DNA from: an uncultured Porticoccus sp.
Lineage (GTDB): Bacteria > Pseudomonadota > Gammaproteobacteria > Pseudomonadales > Porticoccaceae
Direction: 5' to 3'
Assembly (NCBI GenBank): GCA_947259505.1
Contig: CAMYLT010000002.1
Location: 328,598 to 392,597 of the forward strand
Length of the DNA stretch: 64,000 nt
A program made the position numbers and the translations under genes. Shown here one piece after another: positions 1 to 64,000 of this stretch (position 1 is the stretch's first letter; each line of letters starts with the position of its first letter). The notes under the pieces are model-generated. The model made no database searches. It was not told the origin of the DNA and saw only the letters and a program-made list of their open reading frames with translations.

Positions 1-94
1 CCCCCAGCCCCACAGCCAGCAATAACAATCCGGTGCGCACTCGGTGGCGCAAAAACAGCTGACCGTTAAAGTGCAGTTGATCCCGCAGCAACAT
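1..94 (-). CDS. ABC transporter permease, FtsX/MacB-like (5' end only, runs off the window)
   Basis: Minus-strand ATG at 94 gives MLLRDQLHFNGQLFLRHRVRTGLLLLAVGLG, a basic stretch plus first TM helix typical of FtsX-type permeases. It follows the adaptor and ATPase genes. Confidence 0.5.
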   Translation of the reverse strand, partial: MLLRDQLHFNGQLFLRHRVRTGLLLLAVGLG

Positions 95-770
95 TGTCGT
101 CACCCGTATCAGATTCGATCTGCCCATCCACCATGCGGATTCGCCGCTTGGCACGCTTGCCAAGATTGGCATCGTGGGTCACCACCAGTAGCGTAATGCC
201 CTCACGATTGAGGTTTTCCAACACTTCCACCACCTCGTTACCGGAGGCCTGGTCCAGGTTGCCGGTGGGCTCATCTGCTAACAGAATGCGTGGCTTCATA
301 ACGATTGCCCGGGCAATCGCCACCCGCTGTAACTGTCCACCGGATAGTTGGCCGGGTCGATGCCCGGCCCGGTCTGCCAACCCTACTTGCTCCAACACGG
401 CGAGGGCATTTTGACGGCGCTGTTTCGGCGCAATCCCCCCCAACATCATTGGCAATTCGACGTTTTCCAGCGTGGTGAGTCGGTTGATCAGGTGGAAAGC
501 CTGGAAGATAAAGCCGATATAATCGGCCCGCAGACGTGCTCGCGGCTCTTCACCAAGGGTTTCTGTGGCGACGCCATCAAGGCAGTAGCTGCCGCTGTCC
601 GGGCGATCCAGCAGGCCAATCATATTCAGTAAAGTGGATTTACCTGAGCCGGAAGGCCCCATTACTGACAGGTATTCACCGGCGCCGATGGTCATGTTCA
701 CATCCCGCAAAGCCCGCAGGGGAGCCTCACCCACCAGGTAAGTCTTGTTGACGACACTCAACTCAATCAT
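66..770 (-). CDS. ABC transporter ATP-binding protein (MacB/LolD type)
   Basis: Walker A GPSGSGKST, signature LSGGQLQR, Walker B ILLADEPT, H-loop VVTHD. It overlaps the upstream adaptor gene by 8 nt. Confidence 0.9.
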   Translation of the reverse strand: MIELSVVNKTYLVGEAPLRALRDVNMTIGAGEYLSVMGPSGSGKSTLLNMIGLLDRPDSGSYCLDGVATETLGEEPRARLRADYIGFIFQAFHLINRLTTLENVELPMMLGGIAPKQRRQNALAVLEQVGLADRAGHRPGQLSGGQLQRVAIARAIVMKPRILLADEPTGNLDQASGNEVVEVLENLNREGITLLVVTHDANLGKRAKRRIRMVDGQIESDTGDDNVAAGSTAL

Positions 771-1905
771 CGGCTGATGTGCCTATCCTGACAGGAGCGC
801 CCTCCTCAACACCGGCACTGCCGATATTGCTGACAATCTGCTCTCCTTCCTCCAGTCCTTCGCGCACCTCGGTATAGCGCCAATTGCCCAGCCCCTTGCG
901 GATGGCGCGTCGGCGGAGATAACCGTCTTCATCAACCACCAGTACAAAATTGTCATCCACCACCAGCTCAGAGGGAATGCGCAGGGCAGTCTCAGCGCTG
1001 TCGAGAATGATTTCCATGTCGGCACTGTAGCCAGCCAGCAAATGCACCCCTTCTGGTAATGCGCCCAATTCGGCCTCTACCTCTACGGTGCGCGCCTGTT
1101 TTTCCTGATCGAGGATATAGGGAGAAATTCGTCGTACTGAAGCGGGAAATATCTCGTCCCGGAAGGCATCCAGTGTCACCCGCACCGGCAAACCCAAGGC
1201 AATATCCGAGGCATCCACCTCATCGATGGGGGCACTGATGTAATGGCAGTTGTCCGTCAGCAGATCAATGGCTGGAGGTGTCATCACCCCCGGTGGCGAC
1301 GGCGTGGCGTATTCGCCCACTTCGCCTGTGACCTCTGCTACAGCACCGTCAAAGGGTGCCCTCAGGAAGGTCTGTTCCAGTGTGGCAGCAGCAGCTGAGA
1401 CAGTTGCAGCGGCCTGTGCTTCCCTCGCTTTAGCCGCCTCACAACTGGCGGCGCTGGCTTGTGCTCTTGACCCTGCCAGATCGGCAGACTCTTCTGAAAC
1501 CAGATTCTTCTTGGCCAGATTGGTCAGCCGCCGGGCTTCGCGCAGATCGGATTGCGCAGCGATACAAATGCTCTGCCGTTCACGCTGGGCCGACAACTGG
1601 GATGCTTTGGCTACGTCCAACTGGGCTGCACGGTCCTCGTTCCACAACACCATCAGCAGTTGTCCGGCCTTGACCTGATCGCCTTCTTTCACCAGCAACT
1701 GGTCGATGCGCCCGCCGATGGACAGTGCCAATCGGGAACGCTGGCAGGCTTTGACCGTTCCGGCGCGAGTATTGGCTACGGTGCGTTCCACCAGCCCCCG
1801 TTCAACCGTTGTCACGGTAACGGTCACCGGTTGAGGTCTGGACCAGTAATAGAACAAAGCTGCCAATGTTAAGGCGATTAACAGCGAGACCAACCATTTC
1901 TTCAT
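763..1905 (-). CDS. HlyD-family efflux periplasmic adaptor (MacA-like)
   Basis: N-terminal TM anchor MKKWLVSLLIALTLAALFYYW, a long Ala/Gln-rich coiled-coil middle, and a beta-barrel C-terminus. ATG at 1905 is preceded by GAGGGAG; the ORF track start at 1923 is less likely. Confidence 0.8.
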   Translation of the reverse strand: MKKWLVSLLIALTLAALFYYWSRPQPVTVTVTTVERGLVERTVANTRAGTVKACQRSRLALSIGGRIDQLLVKEGDQVKAGQLLMVLWNEDRAAQLDVAKASQLSAQRERQSICIAAQSDLREARRLTNLAKKNLVSEESADLAGSRAQASAASCEAAKAREAQAAATVSAAAATLEQTFLRAPFDGAVAEVTGEVGEYATPSPPGVMTPPAIDLLTDNCHYISAPIDEVDASDIALGLPVRVTLDAFRDEIFPASVRRISPYILDQEKQARTVEVEAELGALPEGVHLLAGYSADMEIILDSAETALRIPSELVVDDNFVLVVDEDGYLRRRAIRKGLGNWRYTEVREGLEEGEQIVSNIGSAGVEEGAPVRIGTSADD

Positions 1906-2011
1906 CTGGTAAAGCTCCCTCATCAGGTTCCCACTGGGGCTCAGGTTACATCATAGCCGCTCAGTAACAATAGGAGACTTGATCTGGACCATATCACGCT
2001 AACCAGACATT

Positions 2012-2037
2012 AAAAAACGGCCCGCAGGCCGTTTTTT
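2012..2037 (-). terminator. Rho-independent terminator (bidirectional shape)
   Basis: Hairpin acggcc-cgca-ggccgt flanked by an A-run and a T-run, just downstream of the 2061..3701 gene. Confidence 0.6.
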
Positions 2038-2060
2038 GGGTCAACTCATGTAGATAGGCC

Positions 2061-3701
2061 CTAGACGCACTTGGTCGTTGCCGAGGCGTCCATAAAGGGT
2101 CCGTCGACACAGAGCCTTCGCCCATCCGGCGCTGCGCAGGCCCCACAGAGGCCGACACCGCATTTGGTCAGGTAATCAATGGCGCTGTGGATGCGATCAT
2201 CACCACAGAATTCCCGCTCCACGGCAATGGCCGCGTGCACCATCGGTGCTGGCCCACAGTTATAGAACATCAGCTTGCTGCGTTCTGCCTCGGAAAGCTC
2301 CTGCAGGTAATCTCGCAGCAGCTCGGTGACGAAGCCATGGTGGCCTTCACTGCCATCGTCGGTGGCGATATGCACCGGCGCAATTTTTTTGCATTCTTCA
2401 ATAAAGTAAAGTCGCTCCGCAGTGCGCGCCCCGGTGAAGATTTCCGTGTTGGGAAAATCCCGGGCCAGCTGGTACACCGCCGCCAGACCGGTACCACCGC
2501 TGACAGTGATGATTTTCGCACCCTCCGGCGGAGACACAGGGATCCCATGAGGACCGCGCACATAAGCTTCGGTACCCGGCTGAAGAGCCATCAGATCGTG
2601 GGTGAAGATGCCCACATCGATCACCGCCAGGGAGAACGGGTCATCAGTGAGCGCCGAGAATGGCTTCTCCCCCAGTCCCGGAATCCACAGAAAAACAAAC
2701 TCACCGGCCTTTAAGTTGATCTTGCGGTCAAAAGTAAGAATGCAGATGTCATTGCAGACCCGCTCGTTGGACACCAGGGTCACCGGCTGGAACTGCATAT
2801 CCACATCGTAGCGAATCTGGCTCTCAGCACTGTTAGTGCCCTGCTCCATATCCGCCTGCAGAGTTTTGAAATATTGGCCCATCTCGTCGGTTGTCAGACC
2901 AACCAAAGAAGAACCCACACCCACCACTGTGGCACCCGCATCCTGATAGGCGCGCACATCGTCGGCACTGCTGACGCCACCGCAACCGATGATCGGACAA
3001 TCCACTGCCTCAGCCACTTCGCGCACGCATTTCAAGCCGATGGGCAGCACGCCCTTGCCGGACATACCGCCGACACCGTTGCTCAGCACCGGATGGCCGT
3101 GGGCAGAGGTGTAGCCAGGACCCAGAGTATTGATGGCGCAGAGGCCGTCGGCGCCACCGGCCTCTGCGGCTCTGGCGATCTCGGCGATGTTCGACGTATT
3201 GGGGGTCAGCTTGGGAATTACCGGAATATTCACCACCGCTTTCACCGCCGCCGTAATTTCACGCACCAGTTCCGGGTCCTGACCCATGGCCATACCGTAA
3301 CCCTTAGCGTGGGGGCAGGACAGGTTCAGCTCCAGGCCATCCGATACCGGCGCCATGATCTTTGCCACCTCGACAAATTCCTCGACGCTGCCGCCGAAAA
3401 TGGAGGTGAGCAGAAAGCGGTCCTCCGGCACCCGCAGGGTTGCCAACTGGGCGGCCAACTGTTCCGCTCCGGGGTTGGTCAGGCCCACCGCGTTGACGAA
3501 ACAACCGGGGGCATACTGGCTGATCACCGGCTCACGGTAGCCTGCACGAGGAGCCAGACCGACGCTTTTAGTGGTCATCACCCCCACTTCCGGCATGGTG
3601 TCAAAGATGCGCTGGATAATGGAGGTCGCGGTGGTGACGATTCCCGAAGGAATGGTGAGCGGCGAGGTAATCTGCTTGGTAAAAAACGGTATTTTCGACA
3701 T
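2061..3701 (-). CDS. Fusion protein: class-1B-type dihydroorotate dehydrogenase catalytic domain plus PyrK-like FAD/NAD/2Fe-2S electron-transfer domain
   Basis: The N-terminal ~300 aa has a DHOD/DHPD TIM-barrel pattern (GLTNPG, LELNLSCPH, GGMSG, IGCGGV). The C-terminal ~240 aa is ferredoxin-reductase-like (GGTGLA) and ends in the Cys cluster CGVGLCGAC...C. Confidence 0.7.
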   Translation of the reverse strand: MSKIPFFTKQITSPLTIPSGIVTTATSIIQRIFDTMPEVGVMTTKSVGLAPRAGYREPVISQYAPGCFVNAVGLTNPGAEQLAAQLATLRVPEDRFLLTSIFGGSVEEFVEVAKIMAPVSDGLELNLSCPHAKGYGMAMGQDPELVREITAAVKAVVNIPVIPKLTPNTSNIAEIARAAEAGGADGLCAINTLGPGYTSAHGHPVLSNGVGGMSGKGVLPIGLKCVREVAEAVDCPIIGCGGVSSADDVRAYQDAGATVVGVGSSLVGLTTDEMGQYFKTLQADMEQGTNSAESQIRYDVDMQFQPVTLVSNERVCNDICILTFDRKINLKAGEFVFLWIPGLGEKPFSALTDDPFSLAVIDVGIFTHDLMALQPGTEAYVRGPHGIPVSPPEGAKIITVSGGTGLAAVYQLARDFPNTEIFTGARTAERLYFIEECKKIAPVHIATDDGSEGHHGFVTELLRDYLQELSEAERSKLMFYNCGPAPMVHAAIAVEREFCGDDRIHSAIDYLTKCGVGLCGACAAPDGRRLCVDGPFMDASATTKCV

Positions 3702-3792
3702 CGAAGGGGATCTGATCTAAACGGTTGGATGGTTAAGGTGCGAAGGATAAACGTCTGAGGGGGTTAAATCCACTGAGTTCAATAGCCGTTGT

Positions 3793-4425
3793 TTACACCC
3801 CCTGTTTACGAGACATGTCGACTAAATTATTAGTCAACCCTTGTACGGCGTCATGAAACCTCTTAAGCCCCTCGACAGTAATTGTGATCCTATCGTTGCT
3901 CGCTTTGTAGAAGTTAGGTCTAGACTTGAGCAGGCCTTCTAACCCTTCTCGATCTTGTGATAGGGAAATGCGGCCAGCAATGTGGAGCATTGAGTTTCGT
4001 ACAACTTGTGCCTCTCTTATAAATTGATAATCTTGTGAGCTGGATAACTCTTCTCCCAACACGGACTTGATGTAAGGCTTAAATTTCAAGATACCCGATT
4101 TATTTTTCGCCAACGCAATTTCATAAGGGTTAAAGCTCTTTGACAAGAGATAAAGCACCTCCTCTAGATGGCCAAACATTAAAAGAAAAGTTGTTTCTCT
4201 CAACTTTTTTGGAAAATGCTCCTGATAGTTGAGCCTCCAATATTCCTTGTTTCCCTTGTCTAGACCCTCATCTAACTCAATTTCACGAGCCTTTTCTCCA
4301 AGTGCCTTTTTCAGATAATCATGAAATTGAGCCTGAAGCCCCAAATTTGCATCCATAGTCCACTTAAAAAATTGATCATGATCATTCACAGACGGCCCAC
4401 CAAATTCGCATTTTGGTTTATACAA
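3793..4425 (-). CDS. Hypothetical protein with a HEPN-type RNxxxH motif (candidate RNase)
   Basis: AT-rich ORF (one sampled 60-nt line is 37% G+C) containing VVRNSMLHIAG, which fits Rx4H with Asn after the Arg. TTG start at 4425 sits behind GAGGA; an alternative ATG is at 4356. Confidence 0.5.
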   Translation of the reverse strand: MYKPKCEFGGPSVNDHDQFFKWTMDANLGLQAQFHDYLKKALGEKAREIELDEGLDKGNKEYWRLNYQEHFPKKLRETTFLLMFGHLEEVLYLLSKSFNPYEIALAKNKSGILKFKPYIKSVLGEELSSSQDYQFIREAQVVRNSMLHIAGRISLSQDREGLEGLLKSRPNFYKASNDRITITVEGLKRFHDAVQGLTNNLVDMSRKQGV

Positions 4426-4490
4426 GCGATCCTCAGGGAATTGATAAATAAAGGCACATTCGATTCTTTTCGAAAACCAGAATATCTGGG

Positions 4491-5102
4491 CTATTCCAAC
4501 GGCCCCGAGTGAAACCGAAATTCACTGTCCGGCGCTTCCACCAGTTGCTGTTCCTGCTCGCGGAACACGACGATGCGCTTTTCCACTTCCTCCGCACCAC
4601 CCGCCTTGCGCGCCAAATTCAGATAGTCGCGGTAGTGACGGCCTTCGGAGGTGAGCAATGACAGGTAGAATTTCTGCAATTCCGGGTCGAGGTGCGGCGC
4701 CAGCTTGGCGAAACGCTCGCAGGAGCGGGCTTCGATAAAGGCGCCAACGATTAGGGTGTCCACCAGTTTGGCGGGTTCATGGGTGCGCACTTTACTTCTC
4801 AATCCCGCCGCATAGCGGGCGGCACTGATATTGCTGTATTCGATGCCGCGCTGTTTCATGATGGCGATTACCTGCTCGAAGTGACGCATCTCCTCACGCG
4901 CCAGTCGTGACATCTTGTTGAGCAGCTCGAAGTTGTCGATATAGCGATAGATCAGGTTCAGCGCCGTGCTAGCGGCCTTCTTCTCGCAGTTAGCATGGTC
5001 TATCAGCAACAGGTCCTTATTTTCCAGTTTTATTGCCACCTCAACCCATTGGTCGGGTGTGGGACAGGGCAAAAAAGCCTGGATTTCCTCCAGTACAGAC
5101 AT
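4491..5102 (-). CDS. miaE: tRNA-(ms2io6A)-hydroxylase
   Basis: Length is about 200 aa. The block LLLIDHANCEKKAASTALNLIYRY and ferritin-like E..H repeats (REEMRHFE, TSEGRHY) match my memory of MiaE. Confidence 0.8.
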   Translation of the reverse strand: MSVLEEIQAFLPCPTPDQWVEVAIKLENKDLLLIDHANCEKKAASTALNLIYRYIDNFELLNKMSRLAREEMRHFEQVIAIMKQRGIEYSNISAARYAAGLRSKVRTHEPAKLVDTLIVGAFIEARSCERFAKLAPHLDPELQKFYLSLLTSEGRHYRDYLNLARKAGGAEEVEKRIVVFREQEQQLVEAPDSEFRFHSGPLE

Positions 5103-5110
5103 CGGGGCGA

Positions 5111-5767
5111 CTACTCTCCGCTTTGCTTGCTGAAAAAGGACTGTCGCTCATCGGCGATGGTACTGTCCAGCTGGTGCACGATGGGCCTGCTGGCGACGGT
5201 TTCACGCCAACCCCTTAAACCGGGCACTTCGTCCATCACGTTCCAGCCGTAGACCACCTGCATGGTACGCTCCACCGCGCCAAAGGTGTGGTAGGCGACG
5301 ATATCGGCATAACTGAATTCCTTACCTGCCAAGTAAGGATTGAAGTGCGCCAACTTTGCCAGTGCTTTCAAACCCCTTTCGACCAGGGGCCTCACTTCGT
5401 CGATGGTCTGCTGGGAATTATTGCCACCGTAGAACACACCGTTGTAGAGGCGCCGCGAAGGCAATTCGATGTAAAGTTCGCAGACTTTCATCAGCTCACG
5501 CACCTTGGCCCGGGCAAACGGGTCGGCAGGCAGCAACGGCACCTCCGGGATGACATCTTCGAGGAATTCCAGGATAACGGATGTCTCGGTGAGGCAGCCT
5601 TCTCTCGCTTCGAGACAAGGAACCTTCCCCATGGGGCTCATGTTGAGAAACTGTGGCTCCTGACTGGGATAAGTGCGAATTTCTTCAAATTCAAAGCCCT
5701 TTTCCAGCAAGGCCAGTTTGACCATGTTGAAGTAGTTACTGACATGAAATCCGTAGAGCTTGAGCAT
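5111..5767 (-). CDS. Glutathione S-transferase family protein
   Basis: MLKLYGFHVSNYFNMVKLALLEKG thioredoxin-like N-domain followed by a helical C-domain. ATG at 5767; the longer ORF-track start adds a non-GST leader. Confidence 0.8.
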   Translation of the reverse strand: MLKLYGFHVSNYFNMVKLALLEKGFEFEEIRTYPSQEPQFLNMSPMGKVPCLEAREGCLTETSVILEFLEDVIPEVPLLPADPFARAKVRELMKVCELYIELPSRRLYNGVFYGGNNSQQTIDEVRPLVERGLKALAKLAHFNPYLAGKEFSYADIVAYHTFGAVERTMQVVYGWNVMDEVPGLRGWRETVASRPIVHQLDSTIADERQSFFSKQSGE

Positions 5768-6020
5768 GGTGGTTCCCCTTCTGAAATCCACGCCAGACCT
5801 GATTATTGTGCACCAAAGTGTAACAGAGAATTTACCAGATGAATGACGGTTATCCACTTTAGTCACGTTACTCTGGGGGGGGAATTGATGTACTATACTG
5901 TGCCCTTGCGCCCGTGGCCCCAGTGGTCCAGCAGCCGAATAACCCCATCGGTAATGTGTTACCGATAGACCCCGACCGGTGGTGATCCCCCCGTGCCGGG
6001 TAAATCCACAAGATAAGAGG

Positions 6021-8639
6021 ATGCAAATCGTGCTTGAAGCCTATCGCCAACATGTAGCGGAACGTGCCGCACAAGGAATCCCCCCGAAACCCCTGTCCCC
6101 CGAGTGGACTGCCGAACTGGTGGAACTGTTGAAAAACCCACCCGCCGGTGAAGAAGAATTTCTGCTGGACCTGATTGCCAATCGCGTCCCGCCGGGAGTG
6201 GACGAAGCCGCTTATGTTAAAGCCGGTTTCCTCAGCGCCGTTGCCAAAGGCGAAGTGGCCTGCCCGCTGATCGATCAGCTCAACGCGGTGAAACTGCTGG
6301 GCAACATGCACGGTGGCTATAACGTGGCCACACTGGTCGAACTGCTCGACAGTGCAGAACTGAGTGCCCAGTGTGCTGAAGAACTGAAAAGCACTACCCT
6401 CGTATTCGACGCCTTCCACGATGTGGCGGAAAAAGCCGATGCGGGCAACGCCAACGCTAAAGCCGTTATGCAATCCTGGGCCGATGCAGAGTGGTTCACC
6501 AAGCAGGATGCTGTTCCAGAAAGCATCAAGGCCATCGTTTTCAAGGTGACCGGTGAAACGAACACCGATGATCTTTCCCCTGCGCCCGATGCTTGGTCAC
6601 GCCCTGACATCCCGCTGCATGCCCTGGCGGCCTACAAAATGCAACGCGATGGTCTGACGCCTGACGAGCCCGGCAAAATCGGCCCGATGAAACAGATCGA
6701 GGACATCAAGGCCAAAGGCCTGCCAGTCGCCTTCGTCGGTGACGTTGTCGGCACCGGCTCCTCACGCAAATCTGCCACCAACTCGGTACTGTGGTTCTTC
6801 GGTGAAGACATGCCCGGCGTACCAAACAAGCGCTCCGGCGGCATCTGTATTGGTAGCAAAGTAGCCCCCATCTTCTTCAACACCATGGAAGACGCTGGCG
6901 CACTGGTATTTGAAGCACCTGTCGACGAAATCAACATGGGCGACGTGATTGAAATCCGCCCCTATGATGGAAAAATTCTCAGCGAATCCGGCGCAGTATT
7001 GTCCGAGTTTGAATTCAAATCCGACGTTATTCTCGATGAAGTACGCGCCGATGGCCGTATCAACCTGATCGTTGGTCGCGGCCTGACCCAACGTGCCCGC
7101 GAGCACCTCGGTCTGCCCGCTTCTGACCTGTTCCGCCTGCCAGCTCAACCGGTTGACACAGGCAAAGGTTATACCTTGGCTCAGAAGATGGTCGGCAAGG
7201 CATGTGGCGTTGCGGGCGTACGCCCCGGTACCTACTGCGAACCACAAATGACCACTGTCGGCTCCCAGGACACCACTGGCCCGATGACCCGCGACGAGCT
7301 GAAAGATCTGGCTTGTCTGGGCTTCTCTGCAGACCTGGTCATGCAGTCTTTCTGTCACACCGCCGCTTATCCCAAGCCGGTGGATATCGACACCCAGCAC
7401 ACCCTGCCCGATTTCATCATGAACCGCGGCGGCGTCGCCCTGCGTCCTGGTGACGGCATTATCCACAGCTGGCTGAACCGCATGCTGTTGCCCGACACCG
7501 TCGGCACCGGTGGCGACTCACACACCCGCTTCCCGATGGGTATTTCTTTCCCCGGCGGTTCCGGTCTGGTGGCCTTCGCCGCTGCTACCGGAGTGATGCC
7601 GCTGGATATGCCGGAATCCGTACTGGTCCGCTTCAAAGGTAAAATGAAGCCAGGGATTACACTGCGCGATCTGGTACATGCGATTCCTTACTATGGCATC
7701 AAGCAGGGCCTGCTGACCGTAGAGAAAAAAGGCAAGAAGAACTTCTTCTCTGGCCGCGTTCTGGAAATCGAAGGCCTCAACGAGCTGACTGTTGAACAGG
7801 CATTTGAGTTGTCCGATGCCTCTGCCGAGCGCTCTGCCGCCGGTTGTACCATCAAACTCAGCGAAGCCTCTGTGGCCGAATACCTGAACTCCAACATCAC
7901 CCTGCTGCGCTGGATGATCTCTGAAGGTTACGGTGACGTTCGCACACTGGAACGCCGCGTGCGCAAGATGGAAGAGTGGCTGGCCAATCCATCCCTGATG
8001 GAAGCCGATGCCGACGCCGAGTACGCTGCCGTGGTCGAAATCGACCTGAACGATATCAACGAGCCTATTGTTTGCTGCCCGAATGACCCTGATGACGCCA
8101 GACTGTTGTCTGACGTGGCTGGCGACAAGGTCGATGAAGTATTCATCGGTTCCTGTATGACCAACATCGGTCACTTCCGTGCTGCTGGCAAGCTGCTCAA
8201 CGAGGCGACCAGCATCAACACTCGCTTCTGGATCTGCCCGCCAACCCGTATGGACGCCCACACTCTGATGGAAGAGGGCTACTACAACATTTACGGCAAG
8301 GTCGGTGCTCGCACCGAAATGCCCGGTTGTTCTCTGTGTATGGGTAACCAGGCACGAGTGAATTCCGGCACCACCGTACTGTCCACTTCCACCCGGAACT
8401 TCCCCAACCGCCTCGGCGATGGTGCCAATGTGTACCTGACTTCCGCAGAGCTGGCCTCTGTGGGCGGTATTCTGGGACGCCTGCCAACCCCTGCGGAATA
8501 TATGGAATACGCGAGCAAACTCGATTCCATGTCTAGCGAGATTTATCGCTACATGAACTTCGATCAAATCGCCTCTTACCAGAAAGCCGCCGATGAGGGC
8601 AAATTGATCGCCGCTGCACAGATCGTCGATGTCGCCTGA
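6021..8639 (+). CDS. acnB: Bifunctional aconitate hydratase 2 / 2-methylisocitrate dehydratase
   Basis: MQIVLEAYRQHVAERAAQGIPPKPL N-terminus, about 870 aa, and Fe-S ligand regions (GSCMTN, CSLCMGNQARV) typical of AcnB. Confidence 0.95.
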   Translation: MQIVLEAYRQHVAERAAQGIPPKPLSPEWTAELVELLKNPPAGEEEFLLDLIANRVPPGVDEAAYVKAGFLSAVAKGEVACPLIDQLNAVKLLGNMHGGYNVATLVELLDSAELSAQCAEELKSTTLVFDAFHDVAEKADAGNANAKAVMQSWADAEWFTKQDAVPESIKAIVFKVTGETNTDDLSPAPDAWSRPDIPLHALAAYKMQRDGLTPDEPGKIGPMKQIEDIKAKGLPVAFVGDVVGTGSSRKSATNSVLWFFGEDMPGVPNKRSGGICIGSKVAPIFFNTMEDAGALVFEAPVDEINMGDVIEIRPYDGKILSESGAVLSEFEFKSDVILDEVRADGRINLIVGRGLTQRAREHLGLPASDLFRLPAQPVDTGKGYTLAQKMVGKACGVAGVRPGTYCEPQMTTVGSQDTTGPMTRDELKDLACLGFSADLVMQSFCHTAAYPKPVDIDTQHTLPDFIMNRGGVALRPGDGIIHSWLNRMLLPDTVGTGGDSHTRFPMGISFPGGSGLVAFAAATGVMPLDMPESVLVRFKGKMKPGITLRDLVHAIPYYGIKQGLLTVEKKGKKNFFSGRVLEIEGLNELTVEQAFELSDASAERSAAGCTIKLSEASVAEYLNSNITLLRWMISEGYGDVRTLERRVRKMEEWLANPSLMEADADAEYAAVVEIDLNDINEPIVCCPNDPDDARLLSDVAGDKVDEVFIGSCMTNIGHFRAAGKLLNEATSINTRFWICPPTRMDAHTLMEEGYYNIYGKVGARTEMPGCSLCMGNQARVNSGTTVLSTSTRNFPNRLGDGANVYLTSAELASVGGILGRLPTPAEYMEYASKLDSMSSEIYRYMNFDQIASYQKAADEGKLIAAAQIVDVA

Positions 8640-8660
8640 TCAGCTGGTGTGAAGTCCATA

Positions 8661-8690
8661 AAAAAGCCCTTGCAATAGCGGGGCTTTTTT
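8661..8690 (+). terminator. Rho-independent terminator after acnB
   Basis: aaaaagccc / gggcttttt stem followed by a T-run. Confidence 0.6.
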
Positions 8691-8807
8691 ATGCCTGGCA
8701 TCAGGCACCTGAAGTAAGCGGGGCGTTTTAGGTTGCCTATTCTAATTGCCTATGCATAAACTGGTTCCGAACTGTCAGTAACATGCTGATCTCGACAGGT
8801 GACCTAT

Positions 8808-10028
8808 ATGCAATACCATTTTTACGATTTGTACCGCCAGTCCCTCACGCCACTCAACACCGCGCTTGACCTGGCACACGATATTGTTACCCACGAGAAA
8901 AACCCCCTCTCCAAAACCCGTCTCGGACGTGTACGCAAGGCCTTTCTCGAATCCAGCATCCGCCTTCTGAAGCATTACCCCAAGCAGGGCTTTCAATACG
9001 AGCCTGTGGTCATTGATGACGTAGAGTATGCCGTCCACGAAGATATCGTCGTAGACAAACCCTTCTGTCACTTACTGCATTTCCGCCGCGAAGGTCTGCC
9101 GGCCGATGCACCGAAAATGCTCTGTGTTGCTGCCCTTTCCGGCCACCACGCCACACTCTCACGGGAGACCTTCAGGGAGTTTCTGGACACCTACGAGGTG
9201 TACGTTACCGACTGGCTTGATGCCCGCGACGTACCCCTCACAGAAGGCAAATTTGGCTTCGAGGAGTATGTCGAATACCTGATCGAATTCATGGAGTTCA
9301 TGGGTCCCGGCAGTCATATGTTTGCCATCTGTCAGGCTGCCGTGCCCGGCTTAACGGCTGTCGCTCATATGAGCAAACATGATAACCCCGCCAGGCCAAA
9401 ATCCCTGACAATGATGGCTGGTCCCATTGACATACGCGTCAATCCCAACGAATTCACCAAAAAAGTAGACAAGATGTCTGCCAAAGCCCTGAAGCGAGTG
9501 CTCATACACAAAGTTCCCACCCGCTACCCCGGTGCTGGCAGAAAGGTTTATCCCGGCATGCTACAACTGGGTGGTTTCATGTCGATGAACATCAAATCTC
9601 ATATCCAGAAACACATGCAGTTCTTTAAAGATATCGCCCATGGCAATATCGAAGATGCTGACCGTCATCGTGATTTTTACGATGAATACATGGCCGTACT
9701 GGACATGGACGCCGATTACTATATGGAGACCATGGAGCGTATCTTTCTCGACCAGAAATTACCCAAGGGAACCATGACATTCCGAGGTGAACCCGTCAGC
9801 TGTAGCGATATCAAGGACGTTGCCATCTTCACACTTGAGGGTGAAAAAGATGACATGATCAGCCTTGGCCAGACGGAAGCAGCTCTGAACCTGTGCGACA
9901 AACTGCCGAAAAAGCTCAAGAAGCACCATGTGCAACTGGACGTAGGACACTATGGTATTTTTAATGGCAGCAAATACCGAAAATACGTGGCACCGCTGAT
10001 CAAAGACTGGATTGACACCCATAATTGA
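8808..10028 (+). CDS. phaZ: Intracellular polyhydroxyalkanoate (PHB) depolymerase
   Basis: About 400 aa, starting MQYHFYDLYRQSLTPLN. Overall pattern matches the PhaZ intracellular depolymerase family. ATG at 8808 is preceded by AGGTGA. Confidence 0.75.
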   Translation: MQYHFYDLYRQSLTPLNTALDLAHDIVTHEKNPLSKTRLGRVRKAFLESSIRLLKHYPKQGFQYEPVVIDDVEYAVHEDIVVDKPFCHLLHFRREGLPADAPKMLCVAALSGHHATLSRETFREFLDTYEVYVTDWLDARDVPLTEGKFGFEEYVEYLIEFMEFMGPGSHMFAICQAAVPGLTAVAHMSKHDNPARPKSLTMMAGPIDIRVNPNEFTKKVDKMSAKALKRVLIHKVPTRYPGAGRKVYPGMLQLGGFMSMNIKSHIQKHMQFFKDIAHGNIEDADRHRDFYDEYMAVLDMDADYYMETMERIFLDQKLPKGTMTFRGEPVSCSDIKDVAIFTLEGEKDDMISLGQTEAALNLCDKLPKKLKKHHVQLDVGHYGIFNGSKYRKYVAPLIKDWIDTHN

Positions 10029-10050
10029 TCGCTTCACCTGTGTGCGAAAA

Positions 10051-10075
10051 GGCCGACTAAATAGTCGGCCTTTTT
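10051..10075 (+). terminator. Rho-independent terminator after phaZ
   Basis: ggccgact-aaat-agtcggcc followed by ttttt. Confidence 0.7.
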
Positions 10076-10165
10076 ATTGGCCAGAAGTTACCTGGCCTCT
10101 GCCGATATCTGTATAAATCCTGTACAAACATGTAGAATTGCCGGCCTTCCATTCAGGTGATCACT

Positions 10166-11494
10166 ATGAGCGAGCTGCTTTCCCCCGCGGGAACACTCAA
10201 GAATATGCGCTATGCCCTTGCCTACGGTGCCGATGCGGTTTACGCCGGCCAACCGCGCTACAGCCTGCGGGTGCGCAACAATGAGTTCAATCACCTGGAT
10301 GTAATGGCGGGAGCTATTGCCGAGGCCCACGGCCAGGGTAAACAGTTTTATATCGCCAGCAATATCTCCCCCCACAATGACAAGGTGCGCAGTTACCTGC
10401 GGGATATGGAAGCGGTCATTGAGATGCAACCGGACGCGCTGATCATGTCCGATCCCGGGCTGATCATGATGGTGCGTGAAAAGTGGCCCGATATGCCCAT
10501 TCACCTGTCCGTGCAGGCCAATGCGGTGAACTACGCCACGGTGAAATTCTGGCAAACCCAAGGCATCGTGCGGACGATTTTGTCCCGGGAACTGAGCCTC
10601 GATGAAGTGGAAGACATTCGCCAACAGGTGCCAGAGATGGAACTGGAAGTGTTCGTCCACGGCGCACTGTGCATCGCCTATTCCGGCCGCTGCCTGCTGT
10701 CCGGCTACATGAATCACCGCGACCCCAATCAGGGTGCCTGCACCAATGCCTGCCGCTGGAAATACGATGCCCACGAGGCCAAGCAAACCGAAACCGGAGA
10801 CATTATTCCCACCAAAACCTGGGAACCGGAAAAGGCACCGGACAATCACGATGAAGTGCCCCCAATGATGCTGCTGGAAGAACAGGGGCGTCCTGGTGAA
10901 CTGATGCCTGCTTTCGAAGATGAACACGGCACCTACATCATGAACTCCAAAGACCTGCGTGCCGTGCAACACGTGGAGCGACTGGTCAACATGGGTATCC
11001 ACTCCCTCAAGATTGAAGGTCGTACCAAGTCGCACTACTACGTGGCTAGAACTGCCCAGGTTTACCGTCGCGCCATTGATCAGGCACTGGCAGGCAAACC
11101 CTTCGATATGAACCTGATGTTGGAGCTGGATCACCTGGCCAATCGCGGTTACACCGAAGGTTTCTACCGTCGCCATGTGCCGCAGGAATACCAAAATTAC
11201 CAACAGGGTGTTTCCACTAACCCCAACCAACAGTTTGTCGGTGAGATCTGCGGCGTCGAGCGCGACAAGGGCTGGTTCACCGTGGACGTGAAAAACCGTT
11301 TTGAAATGGGCGATACACTGGAATTGATTACCCCCGCGGGCAATATGACCTTCGATCTGGCAGCCTTGGAAAACCGCGACGGCGTAAAGATGGATGCCGC
11401 ACCCGGTTCCGGCCATGTGGTGCGAATTCCCATGCCCGTAGATCTGCCCTTGCCGGAAGATGGCGGTTACGCCATGTTGATGCGCTATATGTAA
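10166..11494 (+). CDS. trhP: U32-family tRNA 5-hydroxyuridine synthase (YegQ/TrhP)
   Basis: Near-colinear with my remembered E. coli YegQ: ELLSPAGTLKNMRYALAYGADAVYAGQPRYSLRVRNNEF, HGALCIAYSGRCLLSGY, CTNACRW. Confidence 0.9.
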   Translation: MSELLSPAGTLKNMRYALAYGADAVYAGQPRYSLRVRNNEFNHLDVMAGAIAEAHGQGKQFYIASNISPHNDKVRSYLRDMEAVIEMQPDALIMSDPGLIMMVREKWPDMPIHLSVQANAVNYATVKFWQTQGIVRTILSRELSLDEVEDIRQQVPEMELEVFVHGALCIAYSGRCLLSGYMNHRDPNQGACTNACRWKYDAHEAKQTETGDIIPTKTWEPEKAPDNHDEVPPMMLLEEQGRPGELMPAFEDEHGTYIMNSKDLRAVQHVERLVNMGIHSLKIEGRTKSHYYVARTAQVYRRAIDQALAGKPFDMNLMLELDHLANRGYTEGFYRRHVPQEYQNYQQGVSTNPNQQFVGEICGVERDKGWFTVDVKNRFEMGDTLELITPAGNMTFDLAALENRDGVKMDAAPGSGHVVRIPMPVDLPLPEDGGYAMLMRYM

Positions 11495-11560
11495 TCGTTC
11501 ACAGCGGGCCGTTATGGCCCGCTCCTGTTAGACTACCCAAATACACCGGGATCAAACACT

Positions 11561-12043
11561 GTGGCGAGACTTTTCCTGCTGTTGGCATTGGGTCTATTGG
11601 CCTATGTTGGCTGGCAGTATTTGCAACAACAACCCCCCGAGAAGCGACGCAAAAACCTTTTGCGCGTTGGCTTCTTTGCCCTGTTAGGACTGGTACTTTT
11701 GCTAGTCGCCACCGGCCGGGTTCACTGGATCGCTGCGGCTATCGCTGCAGCACTGCCAGTGCTCAAGGGCCTGCTCGGATTTCTGCTGCGAACCCTACCC
11801 TTACTGCAAGTCTGGCACAAAAAACATGACACACCTTCCGGTCAGCCCCCCAGTCAAGACCGGATTCTCACCGAGCATGAAGCCTGGCAATTACTGGGGT
11901 TAAAACCGGGCGCCAGCAGGGAAGACATTATTCAGGCCCATAAACGACTGATACAGAAAGTCCACCCTGATCGAGGCGGTAATGATTACCTGGCCTCACA
12001 GCTCAACACTGCCAGGGATTTACTGCTCAAACGCCACGGCTAG
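11561..12043 (+). CDS. Membrane-anchored J-domain protein
   Basis: Two or three N-terminal TM helices and a C-terminal J domain with KVHPDRGG. GTG start. Confidence 0.7.
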   Translation: MARLFLLLALGLLAYVGWQYLQQQPPEKRRKNLLRVGFFALLGLVLLLVATGRVHWIAAAIAAALPVLKGLLGFLLRTLPLLQVWHKKHDTPSGQPPSQDRILTEHEAWQLLGLKPGASREDIIQAHKRLIQKVHPDRGGNDYLASQLNTARDLLLKRHG

Positions 12044-12813
12044 CGATTACCCAGCAGCAGGTGGATGTAACGTCCCAGCCACAGATAGGGCTCGCGACGC
12101 GAATAAGCTAACTCCATTTCCACCACAGATTCCGGCACTGCATTGCCGCCCCGCTGGGTAGTGACATAGTCGGTAAACACTCTGATACCGCTGGTGCCAA
12201 GCACCGCCAATTTCTGCGCTTCCACCCATTCCAGCACTTGCTGCGGATACAACGGATTGCCCGGTGTCAGGCTGCCGGGATCCGGTACAAAGGTTTCTTT
12301 CTTCAGCAGGTTGAAGTTGCCGCGAATCAGGTTGCGGTATTCCAGTGAGTGTCGGTTGTAGTAGGTAAAAGACAACACCCCATTCGGGGATAGAAACCCT
12401 TTCAATGCGGGCAATAACTGTTCAGGCTCCGCCAGCCACTCCACTACCGCGTGACAAAGCACCAGATCAAACTGACCCAGTTCGAGGCTGTCCAGATCTT
12501 GAAACGGTCCGTGGTACCAAGTGATCAGCTCAAAGACACCTGCGGCCCTGGCAGATGACTGGGCAATTGCCAACATCTCAGCCGACACATCGTTTACTAC
12601 CACTTGATGGCCGAGCGCAGCCAGACGAATCGCCAACTGCCCTAACCCTGCGCCGATGTCCAGTACACGCATGGGGCGTTCAGCATGGATTTGCGGCACC
12701 TGCGCCTCCAGATCGCGCCATAGCACGGCCAAACGCACGTCGCCTTTCAAACCACCATAGACCTTGCGCTGAAAACGCTCGGCCAAATCGTCAAAATTTC
12801 GGTCTTTATTCAT
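12040..12813 (-). CDS. cmoM: tRNA uridine 5-oxyacetic acid(34) methyltransferase
   Basis: MNKDRNFDDLAERFQRKVYG..., SAM motif VLDIGAGLGQ, and C-terminal REPYLWLGRYIHL all parallel E. coli CmoM (SmtA). Confidence 0.85.
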   Translation of the reverse strand: MNKDRNFDDLAERFQRKVYGGLKGDVRLAVLWRDLEAQVPQIHAERPMRVLDIGAGLGQLAIRLAALGHQVVVNDVSAEMLAIAQSSARAAGVFELITWYHGPFQDLDSLELGQFDLVLCHAVVEWLAEPEQLLPALKGFLSPNGVLSFTYYNRHSLEYRNLIRGNFNLLKKETFVPDPGSLTPGNPLYPQQVLEWVEAQKLAVLGTSGIRVFTDYVTTQRGGNAVPESVVEMELAYSRREPYLWLGRYIHLLLGNR

Positions 12814-12925
12814 TTACGATCGCTATGCTAAGAATCTTCATGAATTAAATTGGCGTGGACTAGCAAGCCATTTGCCGCTAGCTGACACGGAAGCTAGAAT
12901 ACCCGCGCTGTAACAAGATGTCTCC

Positions 12926-13002
12926 GCCCCGGTAGCTCAGCTGGATAGAGTGGCCCCCTCCTAAGGGGCAGGTCAGAGGTTCGAATCCTCTCCGGGGCGC
13001 CA
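12926..13002 (+). tRNA. tRNA-Arg (anticodon CCU)
   Basis: Cloverleaf folded by hand. Acceptor GCCCCGG/CCGGGGC, anticodon stem gcccc/ggggc, loop cuCCUaa, T-loop GGTTCGAAT, encoded CCA. Confidence 0.9.
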
Positions 13003-13030
13003 TACTTCCTTAACTTTGTCGGCTCTATCC

Positions 13031-13741
13031 ATGAACCTGCTCTTGCTGGAACCTGGCGACTTTATCTCTGCAAAGCGCGTACGCTTGAGCGACCGACGTC
13101 TCAAACACATGCTGGATATACACCAGGCCAAACCGGGCGACAGACTAAAGGCCGGCTTGCTCAATTCACAGATGGGTACAGCAACGTTGTTATCGCTTTC
13201 GGCAGATAGCGCAGAACTGGAAATTTCCCTGACATCGGCACCACCGCCCCCACTCCCTGTAACACTGATTCTGGCACTGCCACGCCCTAAAATGCTGCGG
13301 CGAATCCTGCAAACCATCGCGACAATGGGCGTAAAACAGCTTTATCTGATCAATAGCTGGCGGGTAGAGAAAAGCTATTGGCAAAGCCCCTGGTTATCGC
13401 CCCCGGCCATTCGTGAGCAGCTCATTCTCGGTCTTGAACAGGGCGGTGACACGTTACTGCCCGAGGTATCCCTTGTGCCTCTCTTCAAGCCCTTCGTGGA
13501 GGAAAAACTGCCAGCCATTACCGCCGACAGCCTGGCACTGGTCGCTCACCCCTACGGCAATACAGCCTGCCCCACCACTATCAACGGCGCCGTAACCCTC
13601 GCTATTGGACCCGAAGGCGGCTTTATCGATTACGAAATCCAAAAACTCCGTGAAGCAGGATTCGCTCCCGTCTCGCTCGGCAAGCGTATCCTGCGAGTAG
13701 AAACGGCCATTCCGGCCATCCTGGGGAGAATGTTCCATTGA
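13031..13741 (+). CDS. RsmE-family RNA (uracil-N3) methyltransferase
   Basis: About 236 aa. The C-terminal SPOUT block LAIGPEGGF...ILRVETA resembles E. coli RsmE (LLIGPEGGL...VLRTETT). Confidence 0.75.
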   Translation: MNLLLLEPGDFISAKRVRLSDRRLKHMLDIHQAKPGDRLKAGLLNSQMGTATLLSLSADSAELEISLTSAPPPPLPVTLILALPRPKMLRRILQTIATMGVKQLYLINSWRVEKSYWQSPWLSPPAIREQLILGLEQGGDTLLPEVSLVPLFKPFVEEKLPAITADSLALVAHPYGNTACPTTINGAVTLAIGPEGGFIDYEIQKLREAGFAPVSLGKRILRVETAIPAILGRMFH

Positions 13742-13893
13742 GCTAATAGCTCACCATCACCCGCCACGACCAAAAGCCAATAGTTGCCAAAAACCTCCAT
13801 TATCGCTATCTTGTTTTCTTAACTGATCGGTCAAGAATCCCTGCGTGATATGACCGCTAATCCGTGTCATCACAATAAAAAAGAGAGCGATAC

Positions 13894-14529
13894 ATGAAGC
13901 TTTACGACTGCGCCGTAGCACCAAACCCAAGACGAGCAAGGATGTTTATCGCAGAGAAAGGTCTGGATATTCCTAAGGTGGAAGTGGATATCCTTGGAGG
14001 AGAAAATCTGCAAGAGGCATTTCTTGCCATCAACCCACGTGGGCTGCTTCCCGTGCTTGAGCTTGATGACGGCACGCGATTTGATGAAACCATGGCCATT
14101 TGCCATTATCTGGAAGAACTGTATCCAGACACTCCTCTGCTAGGCACCACACCTGTCGAGCGCGCCCAGATTGAGTGTATGCAACGAAAAATGGAATTCG
14201 ATGGCATGATTGCCACCTCGGAGGTATTCCGCAACCAACCTGACAACGAGAACTTCTGCTACCGCAGCTTGCCAGGTGTGGATGACCTGCCAGCCATTGA
14301 GGGTTTGATTGTGCGGGGCACCAAAACACTGGAGCGCTTTTTCTACTGGTTGGAAAAATTCCTCGACGGCAACCGATTTATCATGGGAGACCGCTTTACC
14401 ATGGTAGACATCACCGCTGTATGCGCAGTGGATTTTGCCAAGTGGGCGGATATTACTATTCCGAAAGAAAATACCAACACCCTTCGCTGGTATGAGGAAG
14501 TCTCTTCAAGACCCAGCGCCAAAGCCTGA
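13894..14529 (+). CDS. Glutathione S-transferase family protein
   Basis: MKLYDCAVAPNPRRARMFIAEKGL N-domain, LPVLELDDG motif, and a helical C-domain. Confidence 0.8.
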   Translation: MKLYDCAVAPNPRRARMFIAEKGLDIPKVEVDILGGENLQEAFLAINPRGLLPVLELDDGTRFDETMAICHYLEELYPDTPLLGTTPVERAQIECMQRKMEFDGMIATSEVFRNQPDNENFCYRSLPGVDDLPAIEGLIVRGTKTLERFFYWLEKFLDGNRFIMGDRFTMVDITAVCAVDFAKWADITIPKENTNTLRWYEEVSSRPSAKA

Positions 14530-14726
14530 TAAAAAATCTGACCCCATTCAAAAGCGGCCGTTAGGCCCTTTGAATGGGAAAAGAGATCTGCTTCCCCGAT
14601 GCAATACTATTAACCAGTAGTATTCATGACGGCATATAGCAGCACCGAACGCTACTCAGCCAATAAAGCCATCCCAGAAAAAACAAAACACCCTAATGAA
14701 CGGCATGAATATTAATGCCTATCCGA

Positions 14727-15659
14727 CTAGGAAATCGGAGCGCGTTTAGGCCATCGCCTCTTCAAGCACATCCACTGTGTAGGGTCTTCTCGTATCCACT
14801 GTTCAAACAAGAGATTCAATTCGGTCGCCATCGCCAAGGCTTTTTCTCCACGGGAAAGACCCTCATCCTTCACCTCAATCGGGGGGCAGACCGTAATACG
14901 AAAACGGCCATGCGGCAGCCTTTCCGCTCTGACAGGCACCAGCTTGCAACCACTGTTCAGCGCCATTCTCGGCACCACTGTGTTTGTAGGAGTGGGCACA
15001 CCAAAAAAAGGCACTAACTCACCAGCATCAAGGCGCGTATCAACAACCAGCCCAACTGAATGGCCCTGGTTTAGCTCTTTGAGCAACTTGCGTATTCCGC
15101 CCTCAGCGGGGACCAATCTGGTACGGAAAGCGCTGCGTAAACGGGCAAAAAGTTTACTGAGATAAGGATTTGTTTCCTCGGCATAGACAGTCGAGATTGA
15201 AATACCGAACTGCGCGCCCACCAGGCAGGTCAATTGCCAAGCGCTAACATGCGCAGAGACAAACACAACCGGTTTGCCTGCAATGATTTCATCCATCACC
15301 GGGTCGACAACAAACTCGAGGTATTTGTCACGTTGGCGCCATATTTTATCCATGGAAACCAGTTCGCCGGCGGCGCGTCCCAGATTAGTAAAAATGGCTT
15401 TGACGGTCTGCTTCAGCTCCCTACCCTGAATACCCGGCACAACAAAGGGCAAATTTTTTCGAACCTTGGTGGCTTTTTGAGTGTAAGGACCCAAGAGGCC
15501 AAAGAGCCACCCCATAAAACCAATACATTGCCGGGGAGGGAGTAAACGAACAAGGCCCAACATCATTCGGAAAAACAATCCCTCTATCCACCAGGTAGTG
15601 CGCTGCAGAAAGGGGTATCGCTTAACCAGCTTTTTTGTAATCAGATAATGGGTAGGCAT
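14727..15659 (-). CDS. LpxL/HtrB-family lipid acyltransferase
   Basis: N-terminal TM segment, 310 aa, and LpxL-like layout: SAHVSAWQ at the HX4(D/E) position, VVDTRLD at the PDQD position, C-terminal EDPTQWMCLKRRW. Confidence 0.75.
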   Translation of the reverse strand: MPTHYLITKKLVKRYPFLQRTTWWIEGLFFRMMLGLVRLLPPRQCIGFMGWLFGLLGPYTQKATKVRKNLPFVVPGIQGRELKQTVKAIFTNLGRAAGELVSMDKIWRQRDKYLEFVVDPVMDEIIAGKPVVFVSAHVSAWQLTCLVGAQFGISISTVYAEETNPYLSKLFARLRSAFRTRLVPAEGGIRKLLKELNQGHSVGLVVDTRLDAGELVPFFGVPTPTNTVVPRMALNSGCKLVPVRAERLPHGRFRITVCPPIEVKDEGLSRGEKALAMATELNLLFEQWIREDPTQWMCLKRRWPKRAPIS

Positions 15660-15686
15660 GGCTATTCGATACTGGCAAAAACCAGT

Positions 15687-16322
15687 CTATTCCTCTTTAT
15701 AGCGAGGGGGTAATGACAAATTACCAGCGGTGGTTCCAAAGGCAAAATCCCAAAGGGGGGAGCTGACACCATAACGTCCATCCTGGCCCGAAAAGTGATG
15801 CAGCATGTGATAGCGTTTTAGGTAACGCAGTACCGGATTCCGCATGGGGAAATGGTGCGTAGCATAGTGAATATAGTCGTAGCAGAGGTAGCCGATAATG
15901 AAAAAGGCTCCAAATGTTTCCAGATATGCGCCGGAAAGAAATAGCGTAAACAACACCCACAATAATGACATGATCAGGATAGCGCCAGCAGGTGGCATCA
16001 CCAGCCGAGTCTTGTCCTGCGGATCATCATGATGCACACCGTGAAACAGGAACACCAATGACTTTCCTAGCTTGCTCGTCGCATCATAGTGGAACACAAA
16101 GCGATGCAGGCTGTATTCCATCAATGTCCAGACCAATAGGCCCAACACTGCCATCAGACTTAATTCCACAATTGGCATCTGATAAACAGCAACACTCCGC
16201 CAGATAAGCACCAGAGCGACCGGCAACCAGAGTAGCAGCGGAATAATCGGGTGGACGTGAGTAAGAGATTCCAACAGTGGATTCTTGAACAGTCTTATCG
16301 ATGAGCTTTCAACAGGTTGCAT
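15687..16322 (-). CDS. Membrane fatty acid hydroxylase / sterol desaturase superfamily (di-iron)
   Basis: Four or so TM helices and histidine boxes HRFVFH, HGVHHDD, HYATHH, HMLHH. Confidence 0.8.
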   Translation of the reverse strand: MQPVESSSIRLFKNPLLESLTHVHPIIPLLLWLPVALVLIWRSVAVYQMPIVELSLMAVLGLLVWTLMEYSLHRFVFHYDATSKLGKSLVFLFHGVHHDDPQDKTRLVMPPAGAILIMSLLWVLFTLFLSGAYLETFGAFFIIGYLCYDYIHYATHHFPMRNPVLRYLKRYHMLHHFSGQDGRYGVSSPLWDFAFGTTAGNLSLPPRYKEE

Positions 16323-16474
16323 GCTTGTATGTTACCAATAATCAATCTGTGTCGTCAGGCTCGTTTAAATTGGCCTACGCAGTTTAAGTTACCTGTCGAT
16401 AAATGCCCTTGCCGGCATTGCCGCTTGTTCCTAATCGGGCCTGGTTCGACCTAATGTAATACGCGTCTGACTGT

Positions 16475-17401
16475 TCAATCCCTAAAATGAGGCAGTGTCA
16501 ATTTCAGACCGTCTTGTAACGACACACGTGGTTGCCAACCAAGTGCCTCCGCGAGAGCGCCACTACCACAGACCCAATCCGGGTGTCTCAATTCTCTCAG
16601 CTTACCGGGCGTCAACATGGGCTGATAGCGAAAAAGAGCCGATATACACAAATTACACTTGGCTATCATATTCAACAGCCAATACGGGATAAACACAGGT
16701 CTCACCTTACGCCGGAATACCTTCGAGGCGACCCCTACAATCTCATCCCAGCTGTATCCGTTGGGAGCTGGGTCAGAGAGAGTAAAGACTTCCCGAGGCA
16801 CTCGCTCTGCACCTAACCAAGCTATCACGGCCGCCACCAGATCATCTATATAGACGAGAGAAACCCGACTATCCGCTGAGCCAGGAATTAATGCTAAGCC
16901 ACGGGACATTAACTGAAATACCGGCAGCATCTCTCGATCACCTGGGCCATATACGGCCGGCGGGCGGAAGACGGTCAGCTCGATCTCTGGGGCGGCTTGG
17001 AGCGCAGCCTGCTCTCCAAGAAACTTGCTTGCAGCATAATGGGAAAGATCAGGTTCTCTCGAAGCCAGTGATGACATGATTAGCACTCTTGGCTTACTGT
17101 CTGACTGACTTACCGCTGCAATCAACTGCTCTACGCCTGTAACATTTGCGGGATAATAATCTTGTAGCGAACGACCGCGCACAGCACCGGCACAGTGAAT
17201 AACGGAATGACATCCAACGAGTAATTGTTCAAGCGCAGCGCCGTCGGTGATAGAACCCTGTACCAGTTGAACGCCGGACTCAGTTAAGCCCTGGGCTTTG
17301 GACGGTGTTCGAACGAGGACTTTCAGCCGGTGCCCCTGTGACAGCAGCTCTCGGCAGATACTGCTCCCGATAAACCCCGTGGCGCCGGTTACCGCAATCA
17401 T
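16475..17401 (-). CDS. NAD(P)-dependent SDR (epimerase/dehydratase fold); candidate ceramide reductase (CerR-like)
   Basis: MIAVTGATGFIGS Rossmann motif and YAASK catalytic motif. The function is inferred from position between the acyl-AMP ligase and the rest of the ceramide set. An alternative TTG start is at 17410. Confidence 0.6.
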   Translation of the reverse strand: MIAVTGATGFIGSSICRELLSQGHRLKVLVRTPSKAQGLTESGVQLVQGSITDGAALEQLLVGCHSVIHCAGAVRGRSLQDYYPANVTGVEQLIAAVSQSDSKPRVLIMSSLASREPDLSHYAASKFLGEQAALQAAPEIELTVFRPPAVYGPGDREMLPVFQLMSRGLALIPGSADSRVSLVYIDDLVAAVIAWLGAERVPREVFTLSDPAPNGYSWDEIVGVASKVFRRKVRPVFIPYWLLNMIAKCNLCISALFRYQPMLTPGKLRELRHPDWVCGSGALAEALGWQPRVSLQDGLKLTLPHFRD

Positions 17402-17475
17402 TTCTGACAAAATTGTGACACCCCCAAGTTACCCGAGCCTCACAGCATAAGCGAATCGGCGAGTATCACCCTATG

Positions 17476-19254
17476 TCAGGCGCTGATACGTAGTGGTTTT
17501 TTTTCAAAAGAATCAACGTGATCATTGGCCGAGCCTGCATTAAGGCTTGCCATAAATTCCAGTCGAGCTTTCGAACGAGATAATTTTCCCGAGGAAGTGA
17601 CCGGCAAGGAATGCGGAGGCACTAGTTCAACGCGGCAATCCAGGCTTAACTCCTCACGAACCAGTCCGGTAAGGCGTTGTAACAGCTCATCCCTTTTGGA
17701 TTCATCTGCCTCCCGACACTGTACCAATACGACACAGTGCTCATCCCCATCCGGCTCAGCTGCGGAAAATGCCAATACATCCCCCACTCTGACTTCCGGC
17801 TGGGTTTCACAGAGATGCTCGATGTCCTGTGGCCAGATATTTCGACCATGAATGATAATAAGATCTTTGATACGGCCGGTTATGGTTAAAGTGCCATTGG
17901 AACGATAACCAAGATCACCGGTGTTGAGCCAACCGTCCTCACTCAACGCATGGCGAGTTTCCTCAGGCATACCAAAGTAACCGGACATGACGCTGGGACC
18001 TGACAAGTGAATAAGCCCGGTACAGTTATCGCCAAGCACATTCCCTTCTTTATCCCGAACCTCCACCTTGTAATCAGGGAGGGGCGCACCACAGTTAACA
18101 AAGTGTCGCCCTAAACGTTTATCGCCCTCATCCATCAATACCACTTTGTGGTGATTCAGGAGCTGCTCATGATCGACGTAATCGGTCGAATAACCTTGCC
18201 CCAAGGGAGAGAAGCTGACGCCAAGGGTACACTCCGCCATACCATAACATGCAAGGAACGCCTTCGGATTAAAGCCCGCAGGAGCCAATGTTTCAGCAAA
18301 CAGGTCCAGGCTGCGGGTGCGAATCATCTCTGCACCGATGCCCGCCACACGCCAATTGCTGAGATCGTAATTATTCGCTTCACCATTGCGCAGGCGCCGC
18401 GCACAGAGGTCGTAACCAAAGCATGGGCTGAAAGAAATCGTTGCACGTGTTTTGGTTAACAGGCTCAACCACTGTCGGGGGCGCATGGCAAATTCAAGCG
18501 TATCCAGGTAATCAACAGACAACTGGGCCGCGACAGGTACAAATACAAAACCAACCAAACCCATATCGTGATAGAACGGTAACCAGGACATACAGCGGTC
18601 TTTCGGCTGCACCTTGACCCCATGAGTGATAATTCCAGCGAGATTGCTCATGGCAGTGCGGTGCCTGATCATGACACCTTTTGGGAAGCGGGTACTGCCA
18701 GAAGTATATTGGAGATAGGCAATATCGTTGGGATCAATCAGCGGAAGCGACACATCAGCCGCCGCTGGCATCTCATCAAAGGTTTCCGGCTTGTCGACCA
18801 TGCGAATGGGAAGCCCTTCCCCGGCCTCCTTGAGGAATGACAAATAGCCCTCAGAAGCAACGGCCAATTGGGCGTCGCAGGCTTTCAGCAGCCGGTGTAA
18901 TTGAGACACGTAAGAGGTATGGGCACCAAGCTTAACGGCGGCGGGGAGCGGTACCGGCACCAGACCGGCGTATTGACTGGCAAAAAAGAAGAGCAGGAAG
19001 TGGGGAGCAGTCTCCGCCACCAAAGCAACCCGGTCTCCCTTCACAAACCCAAGCCCGATCAATTTTTTTGCCAACTCAACTGCATCATCACGCAGCTGGC
19101 GATAGCCCATTTGACTGTAGATTGAACCACGTCCGGTATAAAAATTGACTCCGGTTTCGCCTTGGGCAGCATAATCGAGGGCAGCAGGGAGCGAAGCAAA
19201 GTCAGCAGGGCGAAAAGGTAATTTGTGGGTAGTTGGCGTTGGTTCAAGCTGCAC
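17476..19254 (-). CDS. Fatty acyl-AMP ligase / acyl-ACP synthetase
   Basis: 592-aa adenylate-forming enzyme: YLQYTSGSTRFPKGV, GYGMAE-type block YGMAECT, TGDLGY. GTG start is preceded by GGTGAGG. Confidence 0.85.
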   Translation of the reverse strand: MQLEPTPTTHKLPFRPADFASLPAALDYAAQGETGVNFYTGRGSIYSQMGYRQLRDDAVELAKKLIGLGFVKGDRVALVAETAPHFLLFFFASQYAGLVPVPLPAAVKLGAHTSYVSQLHRLLKACDAQLAVASEGYLSFLKEAGEGLPIRMVDKPETFDEMPAAADVSLPLIDPNDIAYLQYTSGSTRFPKGVMIRHRTAMSNLAGIITHGVKVQPKDRCMSWLPFYHDMGLVGFVFVPVAAQLSVDYLDTLEFAMRPRQWLSLLTKTRATISFSPCFGYDLCARRLRNGEANNYDLSNWRVAGIGAEMIRTRSLDLFAETLAPAGFNPKAFLACYGMAECTLGVSFSPLGQGYSTDYVDHEQLLNHHKVVLMDEGDKRLGRHFVNCGAPLPDYKVEVRDKEGNVLGDNCTGLIHLSGPSVMSGYFGMPEETRHALSEDGWLNTGDLGYRSNGTLTITGRIKDLIIIHGRNIWPQDIEHLCETQPEVRVGDVLAFSAAEPDGDEHCVVLVQCREADESKRDELLQRLTGLVREELSLDCRVELVPPHSLPVTSSGKLSRSKARLEFMASLNAGSANDHVDSFEKKPLRISA

Positions 19255-19791
19255 TAAGAATGCCTCACCTTAATAACATGTTCCCTAAGCCCGCTTGGCG
19301 TTCTGCTAACACAAGTAGCTTACTTTAATTTATTGCGCATTGGGCAACAAATAGAACCGCACTCGTCACCCTAACCGGGCACCGGGATGGCCGATTGCAG
19401 GCTTCACCCTATAAGCCTCACACTCTCGGCATCAAATCCCGACGCACATTAAATGATAACTTGAGACCATACTCATAAAAATAACTAATATTTTCAAGGT
19501 AAAACAGCATTCCCACTGCAAATCAACCATACAGGTGAAGCCTGTCGCAAGTCTAAACAGGGATACTTAAGGAAACCTTAAACGTCGACACAACACCAAA
19601 AAGCTACGCAGCCAGTCACGACGACCACTCCGCCCCCACAAAAGACTCGGTATAAAAACCCAGTTAAATTACAACGTTATGACAATCAACAGATCTACCC
19701 TAAAGTCGTACATGGAGGGTTGGTTGTAGGCTCAAAAACCGGGCTGTATACTCCTGCCTTTTTTAGCATCTGCCATTCCGGACGAGCGCTT

Positions 19792-20931
19792 ATGGGACCT
19801 GATACCGATATCATCGTCACCCCCGTACAGGGCCGGAGCGGCAGACGCGACTTTCTCCGCCTGCCAGGGAGAATCTATCGCAACGATCCCCACTGGATCG
19901 CCCCGCTGGAGCTGGAACAACGCATTCGCGTGTTCGGCAAAAACCCTTTCTTTGAACACGCCCAATGCCAGGCTTGGACCGCAACCAGGCAGGGCAAAAT
20001 CGTGGGCCGCATCACCGCACAAATCGATGAGCACTACCCGCAACACCACGATGGCCACAAACTCGGTTATTTCGGGCTGCTGGAAGCTGAGGACGATGGT
20101 GATGTATTTGCCGCATTGCTCACCACGGCCGAGGACTGGTTACGGCAACGGGGCATGACCGAGGTCCAAGGGCCGTTTAATCTGTCCATCAATGAGGAAG
20201 TCGGTCTGTTGGTGGAGGGTTTTGAGGCCCCACCCTTCGTCATGATGGGCCACGCCCCGCCCCACTATGCCCAACGTGTTGAAGAACAGGGTTACCAAAA
20301 AACGAAAGACCTGCTGACCTACACCATCCATCCGGACTTTGTGACCCCCAGGGTGATGCAAAAACTGGTGGACACCACGGGCAGTGTTGTCACCGTGCGC
20401 TGTTTGCGCCGCAAACAGCTGGTCGAAGAATTCGAGATCATGCGCGACATCTTTAACGACGCCTGGTCCAACAACTGGGGATTTGTCCCTTTTACCGAGG
20501 CGGAGTTCTCGGATATAGCCAAGACCCTGACCTTCCTGCTGGATGATGATTATGTCCAGATCGCGGAAATTGATGGTCGCCCGGTCGCCTTTATTGTTGC
20601 CCTGCCCAATATCAACGAAGCGGCAAAAGATCTGCAAGGTAGACTTTTACCCTTTGGCTGGCTGAAACTCCTGTGGCGCCTCAAGGTACGCTATCCCCTC
20701 TCAGCTCGTGTCCCGTTGATGGGCGTGCGCAAGGAATATCAGCACGCTCGACTAGGTCCCACTTTGGCCTTTATGGTGATTGATGCCGTAAGAACAGCGT
20801 TGGTAAAACGGGGTATTGAAAATGTTGAACTGGGATGGATTCTGGAAAACAACGATGGCATGCGCAATATCATTGAATCGATAGGCGGCAAGCAGTACAA
20901 AAAGTACCGCGTCTATCAAAAGCCGTTATAA
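19792..20931 (+). CDS. GNAT-fold N-acyltransferase, about 380 aa; candidate bacterial ceramide synthase (bCerS-like)
   Basis: The C-terminal half has GNAT features (MGVRKEYQHARLGPTLAF, ELGWILENNDGMRN). The role is inferred from clustering with spt, ACP, the acyl-AMP ligase and the SDR. Confidence 0.55.
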   Translation: MGPDTDIIVTPVQGRSGRRDFLRLPGRIYRNDPHWIAPLELEQRIRVFGKNPFFEHAQCQAWTATRQGKIVGRITAQIDEHYPQHHDGHKLGYFGLLEAEDDGDVFAALLTTAEDWLRQRGMTEVQGPFNLSINEEVGLLVEGFEAPPFVMMGHAPPHYAQRVEEQGYQKTKDLLTYTIHPDFVTPRVMQKLVDTTGSVVTVRCLRRKQLVEEFEIMRDIFNDAWSNNWGFVPFTEAEFSDIAKTLTFLLDDDYVQIAEIDGRPVAFIVALPNINEAAKDLQGRLLPFGWLKLLWRLKVRYPLSARVPLMGVRKEYQHARLGPTLAFMVIDAVRTALVKRGIENVELGWILENNDGMRNIIESIGGKQYKKYRVYQKPL

Positions 20932-20944
20932 CCTGAAGTACGCC

Positions 20945-21760
20945 ATGATCGATTCCCAAAACAACAACACCCTCACCGCAATTGTGCTGGCCGGCGAACG
21001 CTGCAGTACAGACCCCCTGCGCGAATTTCACGGCGCAGCCTGCAAGGCGTTAATCAAAATTGACGGCCAGCCAATGATCCATCGGGTGCTGGACGCATTG
21101 ACCTCCTCCAGTCAGATAGCTGACATCTGGTTATCCGGCCCGCAGCAGACATCGGTGGATGCCGATGATCGACTCAGCCGGGGCCTGGCCAACGGTGAGA
21201 TAACCTGGCGGAGCCCCGAGGCGACGCCCAGCACCAGCGCCTTCCGGGTCATGAGCGAAATACCTGTCGACCGGAAATGTCTGCTGACCACGGCGGATCA
21301 CCCGCTGCTGGACGCCGAAATCATTGACACATTTTGCCGGGAGAGCCTGGCCACGGGCGCCGATGTGGTGGTGGGAATGGCTCCCTATCCGCTAGTTCAC
21401 GCCAGTTTCCCGATGATGAAGAAGACGGTGCTGCGCTTTCAGGACGGCGAATTCTGCAACTGCAACCTGTTTGCTTTCCTGACCCCCGAGGGACGAAAAA
21501 TTGCTGACTTTTGGCGCAAGATCGAAAATCAGCGCAAAAAACCCATCATTTTGATTGGCCTGCTGGGATGGTGGTCGGTACTTCGCTATCGGTTTGGAAT
21601 GTTGTCGCGGGACGAGGCATTAGCTCGCCTGTCGAAGAAACTGGGTTTAAAACTCAAGGCGGTCACCCTGCCCTACGGCCATGCCGCCGTCGATGTGGAT
21701 TCCATTTCAGATTTCACCCTGGTGGAACAAAAACTAGCCGCCGCCCCCGCCAATTCCTAA
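20945..21760 (+). CDS. MobA-like NTP-transferase domain protein
   Basis: N-terminal AIVLAGERCSTDPL...KALIKIDGQPMI matches the LAGG-type nucleotidyltransferase signature. It starts 13 nt after the preceding gene. Confidence 0.6.
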   Translation: MIDSQNNNTLTAIVLAGERCSTDPLREFHGAACKALIKIDGQPMIHRVLDALTSSSQIADIWLSGPQQTSVDADDRLSRGLANGEITWRSPEATPSTSAFRVMSEIPVDRKCLLTTADHPLLDAEIIDTFCRESLATGADVVVGMAPYPLVHASFPMMKKTVLRFQDGEFCNCNLFAFLTPEGRKIADFWRKIENQRKKPIILIGLLGWWSVLRYRFGMLSRDEALARLSKKLGLKLKAVTLPYGHAAVDVDSISDFTLVEQKLAAAPANS

Positions 21761-21808
21761 GACACAAGCCCCAAGACACTTCCCCTAAGATACTTGGCTA
21801 CCTCGCTG

Positions 21809-22732
21809 CTAGCGGGGTATGGCAAATGATTCGGTGCCTACACTCACGAAACATGCCCCATCGTGCTGGTAGCGGCGACTGTCCAGCTGCAATATCCAGC
21901 CAGTTCCCGCGCTCTCCAGACTGTAGCGATTATATAGTGCCGTCTCTCCATGCTGCCCCAGCGCTGAAGAAGAGGGAACGCCGATCACCGGTGCCGTTTT
22001 TCCACCCGGCAGTTCAAGCATTTTATGTTGCCACTTGTGGCTGTGCCCGTGCAGCAACAATTCGACGCCGTGGCGACGGATGACATCGAGCAGTGCCTCC
22101 GCATCGCACAAGCGCTTTCGCCATTTTTCCTGCCCGGGGATCGGCGGATGGTGCAGATAAACCACCCTGAACAGTCCCTGTGAAGCTGTCTCTGCAAGCA
22201 GTGCGGACAGTTTCTTCAGCTGGGCACTGCCCAGTTTTCCTGTGGCGAAAAAAGGCGGTGTCGGCAGCGCACTGTTCAGGCCAATATATGCAATGCCATT
22301 CCGCACCTTCAGGGACGGGAAAGCCTGTGCCAGTGATGTCGGCTCTGCAGCGCCATCGGAGCGCAGATAGGGGAGCCACTGGAAGTAGGTATTCTGCCAG
22401 GACTCAACCACATAGCTGTCGTGATTTCCCGGCGCCACACTGATATCGCCAGCCACCGCCAACTGATCGAGCCAACCGCGAACCTGGGAGAACTCGTCCG
22501 GCAGTCCCAAGTGCGTCAGATCCCCGCTAACCAGCAGGTGGTTTACAGGCAAACTCAGATCGGCACGTAAGGCAGTCAGCACCGCAGTGCTGTGCTCACG
22601 ACGGCGCTTGCGACGCCAGGAAAGATAGCCCAACAATCTCTTGCTGAGCAGCTGTGAAAAAACCACGCCACTGAGATCCGACAGATGGAGATCGGAAAGG
22701 TGGACAAATACCTGTTTTGCTTCAGCACTCAT
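21809..22732 (-). CDS. Calcineurin-like metallophosphoesterase
   Basis: Motifs HLSDLH, SGDLTH, GNHD, LHHPP and GHSH occur in canonical order. Alternative GTG start at 22741. Confidence 0.8.
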   Translation of the reverse strand: MSAEAKQVFVHLSDLHLSDLSGVVFSQLLSKRLLGYLSWRRKRRREHSTAVLTALRADLSLPVNHLLVSGDLTHLGLPDEFSQVRGWLDQLAVAGDISVAPGNHDSYVVESWQNTYFQWLPYLRSDGAAEPTSLAQAFPSLKVRNGIAYIGLNSALPTPPFFATGKLGSAQLKKLSALLAETASQGLFRVVYLHHPPIPGQEKWRKRLCDAEALLDVIRRHGVELLLHGHSHKWQHKMLELPGGKTAPVIGVPSSSALGQHGETALYNRYSLESAGTGWILQLDSRRYQHDGACFVSVGTESFAIPR

Positions 22733-22787
22733 CGCTTGCACTGCCCGTTATCCGCCGATTAGGAAAGAGCCGATGACACCACCACCG

Positions 22788-23987
22788 CTAGGCAACAGGA
22801 ATGCCGACAGGGCGCGCCGCATTAACGGCAGCGAATGCGGCAATGATATGGTCAATCTGCTCGGGACTGTGGGCCGCGCTAACACTGCAACGCAGCATAC
22901 TTTTCTCGGAGGGAGACGCCGGTGGCACCACTAGGTTGACATACACTCCTGCCTCCAAAAGCTTCTGCCAGCTTTGCAGAGCCTCGACCCGATCCTCAAT
23001 GGTGACGGCCACCACCGGGCTGACACTGGGGCCCACAGCCAGCCCCAACTGCTTCAGCCCCGTATAGAGAAGCTGGGCGTTTTCCCACAAACGCTCTCTG
23101 CGCTGCGGCTCGGCAGTGATAATTTTCAGTGCGGTACGCACTGAAGCAATCACACCGGGCGTCGCCGAGGCGGTGAAGATATAAGAACGCACACTGAACC
23201 GGATGGCCTCCAGCAGGGCATGTCGGCTGACACAAAAACCGCCCGTAGCACCAAGACTTTTACTAAACGTGCCCGCAATAAAATCGACGTCATCCTCCAC
23301 GCCCGCCGCTTCGGCAGCACCGCGCCCATGCTCACCCAGAACGCCCATGGAGTGCGCCTCATCTACCAACAAATAACCACCATAGCGTCGCTTCAGTTCG
23401 GCAATTTCTTTCAGTGGGGCAACGTCGCCAAGCATGCTGTAGATGCCTTCTACCACGATCAGAGTGTTACCGGTCCGGTCGCCCAATCGTCTCAGACGTT
23501 TTTCCAGGTCATTGGTATCACTGTGCTTAAAGCGGATAATTTCCGCACCGCTCAGCTGGGCACCCGCGTAGATGCTGGCGTGACTGTCCGCATCCAGCAG
23601 AATGACATCACCGGGTCCCGCCAGAGTTGCGCACATTCCCTGAGTGGCCGCATAGCCGGTGGTAAACACAATGGCCTGGTCCACACCATAAAACTGCGCC
23701 AGTTCCTGCTCCAGGGCGATGTGTTCGGCAAAGGTGCCGTTAGCCATGCGGGAACCCGTCGTTCCCGTGCCCCAGGTTTCTGCCGCAGCCTGCGCGCTGG
23801 CAATGCAGCGGGTATCAAAAGACATACCGAGATAATTATTGGTGCCGGCGAGGATAACCTGATGGCCGTTAACCACCCCCTCAGTTGCCGACGTAATTTT
23901 TTCTGTTACAGCTCCGAATGGAACGATACCAATGGCTTCGAGTTCTGCGCGAACCCCAGCCATAGACTGAAATTTATCGAGAAGCAT
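22788..23987 (-). CDS. spt: Alpha-oxoamine synthase, serine palmitoyltransferase type
   Basis: 399-aa PLP enzyme (AGTNNYLG, DEAHSMG, GTFSKSLG Lys motif) directly downstream of a dedicated ACP. ATG at 23987 is preceded by GGAGG. Confidence 0.8.
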   Translation of the reverse strand: MLLDKFQSMAGVRAELEAIGIVPFGAVTEKITSATEGVVNGHQVILAGTNNYLGMSFDTRCIASAQAAAETWGTGTTGSRMANGTFAEHIALEQELAQFYGVDQAIVFTTGYAATQGMCATLAGPGDVILLDADSHASIYAGAQLSGAEIIRFKHSDTNDLEKRLRRLGDRTGNTLIVVEGIYSMLGDVAPLKEIAELKRRYGGYLLVDEAHSMGVLGEHGRGAAEAAGVEDDVDFIAGTFSKSLGATGGFCVSRHALLEAIRFSVRSYIFTASATPGVIASVRTALKIITAEPQRRERLWENAQLLYTGLKQLGLAVGPSVSPVVAVTIEDRVEALQSWQKLLEAGVYVNLVVPPASPSEKSMLRCSVSAAHSPEQIDHIIAAFAAVNAARPVGIPVA

Positions 23988-24036
23988 GGAAAAGGTATTA
24001 CCTCCTGATGAGGGAACAGGAGCCGGAATGCCCCGG

Positions 24037-24276
24037 CTAGCCGTTGAGTTCTTGCAGCTTGCGAGCCAGATCACCAACGGTATTGATATCAGGCAGAATA
24101 TTCAGGGAGATAGAAATATCAAAATGGTCTTCAATGTGCTCTATCAACTCCATCACTTGCAGTGAGCTCAGTCCCAACTCCGTTACCAAGTCTGTATTCT
24201 CAGTAAACTCAACATCTTGTTTGATCGTACGCAGCACTGTGTAGATGTAATCAACGTAGATATTATAATTTGGCAT
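24037..24276 (-). CDS. Acyl carrier protein (dedicated)
   Basis: 79-aa acidic four-helix pattern with attachment motif LGLSSLQVMEL. Confidence 0.75.
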   Translation of the reverse strand: MPNYNIYVDYIYTVLRTIKQDVEFTENTDLVTELGLSSLQVMELIEHIEDHFDISISLNILPDINTVGDLARKLQELNG

Positions 24277-24449
24277 TGTTTAGAACCTGGCTCGGTTTTC
24301 TGTCGGGCAACGATATCACACCATTCGCCTTGCACCGCAAGCGTCAGTTGGATAGATTGCAGCAACCGGGACTATACCCTAGGGCCATTATTCATTGCCA
24401 TACCAATGCCTCCCCCTTGCGTCCAAACAATTTCTTTCGAGACAAGCTG

Positions 24450-25559
24450 TTGAGTTCATTTCAAAGCACTCCAATCAGCCCCGCCACTAATACTCCCAGG
24501 GTATGGCTGATCAATGCCTATCGTGCCGGTGAACTGAGCCAGATGAGAGCCTTGGCCGATGCCTTAGGTTGGCCTTGGGAAGAAAAGGCGCTGACATACC
24601 GGAAATGGCGTTTCCGTACCAATCTGTTTCGCGGCAGCGACCTCAGTGGAATAGATCTGCCTCAGTCAGCACAGCTGGAAGCGCCCTGGCCTGACTTGAT
24701 TATTTCTGCGGGCATGCGCAATGAGCCCGTGTGCCGCTGGATCAGAAATCAATCTGGCGGAAAAACCCGTATCGTTCACCTCGGCCGACCTTGGGCCGAT
24801 CCGGAACAATTCGACCTGGTCATTACCACCCCCCAATACCGGCTGCCCCTGCGGCCCAATGTGTTGCAGAACACACTCCCTTTGCACAGCATCAACGGCC
24901 AGCTACTCCGCGACGCCAGAGAACAGTGGACCGAGCAGCTGAAAGACCTGCCAAAGCCCTTGATCGCCGTCATTGTTGGCGGCAACAGTGGACCATACAC
25001 CCTGGGGTTAAACGCGGCGCGACGGCTAGCTCGGCAGGCATGTGAACTGGCAAAAGCAAAGGGCGGTTCCCTACTGATCACCACCAGCGCCCGCACACAC
25101 CCCTCTGTAAGCCGCTACCTGAAATCCATTAGCGGTACACCAATGGCCTTTTACCAATGGAAGGCCAACGATAGCAACAACCCCTACCTCGGTTATCTGG
25201 CCATGGCGGATGAACTCATCGTCACAGCAGACAGCGTCTCCATGCTGTCTGAAGCCTGTGCCACAGGAAAACCTGTACACATGTTCGACTTGGGTATCGG
25301 CAAGTACAGCATGCGGGGCGATAGCGATAATTTTGAGGGGGACAATGACTTCTGTCTCCCAACACTGGCTTATCGAGCACTGATGCGCTGGGGATGGCAG
25401 CGGCTGAGCAGGGATATCACCCTGATACACCGACAGCTGGAGCAATCCGGGCGTGCCTGCTGGCTCGGGACGCCAACCCCGGAAACACCCAATAGAGATG
25501 ATAGTGACATGCAACAAGCTGTGAAATGGGTTCGGAAACTAATGGGCCTGGCTGGCTAG
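24450..25559 (+). CDS. ELM1-family protein (mitochondrial-fission-ELM1 / DUF1022 type, putative transferase), paralog 1
   Basis: RVWLINAYRAGELSQ, APWPDLIISAGMRNEPVCRWIRNQSGGKTRIVHLGRPW, FDLVITTPQY, VIVGGNSG. The start is uncertain: the ORF opens at a TTG at 24270 but would overlap the divergent ACP start, and TTG at 24450 gives a length like paralogs 2 and 3. Confidence 0.65.
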   Translation: MSSFQSTPISPATNTPRVWLINAYRAGELSQMRALADALGWPWEEKALTYRKWRFRTNLFRGSDLSGIDLPQSAQLEAPWPDLIISAGMRNEPVCRWIRNQSGGKTRIVHLGRPWADPEQFDLVITTPQYRLPLRPNVLQNTLPLHSINGQLLRDAREQWTEQLKDLPKPLIAVIVGGNSGPYTLGLNAARRLARQACELAKAKGGSLLITTSARTHPSVSRYLKSISGTPMAFYQWKANDSNNPYLGYLAMADELIVTADSVSMLSEACATGKPVHMFDLGIGKYSMRGDSDNFEGDNDFCLPTLAYRALMRWGWQRLSRDITLIHRQLEQSGRACWLGTPTPETPNRDDSDMQQAVKWVRKLMGLAG

Positions 25560-27266
25560 CTCTTCACGACTCACCAACGTAGCTCCCTCTCTGCCCAGCT
25601 CATAAATTCGATCTGCCGCATCCACGATCGCCGTGTCGTGTGAGACGGCCAGGATGGTCAGCTCCGATTTCAACTGCGCCATGGTTTCACAAACCTCTCG
25701 CTCACTGACCGGGTCCAAGGCACTGGTTGCCTCATCCAGGATCAACAGTTGAGGACGTTTTATCAACGCGCGGGCAATAGCAATACGCTGCCTCTGCCCT
25801 CCAGATAGCTTGCCGCCGCGCTCACCAACGACAGTGTGAATGCCGTTAGGAAAAGATGACACGAATCCCCAGGCACCTGCCTGTCGCAAAGCCCTTTCCG
25901 CATCTCCTTCGGTGAGTCCACTCTCCCCAAGGGTGACATTGTGGAGAACGGTATCATGTAGCAATACCGTTTCCTGTGGGACATAGCCAATGGACTGACG
26001 CCAGGCACGAATATCAAGCTTTCCAAGCGGCGTACCCGCCACCAGAATTTCACCGGACGTAGGTTTGAGCAGTGCAATGGTGAGGTCAATAATGGTGGTC
26101 TTGCCCACACCGGAGGGACCAATCAGTGCCGTTATACCGCCCACGGGTATTTCCAGAGATACATCACTGAAGACCTTATTGCCATCGTAGGCGAAACCCA
26201 CACTTCGAAATTCAATTGCATCGGTCAAGCAAGGCGCAACTCCTGCATCCAAGTGCTCTCTGGAGGCAGTCGCTTCATCAATCGATTTCTGGATAGACCA
26301 ATAGGCGCTCTCGCTCTGCACCATACTCTGGTACTGTTTCTGCACCTTCCCCACAAAGGAAAAAGACCGTCCCAACGTCACCACCAACACCATTACCGTA
26401 GCGAACTCCATGGCGTAGGTAACTAACGCCACATACATGCCCAACGCGATGAATACGGTGAACATCACTTCCTGCACAGAATTCAGCAAGGCCTTGCTGA
26501 AAACCTGTCGCCTGAGAGATTTATTGAGGCGCGAGGTCTCCATCGCCAAAACGGAATCGGCGAGGTGCTCACGCGCCATGGCCTTAAGGGGTTTCACCGA
26601 TTGCAAGGTATCAGTCAAACGTGACATCAGGGAACTCATCAGATGAGTCTGCTTTTTTCCGGCTTTTCGAGTAATCATTACCAAAAAGTGAGAAACCCCA
26701 ATAACCAGCAATCCTGCTCCAAGGCTGAGGAGCGCCGCCCGCCAGGAAACGGCAACGGCAACACAGCCGTAGATCAGCGCCTGGATTAAGAACGTAATGG
26801 CGGTAGCGCCACAGACAAATGAATCAGAAGATCGCTGTGCCTCGGTAGCCATGGCATTCGTTAATTGACCGATGGGTTTGTGCAGAAAGTATTCCCACTT
26901 ACTGCGCAGCATGGCGCGCAGCATTTCCAGTCGCAGATCAGTGCCAATCTGGGCCGCGGTGTACCCGACTTGGCGCTGAGCAACAAGCAGCAACAAACTC
27001 TTTAATGCCACCCCGATAACAACTATGACCAACAGAGGTCCGATAGTTGGCTCTATGCCGACATTGGCCAGAAATTCGACAACATACTGCTCGAAAGGGT
27101 TTTGCGACCCTAGATCATTTCCCGATCCGGATTTAATCGCTACGTTCAGCAACGGCAGCAACGCGGATAACCCCACCCCCTCAGCCAGGGCGGATAGAAA
27201 CAATGCCAGCAACATCAATAGCGTTTGCCATCGGTATTTTCTGAAGAAATTGAGCATTAAATGCAT
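25539..27266 (-). CDS. ABC exporter, fused TMD-NBD (MsbA-like lipid flippase type)
   Basis: Six-helix TM domain then NBD with GPSGVGKTT, LSGGQRQRIAIARA and LILDEATSALD. The start is ambiguous (27302 GTG, 27266 or 27257 ATG). Confidence 0.85.
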   Translation of the reverse strand: MHLMLNFFRKYRWQTLLMLLALFLSALAEGVGLSALLPLLNVAIKSGSGNDLGSQNPFEQYVVEFLANVGIEPTIGPLLVIVVIGVALKSLLLLVAQRQVGYTAAQIGTDLRLEMLRAMLRSKWEYFLHKPIGQLTNAMATEAQRSSDSFVCGATAITFLIQALIYGCVAVAVSWRAALLSLGAGLLVIGVSHFLVMITRKAGKKQTHLMSSLMSRLTDTLQSVKPLKAMAREHLADSVLAMETSRLNKSLRRQVFSKALLNSVQEVMFTVFIALGMYVALVTYAMEFATVMVLVVTLGRSFSFVGKVQKQYQSMVQSESAYWSIQKSIDEATASREHLDAGVAPCLTDAIEFRSVGFAYDGNKVFSDVSLEIPVGGITALIGPSGVGKTTIIDLTIALLKPTSGEILVAGTPLGKLDIRAWRQSIGYVPQETVLLHDTVLHNVTLGESGLTEGDAERALRQAGAWGFVSSFPNGIHTVVGERGGKLSGGQRQRIAIARALIKRPQLLILDEATSALDPVSEREVCETMAQLKSELTILAVSHDTAIVDAADRIYELGREGATLVSREELASQAH

Positions 27267-27681
27267 GTGTGGGTAATCTCTGGCCTTAAATCCTGACAGC
27301 ACATTCTAGGCTGACCGACGTTGCAAAATGATAACTTCCTAGACAACGAATGACGTCATCACCAACGCAGCGAGACTCTGCTGTTTCAGCAAAACGATCC
27401 CCCAACAGGGAGTAAAGCGGCCGTCATTTTAGCCCGAATGGATCACTGATGTTGATTCCAGGCAGAAAAAAGGCCGAACAACTTGTCATCTGCCTTTTAA
27501 CCTGCACCGCAAAGCAGGAAAACAACCCTATCTCCCAGTGTAAGGTTCATCACCCAATTCCCGATAGCCCGTGTCAAGGAGGGCCGTCAGCCACTCGCAA
27601 CCCTATCCCCCTCACTGGCCATTTTTGGGGCCTTACTGCATACTTCCGAGCCTTATTTATTAAACAGCGTAATGGTCAAAA

Positions 27682-28608
27682 ATGTTGCAATTGAGTGATG
27701 GGATAAAAAAAGCACTGGTAATTGCCCCCACGGAAATATTACCCAGCAAGTTGAGAGTATCCCTGCGCAAAAAACATCTCGGCCAGCTGGAACTCGCTCG
27801 TGCCCAGCGAGCCAATTTGCTCATTATCGGCCATCCAAAAAGCGGCAACACCTGGCTGAAAGTCATGATGTCCCGCCTCTATCAGGTTCGCTACGGCCTG
27901 CCCAGCTCCAAATTGATCAATACTGACGAGTTAGCCCGGAAACACCCCGGCATTCCTCGCCTGGCCGCCACCAACGGCTGCTACAGCTATGAACAGGTGG
28001 TCGGCAATCTGCTCACGCCCCAGGCCCATGACAACATCCTGAAGCGCAAGCCGGTGCTGTTCCTGGCGCGCCAGCCGATCGATATTGCCGTTTCCTGGTA
28101 CCACCAGTTCACCAAGCGCCAGTCCCGCGCCAAACAGGAGTTGATCAATCACTCTATTGATCATCCGATTGACCGCCACAGCATTGGCCTGTGGGATTTT
28201 GTGCGCCACAGTGATATCGGTTTACCGTTCCTGATCAACTACCTGAATACCTGGTATGACAATGTCCAGGCCCTCGACAGTGCCGCTATCATCCGCTACG
28301 AGGATCTCCGGGCTGAACCGGCAGAAACCCTGGCCAAGGTCTTCCAGCTAATGGGTGAAACCTTTACCGAACAAGAAATCGATGAAGCCGTAGCCTTCGG
28401 CTCGTTTGATAACCTACGTAAACTGGAAACAAGCGGCCACTTCCGGCAGGGCGGCATGCGCTTGCAAAACGCCAACGATCCCACCACCTTTAAAACGCGC
28501 AGAGGCAAGGTCGGCGGCTACAAGGACGACTTCAGCGAGGCACAGGTGGCCGAACTCGAACAGCTGGTACGCGACCACCTCAATCCGGCACTGGGCTATC
28601 GCCTGTAA
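27682..28608 (+). CDS. PAPS-dependent sulfotransferase 1
   Basis: 5'-PSB GHPKSGNTWLKVM, 3'-PB ARQPIDIAVSWY, C-terminal RRGKVGGYKDDF. Confidence 0.85.
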   Translation: MLQLSDGIKKALVIAPTEILPSKLRVSLRKKHLGQLELARAQRANLLIIGHPKSGNTWLKVMMSRLYQVRYGLPSSKLINTDELARKHPGIPRLAATNGCYSYEQVVGNLLTPQAHDNILKRKPVLFLARQPIDIAVSWYHQFTKRQSRAKQELINHSIDHPIDRHSIGLWDFVRHSDIGLPFLINYLNTWYDNVQALDSAAIIRYEDLRAEPAETLAKVFQLMGETFTEQEIDEAVAFGSFDNLRKLETSGHFRQGGMRLQNANDPTTFKTRRGKVGGYKDDFSEAQVAELEQLVRDHLNPALGYRL

Positions 28609-28634
28609 CAACACTTCACTCGAGCCAGACCACC

Positions 28635-29783
28635 ATGGACAAGCCAGCCGACGACCAACGTCCCGATCCTGTTCCCGTTATCTGGCTGATCCTCGGTGAC
28701 AAGCAGGGTGATAACAGCCAGGTAGAAACCCTGATCGAAGGGTTGGGCTGGCCGCACACCCGCAAATACGTGCACATGCGGGATGAATTCGTGCTCGGCA
28801 AACCGAAGTTCGGGGCCACCCTCGACCACCTGGATTTGAGCCACTCCGATGCCCTGGAAGCGCCTTGGCCGGATCTCATCTTCACCGTCGGTCGGCGACC
28901 CTCCATGGTGGCCCTGTGGGTGAGAGAGCAGTCCGGCAACCGCACCCGCATCATCCTGGTGGGCAAACCTACCGGCAACATGCCGGACTTCGACCTGGTC
29001 ATCGCCAGTAGCGAGAACCAACTGCCACCGCTGGACAACCTGGTCCCCATCACTCTGCCCATGATGCAGGTTGATCCCGCGAAGATTGCCGCAGAGGCGG
29101 AACGGTGGAACAGCAGGTTGGCAGCACTGCCGCGGCCACTGGTCGCCATTCTGGTGGGAGGCGAAACCGGGCCATTCGTCATGAATGAAGCCATCGCAGA
29201 CAAGCTGGCGGCTCAGGCCCGCCACATTCAGAACGACTTGGGTGGCACCGCCTATGTCACCACCAGCCGGCGCACCAAACCCGAAGTAGTGCAAGCGATC
29301 AAGCGTGCCCTGCCCCAGGAAACCCCTTTCTTCGCCTGGTCTGCCGATGCCGGGGACAATCCCTACAAAGCCCTGCTGGGTGCGGCGGATGGCTTTATCG
29401 TTACCGGCGACAGTATTTCGATGATGGTGGAGGTGATCCTCATGCGCAAACCGCTCGCCATCTTCCCCCTTTCCCAAGGCTTCGCGGGCACGGTGGATCA
29501 GCTGCGCCGCTCCCTGATCAGGCGACTGTTCAATCCCCGCTGTGAAACAACCCTGGATCGCTTACGCCAGCGTCTGGCGCGATTTATTTTCCGATTTGAT
29601 CGCTTCAAGCTGCTGAGTTCCACTCGGGACTTCAACTACTTTCACAGAATGCTGATCCAGCAGGGACTGGCGGTATGGGCCGGAGAGACTCTCAAGCCCC
29701 CCGTCAATTTCGCAGCAAACGATCTGGATAGGGTGGTAACCCGAATCAACGGACTGTTTGAACCGTCGACGAATGCCGACTGA
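28635..29783 (+). CDS. ELM1-family protein, paralog 2
   Basis: VIWLILGDKQGDNSQ, APWPDLIFTVGRRPSMVALWVREQSGNRTRIILVGKP, FDLVIAS, ILVGGETG. It is the divergent member of the three. Confidence 0.7.
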   Translation: MDKPADDQRPDPVPVIWLILGDKQGDNSQVETLIEGLGWPHTRKYVHMRDEFVLGKPKFGATLDHLDLSHSDALEAPWPDLIFTVGRRPSMVALWVREQSGNRTRIILVGKPTGNMPDFDLVIASSENQLPPLDNLVPITLPMMQVDPAKIAAEAERWNSRLAALPRPLVAILVGGETGPFVMNEAIADKLAAQARHIQNDLGGTAYVTTSRRTKPEVVQAIKRALPQETPFFAWSADAGDNPYKALLGAADGFIVTGDSISMMVEVILMRKPLAIFPLSQGFAGTVDQLRRSLIRRLFNPRCETTLDRLRQRLARFIFRFDRFKLLSSTRDFNYFHRMLIQQGLAVWAGETLKPPVNFAANDLDRVVTRINGLFEPSTNAD

Positions 29784-29823
29784 GATTCGCCAGGGTCACA
29801 CCCCGGCTGGCCAACTCAGCGCC

Positions 29824-30450
29824 TCAGCGCAACCCCAAGACATTTTTGACAAAGCGTGTGGATAAACGGCTCAGCCGTTGACTGGCCACCGACAAGGTGC
29901 TCTGGTCGAGGTAGTTGAGCTGTACCATGCGCCGCTCGCCCACAAAGCGGGTGTGGCCGTGCCAAGAGTGATCGGTGCGGCGAAACGCCAGCAAAGTACC
30001 ACCGATGGGTGCCACCTCGGCGGCGTAGTCTTCAATATCATTACCCGAGCGCAGCATTCGCAGACGACCCTCTGTGGCGGTCCAGTCGGCATTGAAATAC
30101 ACCAGCACGGTCAGCACCTTGCTCTTGTGGTCAGTGTGGATGTTACCGTCCGTGCGCTCGCAAAACTTGCGAACCGTCAGAGTCGTCGGCAGATTGACGA
30201 GGTCCATGTCAAATTTCTCTGCCATCACTTCAGCCAGCTTGCGGCTTCTCATCTCTGCCACAAAGCGGGCGAAGCCGGGGCCGTAGCTGAGAGACTCCAG
30301 ATCGTGATTGGCCGCCGTGTCGATAGCGGGATAATCGGCATTGACCTGCGCCAGGCCGTCGCTGTCAATAAAATTGGGTACGACCAGGAAATCGAAGGGA
30401 TCCCGTTGCAGTTGGCTCTGTTGCACTGATTCGATATTGAGCAGGGGCAC
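29824..30450 (-). CDS. 2OG-Fe(II) oxygenase superfamily protein
   Basis: HxD facial triad in GNIHTDHKS and a distal His in DHSWHGH, with a beta-rich pattern between them. Confidence 0.65.
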   Translation of the reverse strand: MPLLNIESVQQSQLQRDPFDFLVVPNFIDSDGLAQVNADYPAIDTAANHDLESLSYGPGFARFVAEMRSRKLAEVMAEKFDMDLVNLPTTLTVRKFCERTDGNIHTDHKSKVLTVLVYFNADWTATEGRLRMLRSGNDIEDYAAEVAPIGGTLLAFRRTDHSWHGHTRFVGERRMVQLNYLDQSTLSVASQRLSRLSTRFVKNVLGLR

Positions 30451-30919
30451 AGTTGTTCTCTAAGGAATAATGACGACACTGGCGGGCATTCTAAATGCCC
30501 GCCCTCAAGTGCCGCAAGGCAGCTGCAACTCAGTCACAGCAACACTTGATACAGATCATAAACTGAACCCTGCTCAGCTGGCTTCAGACAGGTCTTCAAC
30601 AAAACAGATAGCTGACTACCCAATATTTGCAGCCACGTTTGCCCCTATATAATGAAGGGTACCATTGGAAATGGGACGCTACTGCCGAAACGGATCACAA
30701 TGGCAGATGCTTCAACAAGGATGGCTTAACCTCTCACCATGATATTTCTAATCTTTTACAACGGAGAGACAGGCTTAACGTGGATGATTTCCCGGGTAGT
30801 CATTTTAAAATGACTTAGTCTTATAGCATGGGGCGGACCTTGAAATCACTAAGATTTACAAGCCATACCTCAAAGAGGCTATTATTTCCGAGTATGCCTG
30901 GGGGAAAGCCGGTTCAACC

Positions 30920-31888
30920 CTACAATCCACCGCCATGATCGGACCCAAGCAATTTATCGACGATATCCACAACATATTGCCTATTTCGCTCAAATACTCC
31001 CTGCACATCATCTTCCTTCCTCAAAGGAAAACAGCGAACGTGAAAGCCAAATGGCTTCCCTTTCCAAAAAAACTTCTCCCAATTTTTAAGCCCATCAGAT
31101 TCCCAGCCAAACTTATTAAAATCAGAATCGAAAAAATATCCCTTCTTTTTAGGAATAAAACTCATATTATCTGGATAAAATAAATCTTTTACCTTTTCAA
31201 GAAAACTTGGATTGAAAGCCGGATTAAGGCACTCAACCTTTATTTTTGAGGCATCGAAATAAAGGTCAAATATTCTCCAACCAGTATCTCTAGACGTCCC
31301 AATTTTTTTTCTTTTCTCTAAGAAAATTTTAGCCTTAACTTTCTGCGCTATTGATTTCTTCGATGGTTTTTGATTAACCCAAGATGCATTGCTGTCATAA
31401 TCCGGAGTAAAATCTAGCGTTTCCAACGAGACCTTACTCAGATCGAAAAACACGCAGTGTGCGCACGGAAAATAACGAATTTTTCTGGAACGAGAAGGAT
31501 GCCAAGGAACACCCAATATAGAGACATCATTTTGCTCCATATAATTAATTATCTCGTTTACCCAGTTAGGTTTAATAATGTAAAAATCCGGATCTAAAAC
31601 CAACAAAAATCTGGATCTCACTTTCTTCAATGTTAATTGAAGCCCTGCTGCATGGTGATAGCTAGCTTCAGCATACGGTCTATTTACTGGTGGAGCACCG
31701 CCAAGCAATGAAACATTACGAACTTTTGGTTGTAATTTTTCAGTGGAGTTTTCTGGTGAATTTTCAGCAACAATCCATTCAATATTACACGAGGGGTTTA
31801 ATGCTCCTGCCAATTGAATATTAAGATCAAGCCAGGGGCCAGAATTAAATGATACTGAACAAACAGTTAGATCTTGCTGACCAAGCAT
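30920..31888 (-). CDS. Putative GT-A fold glycosyltransferase (GT2-like), AT-rich
   Basis: LTVCSVSFNSGPWL start, WIVAENSP, and the DxD-like LLVLDPDFYI. Sampled 60-nt lines are 23-33% G+C. Confidence 0.45.
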   Translation of the reverse strand: MLGQQDLTVCSVSFNSGPWLDLNIQLAGALNPSCNIEWIVAENSPENSTEKLQPKVRNVSLLGGAPPVNRPYAEASYHHAAGLQLTLKKVRSRFLLVLDPDFYIIKPNWVNEIINYMEQNDVSILGVPWHPSRSRKIRYFPCAHCVFFDLSKVSLETLDFTPDYDSNASWVNQKPSKKSIAQKVKAKIFLEKRKKIGTSRDTGWRIFDLYFDASKIKVECLNPAFNPSFLEKVKDLFYPDNMSFIPKKKGYFFDSDFNKFGWESDGLKNWEKFFWKGKPFGFHVRCFPLRKEDDVQGVFERNRQYVVDIVDKLLGSDHGGGL

Positions 31889-32101
31889 ACCTTCTCCAAT
31901 TCTTCTAACCCCAATTTATCTTTGATGAAACATCACACTACCGGCGATAAGACAATAGCCACCGGTGGCGGCCGCCAGCATTACATGATTAGCGATATTT
32001 CTCTTGTGCAAATAAGCTACTAATCATCGATTCACCAACATCAATAGAAGCCAAAAAATGTTAGACGTCACTCTCGCTTATCACACTTACAAATAAATAG
32101 T

Positions 32102-32896
32102 TCAATCCGCTCTGGTAAGATTTATTATGAGCGATCTGCGCATATTATCGGGGTTAGCCCCAACCATAGGCCGAACCGAGTGCCAAGAGTTAAATGTTTT
32201 GACAAAAATAACCCCCTGATTTGGCTCGAACTCAAAGGTGTCAACAACATCCATTTCTTCAAATGAAGCTTGCCTGTTCAACCAGTTAAAGTCCTTAGTT
32301 ATATCTTTAGGCTGATTAACATCGGTCCCGCCACCCACAGTCTTATCCCAAGCTTCTGTCATTGAGACAACAATTGTGACAAATTTTGAAGCCGTATCCG
32401 TATGCGGAAAAATATGCCCTCCTGTCTCGGGCATCATCTGAAACTCAAATCTTGCGTTCAGACGAGCACCTCGCTTGGGTGGCTGTCTTTTAATAATACT
32501 TTTCAGATTCTTGTAGAAATATTTCCATTTATTGGCAGGACGCCTGTACCCCAAATCGATACCATGCTCAAACAAAACATCCATTACTGAATAAATAAAA
32601 TCCTCACTTTTTATCCATTTATAGAATGTTTTCCAAACAGGACTGTTTTTTATGAAAGCGTGATACTGTTTTGCATGAAACTTTTCAGAAAGTGCGTACT
32701 TGTTACCGAGACGAGGCATATACAAAAACAAGTCCGTTTGAGGCCAATCTCTCACCATGTCTTTATATACAGAGCTTTCGATAAGATTTTTTGCCACACC
32801 AATCGGATAAGGCCTATACCTGAGCTTTAGGTTACTAAAATTGAAACAACCTTTCACAGGACTTCCTTCCATCTTAAACCTTCCTTTTGCTAACAC
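32102..32896 (-). CDS. Hypothetical protein, 2OG-Fe(II) oxygenase-like, AT-rich
   Basis: GGHIFPHTDT (HxD) and FNSWHSVRP in the same order and spacing logic as the 29824..30450 product. Start may be the internal Met (MEGSPV). Confidence 0.4.
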   Translation of the reverse strand: MLAKGRFKMEGSPVKGCFNFSNLKLRYRPYPIGVAKNLIESSVYKDMVRDWPQTDLFLYMPRLGNKYALSEKFHAKQYHAFIKNSPVWKTFYKWIKSEDFIYSVMDVLFEHGIDLGYRRPANKWKYFYKNLKSIIKRQPPKRGARLNARFEFQMMPETGGHIFPHTDTASKFVTIVVSMTEAWDKTVGGGTDVNQPKDITKDFNWLNRQASFEEMDVVDTFEFEPNQGVIFVKTFNSWHSVRPMVGANPDNMRRSLIINLTRAD

Positions 32897-32928
32897 CCAA
32901 GTTAACCAAAAATTGCACTCACACTCTA

Positions 32929-33684
32929 TTACACTGAACTAACATCCTTAAAAAGGGTGCTTTTAATTCCTTTTCTAAACAACTTCTTAAACAGTTTCCT
33001 ACGATCCGCAAGGACAAAAATGCTTTTTTCCTCTGCACAGAGCACCCAACGGATACCCGGATTTCGTTTGGCAGCCAGTTCCAATTGCCCTTTCCACCAC
33101 TTCGGCGGACGAATCGTACAGTGAGCATTGGTACCGTCAGGCAGCAGCTTTGCCGCCGGATAACAGGCCGCAACAATATAGACAAACTGATTCGCACGAC
33201 TAAACAGATCGTCCAGAAACCAGCTGACATCCTGCTCAGGAATGTGCTCTATGACATCCGTACTGATGACGCCATCGAAACACCCCTCCACTTCACCAGA
33301 AAAGGGCTCGTAGCCTGGGTCATAACAGGTGACAACCACCCCCCCCCACTCCGGCAATGACTTATAACGGGAATCGGTCGGGTATCCTGGCGCGGCGCTG
33401 TATAACCCTCCCTTCCCTGCACCAAAATCGAGAACCGTCTTTGCGCAGGTCTCATCGATCAATGTTGCAATCAATGGAATATGTTTTTCGAGAGAGCCGC
33501 CCCTGAAGGTCTTCTCCGGCCGGCTGGTATCGTCCGGACTGTCGTCCTTATGCATTTTGTCCGGCCTGCCATCCTTGTGCATACTCCCGTACATTTCGAG
33601 CAATTCCTGGTAACGGGGACTTGGAGAATTCTTGGTATAAATCTCCGAATCATTACTGATCGTTCGCGCTTCTACTTCTGTCAT
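32929..33684 (-). CDS. Class I SAM-dependent methyltransferase
   Basis: Motif I VLDFGAGKGG and post-I/II blocks (FDGVISTDVIEHI). It contains a G9 run on the coding strand. Confidence 0.7.
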   Translation of the reverse strand: MTEVEARTISNDSEIYTKNSPSPRYQELLEMYGSMHKDGRPDKMHKDDSPDDTSRPEKTFRGGSLEKHIPLIATLIDETCAKTVLDFGAGKGGLYSAAPGYPTDSRYKSLPEWGGVVVTCYDPGYEPFSGEVEGCFDGVISTDVIEHIPEQDVSWFLDDLFSRANQFVYIVAACYPAAKLLPDGTNAHCTIRPPKWWKGQLELAAKRNPGIRWVLCAEEKSIFVLADRRKLFKKLFRKGIKSTLFKDVSSV

Positions 33685-33959
33685 AACAGCCTACAAACAA
33701 TTATGTTTTGGTCATTCCGTTCACAAAAATCCGTAAACGCCCCGTTTACCAACCTAGCCACTTCCACCCAGAAGCTAGAGCTTTTTATGTTACCACCCAG
33801 AGACTCCAAACGTGCATACCGGGACTCAAATCCGCTATGATAAGCGTCGTTCTGCGCCAACGCCGGAGAGTGCGTTCATCGATGCGCGAAACGACACGAC
33901 ATGCCCTCCACAGGTTATGTTTTAATTGATCTCGGCGCTCTTCGGACATCGTCAACAGC

Positions 33960-34961
33960 ATGAAAGATATGATGCAAGTGGTGTCTCGCCACATCCTTTT
34001 GGCCGTTCTCGGCTTCCTGCCACGGGAGCGCAAAAAACGCCTTGAGCGCTGGTTGCGGGGGCGAGAAGAATACAGCCGCCTGCAGCGGGCCGACTGGGTG
34101 CTGATGTCCTGGGGCAAGAGTGGTCGCACCTGGTTGCGGGTTATGCTGAGCCGCTTCTACCACAACAAATTTGCCATTCCGGGTGACGAGCTGCTGGATT
34201 TCGACAACCTGAAGAAAGCGAACCCCGCGGCCCCCAGCGTATTTTTCACCCACAACAATTACCTGCGCAACTACACCGGCAACTGGCACTCCAAAGCCCA
34301 CTTTGACGGCAAACCCATCGTGCTGTTGGTTCGCGACCCACGAGATGTGGCGGTATCCCAGTTTTTCCAATGGCAGTACCGCATGCGCCCCAACAAGAAA
34401 TTCATCAATGACTACCCGCCCCACGGCGTCGAGATCACCCCCTTCCAGTTCGTGATGGATGTTCAGGCAGGGCTGCCCCGCGTCATTGACTATTTCAACG
34501 GCTGGGTAGAGACCCTGAACGCGCGGAACGATGTGATGATGGTTCGCTACGAAGACATGCGGACCGAACCCGAGCGTGAACTGTCCCGGATCATCGCCTT
34601 CACCGGCACACCGGGCACAGAAGATGAAGTGCGCGACGCGGTGGACTTTGCCGCCTACGACAACATGAAAAAACTCGAGGAAAGCCGCTTCTTCAAGGGC
34701 AGCGGTGCCCGGGTCAAGCCCGGCGACAGCGCGAATCCGCAGTCCTTCAAGGTACGGCGCGCCAAAGTGGGCGGCTACCGGGATTACTTCAGCGACGAGG
34801 AATGCGCGCAGCTCGACACCCTGATGGAAACCCTGCACCCGGTATTCGGTTACGGCCTGTCCAGCAGTATTACCACAGAGATAAGCGAGAGCACCGATAC
34901 TTCCGAAAACGACAATGGGCATGATCTAGCCAAACAAAACACAGGCACCCCCACAGCATGA
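33960..34961 (+). CDS. PAPS-dependent sulfotransferase 2
   Basis: SWGKSGRTWLRVM, LLVRDPRDVAVSQF, RRAKVGGYRDYF. Confidence 0.85.
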   Translation: MKDMMQVVSRHILLAVLGFLPRERKKRLERWLRGREEYSRLQRADWVLMSWGKSGRTWLRVMLSRFYHNKFAIPGDELLDFDNLKKANPAAPSVFFTHNNYLRNYTGNWHSKAHFDGKPIVLLVRDPRDVAVSQFFQWQYRMRPNKKFINDYPPHGVEITPFQFVMDVQAGLPRVIDYFNGWVETLNARNDVMMVRYEDMRTEPERELSRIIAFTGTPGTEDEVRDAVDFAAYDNMKKLEESRFFKGSGARVKPGDSANPQSFKVRRAKVGGYRDYFSDEECAQLDTLMETLHPVFGYGLSSSITTEISESTDTSENDNGHDLAKQNTGTPTA

Positions 34962-35914
34962 ACATGATGATCAATGAGTTTCTGCAAGCACGGCGGATTT
35001 TGTGGAAAAAACTGTCGCGCCGCCTTCTTCACTTACGGATGATACGTAGTGACGAAGCCGAGCGACTGCGCGCCGAGCGGGTGCTGCGCGGCAAGGAGCA
35101 GAACAATACCCTGCAGAAAGCGGATTTCGTGGTGGTCTCCTTCGGTAAAAGCGGCCGCACCTGGCTGCGGGTGATGATGTCCCAGGCACTGCGTCTGCAC
35201 TGGAATATTCCGGGCCATGCCATGCTGGGTTTCGACAACTTCCACAACATGAACCGGCAGGTACCGAAGATCTTCTTCACTCACGACAACTACATCAAGG
35301 ACTACGCCGGCCAGCCGGATTCCAAGTCGCCGTTCTACGGCAAGAAGGTGATCCTGCTGGCACGTGACCCGCGCGACACCTCGGTTTCCAATTACTTCCA
35401 GTGGAAGTTCCGCATGAAACCGAACAAGAAAAAGATCAACAACTATCCCGCTGAAAACTCGGATATCGGCGTGTTCGACTATATGACCAGCCAGCACGGT
35501 GGCAGCCTCGCGGATGTGATCGGCTTTCTGAACATCTGGGCCAAAGAGGCCGACAAAATCACCGATTTCCATCTGGTGCGTTACGAAGATCTGCGCCGCG
35601 ACACCGCAACCGCGCTGCGCGAACTGCTCGACTTTATGGCGATCCCGGTGAGCGACAAACATCTCGCAGCAGCCGTGGAGTTCAGCTCATACGAGAACAT
35701 GAAGAAAATGGAAGAGCGCAATGCCTCTTCGCCCAGCGGTCGGCTGGCGCCGAAGGACAAGGACAATCCGAACAGCTACAAGGTGCGCCGCGCCAAGGTA
35801 GGCGGTTACCGGGATTACCTGGAGGACGATCAGGTAGAGCAGGTGGACAAACTGGTAGTGTCGACACTGGACCCGATGTACCAGTACACCGGGCCCACGT
35901 CAAAACAGGATTAA
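34958..35914 (+). CDS. PAPS-dependent sulfotransferase 3
   Basis: SFGKSGRTWLRVM, LLARDPRDTSVSNY, RRAKVGGYRDYL. ATGA start/stop overlap with sulfotransferase 2. Confidence 0.85.
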   Translation: MNMMINEFLQARRILWKKLSRRLLHLRMIRSDEAERLRAERVLRGKEQNNTLQKADFVVVSFGKSGRTWLRVMMSQALRLHWNIPGHAMLGFDNFHNMNRQVPKIFFTHDNYIKDYAGQPDSKSPFYGKKVILLARDPRDTSVSNYFQWKFRMKPNKKKINNYPAENSDIGVFDYMTSQHGGSLADVIGFLNIWAKEADKITDFHLVRYEDLRRDTATALRELLDFMAIPVSDKHLAAAVEFSSYENMKKMEERNASSPSGRLAPKDKDNPNSYKVRRAKVGGYRDYLEDDQVEQVDKLVVSTLDPMYQYTGPTSKQD

Positions 35915-35937
35915 AGCACTAAGGGTTGCTGCACCCG

Positions 35938-36876
35938 TCAGGATGCAGCCGCCATCTTGGGCGCATCCTTGCCGATGCGCCAACGTTCTACTACTTCGAA
36001 TGCATCACTACGCAAGTGCCCCTGACGCATTTCATCGCGCAGTTGCTGTTCGGTGATGATTCCCTTCTCAAGACATTCACCAACCAGGCTGAAAAAGAAC
36101 CGCTCCTGATTCGGATCGGGATGCTCTTTGTAGCGACCGGCCAAACCATAATCACCAAACAGCGCCCTGCGGGCACGGCGCAACCAGTGCTTTGGCGGGA
36201 ACAGCTGGAACGTATCCGCCGCACGGAAATCCACCTTGAGGCCCGTCTTCCAGGGCTGAGTTTTGCGTTTGGTGTTGTGTAGCATGTGGGTCGCCGGGGT
36301 CAGGCGGTCAAAATCATTCCACTCATTTTCAAACAGGCCGATGGTATCCGGGTCCTCCAGCTTGAGGGATACCCAGTCCATGTAGTCGCGCTGTCCGGTG
36401 AACATCTCGTTGACATTCTCTTCCAGGCGCCAGTGGGTCAGTTTGGCGCAGTCCAGTAACATCACGCTGGAGGCCATGGCACCCCGGCGTCCTTTGTTGC
36501 CGGATTTGGGTCGACACATCAGCGCCGCTCCCTCCATATCCCGGGACAACAAATCCCATACATCACCTACGGCAAACACATCGGGATCGACCACCAACGC
36601 CCGGCCCGTGTAATTCATCAGTTGGGGGGGCGCGAACCGCAGCGGGGTGAACGACTGAAGATCATCATTCAACCAGGCGCGCATTTCGCCATCGCGCAGG
36701 TAGCGCTGCCCTTCACGCTCCTGCAAACAGGGGAAGTCCCGGTTGTGCATGAAGCGCACTTCGAACTTGTCGTTATGGCTGGAGTTGCGGCGGAACGCGT
36801 ATTCGCTGATCAATGCGCCGAGCCATTGCTTATGGTTGGCTTGAATAAAAACGCAGTAGTCCAAGGATGACCTCAC
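35938..36876 (-). CDS. GT8-like nucleotide-sugar transferase, paralog A
   Basis: DxD in ALVVDPDVFA and the GT8-type HxxGxxKPW-like motif LHNTKRKTQPWKTG. Paralogous to 38211..39158. GTG or TTG start. Confidence 0.5.
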   Translation of the reverse strand: MRSSLDYCVFIQANHKQWLGALISEYAFRRNSSHNDKFEVRFMHNRDFPCLQEREGQRYLRDGEMRAWLNDDLQSFTPLRFAPPQLMNYTGRALVVDPDVFAVGDVWDLLSRDMEGAALMCRPKSGNKGRRGAMASSVMLLDCAKLTHWRLEENVNEMFTGQRDYMDWVSLKLEDPDTIGLFENEWNDFDRLTPATHMLHNTKRKTQPWKTGLKVDFRAADTFQLFPPKHWLRRARRALFGDYGLAGRYKEHPDPNQERFFFSLVGECLEKGIITEQQLRDEMRQGHLRSDAFEVVERWRIGKDAPKMAAAS

Positions 36877-37065
36877 AATCGTCTAGAAGTGAAACAAACT
36901 CTATCGCCTGAGTGGTCGAATCCTAGCAGCTTGAAACGGCCAGATCACTCACCCAGATCAAATAATCGGCACTTTCCCCAGCCCGCAAATATCGCCATTC
37001 AAGCAGAATTGGTGGAATACCCCGAATTGGGTAAACTGCCTGTCTCGATCAGTATCGGTCTCCCC

Positions 37066-38151
37066 ATGACGCAATCAGAGCAAACAGCAACTCCACGAGT
37101 CTGGCTCTTATTCGGCCAAAAAGCCGGTGACAATAATCAGGCGCTGGCCCTGGCGGAACAACTGGGCTGGCCTTACACCATCAAGACCATCCACCATCAG
37201 CCCTGGGAACTAGTTACCAATCTGCTGCTGGGGCCCAACTTGAAAGGCGTCAAACTAAGGACTTCCAGTGAACTGGAAGCTCCCTGGCCAGACTTGATCA
37301 TCTCTGCCGGGCGTCGCAATGAGCCTGTGGCACGCTGGATTCGGCACCAATCAAGCGGCCAATCCCGCCTTGTCCATATCGGTCGCCCCTGGGCACCACT
37401 GGCCAGTTGGGACCTGATTGTTACCACGCCGCAATATTTCCTGCCCGCAGCCGACAACGTGCTGCTCAACCGTCTGCCCCTGCATCGGATCACCCCCGAG
37501 CGCCTGGCACTTGAGGCCACTACTGAATCACCCTGGCACAACCTGCCTCGGCCCTATACGGCAGTACTGCTGGGCGGTGACAGCGGACAGTTTGTCTTCA
37601 CGGCAGAGAAAGGACAACGGATGGGCTTGCTGGCGAACACACTGGTAAAAAGAATGGGCGGATCGGTGCTTATTTCCGATAGCCGGCGCACCCCGGCCGC
37701 CGCCAGCGAAGCCTTCTGGAAACAGCTATCTGTACCCGCCTGGCGCCATAACTGGCACGATGGCCAGAACAGCAACCCCTATATGGCCCTTCTCGCCCAA
37801 GCAGACCAGCTGGTGGTCACAGGGGAAAGCATGTCCATGCTCACTGAAGCCACCGCCACCGGCAAACCGCTGTTTATCTTCGACATGTCTGACCGGGACA
37901 GCCGCTGGTGGCGGCAATGCCACAATTACCGTCACAAACCCCTCAGCCATCGGCTCGCCATGGCACTGGGGCCGCGACGCATGCGCAGGGATATCGCCAG
38001 GATACAGGAAGCGTTGGTAGCGGATGGTCGGGCCGTCTGGCTCGATGACGAAAGCATCGGTCAGGGTGAATTATTTTCCGGGAAGAATGTTGCCCCGCGC
38101 GAGGCGGAGTGCCGGACCGCGGCACAGCGCATCAGAGATATGTTTGGCTAA
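37066..38151 (+). CDS. ELM1-family protein, paralog 3
   Basis: RVWLLFGQKAGDNNQ, APWPDLIISAGRRNEPVARWIRHQSSGQSRLVHIGRPW, WDLIVTTPQY, VLLGGDSG. ATG at 37066; the ORF-track GTG at 36889 adds a non-homologous leader. Confidence 0.7.
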   Translation: MTQSEQTATPRVWLLFGQKAGDNNQALALAEQLGWPYTIKTIHHQPWELVTNLLLGPNLKGVKLRTSSELEAPWPDLIISAGRRNEPVARWIRHQSSGQSRLVHIGRPWAPLASWDLIVTTPQYFLPAADNVLLNRLPLHRITPERLALEATTESPWHNLPRPYTAVLLGGDSGQFVFTAEKGQRMGLLANTLVKRMGGSVLISDSRRTPAAASEAFWKQLSVPAWRHNWHDGQNSNPYMALLAQADQLVVTGESMSMLTEATATGKPLFIFDMSDRDSRWWRQCHNYRHKPLSHRLAMALGPRRMRRDIARIQEALVADGRAVWLDDESIGQGELFSGKNVAPREAECRTAAQRIRDMFG

Positions 38152-38210
38152 AGCGTTTGTAAAACAAAGCACCGTAACCAGCACACTGCGGGTTACGGTG
38201 AGGGGCGGAC

Positions 38211-39158
38211 TCAAGCGGCTTTGGCCTGCATACCCGACAGTGGGTGGCGGTCCGGCGGCGGTAAATCCGGGGTGCGGGCCAGCACCTCAAAAGCGTCGTG
38301 GCGCACATGGTTCTGGCGCATTTCCCCGCGCAGGAATTCCTCGCTGATTTTGCCCTGCTCCACACACTCCTTGAGCAGCCCGAAAAAGAACAATTCCTGG
38401 TGCTTGTCCGGGTGGACCTTGTAGTTGCCCAATAGGCCGTACTCGCCGAACACGTGACGACGGGCGCGCATCAGCCAGCCGATGGGCGGGAACGCCCGGA
38501 ATTTTTCCGCCGGGCGCCAGTCGGTGGGCAGTCCGGTTTTCCAGGGCTGGGTCTTGCGCCGGGTGGTGTGAAGCATTTTGGTATCAAGGGAAAGCTTATC
38601 GAAGTCATTCCACTCATTTTCCAGAAAACCAATGGTCTCAGGGTCCTCAGTTTTGAGGCCGATCCACGGCTGATAGTCCCAAGCCGAATCAAACATGGCA
38701 TTGAACTGCTGCTCCACCTTCCAGTGGGTGAGCTGGCTGCAATCGAGCAACATCACGCTGCTGGCGACCATCTTGTCGATATACCCTTTCGGACCCGAGC
38801 GCATCCTCGCCATAATGGCCTTGCCCTGCATATCCCGGGACAGCAGTTCCCAGATGTCCACCGCAGCAAAAACATCCGGATCGATCACTACCGCACGACC
38901 TTCATAATCCATCAATTCCGGTGGCATAAAGCGCGTCGGGGTGAAGGACTGGAGGTCCTCATTCAGCCATACCCGCTTGACGCCATCGCGCAGATAGGAC
39001 TGTCCCTCACGGGCAGCAAAATACGGGTAGTCACGGGTATCCATGATGGTGACGTCAAACAACTCATTGTGCCGGGAATAGCGGCGCAGCGCGTGCTCCG
39101 CCACAATGGCACCCGTTATCTGCTTATGATTGGTCTGGATAAATACACCGTACTTCAT
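38211..39158 (-). CDS. GT8-like nucleotide-sugar transferase, paralog B
   Basis: AVVIDPDVFA and LHTTRRKTQPWKTG. It aligns along its whole length with paralog A (roughly half the residues identical by eye). Confidence 0.5.
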   Translation of the reverse strand: MKYGVFIQTNHKQITGAIVAEHALRRYSRHNELFDVTIMDTRDYPYFAAREGQSYLRDGVKRVWLNEDLQSFTPTRFMPPELMDYEGRAVVIDPDVFAAVDIWELLSRDMQGKAIMARMRSGPKGYIDKMVASSVMLLDCSQLTHWKVEQQFNAMFDSAWDYQPWIGLKTEDPETIGFLENEWNDFDKLSLDTKMLHTTRRKTQPWKTGLPTDWRPAEKFRAFPPIGWLMRARRHVFGEYGLLGNYKVHPDKHQELFFFGLLKECVEQGKISEEFLRGEMRQNHVRHDAFEVLARTPDLPPPDRHPLSGMQAKAA

Positions 39159-39308
39159 GGCAAAACAACCCGACTGATTAGACCACCGCATAATAAGTCA
39201 ACACCGCCGATGGAATCCATCCGGCCCACCGGATCATTGCGCTTCAATTGATCCGGATCGGATTGCCACCACAGTGAAAACTGCTGCTAGCTGTGGCTCT
39301 CCTGCTGA

Positions 39309-39319
39309 GGGGGGGGGGG
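39309..39319. repeat. Homopolymeric G11 (C11 on the gene strand) tract abutting an 8-bp palindrome
   Basis: Counted directly: g at 39309-39319, then gtatcccc-aa-ggggatac (39319-39336). It lies between the stop of the Tam41-like gene and the start of GT8-like paralog B. Confidence 0.9.
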
Positions 39320-39440
39320 TATCCCCAAGGGGATACTGATCAGACCATTGAGCCAGAATAAAGAAAGTCGCGGTGTCAGCTCCAGAGACAAACGGCGGTT
39401 TGACCGTTGATCCCCTACACCCGCTTTATGTGAATACCGC

Positions 39441-40370
39441 TTACTTAAATACACCCTGGCGATAGAGGCGCCAGAACAGCCCCCAGGAATAGATCAGGGG
39501 ATGGCGGCGCACCTTGTCGGGTATCTCCACCCGCTGTCCCGAATGCCGCTCCAATTTCCAGGCAAGGTAGTCGAGGCCACCGTCGAAGGTGAACAAGGCC
39601 TTGAGCAGCCTCAACACCGAAAACGACTTTCCCCACAACTTGCGAAATTTCCAGCGCAGGGGGGCCAGCTTGCGCGACAGCTTGCCGATGTCTGCTTGGT
39701 AGTGCAGTTCACCGTCCCGCTCTTCAACCTTCAGTTGAGGCAGAACGCCGCCGGCTAGTTGCAGGGCCTGCTGTGCGTAGAAGTCCCTGGAAAAATGTAC
39801 CAACTCACGCGCCCTGCCCGCCCGCTCGGTGCGCAACTCGGTGCCGTAGCTCAGCGATAGCCCCTGCTGCCACAACTGCTCGACCGTACCACTGGCGGGC
39901 AGTGCCGGCAGCACCTGGGCCAGGAAGGTAGCGCGGGCATCCGCCAGGCACTGTTGCAGAAACGCGCGATCCGGCTCACTGCGACTGTAGACAATGTCGG
40001 TAGGCTGGGCGAAACGGCCCCAGAAATAGGATTCGAAACGGCGCAAGGAGTTGTAACGGGCAAAGTCGCGCGCCGACACCACGGCATACTTGCTGCGCAC
40101 CGAGCGCTCCCCGCTCCCCGCCTCGATGTAAAACACATTGGGTGGCAACAACCAGTTGCCCAATGCCAGGACTCTGCGGCCATAACAGGCCCGGTAGCTG
40201 TCGACGATGACATACAAGTCCACCAGCCCTTCATAAAAATCGCCGCTGCGCAAACAGGAGCCGTAGACAATGGCACTGCTCATGGCGGCACCATACTTTT
40301 GCCGCAGCTGTGCCAGCAGTGGTTCCAGTGCCTCAAAATGGCTGCTTGTAATAGTCGGAGACTCCGTCAT
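39441..40370 (-). CDS. Tam41/Mmp37-like nucleotidyltransferase family protein (candidate CTP-dependent lipid-phosphate cytidylyltransferase)
   Basis: Blocks parallel my remembered yeast Tam41. Ours versus Tam41: IVYGSC...VDLYVIVDSY; SKYAVVSARDF vs VKYGVVS; ESYFWGRFAQP vs TFYLAGRLQKP; LSYGTELR vs LSYAGDIR; LLKALFTFDGGLDYLAWKLER vs IKGVFTAGITKSIKYAWAKKLK. Confidence 0.5.
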   Translation of the reverse strand: MTESPTITSSHFEALEPLLAQLRQKYGAAMSSAIVYGSCLRSGDFYEGLVDLYVIVDSYRACYGRRVLALGNWLLPPNVFYIEAGSGERSVRSKYAVVSARDFARYNSLRRFESYFWGRFAQPTDIVYSRSEPDRAFLQQCLADARATFLAQVLPALPASGTVEQLWQQGLSLSYGTELRTERAGRARELVHFSRDFYAQQALQLAGGVLPQLKVEERDGELHYQADIGKLSRKLAPLRWKFRKLWGKSFSVLRLLKALFTFDGGLDYLAWKLERHSGQRVEIPDKVRRHPLIYSWGLFWRLYRQGVFK

Positions 40371-40381
40371 AAGCGCCGTCG

Positions 40382-41416
40382 CTATAGGGCCAGGAATGAC
40401 AGTGGCCCGGCGGCGGTAATCACCACCGGCCCGTCTTCCCGGCGCACCGGCACAATTTCCCCATCCAGATTGAAACTGCCATCCATCAGCAGGGTAATTT
40501 GCCCCGCGCGGTGGCTGTGGTAGCCATCTGCGGCAGCGGGTTGAGCTTTGCGATTGCGCCGCAGGATGGACAGGAAAGTGCGCAGGAAACGCTTGGCATC
40601 GGAGGTGATCAGGCTCATTTTCAAGGGCGCCTCCCCGCTCCCCCAGAAGGGGTGAATGCCCAGAAACAGGCGCTCAAGACTGCTGATGGCGAGAATACGG
40701 GCATGAAACTCGCCATACCGCTCACCGTCCAGGGTGACATCCACGGGCAGTGGCTGATTGAATTCCGGGTGGCCACGGACAATGCCCCACAGGGTGCGCA
40801 CCAATCCCAGCCCCAAGCTGAAATCGTCTCGCAAGCCCCGAGAATGTATTTCCCGGTGAGCGTATTCGCTGGCCTGAATAATTGCCCCGCTGCCAAAAAA
40901 CATGCCGAAATGCGGCGCCCCGCCAGCGCCCACCTCCACCCGCAACACGTGTCGCTGTACCACCCTGCCCGCGATAAGCCGCTCACCGTGGCTCCAGAGG
41001 CAAAGCCGTTCCAGCGCCCGCAGCAGGGAGCCTTTTACCCCCACGTCACCGGCCGTCATATTGGCGGTGCCGCCGGGCAGCAGGGCTATCAGCGGCGGCG
41101 TCTTGAATGGGCTGTCCTGCAGCAGGTGGGCAAAGATATGCGCGGCGGTGCCGTCGCCCCCGTTGATCGCCAGCACTTCAACCGACTGACGGGCGATGTT
41201 TTCGAGTATCGTGGGAATTTCCGCAGCGGAAGAAGTCCGGTAGTGGAGCAAGCCGGGGCAACGCGAAACCAGTTCATCGACGCGACGTCGCTGGTCGCGG
41301 TTGTGGCCACTGTTGCAATTGCTGATCACAGCAATGGGGGTGGTGCGGCAAACCGCCTGCGGAGTCATCATGCTGGTCATACTATTACAAAGAAAGAAGA
41401 GGGACATGCCACGCAA
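40382..41416 (-). CDS. DAGK-catalytic-domain lipid kinase (YegS/LCB5 type); candidate ceramide kinase
   Basis: VLAINGGDGTAAHIF and LPGGTANMTAGD motifs. Its stop is 11 nt before the Tam41-like start. Own start uncertain (TTG 41416, ATG 41407 or 41380). Confidence 0.75.
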   Translation of the reverse strand: MRGMSLFFLCNSMTSMMTPQAVCRTTPIAVISNCNSGHNRDQRRRVDELVSRCPGLLHYRTSSAAEIPTILENIARQSVEVLAINGGDGTAAHIFAHLLQDSPFKTPPLIALLPGGTANMTAGDVGVKGSLLRALERLCLWSHGERLIAGRVVQRHVLRVEVGAGGAPHFGMFFGSGAIIQASEYAHREIHSRGLRDDFSLGLGLVRTLWGIVRGHPEFNQPLPVDVTLDGERYGEFHARILAISSLERLFLGIHPFWGSGEAPLKMSLITSDAKRFLRTFLSILRRNRKAQPAAADGYHSHRAGQITLLMDGSFNLDGEIVPVRREDGPVVITAAGPLSFLAL

Positions 41417-41498
41417 TTTACCACCCAGTTCTCAGGGCCGATTTTTCCTTGCTGGCCACCGATTCGGCCTTGTTGCAGCGCGCATCATACCGTAGCCG

Positions 41499-42425
41499 CT
41501 ACGGCAAAGTCGCCCGCCGGTCAGGGATGACTGCCCGAATCAGGTCGATGGCGGTTTCCCCCATCCTGGGCGCGGTACCCCTTATCTGTAGCGGCAGTCC
41601 TATGACGGGGTCCAGCAGGATACTGACAGGGCCCGTCAGTCCCATCAGTTCGAACTCATCCTCGGGCGCGGCGCCGACAGGCTGCACCTGCAATGACACC
41701 ACCAGTGCCGCCACAGGTTCCTTTACCTCGCGGGTGGTATTGCCGCTCAGCAGGCGGTAATCAACGGCCACCTCTTCCACGCCGGTCACCGCCATCTCCA
41801 CCCGCAGGTAATCCACATCGGTATAGAGATATTGAGTCCAGCTGTCTCCCAGTTTGTTGAGCGGTCCCGAGCTGACCGCCACCAGCAGGGCATAGGGAGA
41901 CAGCAGGGGTGGAGAAGCGGACAACGCTTCCGGGAATAGCCGCTGCATCGCGGAGGATTTGGACCAGAGCTCCGGCGACAAGCCACGCTCGGCGGCCAGC
42001 GGTTCCCGGCGCACCCGGTAAATACCCTGTTCCAACAGACGGTACTGTTTCATCCGCCGCTGTTTGCCCTCGCTGATGCGCGAACGCTGGTAGACCTGCA
42101 GATTATCCGGGTCCATCCAGATCGACACCTGCTCACGGCTGTTGCCGAGTTGACTCTGCACCCTCAACTGCCAGAGGGTGTCCCCCCCGGGGCAGACCGG
42201 TTTCATTCGCTCAGGAGATAACCATGTGTCGGCGACACTCGCAGCGGTCACCGGGCTGAGGGAGAGCGATGTCGAGGCCTTTAGCCACAAGTAATTCTTT
42301 GCGTAGGCCAATTCCGTCCACGGCGGGGTTGCGGGCTGCTGGCCGGCGAGAACCGACGACGAGCCAACCGCGCCTTGGGTCAGTGCCAGCGCTAACAATC
42401 CAACTTGTAACAAGCTTCTCAACAT
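41499..42425 (-). CDS. Secreted protein of unknown function
   Basis: ATG at 42425 gives the signal peptide MLRSLLQVGLLALALTQGAVG. I recognise no motif. The 450-aa ORF-track version adds an implausible Cys/Arg-rich leader. Confidence 0.55.
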   Translation of the reverse strand: MLRSLLQVGLLALALTQGAVGSSSVLAGQQPATPPWTELAYAKNYLWLKASTSLSLSPVTAASVADTWLSPERMKPVCPGGDTLWQLRVQSQLGNSREQVSIWMDPDNLQVYQRSRISEGKQRRMKQYRLLEQGIYRVRREPLAAERGLSPELWSKSSAMQRLFPEALSASPPLLSPYALLVAVSSGPLNKLGDSWTQYLYTDVDYLRVEMAVTGVEEVAVDYRLLSGNTTREVKEPVAALVVSLQVQPVGAAPEDEFELMGLTGPVSILLDPVIGLPLQIRGTAPRMGETAIDLIRAVIPDRRATLP

Positions 42426-42621
42426 GGAGAACTTCCCACCCTCTCGGCACACGGATGCCGATATCCTGACGATTTCAGCTTGAAAACGCCAGCGGCCCCG
42501 GGAGCACCCGGTGACCCCGGAAGCAGCCCGATAACATTCCACTGACACCATTACCCCGATACCATGACATAGTATGCTCAGCATCCAAGCTTTGTGTGGC
42601 AACACAATAATCCCGAGAAAA

Positions 42622-43425
42622 ATGAATCCCGAGAAATCCGCAACCCATCGCAACAGTGACCGACTTTCGTTACCAAAAAGCGGGACTGTCCACCTGTGGC
42701 TAATGGCGAGCGATGAAATCCACTGCGGTGCGAAACAATCCAACTGGGTCAGCCTCCTACCTACAGGGGAGCGCGAGCGGGTTTTGCGCCAACTGGCGCC
42801 GGAGGATAAACAACAGGCCCTAGCCACCCGGGTGCTCATTCGTGCAGTCATCTCCGCTTACCTGGGAGAAAACCCCGGTGACTGGCGTTTCGACGCCTCG
42901 CCAACTGGCAAACCCTTTCTGATCGATGCCCCAGAACCTGTGGCATTCAACCTTTCCCATTCCGGTAATCTGGTGGCCTGTGTCATAAGCGGGGAGCAGG
43001 TAATCGGGGTGGATATCGAAGATAGTCGTGTGGAACGCAACTTCCTCGCTCTTGCCAGGCGCTTTTTTGCCCCGCAGGAGTACACAGAATTAGCCAGCCT
43101 GCCCGCCGCTGCGCAGGCCGACTACTTCTACCATCTCTGGACCCTGAAAGAATCCTGCCTAAAGGCCAGGGGACGGGGATTGGCCAACGGACTGGACAGT
43201 TACCGCTTCCAGCGGGACAGCCACGGCAAATACCACCTCTCCGCCCCGCCGGATACATCAGGACAATGGCAGCACCAGTTACTCGCCGAACAGCCCGGAT
43301 ATCAAATTGCCATTAGCCAGCGCAGTACCCACCAGCGGCCTCCCGACATGTGCGTTGAAACCTACCGTATGGACTCGGAGCGGTTGTTAACATTATGGCG
43401 GGGACAACACTCACCCCATCTGTAA
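42622..43425 (+). CDS. Sfp-type 4'-phosphopantetheinyl transferase
   Basis: FNLSHSGNLV, VGVDIE and WTLKESCLKARG motifs. Start uncertain (42574-42700). Confidence 0.8.
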   Translation: MNPEKSATHRNSDRLSLPKSGTVHLWLMASDEIHCGAKQSNWVSLLPTGERERVLRQLAPEDKQQALATRVLIRAVISAYLGENPGDWRFDASPTGKPFLIDAPEPVAFNLSHSGNLVACVISGEQVIGVDIEDSRVERNFLALARRFFAPQEYTELASLPAAAQADYFYHLWTLKESCLKARGRGLANGLDSYRFQRDSHGKYHLSAPPDTSGQWQHQLLAEQPGYQIAISQRSTHQRPPDMCVETYRMDSERLLTLWRGQHSPHL

Positions 43426-43511
43426 CAGTTGACTCGACTCCCTTGTAGGCATAAGACGTATAATGGTCAACCTTCACCACAGATTCTGAAGTCGTAGAGG
43501 CTTACCGTTGT

Positions 43512-44381
43512 ATGAAAACCACTGAGTCTGTTTGTCTGGCCGACGTTATTGAGCTGATGCTCGACGCAGTCTGTGTGGTCGACCGGCTGGGACATTTTGT
43601 GTTCGTGAATAAGGCGTTCGAACGCATCTTTGGCTACCGAGCCAATGAAGTGATCGGCAAGCCTATGCTTGATCTGGTGTTCCATGAGGACAGGGAAAAT
43701 ACGCTCCAAACGGTCGAGACACTCCTGACTGGCGAACCTAAACCCTGTTTCGAGAACCGCTGGATTCGCAAGGATGGACAGGTGGTTCATGTACTCTGGT
43801 CTGCACGCTGGTCGGAGGAGCATCAAGTCAGAATTGCCGTGGCCCACGATATTACCGAGCGCAAGCAGATGGAAGAGCGGCTTCAGCATATGGCCGGGCA
43901 TGACCCACTAACGGGTTTACCCAATCGCGCGCTGCTGCTGGATCGCATACAAACTGCGCTAACACTAACGCGCCGTGACCAAACCCATCTTTCTTTATTG
44001 TTTATCGATATTGATGGCTTCAAGCATATCAATGACAATTATGGCCACTTTGTCGGCGACGCGCTGCTACACAAGATCGCACAGCGGCTCCGAAGTTGTG
44101 TACGGGAATCCGACACGGTGGGACGCCTGGGTGGTGATGAGTTTCTCGTCATGTTAAACAGAATCCGTATGCTTGATGACGCACTCATGATCGCAGAAAA
44201 AATCCGCGCTGAGCTTGAACAACCTTTTGAGCTGGAGAGCCTTCATTTGTGCATCGCCCCAAGCATTGGTATCGCGAATTACCCCGATAGTGGAGAAGAT
44301 TACCAACAATTAATACACAACGCAGATCAAGCCATGTATCGGGCAAAAAATGCCGGCGGAAACCAAATTGCTGTTTTTTGA
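43512..44381 (+). CDS. PAS-GGDEF diguanylate cyclase
   Basis: PAS block (DAVCVVDRLGHFVFVNKAFERIFGY), then GGDEF domain with RLGGDEFLVM and an RxxD I-site candidate (RRDQ). Confidence 0.9.
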   Translation: MKTTESVCLADVIELMLDAVCVVDRLGHFVFVNKAFERIFGYRANEVIGKPMLDLVFHEDRENTLQTVETLLTGEPKPCFENRWIRKDGQVVHVLWSARWSEEHQVRIAVAHDITERKQMEERLQHMAGHDPLTGLPNRALLLDRIQTALTLTRRDQTHLSLLFIDIDGFKHINDNYGHFVGDALLHKIAQRLRSCVRESDTVGRLGGDEFLVMLNRIRMLDDALMIAEKIRAELEQPFELESLHLCIAPSIGIANYPDSGEDYQQLIHNADQAMYRAKNAGGNQIAVF

Positions 44382-44570
44382 ACACCATGGGCTTAGCCGT
44401 AGCTGTGTTGAACATTTTGAGCGATCCAGCAGTGGCCGCAAGCCGTCATTTTATATTCAGGGCATTCCCTACCCCACTGTCACAAACCAAGTCCGCCAAC
44501 GCTTAAAAAGTCGGCGACCGAACGTGACAGGTTGATTTAAACCCAGATTAATTACGAAGAGGCAAAACCG

Positions 44571-44939
44571 ATGTCAGGCTACGTACCTGAAGAATTTGTA
44601 ATGTTAAAAGGAGAAATATTGGACGGGATGGTTGATGCTCTTGAGTCTGCCGGAGAAGATGCAGATTACACTGTTGTAGCAATCGATACCTGTGCAACCA
44701 TTCTTGAAGATTATCTTGAAGAAGTATTTTCGCCATCCATCTATGGCCGATCAAAAAAGATTATGGACGTGGTCAAGTTTACGATAAACGAACTCAATGA
44801 ACTCAATGATGACTGCAACCAAAGCCTTATCGAGAGCGAACAGCGCGATCAACTTCGTGAACTGATTGTTGCCTCTGCGGCCTATGCCGGACTCGAAACA
44901 GATAAGCAGGACATAACTGAGGACTGGCGTGCGTGGTAG
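44571..44939 (+). CDS. Small acidic hypothetical protein
   Basis: 122-aa ORF behind AAGAGG, very Asp/Glu-rich, with no motif I recognise. Confidence 0.5.
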   Translation: MSGYVPEEFVMLKGEILDGMVDALESAGEDADYTVVAIDTCATILEDYLEEVFSPSIYGRSKKIMDVVKFTINELNELNDDCNQSLIESEQRDQLRELIVASAAYAGLETDKQDITEDWRAW

Positions 44940-45056
44940 CATATCGTAGGTACTATGTGGGTTTGTAGAAATTTATAACGATGGATAAATTGAAGACTGA
45001 ACTAGCATCACTTTATTGGACAGTCACTCAAATTAACGTTAGACGCATGGGTCCCA

Positions 45057-45905
45057 ATGGCTTACAGCTGGTCAGAAACGGAAGTCGAAGCGGCGGTTGA
45101 AGACTACTTCAACATGCTCCGCTTGGAACTAACTGGAAGAAAATACAACAAGGCAAAACATCGCCGGGCACTGATGGAGCGCCTCAATGGCCGCTCGGAT
45201 GGGTCGGTTGAATTGAAGCACCAAAATATCAGCGCAGTAATGATCGAAATGGGCATTCCCTACATTGATGGCTACAAGCCCCGCTCAAATTACCAACGCA
45301 CACTATTGCCAAAAATGGTGGCTAATTACCTAACCAACAATCCTGAACTTCAAACCTTATTTCAACAGGATTCAGACGTGGTGCCATCCATTCCATCGGT
45401 CATGGACTTTTTGGCAGCGTTTGAGGATCCACCCAATAGTGAAGAAAAAAGGACTCCGGTAACAGCTGAGCCACAAGCAATCTACAACCCAGCCGGTGTG
45501 AATTACCTCGAACGGGAAGCCCAGAACCATTTCCTTGGTGATGCAGGGGAAGAGTTCGTCATAAATTACGAAAAAGCTAGGCTCATCTACGCAGGGAAAA
45601 CAGCACTTGCTGATCGTATTGAGCAAATTTCCTTCACGATCGGTCCGTCCGCAGGCTTCGACATCCTTTCGTTTGAGAAAAATGGAACAGATCGCTTTAT
45701 CGAGGCGAAGACAACTAAATATGGCAAGAACACACCGTTCTTCGTTACACCCAACGAACTGGAGTTTTCACGAAAGAATTCAGATCGTTACTTTTTGTAT
45801 CGAGTGTTCAAGTTTCGTGCAGATCCCCGCATGTATACCTTGCATGGACACCTACAGGACCAGTGCAAATTAAAGCCTTCGCAATTCTTAGCAAGCCCGG
45901 TATGA
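45057..45905 (+). CDS. DUF3883-type (restriction-endonuclease-like fold) protein with an N-terminal YSWSE...NISAV domain
   Basis: The C-terminal block GFDILSFEKNGTDRFIEAKTTK...FFVTPNELEF...YFLYRVF fits the D..(D/E)xK-like DUF3883 / NO VEIN C-terminal pattern. Confidence 0.6.
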   Translation: MAYSWSETEVEAAVEDYFNMLRLELTGRKYNKAKHRRALMERLNGRSDGSVELKHQNISAVMIEMGIPYIDGYKPRSNYQRTLLPKMVANYLTNNPELQTLFQQDSDVVPSIPSVMDFLAAFEDPPNSEEKRTPVTAEPQAIYNPAGVNYLEREAQNHFLGDAGEEFVINYEKARLIYAGKTALADRIEQISFTIGPSAGFDILSFEKNGTDRFIEAKTTKYGKNTPFFVTPNELEFSRKNSDRYFLYRVFKFRADPRMYTLHGHLQDQCKLKPSQFLASPV

Positions 45906-46092
45906 AACCTAATAAAAGCGATAGATTAATCGTGGAATTTTAATTTGGCGACAAGGGAAGGTTTGACTCTCCGCAAGCGGCTCTGGTCTTGTAAGAGCGG
46001 CACCCCACCGTCGCAGGCTCCGGCGCTCAAAACAGCTTGCGCCGTTTTGTCGAACCGGGATACGTTATATCCATTGCACTTATTTAAGCCAT

Positions 46093-46125
46093 AAAAAAAA
46101 CCCGGCATTGAGCCGGGCTTTTTAT
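46093..46125 (-). terminator. Rho-independent terminator downstream of tRNA-Ser
   Basis: cccggc-attga-gccggg hairpin, with a T8 run on the minus strand directly after the tRNA 3' end. Confidence 0.7.
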
Positions 46126-46128
46126 AAA

Positions 46129-46216
46129 TGGCGGTGAGGGAGGGATTCGAACCCTCGATACGTTTCCGTATACACACTTTCCAGGCGTGCTCCTTCGGCC
46201 ACTCGGACACCTCACC
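46129..46216 (-). tRNA. tRNA-Ser (anticodon GGA)
   Basis: Hand fold: acceptor GGTGAGG/CCTCACC, anticodon loop cuGGAaa, long variable arm atacg-gaaa-cgtat, T-loop GGTTCGAAT, encoded CCA. Confidence 0.9.
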
Positions 46217-46417
46217 GTGTATAAACTTTCACTTGTATTTCACCTTTGGGGCAGCACGCCTGTGTGCTCGTTACTTGGGGCAAACCCCTCGCCCTGCAGG
46301 TCGCCGTCACAAGTTCCGGCGCTCTCTGCGGCAAAGCCTCGGAGTCTGACACCCCGGCACTTCAGCGCTTATTTTGAGGGGCGCAACTGTACACAAGCAC
46401 CCTCAAAAAAGCAATTC

Positions 46418-46975
46418 TCAAGGCCAGCTTTGAAAGTACTCTGAAACAGCGGCTTCCGGTGCGGGTGGCGGCATAAAATCCATGGTTCCCAGATAGAGAA
46501 AACCAACGATTTTCTCTGCTTCCTGTAATCCGAGACCTGCCATCACTACTTTATCGTAAGCGTAATCACCTGTACGCCAGATCGCGCCAACATTCTGTGC
46601 ATAGGCAGCGGTAATCATGTTCTGCACCGCAGCGCCGGTAGAGATCACTTGTTCAATTTCAGGTACTTTTTGGTTCGATTTAGGACTCGCGATTGCCACA
46701 ACCACCATTGGCGCTCGCAAGGGTCTGGCCAGGGCACGCTCCCGCTCTTTGTCACTCAGGGCGCCATTTTTGGTTTCTTCGGCACGGACAAATAGCTCTC
46801 CCAGTGCATTCAGGCCCTCGCCCTCCAACACCAGGAAGCGCCAAGGGCGCATGCGGCCATGGTCCGCTGCGCGGAAAGCGGCTTTCTGGATATTGGCCAA
46901 CACATCGCCGGAAGGTGGTGGCGCAGATAATCTCGGTGCCGAGACCCGCTCGTGCAATGCTTTAAGTGCATCCAT
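46418..46975 (-). CDS. NAD(P)H nitroreductase family protein (YdjA-like)
   Basis: 185 aa, with RAADHGRMRPWRF and the nitroreductase-fold pattern. Confidence 0.8.
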   Translation of the reverse strand: MDALKALHERVSAPRLSAPPPSGDVLANIQKAAFRAADHGRMRPWRFLVLEGEGLNALGELFVRAEETKNGALSDKERERALARPLRAPMVVVAIASPKSNQKVPEIEQVISTGAAVQNMITAAYAQNVGAIWRTGDYAYDKVVMAGLGLQEAEKIVGFLYLGTMDFMPPPAPEAAVSEYFQSWP

Positions 46976-47075
46976 CTGTGAACCCTTGTTTGAGGCTGGC
47001 TTGAATAACGTCTGCCACGCCGGGGATCATGGACATTTAGCGCCAGACATCGTGTAATTAGCGGCACTGATCGAC

Positions 47076-48476
47076 ATGCCGGGGGCAATATCTTACAGGA
47101 TGAATGCTGAGAGTTCGAAAGAGACCGCAAGGTTTTTACATTATCAAGGGCTGTTTCGCTTTCTCACTGGTTTTGCTGGTATTGCATCACTGGCGGTCAA
47201 TTATCGGGAATTAAGCCATGATCTGAACAAAGCAGTGCCGCTGTTGATGGTGGTGGTATACATCGCCCTCGCCCCGGTTATTTTGCAACGCATCAGCCAA
47301 CCGACAAAAGCCCGTGCCTGCCAATTGTTGGCCCTGATAGACGCCCTGCTGCTAGGTTGTTTGATAGCCCTACTGCACCTTAGCCCACTGCCCTCTTTGC
47401 TGTTCTTTCTGGCGCTACAATTCAATGCCCTTGCCATTGGTGGTTGGCGAAAATTAATCGCCGACGATGTTGCGCTGTTTATCGGATTACTGGCAGTGGT
47501 GTTGGCCTATTCGTTTCCCTGGACGATGGAGGTAGACCTTTTTACCAGTCTGCCCCCCATGATCGCTCTCGGTCTATATACCTGCATTTATGGACGCAAT
47601 ACCTCGACTGAAATACTCAGCGATGGCAAAAAAATCAAGGAACTGGAAAGGCAGCAGATTCAGCTCAAACTGCGCAACTATCGGCTGTCAAAATATTTAT
47701 CGCCCACCCTATTGAAAGCCATCCAGTCAGGCAAAGACGTCAAGCTGGAAACACACCGCCGCAAGCTGACTATATTTTTCTCTGACATTAAGGGCTTTAG
47801 CGAATTAGCTGAAGAGATGGAAGGTCAGCCACTGACCAACCTGCTCAACAATTACCTGACGGAAATGTCCCAAATTGCCATCAAGCATGGAGGGACCATC
47901 GACAAGTTCATTGGTGACGCGGTAATGGTCTTTTTTGGCGACCCCAGCACCAAGGGCGTTAAAGAAGATTGTGTCGCGGCCGTCTCCATGGCCATTGCCA
48001 TGAAAAAACACATGAAAGAGTTGCAGCAGCGATGGGTTAGTCAGGGCATTCAGAAGCCGCTGGAAATTCGCATGGGCATCAATACCGGTTACTGTGCGGT
48101 GGGCAACTTTGGCACAGAGGACCGACTCGACTACACGCTGCTCGGCACTGAAGTCAATCTGGCTAGCCGCCTGGAATCTGCTGCCCAGCCCGGTGAAATT
48201 CTCATCTCACACGAAACCTATTCGCTGGTGAAGGAATTGATTCTTTGCGAGGATCGGGGTGACATTCAGATTAAGGGCTTTCAGCACCCCGTGAAGGCCT
48301 ATGCCGCCATTGATTTACGTAGAAACCTGGGCGGTGCGCACCAGTACTTCGAGCACATCACTGACGGATTTTCCTTCTACATGGATACCGACCGCATCCG
48401 CAATTATGATCAGGACAAGATTCTCCAGTCGCTGATTGATGCAGCCAATCACCTGCAAAGCCGGAAGAAAAAATAG
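47076..48476 (+). CDS. Membrane-anchored class III adenylate/guanylate cyclase
   Basis: About 5-6 N-terminal TM helices, a coiled linker, and a cyclase homology domain (LTIFFSDIKGFS, FIGDAVMVFFG, LGTEVNLASRLE). Confidence 0.85.
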   Translation: MPGAISYRMNAESSKETARFLHYQGLFRFLTGFAGIASLAVNYRELSHDLNKAVPLLMVVVYIALAPVILQRISQPTKARACQLLALIDALLLGCLIALLHLSPLPSLLFFLALQFNALAIGGWRKLIADDVALFIGLLAVVLAYSFPWTMEVDLFTSLPPMIALGLYTCIYGRNTSTEILSDGKKIKELERQQIQLKLRNYRLSKYLSPTLLKAIQSGKDVKLETHRRKLTIFFSDIKGFSELAEEMEGQPLTNLLNNYLTEMSQIAIKHGGTIDKFIGDAVMVFFGDPSTKGVKEDCVAAVSMAIAMKKHMKELQQRWVSQGIQKPLEIRMGINTGYCAVGNFGTEDRLDYTLLGTEVNLASRLESAAQPGEILISHETYSLVKELILCEDRGDIQIKGFQHPVKAYAAIDLRRNLGGAHQYFEHITDGFSFYMDTDRIRNYDQDKILQSLIDAANHLQSRKKK

Positions 48477-48525
48477 CACCTGCGGCTTTACCCGATGAGC
48501 AGCCCTATCCTTCCACCGACGAAAC

Positions 48526-49344
48526 TTACTGTCGGGACATCCTTAGCCGCGGCGCTTCGGTATTGCTGGAACTGCGATAGGGGTTGATATCCAGGCCACC
48601 ACGCCGGGTGTACCGGGCGTAGACTTCCAGATGTTCCGGTGCACAGAGTTCACTGATCTCGGTGAAAATCCGCTCCACACACTGCTCATGAAAATCCTGG
48701 TGGTTGCGGAAAGAGATCAAGTAACGGAGCAATCCCTCCCGATCTATTGGCCAGCCGGTATAGCGAATCAGGATACTTGCCCAGTCCGGCTGCCCGGTGA
48801 CCGGGCAGTTGGTTTTCAGCAGGTGACTGTAGAGAGACTCGGTTACCACCGTCTCCCGGCTCGCAAATCCCAGCAAGCTGGCATCCGGCAGGTAGGTATC
48901 CACCTCGATGGGCAAGTCGTCCAGGCATATGCCGTGAAATGTGCCGATACCACGGTGGCGGAAACTGTCTGCCATATGGATACCCACCTGCACGGGGCCC
49001 ACCACGCACTTGGCAATATCCTCCTCCAGCAGTGCCGAGATATCCTGAGCAGAACGATAGCGTTCCTGATTGAGAGAGTTCAGATACAGCTTGAGGGATT
49101 TGGACTCAACCAAATTGACGGTATCGCAAGGCATGGAAATTTCCGCCACTGCGACCACAGGCTTGCCCCTCATATCCAGCCAGGACAACTCATAGCCCGT
49201 CCACAGGTCAAAGCCAAAGAATTTCGGCTCGCCGGAGATACCCAACACCTGACGCCCTTCGCTACGAGGAATGGCGTGCAGTACTTCCGGGCTATAGCGC
49301 GATGGGTACTCGGTAACAGCGCCCAGCAATAGGGATTTATCCAC
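48526..49344 (-). CDS. queF: NADPH-dependent 7-cyano-7-deazaguanine reductase (two-domain type)
   Basis: ESKSLKLYLNS, HLLKTNCPVTGQPDW, HEQCVERIF and YTRRGGLDINPYR parallel E. coli QueF. GTG start behind GAGGTG. Confidence 0.9.
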   Translation of the reverse strand: MDKSLLLGAVTEYPSRYSPEVLHAIPRSEGRQVLGISGEPKFFGFDLWTGYELSWLDMRGKPVVAVAEISMPCDTVNLVESKSLKLYLNSLNQERYRSAQDISALLEEDIAKCVVGPVQVGIHMADSFRHRGIGTFHGICLDDLPIEVDTYLPDASLLGFASRETVVTESLYSHLLKTNCPVTGQPDWASILIRYTGWPIDREGLLRYLISFRNHQDFHEQCVERIFTEISELCAPEHLEVYARYTRRGGLDINPYRSSSNTEAPRLRMSRQ

Positions 49345-49360
49345 CTCAGTTCACCTCAAC

Positions 49361-50134
49361 TCAACTGCGCAGCTTCTTGCCGCGCTCCAACAGGTACAGC
49401 GAATAGACAAACAGTGCCACACAAAACGCAATCACGATCACGAAGGCCCACACCACATCAATATCAGACACACCGAGAAGACCATAGCGAAAGGCATTCA
49501 CCATATACAGCACTGGATTAGCTTGAGACACACCCTGCCAAAAGGCTGGCAGCATGCTAATAGAGTAGAACACACCGCCCAGGTAGGTGAGCGGCGTCAA
49601 CACAAAGGTCGGGATAATAGAGATATCGTCAAAACTGCTGGCGTAAACAGCGTTGATAAATCCTGCCAGCGAAAACAGCACTGCGGTGAGAAACACAATG
49701 GCCACCGTGACCCCCATATGGCTTACCTGAAGATGGGTAAAGAACAGTGACAGTAATGTCACGATCACCCCCACCGCCAGACCACGGGCCACACCACCGA
49801 TGATGTAGCCAACCAAAATGACATAATTGGGCACCGGGGAAACCAGCAACTCCTCAATACTGCGCTGGAACTTGGTGCCAAAAAACGAGGACACCACATT
49901 GGCATAAGAGTTGGTGATCACCGACATCATGATCAAGCCGGGCACCACAAATTCGATATAGCTGAATCCGGACATCTCACCAATGCGCGGGCCGATCAAC
50001 CGACCAAAGATGACAAAATACAGCGCGATGGTAATCGCCGGCGGCAGCAGGGTTTGTTGCCAGATCCGCATAAAACGACGAATTTCTTTTACCACGATGG
50101 TGCAAAATGCCACCCATTGCTGCTGAGCATTCAT
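49361..50134 (-). CDS. yadH: ABC-2 type transporter permease
   Basis: Six-TM ABC-2 permease pattern, overlapping yadG by 4 nt. Confidence 0.8.
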   Translation of the reverse strand: MNAQQQWVAFCTIVVKEIRRFMRIWQQTLLPPAITIALYFVIFGRLIGPRIGEMSGFSYIEFVVPGLIMMSVITNSYANVVSSFFGTKFQRSIEELLVSPVPNYVILVGYIIGGVARGLAVGVIVTLLSLFFTHLQVSHMGVTVAIVFLTAVLFSLAGFINAVYASSFDDISIIPTFVLTPLTYLGGVFYSISMLPAFWQGVSQANPVLYMVNAFRYGLLGVSDIDVVWAFVIVIAFCVALFVYSLYLLERGKKLRS

Positions 50135-51072
50135 ACTTGCATCTCCTCACCATTTTCGCTGTGAGGTTCCACTAGGGACACAAACAGCTCCTCCAGGCGG
50201 TTGGCCTTGTTCCGCATACTGAGCACATGGATGCCCCGCTCACTAAGGCTGGCAAACAGTTCGTTCAGGGATTGGTGTTTTTCCACCGCCACCTCAAAGC
50301 TGTGGTCATCGATCAGCTGCCCGGGATAACCCTCAATGGCCGGAAATTCTTTCAGCACCTCCCGGGTATCCATAATGAACACCTCCTTGTTCAATTGCCG
50401 CAGCAATTCCTTTACCGAGGTATTCTGGATGATATGGCCACGATCAATAATCGCCACATTGCGGCACAGGCTTTCCGCCTCTTCCAGGTAATGGGTGGTG
50501 AGGATAATGGTGGTTCCTCGAGCATTGATCTCTTTCAGGAACTGCCACATGGAACGACGCAATTCAATGTCCACGCCCGCCGTTGGCTCATCAAGAATCA
50601 GTAACCTCGGCTCATGGACCAGTGCTCGGGCAATCATCAGGCGGCGCTTCATCCCACCGGACAACGTCCGTGAGCGCTGCTCCCGCTTATCCCACAACCC
50701 CAGTTGCCTGAGGTATTTTTCAGTGCGCTGTGCCGCCAGTTTTGCTGGCAAGCCATAGTAACCCGCCTGGGTTTTGACGATATCAAACACCTTTTCAAAC
50801 TGGTTGAAATTGAATTCCTGCGGCACCACACCGATGTTCTGTTTGGCCAGGGAAAAGTTTTCATCGATATCGGTGCCAAAAACGGATACCTGCCCACTGG
50901 TCTTCTTCACCAGAGAGCAGATCACCCCAATAGTGGTGGACTTGCCCGCTCCGTTGGGGCCGAGCACGGCAAAAAAGTCGCCGGGCTGGACATCCAGGCT
51001 GATGCCTTTCAGCGCTTCAAAACCGTTGTCGTACTGCTTATGCAGATTGCTAATGGATAGTGCGGCGGTCAT
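50131..51072 (-). CDS. yadG: ABC transporter ATP-binding protein
   Basis: Near-colinear with remembered E. coli YadG (GPNGAGKSTTIG, LSGGMKRRLMIARAL, LILDEPTAGVDIELRRSMW, SMRNKANRLEELFVSLV). Confidence 0.9.
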   Translation of the reverse strand: MTAALSISNLHKQYDNGFEALKGISLDVQPGDFFAVLGPNGAGKSTTIGVICSLVKKTSGQVSVFGTDIDENFSLAKQNIGVVPQEFNFNQFEKVFDIVKTQAGYYGLPAKLAAQRTEKYLRQLGLWDKREQRSRTLSGGMKRRLMIARALVHEPRLLILDEPTAGVDIELRRSMWQFLKEINARGTTIILTTHYLEEAESLCRNVAIIDRGHIIQNTSVKELLRQLNKEVFIMDTREVLKEFPAIEGYPGQLIDDHSFEVAVEKHQSLNELFASLSERGIHVLSMRNKANRLEELFVSLVEPHSENGEEMQV

Positions 51073-51204
51073 AACATCTCAACTTATCGTATTCTGGAGC
51101 TTGTCGTCAGATGCCAGGGATGGGTAATGGCTGGTATGTTTCGGATCTGGGTGACAAGGAGGCTGCTAGTCTAAATGACTTTGCAAGAATTTGCGGGGAC
51201 AAAA

Positions 51205-51238
51205 CCAAAAAAGCGCAGGCCACGAATGACACTGCGCT
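51205..51238 (-). terminator. Rho-independent terminator after the tRNA-Glu/tRNA-Gly pair
   Basis: Minus-strand hairpin agcgcag/ctgcgct followed by a T-run. Confidence 0.6.
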
Positions 51239-51244
51239 TGAATT

Positions 51245-51320
51245 TGGAGCGGGAAACCGGGTTCGAACCGGCGACCTCAACCTTGGCAAGGTTGCGCTCT
51301 ACCAACTGAGCTATTCCCGC
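51245..51320 (-). tRNA. tRNA-Gly (anticodon GCC)
   Basis: Hand fold: GCGGGAA acceptor, anticodon loop uuGCCaa, T-loop GGTTCGAAC, CCA. Confidence 0.9.
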
Positions 51321-51348
51321 ATTTTTCACCACGAAGGGCGATAAAAAT

Positions 51349-51424
51349 TGGCGTCCCGTAGGGGAGTCGAACCCCTGTTACCGCCGTGAAAGGGCGGTGT
51401 CCTAGGCCTCTAGACGAACGGGAC
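51349..51424 (-). tRNA. tRNA-Glu (anticodon UUC)
   Basis: Hand fold: GTCCCGT acceptor, anticodon loop cuUUCac, T-loop GGTTCGACT, CCA. Confidence 0.9.
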
Positions 51425-51566
51425 AATTGCTTCTCATCAAGAGAGGCGCGCATTCTATGAAGCCGAATCTGCCCTGTCAACCCTGCATTTGTTTTTTCTA
51501 ACGTCTCACAAAGCAGAACGGCACCACAATAAAAGAGACTCCGTTTCTGCACATTGAATAAAAGGC

Positions 51567-51965
51567 TCAGACTTTCTTTTTCAGGGTTAGAGAGGCTGAA
51601 TTGACACAATAACGCAGGCCCGTAGGTGCCGGGCCATCTTCAAACACATGGCCAAGGTGGCAGCCACAGTGAGCACAGGTGATTTCGGTACGAATCATCC
51701 CGTGACTGACATCGGGATGTTCGGCGATATCACCCTCAGACAACCCCTGATAAAAGCTCGGCCAACCACAACCAGCATCGTATTTACTGGCTGCATCAAA
51801 CAACGGGTGACCACAGCACTTGCAAGCGTAAGTGCCGTCGGCCTTTTCATGGCAATACTCACCGGTAAACGGTCGCTCCGTACCTTTTTCACGGCAAATC
51901 CGATATTCCTCGGGGCTTAGTTTGGCTCGCCACTGCGCTTCATCATCCTTTTGGCTATCCGCCAT
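51567..51965 (-). CDS. msrB: Peptide-methionine (R)-S-oxide reductase
   Basis: 132 aa with two CxxC zinc motifs (CKCCG, CAHCG) and catalytic RYCVNS. Confidence 0.9.
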
Positions 51966-52054
51966 GTTGCCACCTCACAGATTGCTTAGTTATGACAGGG
52001 TTTTGATATACAATGAGTTTTTTCTCAGGGTTTGACAACCAACAACGGCAATTT

Positions 52055-53311
52055 ATGCAACATATCAAGAAATCCGACAAACTGGATAACGTCTGCTACG
52101 ACATTCGCGGGCCGGTGCTCGACCACGCCAACCGGCTGGAAGAAGAGGGCCTGCGCATCCTCAAGCTGAATATCGGCAACCCGGCACCTTTTGGTCTGGA
52201 AGCCCCCGACGAAATCATTCACGACGTGATTCATAACTTGGCCAATGCCCAGGGGTATTGCCACGCCAAGGGGCTTTACAGTGCCCGCAAGGCGGTGATG
52301 CAGCGCTGCCAGATTATGGGTATTCCCAACGTTGAAATTGATGATGTGTTTCTCGGCAACGGTGTCAGTGAACTGATTGTCATGGCCATGCAAGCGTTGC
52401 TGAATAATGGCGACGAAATTCTGGTACCAGCTCCCGACTACCCTCTGTGGACCGCCGCGGTCACCCTCGCAGGGGGCAAAGCCGTGCACTATCTGTGCGA
52501 CGAGGCCAACGAATGGCAGCCGAACATTGAAGATATCGCCCGAAAAATCACCCCGAAAACCCGCGGTATTGTGGTGATCAACCCCAACAACCCGACGGGG
52601 GCTGTCTACAGCGAAGACGTTCTGAAACAGGTTGTTGAGCTGGCCCGCAAGCATGACCTGATTATTTACGCCGACGAAATCTACGACCGGATTCTCTACG
52701 ATGACGCAGTGCATATTCCACTGGGCAGTCTGGCTACTGACGTGCTCTGCATCACCTTTAACGGGCTGTCTAAAACCTACCGGCTGGCTGGTTTCCGCTC
52801 CGGCTGGCTGATTGTCAGTGGCGCCAAGCACCGCGCCCGCAGTTATATTCAGGGTATTGAAATGCTGGCCTCCATGCGCCTGTGCGCCAATGTGCCGGCC
52901 ATGTACGCTATCCAGACCGCACTGGGAGGCTACCAAAGCATTAAGGATCTGGTCGTACCTGGCGGGCGGCTTTACCAGCAACGGGAAAAAGCCTGGTCGC
53001 TACTGAGTGCCATTCCCGGTGTCAGCTGCGTCAAGCCAAAAGCAGCGATGTACCTGTTTCCACGCCTCGACCCGGAGATCTACCCCATTGAGGACGACGA
53101 ACAACTGGTGCTGGATTTGTTACTGGAAGAACGGATTCTGCTGGTACAGGGCACCGCATTTAACTGGCCCGATCCGGATCACTTCCGCATTGTGTTCCTG
53201 CCCCGGGAGGACGATCTGGAAGAAGCCATCAATCGGCTCGCTCGCTTTCTGGAAAAATACCGTCTCAGCCATCCGGTGACCAAGCCGAAACTGACTCAGG
53301 TCGCGCCGTAA
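52055..53311 (+). CDS. alaA: Glutamate-pyruvate aminotransferase
   Basis: Near-colinear with remembered E. coli AlaA (KLDNVCYDIRGPV, LNIGNPAPFG, NPNNPTGAVY, SKTYRLAGFR, LLVQGTAFNWP). Confidence 0.9.
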   Translation: MQHIKKSDKLDNVCYDIRGPVLDHANRLEEEGLRILKLNIGNPAPFGLEAPDEIIHDVIHNLANAQGYCHAKGLYSARKAVMQRCQIMGIPNVEIDDVFLGNGVSELIVMAMQALLNNGDEILVPAPDYPLWTAAVTLAGGKAVHYLCDEANEWQPNIEDIARKITPKTRGIVVINPNNPTGAVYSEDVLKQVVELARKHDLIIYADEIYDRILYDDAVHIPLGSLATDVLCITFNGLSKTYRLAGFRSGWLIVSGAKHRARSYIQGIEMLASMRLCANVPAMYAIQTALGGYQSIKDLVVPGGRLYQQREKAWSLLSAIPGVSCVKPKAAMYLFPRLDPEIYPIEDDEQLVLDLLLEERILLVQGTAFNWPDPDHFRIVFLPREDDLEEAINRLARFLEKYRLSHPVTKPKLTQVAP

Positions 53312-54468
53312 CTGGTCGAGTAGATACCGTGACCTACCGGATAAAGGATACGGTCACGGTAACCGGTCAATACCGGGATATAGCCCGCCAGTGCTTCATC
53401 GAGCTGCGGATCGTTACTGTCCACCAGTAACGGTCTGCCGCTGAGATCGGTGATCTTGGTCTTGGTCGCCACCACGATAAGATTATCTCGCCCGACCCGA
53501 TTGAGAATACTGGGGGTCAGTTGCTGATTGCCCCGCCCAAGCAATATGCCCTGCCCGCCGATGGGGGTAATAACAATTTTTACAGCACCTTGATGCTCTT
53601 CAAGTGTCCGTTCAATACCTGAGGCCGCCACATCGGAAGCCAATAGTTGCCGGTTCCGTATCAGGTCCACCCCCAGCAAAGTGTTATCAAGCCCCATTAC
53701 CTCCATCAATCCCGCTGTGGTGGAGCCAGGACCGATGATATAGAGACAGTCATCCTCCATTTCTTCGAGAAGCGTTTCAGCGATATCCTGCAGCACCAGC
53801 TCTTCTACCTCCCGGCCACCAGATTTCACCTGCTGCACAAACTGCCCCGCCTGTGGCACGAGCAACTCCCCGTAATAGCGAGATGTTACCTTGCCCCGAC
53901 GGAGTGCCTCTTCATCGATATCCCGCACTTCCTGCAAACGGATATCAACCAGGTTTCCGCGAATCAACTGAACAATGAGTTCTCCTGCCGCTTCCGGCGT
54001 AACCGCGTAAACCCCGGACTGCATTTTCACCCCCGCTGGCACACCCAGCACAGGCTGACTTGCTGGCACGGCATTGCAGATATTGCGGGCAGTTCCGTCC
54101 CCACCGACAAACAACAACAGGTCGACACCCTGATCAACCATCGCCCTAGCGGCCTGTTCGGTATCCTCAGGTGTGGTTTGCCCGGTGTGTTGCTCACCAA
54201 CTAGTCGGGGACTAAAGCCACAATCCCTGGCAACGTCTTCACCCATACTCCCGATACCTGTCACCAGGGCAATACTGCTGTTGTCGAACGTTTTGGCCAC
54301 CCACTGCAACGCTCTCTGCGCCCGATCCGATGCGCGCAGCTCACTGCCGCGCCTCAGCGCCTCTGCAGCGGTATCGGCTCCATCGCTACCCTTGAGGCCG
54401 GCGGGTCCGCCAACACCAGCCAGAGGATTAATAATCAAGCCCAGTCTAAACACACACCACTCCATCAA
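53296..54468 (-). CDS. ATP-NAD kinase family protein
   Basis: LLFVGGDGTARN motif and two-domain NAD-kinase-like layout. Convergent 16-nt overlap with alaA. Confidence 0.7.
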   Translation of the reverse strand: MMEWCVFRLGLIINPLAGVGGPAGLKGSDGADTAAEALRRGSELRASDRAQRALQWVAKTFDNSSIALVTGIGSMGEDVARDCGFSPRLVGEQHTGQTTPEDTEQAARAMVDQGVDLLLFVGGDGTARNICNAVPASQPVLGVPAGVKMQSGVYAVTPEAAGELIVQLIRGNLVDIRLQEVRDIDEEALRRGKVTSRYYGELLVPQAGQFVQQVKSGGREVEELVLQDIAETLLEEMEDDCLYIIGPGSTTAGLMEVMGLDNTLLGVDLIRNRQLLASDVAASGIERTLEEHQGAVKIVITPIGGQGILLGRGNQQLTPSILNRVGRDNLIVVATKTKITDLSGRPLLVDSNDPQLDEALAGYIPVLTGYRDRILYPVGHGIYSTSYGAT

Positions 54469-54557
54469 TCAGGCAAAAATTTTACGCTGAGACTTGCCCT
54501 AACGGTCAATCATGGTATGTTCAGGGAAAATAAACATAACCACTAGCAATAAAGATT

Positions 54558-54728
54558 ATGAACCAGCATTCCAAAAATAAGACGACAGTGTCAGAACCCC
54601 ATCCGGATTTCCACGGCGCAGCGGTCATTGATGAAGATGGCAATGAAATCCCCATCACTGAAGGCATGCTGCAAGAAGCCTTTGAAGAACTGGAAGAATC
54701 CGCGCCGAATGATTTAACGGACGACTGA
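54558..54728 (+). CDS. Small conserved-looking hypothetical protein (56 aa)
   Basis: Below the 60-aa cutoff of the ORF track. ATG at 54558 gives MNQHSKNKTTVSEPHPDFHGAAVIDEDGNEIPITEGMLQEAFEELEESAPNDLTDD and fills an otherwise empty 320-bp gap. Confidence 0.4.
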   Translation: MNQHSKNKTTVSEPHPDFHGAAVIDEDGNEIPITEGMLQEAFEELEESAPNDLTDD

Positions 54729-54795
54729 TACCCACCACGTCGTCACCGTTTTAACGACATGGCTAACGCATGGAACGGGGCTGTCTGATCGGACA

Positions 54796-55887
54796 TCAAG
54801 CTATTTTGAATTTCAGCGCGGACAGTTGATCAGCCAACATCTTGTCACCAACACCCCGGACGCGGTAATGGGAGAACTCGAGCCGCTGAGGGTAGTCTTT
54901 TCGCAACTGGTCAAAAGCCACAGCGCTAGCACCCACATCCGCGAGCAGCGTCTCCCGCATTTTCCGGTCATCTTCAGCCACGTCGTAAACAGCCAACACG
55001 GCTTTCGCCAGAGAAGCCCGTTTAATGAGCTCTATCATCTCCTTTGGTTCTTGCTGTTCCGGTACAGGTCGGCCCAACCAACGGCAGAAGGCATCTCGCA
55101 CCATTCGCGTACCATTGACCTTGCCGTCCCAACTATAACCGGCAATATGCGGCGTGCCGATGTTCACCTGTTCCAGTAAAGCCAGGGAAATCTCTGGTTC
55201 GTTCTCCCATACATCCAACACCACCTGCCAAGCCTGCTCGGGCATCAACCGCAACAACGCAGCGTTGTCCACTACAGCGCCGCGACCGGCATTCAAGAGC
55301 AGGCATCCCGGCGAAAAGCGTCGCAGTGCCTGTTCGTCGAGCAAGTGATAGGTGGGGTGAGGGCCAGCGGTTGTCAGCGGCGTGTGCAGGCAGAGAATAC
55401 TGGCTTCAAGCACCTCATCAAATGAACACAGGTCAGGAATTTGCTCAACGCTGAGAAATGGGTCATAACAGCGGCAAGGTACCCCGAGGGCTTTGAGGGT
55501 ACGATAGAGCCTCCCACCAACATTGCCACAACCGATAATACCCACCGTTTGCCGCAACCAGTCCGGGCGAACACGGAATAAAGCAGAGAGTACATACTGC
55601 ACGACGGCGTCGGCATTACAGCCCGGCGCACTGGCAAAGGCTATATTGCGATTGGCCAGATAATGCTGGTCGATATGATCGATACCAATGGTGGCGGAAC
55701 CCACAAAGCGCACGGAGCTGCCTTCCAGCAGCGCTGAATTGACCCGGGTGACTGATCGCACCAGTAACACATCCGCATCCTTCACCTGAGCAGCATGAAG
55801 CTCTCGACCGGGATACGTCACCACCTCTCCGTAGGGCGCAAAGAATTCACGCACCAACGGCATATTTTCGTCTGCAACAATTTTCAT
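54796..55887 (-). CDS. pdxB: 4-phosphoerythronate dehydrogenase
   Basis: MKIVADENMPLVREFF N-terminus like E. coli PdxB, with a D-2-hydroxyacid dehydrogenase NAD motif GIIGCGNVGG. Confidence 0.9.
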   Translation of the reverse strand: MKIVADENMPLVREFFAPYGEVVTYPGRELHAAQVKDADVLLVRSVTRVNSALLEGSSVRFVGSATIGIDHIDQHYLANRNIAFASAPGCNADAVVQYVLSALFRVRPDWLRQTVGIIGCGNVGGRLYRTLKALGVPCRCYDPFLSVEQIPDLCSFDEVLEASILCLHTPLTTAGPHPTYHLLDEQALRRFSPGCLLLNAGRGAVVDNAALLRLMPEQAWQVVLDVWENEPEISLALLEQVNIGTPHIAGYSWDGKVNGTRMVRDAFCRWLGRPVPEQQEPKEMIELIKRASLAKAVLAVYDVAEDDRKMRETLLADVGASAVAFDQLRKDYPQRLEFSHYRVRGVGDKMLADQLSALKFKIA

Positions 55888-55893
55888 CAATAT

Positions 55894-56787
55894 TTACGGA
55901 TCAGGTTGATTCAACTTGATGGCGCGGCCCAATGGAGCTTTACCAAAACCCATACGCTGGCAGAAATCTGCCAATCCATCCAGCATTATCGGTTTGCGCT
56001 CTGATTGCGCCTCACCAATCAGTACATTTTCGTCAATCGGCGTCAGGCGTCGTGCAATATCCAGCTGCTCGCGCCCGGCAGTGATTTTGGCTGAAAGTTT
56101 GGCGGCTCCGCGTACCGGAATCTCGGCCACCTTTTCTCCGGCAGCCAGTATGGCATCCAGATTACCGAAATGTGCCAGCAAGGCTAAGGCTGTCTTTGCC
56201 CCAACCCCCGGCACACCGGGAATATTGTCCACGGGGTCACCCACCAGCGCCAGATAATCTGCCAGCTGTTCCGGCCAGATGCCCATCTCTTGCCGCACAC
56301 CCTCCCGATCACGAGCATCGCTACGTCCGAAATCCCATATCAGATCTTCGTGACGTAACAGTTGCGCCAGGTCCTTGTCGCGGCTTACCACAATCACCTG
56401 ATGACCATCTGTACGACCCCTGCGGGCCAACGTGCCGATAATGTCATCCGCCTCATGGCTGTTGCTTGCCAATCCGCTAATCCCTAAAAGTTCGGTCACC
56501 TCGGCACAGGCATTCAGCTGAAATGCCAACGCTTCATCCGGTAACGCCCGGTTAGCTTTGTAAGCAGGGTAGATGTCGTTGCGAAAACAACTGCCAAGAC
56601 TCTCGTCGAAGGCCGCGACAATAAATTGTGGCTGCTGCTGTTCCAACAAGCTCAGCAAAAAACTCAGATAGCCGTAAACCGCTTGGGTGGGGTAACCCTC
56701 TTCACTATGCCAACGCTCAGGCAAGACGAAGTAATGACGAAAAATGTAAATGGAGGCATCGACCAAGTAGAGCGGTGCCAACATCAT
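55894..56787 (-). CDS. xni: 5'-3' exonuclease / flap endonuclease (Xni-like)
   Basis: PIN-like N-domain (LVDASIYIFR, EADD) and H3TH motif (DNIPGVPGVGAKTA). Confidence 0.8.
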   Translation of the reverse strand: MMLAPLYLVDASIYIFRHYFVLPERWHSEEGYPTQAVYGYLSFLLSLLEQQQPQFIVAAFDESLGSCFRNDIYPAYKANRALPDEALAFQLNACAEVTELLGISGLASNSHEADDIIGTLARRGRTDGHQVIVVSRDKDLAQLLRHEDLIWDFGRSDARDREGVRQEMGIWPEQLADYLALVGDPVDNIPGVPGVGAKTALALLAHFGNLDAILAAGEKVAEIPVRGAAKLSAKITAGREQLDIARRLTPIDENVLIGEAQSERKPIMLDGLADFCQRMGFGKAPLGRAIKLNQPDP

Positions 56788-57296
56788 AGATTGGCCGAGC
56801 TGAAGTGGCTGGCATCTCGATAACCGTTGCCACCAAATTCCTCTGCAAGCGCTACCGCCAGCAATGCCGCCCTTGATGGCAAGGGTGAATCACACCACTG
56901 ACGCGCCTGTTCGGCCACCGCATCGACAAAGGTATCACTGGCGCCAACCTCCCCCGCCAGGTTATCGGCGCTGATCCGAAAACGGTGGTCGGCGGCGCGG
57001 GATAATATCCACTCAAGCGCCTGTGGTTTGACCTCCACTTGCTCAAAAGAGCACTGTTGCTGCACAGTGCGGCCATCCGGGTTGTACCAGTAGCCGAAGT
57101 CCACCAACTGGCGACGTTGCTCACCGGCAAGACACCAGTGGGCGATTTCATGCAAGGCACTGGAAAAATAGTCATGTCGAAAGATCAGCCGGTGATGGCC
57201 ACACTGATCATCAGCTGGCAGATAGATGGGTTCGTCCCCCTCGGCAATGAGGTGGGTATTACAGGACCCGGAGAACAGTCGATTGAAAACATCCAT
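56784..57296 (-). CDS. epmC: Elongation factor P hydroxylase
   Basis: DEPIYLPAD, HEIAHWCLAGEQRRQLVDFGYWYNPDGR and VEVKPQALEW parallel E. coli EpmC (YfcM). The start may be a GTG at 57323. Confidence 0.8.
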   Translation of the reverse strand: MDVFNRLFSGSCNTHLIAEGDEPIYLPADDQCGHHRLIFRHDYFSSALHEIAHWCLAGEQRRQLVDFGYWYNPDGRTVQQQCSFEQVEVKPQALEWILSRAADHRFRISADNLAGEVGASDTFVDAVAEQARQWCDSPLPSRAALLAVALAEEFGGNGYRDASHFSSANL

Positions 57297-57330
57297 CAAC
57301 CGCCTGGTCCGCGGATCAAACACTTCATGC

Positions 57331-57798
57331 CTACCAGACAATATCCACGTCCTCACGGCAGCGGGTGCTATCAATGCGTTGCAGATAATCCAGAGAAAGA
57401 AACTCGCGACCGGCCAGCAAATGCTCCACATACCAGCGAGCTGGCCGGATGTTATTGTCAATCACAGCGGGGTTGGCGATATAGATCCAGGCGGGAATTT
57501 CACCGATAGCAGTCTGAACCCGGAACAGTTCTCGACTGTACATAAATGGCGTGCCTTCATGGGGATCGAGCTTGGCAATTTCGCCAGGATTTGCCAAACG
57601 ATATAAGACTCCCTCTACTCGTTCGCCACGGGAAAATACAATATTGGCACATGCGAGTTCCGCATCGCGACGTGAACGTTTATTGAAACGTAACCCAAAG
57701 CCATCGAGCCAACCGGGGCAAAGATCGATTACTTTCAATGCCCGCTCCGCCATTCTCTGCGGATTCATATTAGAACCATAAGCAAAATAGTAGCTCAC
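57331..57798 (-). CDS. Gamma-glutamylcyclotransferase (AIG2-like) family protein
   Basis: YYFAYGSNMN signature near the N-terminus when started at the GTG at 57798. The ORF-track start (57912) adds an unlikely leader. Confidence 0.65.
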   Translation of the reverse strand: MSYYFAYGSNMNPQRMAERALKVIDLCPGWLDGFGLRFNKRSRRDAELACANIVFSRGERVEGVLYRLANPGEIAKLDPHEGTPFMYSRELFRVQTAIGEIPAWIYIANPAVIDNNIRPARWYVEHLLAGREFLSLDYLQRIDSTRCREDVDIVW

Positions 57799-57950
57799 AA
57801 AATACACCCAAGGTATTGTGCTTAGAAATAATCGGTAGTACCTTATCTTGTGTGGGCGCGCTATAGCTTTCAGCGCCCTACAAGGTCCAGGCCCGACCCG
57901 GACGCAGTCCATCAGGCCCTGATCGAACTGCCATTTGAGGAGGCTGTATT

Positions 57951-58646
57951 ATGACTACCTCAACATCCGATCTCAACACGGACAACGTGATCGATCTCTT
58001 CACGGGTAAACCCTACTCTTCCCGCTCCAATCACCGCATCATTCGTCTCGCCCCTGAGCTCGATGGCTTGGAAATGATTTACTCCAACGAAGCTCACCCC
58101 ACTAAATTTTTCAGTATCAAAGTACTGTGCTGGGCATTGCGGGCAGATGGTGAAGTGGTGGGTCTGGTGCCTTGGCTTGATGACATCATGCCCTGCACCG
58201 AAATCCAGGACCCACTGAATGGCCACTGGGAAGGTTATTACGACCCGGGTATCGACGAAGTGTTTTTCGAAGCCCCTATCCACAAAGTCCTTGAGTTGGA
58301 AACCGCCGCCGAATACTACGACTTCGAGTGCGAAACCGACTGCGATGTGGTTCAGGAACTTCCAGACACCATTGGCACCCATGCAGTGCTTTCCAGCGAT
58401 GGTTTCAAGAGCATTACGCTGAAAGAAGTTGTCAGCTGGCGCCTGCTACACAACGGCGAAGTGTTGGGCATGCTGATTGACGATGAAAAGGTGGTCAGCA
58501 CTCCGGTACTACCCGGTGATGAATGCCTTTATCACGCCAAGGATGAAGAGACATTTCGCTACTTCTTCCAGCATCACATCGCCAACAAGATCAAGGCGAA
58601 AGATCCGGAAGCTCTCGCTGCCATTTCGATGTTAGTTGAGTCTTGA
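57951..58646 (+). CDS. Hypothetical protein (acidic, 231 aa)
   Basis: Clean ORF with typical codon look, behind GAGGAGG. No motif recognised. Confidence 0.55.
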   Translation: MTTSTSDLNTDNVIDLFTGKPYSSRSNHRIIRLAPELDGLEMIYSNEAHPTKFFSIKVLCWALRADGEVVGLVPWLDDIMPCTEIQDPLNGHWEGYYDPGIDEVFFEAPIHKVLELETAAEYYDFECETDCDVVQELPDTIGTHAVLSSDGFKSITLKEVVSWRLLHNGEVLGMLIDDEKVVSTPVLPGDECLYHAKDEETFRYFFQHHIANKIKAKDPEALAAISMLVES

Positions 58647-58790
58647 GTAGTTCGCTGACCGGCGACTGACGCTGGTCGGATAGAAAGCCCGCCCACAGTG
58701 GTGGTGGTTTTTCACCCCCCTAAAAATCCGGAAAAAATATTTTTCTCCGGGAAGGTTTCTTTCCCCCTCTTGTTTTTATGACCCTCGAAC

Positions 58791-59858
58791 TCAGTCCGGT
58801 AACCGACGCACGTGCCCGGTGACTTCTTCCCGGTCGTGATAAAGCTGCCTAAAATTCAACTCATAGCGAAAAACACCCGCCTCTTCGAGCCGCGCTTCAA
58901 TTCTGGCTTTGCAGTCCAGCACAACCTGATAGCGCTGCTTCATCGGTAGTTTGAGGTTAAAAACCGCCTCCCGACACCAACCCTTTGCCAGCCAGCGTCC
59001 CACCAGTTCTGCTACCCGTGCCGGTTTGTCCGCAATATCACTGACAAGCCATTGCACCGGTTTACGCGGCTCATAGAGGAATGCATCCGCACGAACGTGC
59101 TCGACCATACCAGTAGACATCAGTTCTGGAGCCATGGGGCCGTTGTCCACGGCATAAACAGTCAAACCTCGAGCCACTAACTGATAGGTCCAACCACCGG
59201 GGGCTGCGCCCAAATCGACGGCGCGGGTGCGTGCTTTGAGCCGATCCGCCCATTCTTCTGCCGGGATAAAAAAGTGCCAAGCCTCTTCCAGTTTCAGTGT
59301 GGCCCTGCTGGGGGCATCGCGAGGCACCTTCAATCGGGGAATACCCATTGCCCAGTTGCTACTGTTTTCCATTGTGCTGATACCGACCCAAGCTTCCCTG
59401 CCAGATAGAAACAACAAGTGAAGTCGATATTTGGCGGCGGGCTTCATCAATCCCCGCTTTTTGAGAGCCTGACGGAGAGGCACGGTGATCTTCCGACAAA
59501 ATGCCGACAGCTCCTTGCCTTCATTGGTATCCACATATTCGACACTGAATTCTGCCAGTTTGCCAGGTGCAATTTCCGCCGCTAATTCCACCAAGGGTGC
59601 AACGCGGTTCTGTTCCGGCAAGTTGTCCAGTAAGGGCACTGCAGCAAACCACTGTCGTGTGAAAATCAGCTGATTAAAATCCAGCTGCCGCATCAGTTGC
59701 CAAGCGCCATCATCGTCGTGTGTGACGTAACTAACCAGGCCGCTGCCTTCGGTAGTTTTGGCGTAACCATAAACCCCAACCGGACCGGCCAGGTCAGTAA
59801 TCTCGGCCGCTGCTTCTTTCTCAAAACCGGGACGGCAATAAAGTATCAGGTGATTCAA
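58791..59858 (-). CDS. rlmM: 23S rRNA (cytidine2498-2'-O)-methyltransferase
   Basis: LYCRPGFEKE, MGIPRLK, APSRATLKLEEA, VDLGAAPGGWTYQL and LYHDREEVTGHVRR parallel E. coli RlmM. Confidence 0.9.
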   Translation of the reverse strand: MNHLILYCRPGFEKEAAAEITDLAGPVGVYGYAKTTEGSGLVSYVTHDDDGAWQLMRQLDFNQLIFTRQWFAAVPLLDNLPEQNRVAPLVELAAEIAPGKLAEFSVEYVDTNEGKELSAFCRKITVPLRQALKKRGLMKPAAKYRLHLLFLSGREAWVGISTMENSSNWAMGIPRLKVPRDAPSRATLKLEEAWHFFIPAEEWADRLKARTRAVDLGAAPGGWTYQLVARGLTVYAVDNGPMAPELMSTGMVEHVRADAFLYEPRKPVQWLVSDIADKPARVAELVGRWLAKGWCREAVFNLKLPMKQRYQVVLDCKARIEARLEEAGVFRYELNFRQLYHDREEVTGHVRRLPD

Positions 59859-60493
59859 CGAGTCAGACTCCGTGCAAATGCCACCACATCAGTGGCAACG
59901 GTGTGTAAGTGGTCATCATGATGTAACCCCGAGGCTTTGCGGGGTTTCAGGTCGTGATCGCCATCCTCAAGCCACTGCACCGTAACAGCCGGGCTGAAGG
60001 CGACGGCTTCCAGTTCGCAGGGCTTGCCAAACGGATCACGAGTACCCTGAAAAATTTTCGCAGGCGTTATCATGTTTTGGAATTGCTCGACACGCAGCTT
60101 TTCCGGCTTACCTGGTGCGTGAAATGGAAAACCAACACAACAAAGCCCATCGGCTCGCAGTTCATCCGCCACTAAGCTGGCCATGCGGCCGCCCATGGAT
60201 TTCCCACCGATCAACAGGGGCCTTGGCAAATCGTTGCGCTCACTGATTTCCGCAAACACCTGATGCCAGCAGTCCAGCAGTAGAGGCTGTCGATCCGGCG
60301 GTCGCTTGCTGCCACCAACGCGGCGCTGCGCCATGTAGGGGAATTCAAACCGCACCACGGTAATGCCCGCCCTAGCCAACCACTGGGCAAATGAAGCCAT
60401 AAAGTCGCTATCCATTGGCGCACCGGCGCCGTGGGCGAGGATCAGAGTACCGCAGGAACGGTCTTCCGCTCCCCGGTCGATCAAGTAATTCAT
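59855..60493 (-). CDS. Alpha/beta hydrolase family protein
   Basis: GKSMGG nucleophile elbow, about 210 aa. 4-nt overlaps with both neighbours. Confidence 0.7.
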   Translation of the reverse strand: MNYLIDRGAEDRSCGTLILAHGAGAPMDSDFMASFAQWLARAGITVVRFEFPYMAQRRVGGSKRPPDRQPLLLDCWHQVFAEISERNDLPRPLLIGGKSMGGRMASLVADELRADGLCCVGFPFHAPGKPEKLRVEQFQNMITPAKIFQGTRDPFGKPCELEAVAFSPAVTVQWLEDGDHDLKPRKASGLHHDDHLHTVATDVVAFARSLTR

Positions 60494-60720
60494 GATGCTA
60501 ACTGTCGGAACTGATGTCGGGTGAGGAGGTTACAGGTTTCCGTGACTGGGTCAAAGGTAATCACTACGTCTCCTTTGGTGATTTGCAGCCTGACCTGCTG
60601 CACCTTCACCTGGAAATCTATCTCTTCAACGCCATAGTCGGTGGCTTCTCGTGAGACAAAGTCTTCTACCAGGGCATCCAACAATTCTGCGGATAAACGG
60701 TCCGGAGGAATTTCGATCAC
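60490..60720 (-). CDS. yheU: YheU-family protein (UPF0270)
   Basis: 76 aa. LDALVEDFVSREATDYG parallels E. coli YheU LENLIESFVLREGTDYG. Confidence 0.8.
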   Translation of the reverse strand: MIEIPPDRLSAELLDALVEDFVSREATDYGVEEIDFQVKVQQVRLQITKGDVVITFDPVTETCNLLTRHQFRQLAS

Positions 60721-61514
60721 GGGGCAGCAGGCTTCCTGAATTTCAGTGTCATACGATCACTTTCACCAATATCCAGATAGGTTGACCGATCCTTGTTCCC
60801 CAGGCGCAACGTCGGAGGCAGGGTCCAGACGCCAGCTGGATGTATCGTCAAATCTTTCGGATTGGCATTGATCTCACTTTTGGCTTCCAGCACGAAACCG
60901 GCTTTTTGGGCCAATTCAATCACATATTTTTCCGTCATATAGCCACTGGTCAGCATGGATGCGCGGCAGGTATCCGCTTTGGCACGGTGTTCAACCACCC
61001 CCAGAATCCCTCCCGGCTTTAGAACGCGATAGAACAATTCAAATGCCATCGCTTCGCTGTCTGTTTTCAGCCAATTGTGAACATTGCGAAAAGTTAGCAC
61101 CCGGTCAACGTTACCCTCAGGCACGTCCAGCTGATGGCGGGAAGGATCAAAAGTCGCCATCTGGACGTGCTTATAGGTGTCGGGATCAGATGAGAGCTTG
61201 GCCTCAAACTCCTGGCGCGACAAATCAAAAAAAGTCACACCAATACCGCGGGGAAAATGCGCCGCATAAAAAATGCCATCGGACAAAAGTGGCGCCAGAA
61301 TCTCGGTGTACCAACCTGCTCCAGGCCAGATTTCCACCACCGTCATTCCAGGCTGAACCTCAAAAAAGGACAGTGTTTCCTGTGGATGACGCCAGACATC
61401 CCGCTCGACATACGCAGGGGTGCGGTGGACACCCTCAAAAGGTGATGCGAAGACGTCTGTCACGGAAAACGTAGTCAGGAGAATGATCAGGTACAGTGGA
61501 AACTTATTGGTCAT
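60717..61514 (-). CDS. Secreted class I SAM-dependent methyltransferase
   Basis: Signal peptide MTNKFPLYLIILLTTFSVTDVFA, then VVEIWPGAGWYT motif I. Confidence 0.7.
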   Translation of the reverse strand: MTNKFPLYLIILLTTFSVTDVFASPFEGVHRTPAYVERDVWRHPQETLSFFEVQPGMTVVEIWPGAGWYTEILAPLLSDGIFYAAHFPRGIGVTFFDLSRQEFEAKLSSDPDTYKHVQMATFDPSRHQLDVPEGNVDRVLTFRNVHNWLKTDSEAMAFELFYRVLKPGGILGVVEHRAKADTCRASMLTSGYMTEKYVIELAQKAGFVLEAKSEINANPKDLTIHPAGVWTLPPTLRLGNKDRSTYLDIGESDRMTLKFRKPAAP

Positions 61515-61610
61515 GTCAGCACCTCGTGAAATCCTTTTAACCGCTTGTCACCGTGGTCTGATCCAGGGTGATAGGCCATAATACGCTCATAACCCTGAAG
61601 GGATACCACC

Positions 61611-62129
61611 ATGAAACATTACCTGGTTCTGACGATTATAGCTGACGATCGCCCCGGCATCGTTGAACGCATCGCCGATACAGTGGCCGCGGCAGGCGGC
61701 AACTGGCTGGAAAGTAATATGTCCCGTCTGGCGGGGAAATTTGCTGGCATCCTGCTGGTGGATATCGCCGAAGAAAAACAAAGCAGCCTATTGGCATCAT
61801 TAGAGCAGCTACGCTCACTGGGTATTCGTGTCAGCGGGGAGCCCTGCTCCACGACACAAGCAGCGGCAGGAGAACAATTAGTACTGACGGTGGTAGGGAA
61901 TGACCGTCCCGGTATCGTTGGCGAAATCTCGGCTATTCTGGCCAGCCTGCACGTCAACATGGAAGAGCTGGATACGTGCTGTGAAGATGCACCGATGAGC
62001 TCTGAAATATTGTTCCGAGCGACAGCCACCCTACAGCTTCCTGCAGACCTCGACCGCTATCGGTTACAAGCGGCACTGGAAGGGGTATCGGATGACCTGA
62101 TGGTCGAACTGGAACACCCGACCACTTAG
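61611..62129 (+). CDS. gcvR: Glycine cleavage system regulator-like tandem ACT-domain protein
   Basis: Two ACT-like repeats, each beginning with DRPGIV. Confidence 0.7.
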   Translation: MKHYLVLTIIADDRPGIVERIADTVAAAGGNWLESNMSRLAGKFAGILLVDIAEEKQSSLLASLEQLRSLGIRVSGEPCSTTQAAAGEQLVLTVVGNDRPGIVGEISAILASLHVNMEELDTCCEDAPMSSEILFRATATLQLPADLDRYRLQAALEGVSDDLMVELEHPTT

Positions 62130-62139
62130 TTAGGATGGG

Positions 62140-62910
62140 TTATCCCACCAGTCCTTTAAGCAGCACACCAATGCCATAGGCCATACTGGCTGCGATGCCA
62201 CCGATGACAACGGTTTCAAGACCAGAGATCAACCAGTGCTGATCGACAAAGCGCCCTTTCATGGCACCCACCCAGAAAAAGGCGACAACGGTTAAACCGG
62301 CTGACCAGATAAACGGATCGGCAACCGCCCCCGGCATGATCCAGTTTGCCACATAGGTGATAAGCGGGATGAATCCCACCACGCAGAACGCCACAAAAGT
62401 GGCCAGGCCTGCCTTGAATGCATTATGGGTCTGCAGAGATAAACCAAATTCTTCCTGCACCATGGTGTCCACCCACTTTTCCCGGTCGGAGACAATGACC
62501 TCTACCGCGTCTTCCAGAAGGTTGCCTTCAAAACCCTTGCGAGCATAAATCTGGCGCACTTCTTCAACTTCACCCTCCGGAAATTTATCGATCTCATCAA
62601 ATTCCCGCTGGCGAATCTTCTGGCGGTGCTGATTTTCCGCTCGGGTACCCAAATAGTTACTGACGGCCATACTGAAGCCATCAGCCAGCAGGTTGGCAAA
62701 GCCAAGGATAATGATGACCCCAGCGGACATTCCCGCGCCTGCCACACCGGCCACAATGGCAAAGGTGGTGATCGCACCGTCGACAGCACCGTAGATAAAT
62801 TCTTTCAGATAAATAGAATCAGGGCCTTCTTCCAGCCGCTGTGCGATCAGGTGGGGGTGGTGGTGAGCTCTAAACTCTTCCAGCTCACTCAAATCATCAT
62901 GACTTTCCAT
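62140..62910 (-). CDS. VIT1/CCC1-family iron/manganese transporter
   Basis: YGAVDGAITTFAIVAGVAG, a soluble Glu-rich helical insert, and three C-terminal TM helices. Confidence 0.8.
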   Translation of the reverse strand: MESHDDLSELEEFRAHHHPHLIAQRLEEGPDSIYLKEFIYGAVDGAITTFAIVAGVAGAGMSAGVIIILGFANLLADGFSMAVSNYLGTRAENQHRQKIRQREFDEIDKFPEGEVEEVRQIYARKGFEGNLLEDAVEVIVSDREKWVDTMVQEEFGLSLQTHNAFKAGLATFVAFCVVGFIPLITYVANWIMPGAVADPFIWSAGLTVVAFFWVGAMKGRFVDQHWLISGLETVVIGGIAASMAYGIGVLLKGLVG

Positions 62911-63051
62911 TACAACTCCTGGCCATTACAACTTATGGGGCGCCGATAGGTCATATAGGCGGGATCCATCGCAACGGGGTGCAGGTGCAGGCTGGCCAAG
63001 CGACGAATCCAGTTGCATGATAGCGCACACCGAAATATATGTACTGACATC

Positions 63052-63516
63052 ATGCTGAATATCGTCCTTTTTGAACCGGAAATACCGCCTAATACTGGCA
63101 ACATTATACGTCTCTGTGCCAATACAGGATTTGCCCTCCACCTGATTGAACCCCTCGGCTTTGAGCTGGATGACAAACGTCTGCGGCGGGCAGGGCTGGA
63201 TTATCGGGAATGGCAGGATGCTAAAGTCCATGCCAACTGGTCTGCCTTTGTCGAAAGTGAAAACCCCCAACGGATCTTTGCCATTAGCACCAAGGGCCAA
63301 CACCGCTATACCGATATCGCCTACCAGCGCGGGGATACGCTGGTATTTGGCCCAGAAACCCGTGGCCTGCCGACGGCATTTCGAGAGGCTTTGCCCCCTG
63401 ATCACGTACTGCGGATTCCTATGCAGCGTGAAAGCCGCAGCCTCAATCTATCCAATGCTGCAGCACTGATCGTTTACGAAGCCTGGCGACAGCTCGGCTT
63501 TGAGGGTGCAGTCTAG
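63052..63516 (+). CDS. trmL: tRNA (cytidine/uridine34-2'-O)-methyltransferase
   Basis: [37 protein letters not shown] and [15 protein letters not shown] (SPOUT, YibK type). Confidence 0.9.
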
Positions 63517-63566
63517 GGATAATGACCGTAAAATCACTCGCCGACGGCAACCAACTCTCTCAGCAG

Positions 63567-64000
63567 ATGAATCCAGCTCCCATTGGCCTGTTCTACGGCT
63601 CCTCCACCTGCTACACCGAAATGGTGGCGGAAAAAATCGCCACCGAGTTCGGTGATGCCATGGTGGACGTTCATAACGTGGCGGACGTGCCGGTATCCAC
63701 CATGGCGGATTATCGACTACTCATTCTCGGCATCCCCACCTGGGATTACGGAGAACTCCAGGAAGATTGGGAAAACTGCTGGGACGACATCGACCAGTTG
63801 GATTTCACGGGTAAAACGGTGGCGCTATTCGGCCTGGGAGATCAGATAGGCTACCCAGAGTGGTTCCTGGATGCACTCGGCTACCTGTGGGCCAAGGTGC
63901 GCAATCTCGGGGCCAACACCATCGGCTATTGGCCGGTGGACGGCTTTGAGTTCGAAGACTCCAAGGCACTTACTGAAGATGGCCAGCATTTTGTCGGTCT
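63567..64000 (+). CDS. fldB: Long-chain flavodoxin (3' end beyond the window)
   Basis: My own translation, MNPAPIGLFYGSSTCYTEMVAEKI...LILGIPTWDYGELQEDWE...ALFGLGDQIGYPEWFLDALG, parallels E. coli FldB. It is absent from the ORF track because there is no stop in the window. An in-frame upstream ATG lies at 63522. Confidence 0.85.
   Translation, partial: MNPAPIGLFYGSSTCYTEMVAEKIATEFGDAMVDVHNVADVPVSTMADYRLLILGIPTWDYGELQEDWENCWDDIDQLDFTGKTVALFGLGDQIGYPEWFLDALGYLWAKVRNLGANTIGYWPVDGFEFEDSKALTEDGQHFVG

Follow-up and report, generated by a model that had tools for sequence, protein, structure and literature searches.

The closest described system is the CpgB–CpgC pair of Caulobacter crescentus (CCNA_01218/01219, equivalent to CC_1160/CC_1161), which opens the pathway to ceramide (di)phosphoglycerate. 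CpgB is a biochemically proven ceramide kinase, and bacterial ceramide kinases form a clade of their own, apart from YegS, DgkB and BmrU (PMC10331486). Deletion of cpgC leaves ceramide-1-phosphate (C1P) in place and abolishes ceramide phosphoglycerate (CPG) (PMC9393093); the acceptor for the ceramide-phosphate in Caulobacter is glycerate. A Tam41/Mmp37-type domain (IPR015222) has been reported for CC_1161 (S1 Text, Olea-Ozuna et al. 2024), and the same study, in whose S2 Table cpgB and cpgC stand side by side in each of the six comparison genomes, proposed an NDP-activated ceramide. Papers of 2025–2026 still called the CpgC mechanism 'unidentified', the latest in May 2026 (PMC13228409). The same pathway includes CpgD (CCNA_01210), a strictly CTP-specific CTP:phosphoglycerate cytidylyltransferase, which shows that ceramide phosphoglycerate synthesis uses CDP-activated intermediates.

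Here we analysed a stretch of 64,000 nucleotides from an uncultured Porticoccus sp. (the window), in which a sequence-only reading had described a lipid kinase coupled to a Tam41-like nucleotidyltransferase and had suggested a route through CDP-ceramide. The locus bears on the question of how bacteria turn C1P into complex anionic sphingolipids.

Genomic setting of the pair

The spt, acpR, aasR, cerR and bcerS genes are all located between 16.4 and 24.3 kb in the window (Table 1), which confirmed the sphingolipid, rather than glycerophospholipid, setting presumed in the sequence-only reading. In Roseomonas mucosa p1, the corresponding cluster is collinear with Caulobacter CC_1153–CC_1166 (by comparison with S1 Text). 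The window kinase aligned over its full length with the kinase at the cpgB position of that cluster (32% identity, E 5e-30), and the 309-aa Tam41-like protein likewise with the protein at the cpgC position (34%, E 6e-47); identities to the Pseudomonas pPNP1 counterparts were 31% (E 3e-28) and 36%, respectively. Because these Roseomonas proteins stand where cpgB and cpgC do in a cluster collinear with that of Caulobacter, we assigned the window pair to the cpgB/cpgC type; the link to the Caulobacter proteins CCNA_01218/01219 is indirect, by way of Roseomonas/Pseudomonas synteny and the domain description of CC_1161. Membership of the pair in the cpgB/cpgC families, with a role in building sphingolipid head groups, is very probable. 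As a side observation, the homologue of the MobA/CofC-like nucleotidyltransferase adjoins CerS in Roseomonas and LptF in pPNP1.

Table 1. Features of the pair, its neighbours and the sphingolipid cluster (positions of the window).
Feature	Coordinates	Strand	Basis
CerR-like NAD-dependent reductase	16475..17410	-	PF01370; 33-42% identity to CerR-position reductase
AasR-like acyl-ACP synthetase / fatty acyl-AMP ligase	17476..19254	-	PF00501; 47-51% identity to Roseomonas/pPNP1 ligases
Bacterial ceramide synthase (bCerS, GNAT-like)	19720..20931	+	PF00583 weak; 48% identity, E 1e-103, to Roseomonas CerS-position protein
MobA/CofC-like nucleotidyltransferase (CC_1153 position)	20945..21760	+	PF12804; 35-43% identity to Roseomonas/pPNP1 nucleotidyltransferase
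Metallophosphoesterase (CC_1158 position)	21809..22741	-	PF00149; 39% identity to Roseomonas metallophosphoesterase
Serine palmitoyltransferase (Spt)	22788..24077	-	PF00155 E 3e-62; 55-57% identity to Roseomonas/Pseudomonas pPNP1 Spt
AcpR-like acyl carrier protein, 79 aa	24037..24276	-	43% identity to pPNP1 phosphopantetheine-binding protein
Two tandem sulfotransferases	33960..35914	+	PF00685; third at 27682-28608
GT8-like paralogue	35938..36876	-	57% identity to 38211-39191 product
ELM1/GtrOC1-family putative glycosyltransferase	36889..38151	+	PF06258; two more at 24270-25559, 28635-29783
GT8-like (GT-A fold) glycosyltransferase	38211..39191	-	next gene after Tam41-like gene; structure model
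CpgC-type nucleotidyltransferase of Tam41 fold (309 aa), a proposed C1P cytidylyltransferase	39441..40370	-	profiles, fold, position
Spacer, kinase TAG stop to ATG of Tam41-like gene	40371..40381	-	11 nt, cgacggcgctt, read directly
CpgB-type DAGK-fold lipid (ceramide) kinase, predicted	40382..41416	-	PF00781 E 9e-13; GGDGT, PGGTAN
Conserved gene directly upstream of kinase, ~308 aa, apparently secreted	41499..42425	-	N-terminus MLRSLLQVGLLALALTQGAVG
HetI/Sfp-type 4'-phosphopantetheinyl transferase	42574..43425	+	PF01648, PF22624; divergent, cluster edge

Direct reading of the letters bore out the layout described earlier: the kinase, with GGDGT and PGGTAN, stops 11 nt before the 309-aa ORF, both genes lie on the minus strand, a point not given in the sequence-only reading, and the five blocks quoted from that ORF (IVYGSC, SKYAVVS, SYFWGRFAQP, LSYGTELR and LKALFTFDGGLDYLAWKLE) are all present. 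Among 80 related loci the kinase co-occurs with the Tam41-like gene in 76, and it lies immediately upstream on the same strand in every one of the 38 related loci of at least 20 kb. This pairing is not due to chance. In several of the four loci without the kinase, the match lies only a few hundred bases from a contig end. In 33 of 74 related loci the end of the kinase gene and the start of the Tam41-like gene share 4 nt (ATGA), and in 29 more the junction measures ≤30 nt; overall, the two genes overlap or are separated by ≤30 nt in 63 of the 74. A promoter and terminator scan of 38.1–43.6 kb returned sites no commoner than in shuffled controls.

As a conserved core, the pair defines a family of great size, with 1432 clusters at 50% identity and >5000 proteins in the searched set of 90%-identity representatives. 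Abundant marine gammaproteobacteria contribute many of its members, with glycosyl- and sulfotransferases in place of cpgA/cpgD, and the related loci come from a large marine and sediment gammaproteobacterial lineage (Halieaceae, Porticoccaceae and Thiogranum) as well as from Roseovarius. Matches from the scan of species-representative genomes were close relatives (47–57% identity), with no Caulobacter, Sphingomonas or Azotobacter locus among them.

The kinase

As listed, the kinase ORF comprises 344 aa from a TTG at 41416. The true start is likely the ATG at 41380, as judged from the sequence, and the alignments to the Roseomonas and Pseudomonas pPNP1 kinases start at residue 28. Its earlier identification as a DAGK-fold lipid kinase was upheld by the PF00781 match together with both glycine-rich motifs. 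CpgB-type kinases have been defined by a DAGK/LCB5-type catalytic domain and a GGDG motif without the CxxxCxxC motif of eukaryotic CERK (PMC10331486); in the window translation the GGDG motif is there and CxxxCxxC is absent. Among solved structures, BmrU, DgkB and YegS come closest, all of them weak matches (E about 1e-4). An assignment as YegS was rejected (28 bits against a cut-off of 284 for NF009602, and 23 against 387 for TIGR03702), as was one as NAD kinase. A separate NAD-kinase-like gene (53296–54468) is unrelated to the sphingolipid cluster.

The structural likeness to DgkB, BmrU and YegS would fit glycerophospholipid salvage, in which phosphatidate from a diacylglycerol kinase is converted by a bacterial Tam41 to CDP-diacylglycerol, as the Firmicutes Tam41 does. 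CpgB itself phosphorylates diacylglycerol in vitro about as well as ceramide (PMC10331486), and bacterial Tam41 homologues make CDP-diacylglycerol (Kimura 2022, cited in PMC11646218). Salvage is nevertheless hard to reconcile with the position of the pair, which is equivalent to that of cpgB/cpgC and lies, in related loci as in the window, within or right after genes for ceramide synthesis; loci of the Thiogranum type have those genes immediately before the kinase. The wide shortfall from the YegS equivalog cut-offs and the unaltered phosphatidate levels in a Caulobacter cpgB deletion (PMC10331486) also argue against it, and we regard it as very unlikely.

The Tam41-like protein

Taken alone, the 309-aa ORF scored 14.8 bits against PF09139 (E 0.019), short of the Pfam cut-off of 24 bits; a phmmer search of the single sequence against PDB sequences and a comparison with NCBIfam gave no match. 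The link to Tam41 is thus visible only through profiles and the fold search. Among close relatives of the protein, 22 of 30 matched PF09139 at E≤1 (best 8.8e-9), one representative, P0124, reached 34.3 bits, and a profile built from 57 diverse relatives matched Schizosaccharomyces pombe Tam41 (SpTam41; 6IG2) at E 1.6e-7. The comparison with the Tam41 HMM, which the sequence-only reading had named as a check, therefore stays below the cut-off for the single sequence.

Comparison of structures, the second check named there, gave the same family. In a Foldseek search with the AlphaFold2 model (pLDDT 83.8), the three best PDB matches were all Tam41: 7ECD (E 2.8e-10, TM 0.55/0.61), 6IG4_A (1.6e-9) and 6IG4_B (9.5e-9). 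The TM-scores to Tam41 were only 0.51–0.61 overall, which, like the Pfam score below the cut-off, counts against the CDP-ceramide reading. The nucleotidyltransferase and winged-helix domains of the model are arranged as in the solved Tam41 structures. The next fold matches, aminoglycoside nucleotidyltransferases, were ~10^5 times weaker (E about 1e-5), and MNT-type antitoxins were also among the good matches. By family profile and predicted fold, the 309-aa ORF is a remote relative of Tam41, and the resemblance noticed earlier is real.

Across the 57 relatives, which are 32–54% identical to the window protein, G37, S38, D51, P77, V79, K94, R119, Q122, E178, R180, E182, Y268, K272, H276 and G278 are invariant; some 15 such residues in sequences this divergent indicate a constrained active site. 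The profile alignment to SpTam41 matched YGS[GC], the D of 'IDF/VDL', KY[GA]V, GRFxxP, LSYxxx[IL]R and then an E throughout, pairing G37, S38, D51, K94, R119, R180 and E182 with YGSG, IDF, KYGV, GRF, DIR and AEN of SpTam41. Tam41 keeps one of the three canonical acidic residues of nucleotidyltransferases and holds CTP through basic residues (PMC11646218); in the Tam41-like family D51 is likewise invariant and Y53 stands at the second acidic position. With its GS motif, single Asp and aligned basic residues, the protein thus carries the active-site signature of a Tam41-fold nucleotidyltransferase.

That a single canonical acidic residue is kept, and that aminoglycoside nucleotidyltransferases and MNT-type antitoxins match the fold well, could also mean that the protein is non-catalytic here, or that its target for nucleotidylation is not a lipid phosphate but, for instance, a protein or a sugar phosphate; it would then serve as a partner or regulator of the kinase. 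Tam41 itself, however, retains exactly one acidic residue (PMC11646218), and the constrained active site and the specific lipid phenotype of the cpgC deletion (PMC9393093) further make this account highly improbable.

The eight highest helical hydrophobic moments of the protein all fall within residues 228–307, with a net charge of +2 to +7, and no transmembrane segment was found, both by sequence prediction. This cationic amphipathic C-terminus is predicted to resemble the Tam41 membrane anchor (PMC7018664). Approximately 70 C-terminal residues, including the invariant Y268, K272 and H276, are without an aligned counterpart in crystallised SpTam41, so the chemistry could differ.

One way in which it could differ is that the enzyme acts on C1P without free CDP-ceramide, either by forming another NDP-ceramide (from ATP, GTP or UTP) or by attaching the head group itself, perhaps via the conserved C-terminal module with its invariant polar residues, in line with the first model proposed, where CpgC 'adds glycerate to C1P'. 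Zik et al. gave the whole step from C1P to CPG to CpgC (PMC9393093). A cpgA deletion still yields CPG (PMC9393093) and no separate transferase has been found, which counts against the CDP-ceramide reading; Olea-Ozuna et al. (2024) wrote only 'NTP/NDP'. On the other side, both solved Tam41 enzymes are CTP-dependent, 7ECD being a CTP-Mg complex, and CpgD, a neighbour in the pathway, is restricted to CTP.

Natural fusions tie the Tam41-like domain both to the kinase and to the enzyme class that acts on CDP-linked alcohols. A kinase::Tam41-like fusion sits immediately after a cpgA-like gene; a CDP-alcohol-phosphatidyltransferase::Tam41-like fusion, which points to a CDP-linked product, occurs in a 21-member cluster and on 11 contigs. 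An NTP_transf_3::Tam41-like fusion (P0264) was set aside as a single sequence that may be an assembly or gene-calling artefact. We consider it unlikely, if conceivable, that the enzyme dispenses with free CDP-ceramide, and lean modestly towards CDP-ceramide as its specific product, by analogy with Tam41.

Neighbouring genes and the head group

CDP-alcohol phosphatidyltransferases are the class that normally consumes CDP-lipids. None was found within 10 kb in any of the 80 related loci, which counts against CDP-ceramide, and PF01066 had no match among the scanned ORFs of the window. In tblastn searches, the Roseomonas/Pseudomonas proteins at the CpgA and CpgD positions likewise had no match in the window; such genes could lie elsewhere in the genome. 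With GT8-like, ELM1-like and sulfotransferase genes present instead of cpgA and cpgD, the head group or its acceptor probably differs from that of Caulobacter.

In most related loci the GT8-like gene is immediately downstream of the Tam41-like gene. Its product, from an unnamed family, gave no Pfam match, and its 5782 relatives are all annotated as hypothetical. The AlphaFold2 model (pLDDT 82.1) matched WbbM, GT8, XXYLT1, LARGE1, LgtC and glycogenin (E 5e-8 to 5e-5), and D104-P-D106 is invariant. The model thus resembles a GT8-type sugar-nucleotide glycosyltransferase, which makes a role as the transferase consuming CDP-ceramide less likely. The second GT8-like protein is 47% identical to a Roseomonas hypothetical protein adjoining ELM1. 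The three ELM1-like proteins matched PF06258 at E 3e-61, 9e-63 and 2e-52, and their homologues bear the NCBI name 'ELM1/GtrOC1 family putative glycosyltransferase'. The three sulfotransferases matched PF00685 (E 4e-22, 5e-24 and 1e-21) and are conserved in about 55 of the 80 related loci. The window further encodes an ABC exporter of the MsbA type and two 2OG oxygenases.

Upstream of the kinase, the conserved ~308-aa protein had no Pfam match; by eye, its N-terminus looks like a signal peptide. The start is placed at 42425, and the listed 450-aa ORF is over-extended. Its homologues lie immediately upstream of the kinase in 34 of the 80 related loci. The phosphopantetheinyl transferase, present in 27 of the 80, matched NF042922 (HetI) at E 1e-34, under the cut-off.

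Discussion

The explanation that we find reasonably probable is that a cpgB/cpgC-type pair starts sphingolipid head-group synthesis via CDP-ceramide. Ceramide would be supplied by the Spt, AcpR, AasR, bCerS and CerR genes of the same cluster. By homology to the proven enzyme, the soluble DAGK-fold kinase would convert ceramide to C1P. The Tam41-fold enzyme, attached to the inner membrane from the cytoplasmic side by its cationic amphipathic C-terminus, would bind CTP-Mg through D51 and the basic residues K94, R119 and R180 and transfer CMP onto the phosphate of C1P, yielding CDP-ceramide and pyrophosphate in a reaction that mirrors that of Tam41 on phosphatidate. An acceptor alcohol would then displace CMP and take the ceramide-phosphate; in the window lineage this acceptor is probably not that of Caulobacter, and may be a sugar, to be extended and sulfated afterwards.

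A more tentative extension, which we hold to be possible rather than probable, is that CDP-ceramide made by the pair serves as donor of ceramide-phosphate to a sugar instead of glycerate, that the GT8- and ELM1-like enzymes extend the product, that the three sulfotransferases sulfate it and that the MsbA-type transporter exports it, giving a so far undescribed class of sulfated phospho-glycosphingolipids. If true, this would be the first CDP-activated sphingolipid intermediate together with a new anionic outer-membrane lipid.

The window pair is a new instance of the known cpgB/cpgC pair, and the CDP-ceramide idea is reasonable, although predated. The sequence-only reading knew of no CDP-ceramide described in bacteria; this holds for experiments, and the term itself is absent from the literature searched, but the idea of a nucleotide-activated ceramide was put forward in 2024. 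None of the papers listed linked sphingolipids to Halieaceae, Halioglobus or Porticoccus. As an intermediate, a CDP-activated ceramide would be of the Kennedy type and experimentally new to sphingolipid biochemistry. The window adds structural and motif evidence, from alignments and a predicted model, suggesting that the catalytic apparatus of Tam41 is retained in the CpgC family; further new support comes from the invariant upstream kinase, the ATGA overlaps and the natural fusions. The occurrence of the pair with glycosyl- and sulfotransferases in many marine gammaproteobacteria suggests that environmental sphingolipid head groups are more diverse than so far described.

Compared with known systems, the window kinase shares the DAGK_cat domain and the GGDG ATP-binding motif with the soluble lipid kinases YegS, DgkB and BmrU, but its match to the YegS models is limited to the N-terminal 110 residues. 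The Tam41-like protein shares with Tam41/Mmp37 (S. pombe 6IG2/6IG4; Firmicutes 7ECD) the two-domain fold, the GS motif, the single catalytic Asp and the conserved Lys/Arg residues, and the predicted C-terminus is similar to that used by Tam41/Mmp37 for peripheral membrane binding. It differs in an identity of only about 17–19%, in a conserved C-terminal module of its own (FTFxGGxDYxxWKxxRHSG...) and in a genomic setting that predicts C1P, not phosphatidate, as the lipid substrate. The proposed reaction, lipid phosphate plus CTP to CDP-lipid plus pyrophosphate, is of the type catalysed by CdsA, the integral-membrane CDP-diacylglycerol synthase; CdsA is polytopic and unrelated in fold, whereas the window protein has no predicted transmembrane segment. 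CpgD, the other cytidylyltransferase of the Caulobacter pathway, has a different, choline-phosphate cytidylyltransferase-like fold and a soluble substrate, and has no homologue in the window.

The closest likeness is to Caulobacter itself, where CpgB–CpgC are likewise a DAGK-fold kinase and, directly after it, a co-directional Tam41-domain protein. Both clusters contain spt, acpR, aasR, cerR, bcerS, a CC_1153-like nucleotidyltransferase and a CC_1158-like metallophosphoesterase, and both proteins of the window pair are 31–39% identical, over their full length, to the Roseomonas/Pseudomonas proteins at the same positions. In contrast to Caulobacter, the window is without cpgA (a CDP-alcohol phosphatidyltransferase), cpgD, the HIT gene and the LptF/G paralogue, and the final lipid is probably not CPG2. 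It carries instead two GT8-like and three ELM1-like proteins, three sulfotransferases, two 2OG oxygenases and an MsbA-type exporter.

Conservation of the kinase and Tam41-like gene pair

The sequence-only reading had placed a DAGK-fold kinase directly before a 309-aa Tam41-like ORF and proposed that the two lead to CDP-ceramide. Reading the ORFs, motifs and junction confirmed this adjacency: the kinase domain with its two motifs and the spacing between the genes are as claimed (see table), and every sequence block quoted from the 309-aa ORF was found. Since alignments of the kinase with its homologues begin only at residue 28 and an ATG is present at 41380, the latter is probably the true start.

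Furthermore, the kinase was present in 76 of the 80 related loci, which carry Tam41-like homologues (Halieaceae, Halioglobus, Haliea, Thiogranum, Roseovarius and others); in several of the other four, the match lay no more than a few hundred bases from a contig end. It was the immediate upstream gene, on the same strand, in all 38 loci of at least 20 kb. Of the junctions in 74 loci, 33 are overlaps of 4 nt (ATGA), and a further 29 do not exceed 30 nt. At the Qipengyuania locus, the pair was kept together with a 4-nt overlap, though its neighbours have no link to sphingolipid synthesis.

Coordinates of the features discussed, in the window unless a locus is named
Feature	Coordinates	Strand	Remarks
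Three paralogous ELM1/GtrOC1-family (PF06258) putative glycosyltransferases	24270-25559, 28635-29783, 36889-38151	+	
Three Sulfotransfer_1-family genes	27682-28608, 33960-34961, 34958-35914	+	
Two paralogues, no Pfam family	38211-39191, 35938-36876	-	57% identical to each other
Tam41-like ORF, 309 aa	39441-40370	-	ATG start 11 nt after kinase TAG stop
DAGK-fold kinase	40382-41416	-	DAGK catalytic domain PF00781, E 9e-13; GGDGT and PGGTAN
Upstream protein, ~308 aa, no Pfam family	41499-42851 as listed; probable start 42425	-	
Second DAGK_cat-containing protein, NAD-kinase family	53296-54468	-	PF01513 and PF20143
CDP-alcohol phosphatidyltransferase::Tam41-like fusion, 757 aa	10001-12274 of retrieved loci L084-L086		Lysobacterales-type contigs

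Likeness of the 309-aa protein to Tam41

The assignment of the ORF to a Tam41-like family held for family profiles, fold and invariant residues, but not for the single sequence. Against the Mmp37 HMM (PF09139), the check that had been proposed, the protein alone scored 14.8 bits (E 0.019), below the cut-off of 24 bits, and it matched neither PDB sequences by phmmer nor NCBIfam. However, 22 of 30 close relatives matched PF09139 at E ≤ 1 (best 8.8e-9), and S. pombe Tam41 (6IG2) was retrieved by a profile from 30 close relatives (E 0.008) and by one from 57 diverse representatives (E 1.6e-7). The family comprises more than 5258 matching proteins among 90%-identity cluster representatives and 1432 clusters at 50% identity (E ≤ 1e-3). 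Its invariant residues (G37 S38, D51, K94, R119, Q122, E178, R180 and E182) align in the 57-representative profile opposite the Tam41 blocks YGSG, IDF, KYGV, GRFQKP, LSYLGDIR and AEN.

Structure comparison, likewise proposed, bore out the likeness: the best PDB matches of the AlphaFold2 model (pLDDT 83.8, pTM 0.80) were three Tam41 chains, with E 2.8e-10 and TM 0.55/0.61 against Firmicutes Tam41 with CTP-Mg (7ECD) and E 1.6e-9 and 9.5e-9 against SpTam41 (6IG4). Aminoglycoside nucleotidyltransferases formed the next match class, five orders of magnitude weaker than Tam41. We consider a non-lipid or regulatory role of the protein very unlikely. Tam41 is unusual for the NTase fold in keeping one of three acidic residues and holding CTP by basic residues (PMC11646218), a pattern common to the family of the window protein. 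The 309-aa protein lacks a transmembrane segment, and the stretches in which it is most amphipathic and cationic all fall within residues 228-307; this predicted region resembles the C-terminal membrane anchor of Tam41 (PMC7018664). Within the family, conservation is strong over the last ~70 residues (FTFxGGxDYxxWKxxRHSG...), for which crystallised Tam41 has no aligned counterpart.

Natural fusions

Three fusion architectures were found among the family representatives. A 662-aa fusion of DAGK_cat to the Tam41-like domain, represented by two sequences (including the family representative P0271), is encoded directly 3′ of a CDP-alcohol-phosphatidyltransferase (cpgA-like) gene, reproducing the order cpgA-cpgB-cpgC. 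The most informative fusion joins CDP-alcohol phosphatidyltransferase to the Tam41-like domain (727-757 aa, a 21-member cluster) and ties that domain to the CDP-linked-alcohol enzyme class; one member occurs on 11 contigs, with an NTP-transferase and a fatty-acid hydroxylase as neighbours. An NTP_transf_3::Tam41-like fusion was a single sequence and was not relied on.

Relation to the Caulobacter cpg system

In Caulobacter crescentus, the cpgABC operon adjoins spt, and CpgA, a CDP-alcohol phosphatidyltransferase, is required for the second phosphoglycerate. CpgB (CCNA_01218 = CC_1160) has been purified and characterised as a ceramide kinase (PMC10331486), deletion of cpgC (CCNA_01219 = CC_1161) leaves ceramide-1-phosphate and abolishes ceramide phosphoglycerate (PMC9393093), and the product of CpgD is CDP-glycerate (PMC12275187). 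The mechanism of CpgC was described as unidentified in June 2025 (PMC12275187) and in May 2026 (PMC13228409).

The species-genome scan returned close relatives only, and the window was linked to Caulobacter by position, through Roseomonas and Pseudomonas proteins rather than the Caulobacter sequences themselves. Among annotated plasmids and chromids, three useful records carried homologues by tblastn: Roseomonas mucosa p1, Pseudomonas sp. JS425 pPNP1 and Qipengyuania citrea plas1. The gene order at the p1 locus is NTP-transferase, hypothetical (bCerS position), desaturase, two LptF/G, HIT and metallophosphoesterase, then CDP-alcohol phosphatidyltransferase, DAG-kinase family, hypothetical, GT39, Spt, ACP and flippase, with SDR, acyl-AMP ligase and cytidylyltransferase genes further on; a few insertions aside, the genes follow the published order of Caulobacter CC_1153 to CC_1166. 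The Tam41-like protein matched the hypothetical protein in the cpgC position over 271 residues (34% identity, E 6e-47), and the latter keeps every family-invariant residue; the kinase matched over its full length the kinase in the cpgB position (32%, E 5e-30) and that of pPNP1 (31%, E 3e-28).

With all Roseomonas and Pseudomonas cluster proteins as tblastn queries, the window yielded matches to bCerS (48%), Spt (55-57%), AasR (47-51%), CerR, ACP and the CC_1153- and CC_1158-position proteins, and none to CpgA, CpgD, LptF/G, HIT or flippase. Thiogranum-type loci run CerR, AasR, bCerS, nucleotidyltransferase, metallophosphoesterase, kinase and Tam41-like. CpgB also takes diacylglycerol in vitro (PMC10331486), and the pair could be read as a diacylglycerol kinase with a CDP-diacylglycerol synthase; the sphingolipid genomic context, the positional equivalence to cpgB/cpgC and the unchanged phosphatidate level in a cpgB deletion argue against this route, which we consider very unlikely. 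Both genes fall within the cpgB/cpgC system, which was known before. The statement that no CDP-ceramide was known in bacteria still holds for experiments, and the term occurs in no paper of the literature searched; the idea of an activated ceramide, however, is already in print, since Olea-Ozuna et al. (2024) noted the Tam41 domain and put forward an NDP-activated ceramide.

Nearly all of a sphingolipid/cpg-type cluster is present on the IncP plasmid pPNP1 (L082), with genes for Spt, ACP, CerR, acyl-AMP ligase, LptF/G, the kinase, the Tam41-like protein, CDP-alcohol transferase and cytidylyltransferase. Its neighbours are an IS5 transposase and a sul1-bearing class 1 integron, and the pathway could therefore spread by plasmid.

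The sphingolipid cluster and its surroundings

The pair lies at the distal end of a sphingolipid biosynthesis cluster of ~29 kb (14.7-43.4 kb). For the ceramide part, this cluster encodes Spt, a 79-aa ACP, a bCerS-like GNAT, a CerR-like reductase and an AasR-like acyl-AMP ligase. It also includes an LpxL-like acyltransferase, a fatty-acid hydroxylase, a MobA/CofC-like nucleotidyltransferase (CC_1153-like), a metallophosphoesterase (CC_1158 position), a GT2, two 2OG oxygenases, a HetI-type phosphopantetheinyl transferase (PPTase) and an MsbA-type ABC exporter, along with the ELM1-like, sulfotransferase, paralogue and upstream-protein genes of the table. The Tam41-like gene is usually followed by a member of the same unnamed family (5782 proteins) as 38211-39191, whose AlphaFold model (pLDDT 82.1) is a GT8-type GT-A glycosyltransferase and whose DPD motif is invariant. 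This GT8-like family travels with ELM1-like genes and adjoins ELM1 in Roseomonas; the ELM1/GtrOC1 family also occurs in the Roseomonas mucosa and pPNP1 sphingolipid clusters. Part of a 780-aa ELM1-family protein of pPNP1 is weakly similar to the GT8-like family (26-28% over ~140 aa, E ~1e-5), which suggests a fusion of the two. The sulfotransferase genes, conserved in ~55 of the 80 related loci, imply by their place inside a sphingolipid cluster a sulfated sphingolipid head group, of which we found no description for these taxa. The 450-aa ORF as listed runs into the PPTase gene and is over-extended; the likely product, a protein of ~308 aa, has an N-terminus, MLRSLLQVGLLALALTQGAVG, resembling a signal peptide. 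Its gene directly precedes the kinase in 34 of the 80 loci, and the protein could handle lipids in the periplasm.

Within the cluster, GC falls to 0.44-0.45 at 30000-34000, against ~0.55-0.6 around it. The genes of this stretch, for a GT2, a 2OG-Fe(II) oxygenase and a family-less 251-aa protein, are conserved in just 1-5 of the 80 loci, and the stretch is therefore probably a variable module of recent acquisition. The 250 nt that separate the Tam41-like and GT8-like genes include an 11-C run at ~39300-39312 (minus-strand reading), which could be prone to slippage. Outside the cluster, a low-GC islet (0.46) at 44500-46216 borders on tRNA-Ser(GGA) (46129-46216) and looks like a small integrated element; it contains an ORF of 122 aa and encodes a NOV_C-domain (NO VEIN C-terminal) protein. 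The second DAGK_cat-containing protein is an NAD-kinase-family enzyme unrelated to the cluster. The closest database proteins to the window are 94-97% identical, including a Porticoccus sp. protein 97% identical to the GT8-like protein; the best identity of the Tam41-like protein in the species-representative genome collection is 57%, and the source is probably a member of the Porticoccaceae/Cellvibrionales that lacks a representative at species level.

Proposed mechanism and comparison with known systems

By homology to the proven enzyme, the kinase would convert ceramide and ATP to ceramide-1-phosphate. The fold, active-site signature, fusions and Caulobacter cpgC-deletion phenotype lead us to propose that the Tam41-like enzyme would then form CDP-ceramide and PPi from ceramide-1-phosphate and CTP at the membrane surface. 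A CDP-alcohol phosphatidyltransferase was found within 10 kb in none of the 80 related loci. The Tam41-like enzyme might instead use another nucleotide on ceramide-1-phosphate or itself complete head-group attachment, an alternative that we consider unlikely yet credible. The GT8-type glycosyltransferase and three sulfotransferases lead us to speculate that the head group is glycosylated and sulfated rather than a diphosphoglycerate. The CC_1153-like nucleotidyltransferase and the metallophosphoesterase stay beside the pair and may for that reason take part in the first step of head-group synthesis; the latter enzyme falls in one superfamily with LpxH, which cleaves a nucleotide-lipid pyrophosphate.

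Collectively, within the reach of sequence and structure evidence, the interpretation offered by the sequence-only reading is sound. Beyond the known cpg system, our analysis adds structural and motif support for a predicted Tam41-like catalytic site, the fusion proteins, and a very large branch of mostly marine gammaproteobacteria in which the kinase and Tam41-like genes occur with glycosyl- and sulfotransferases in place of cpgA and cpgD.
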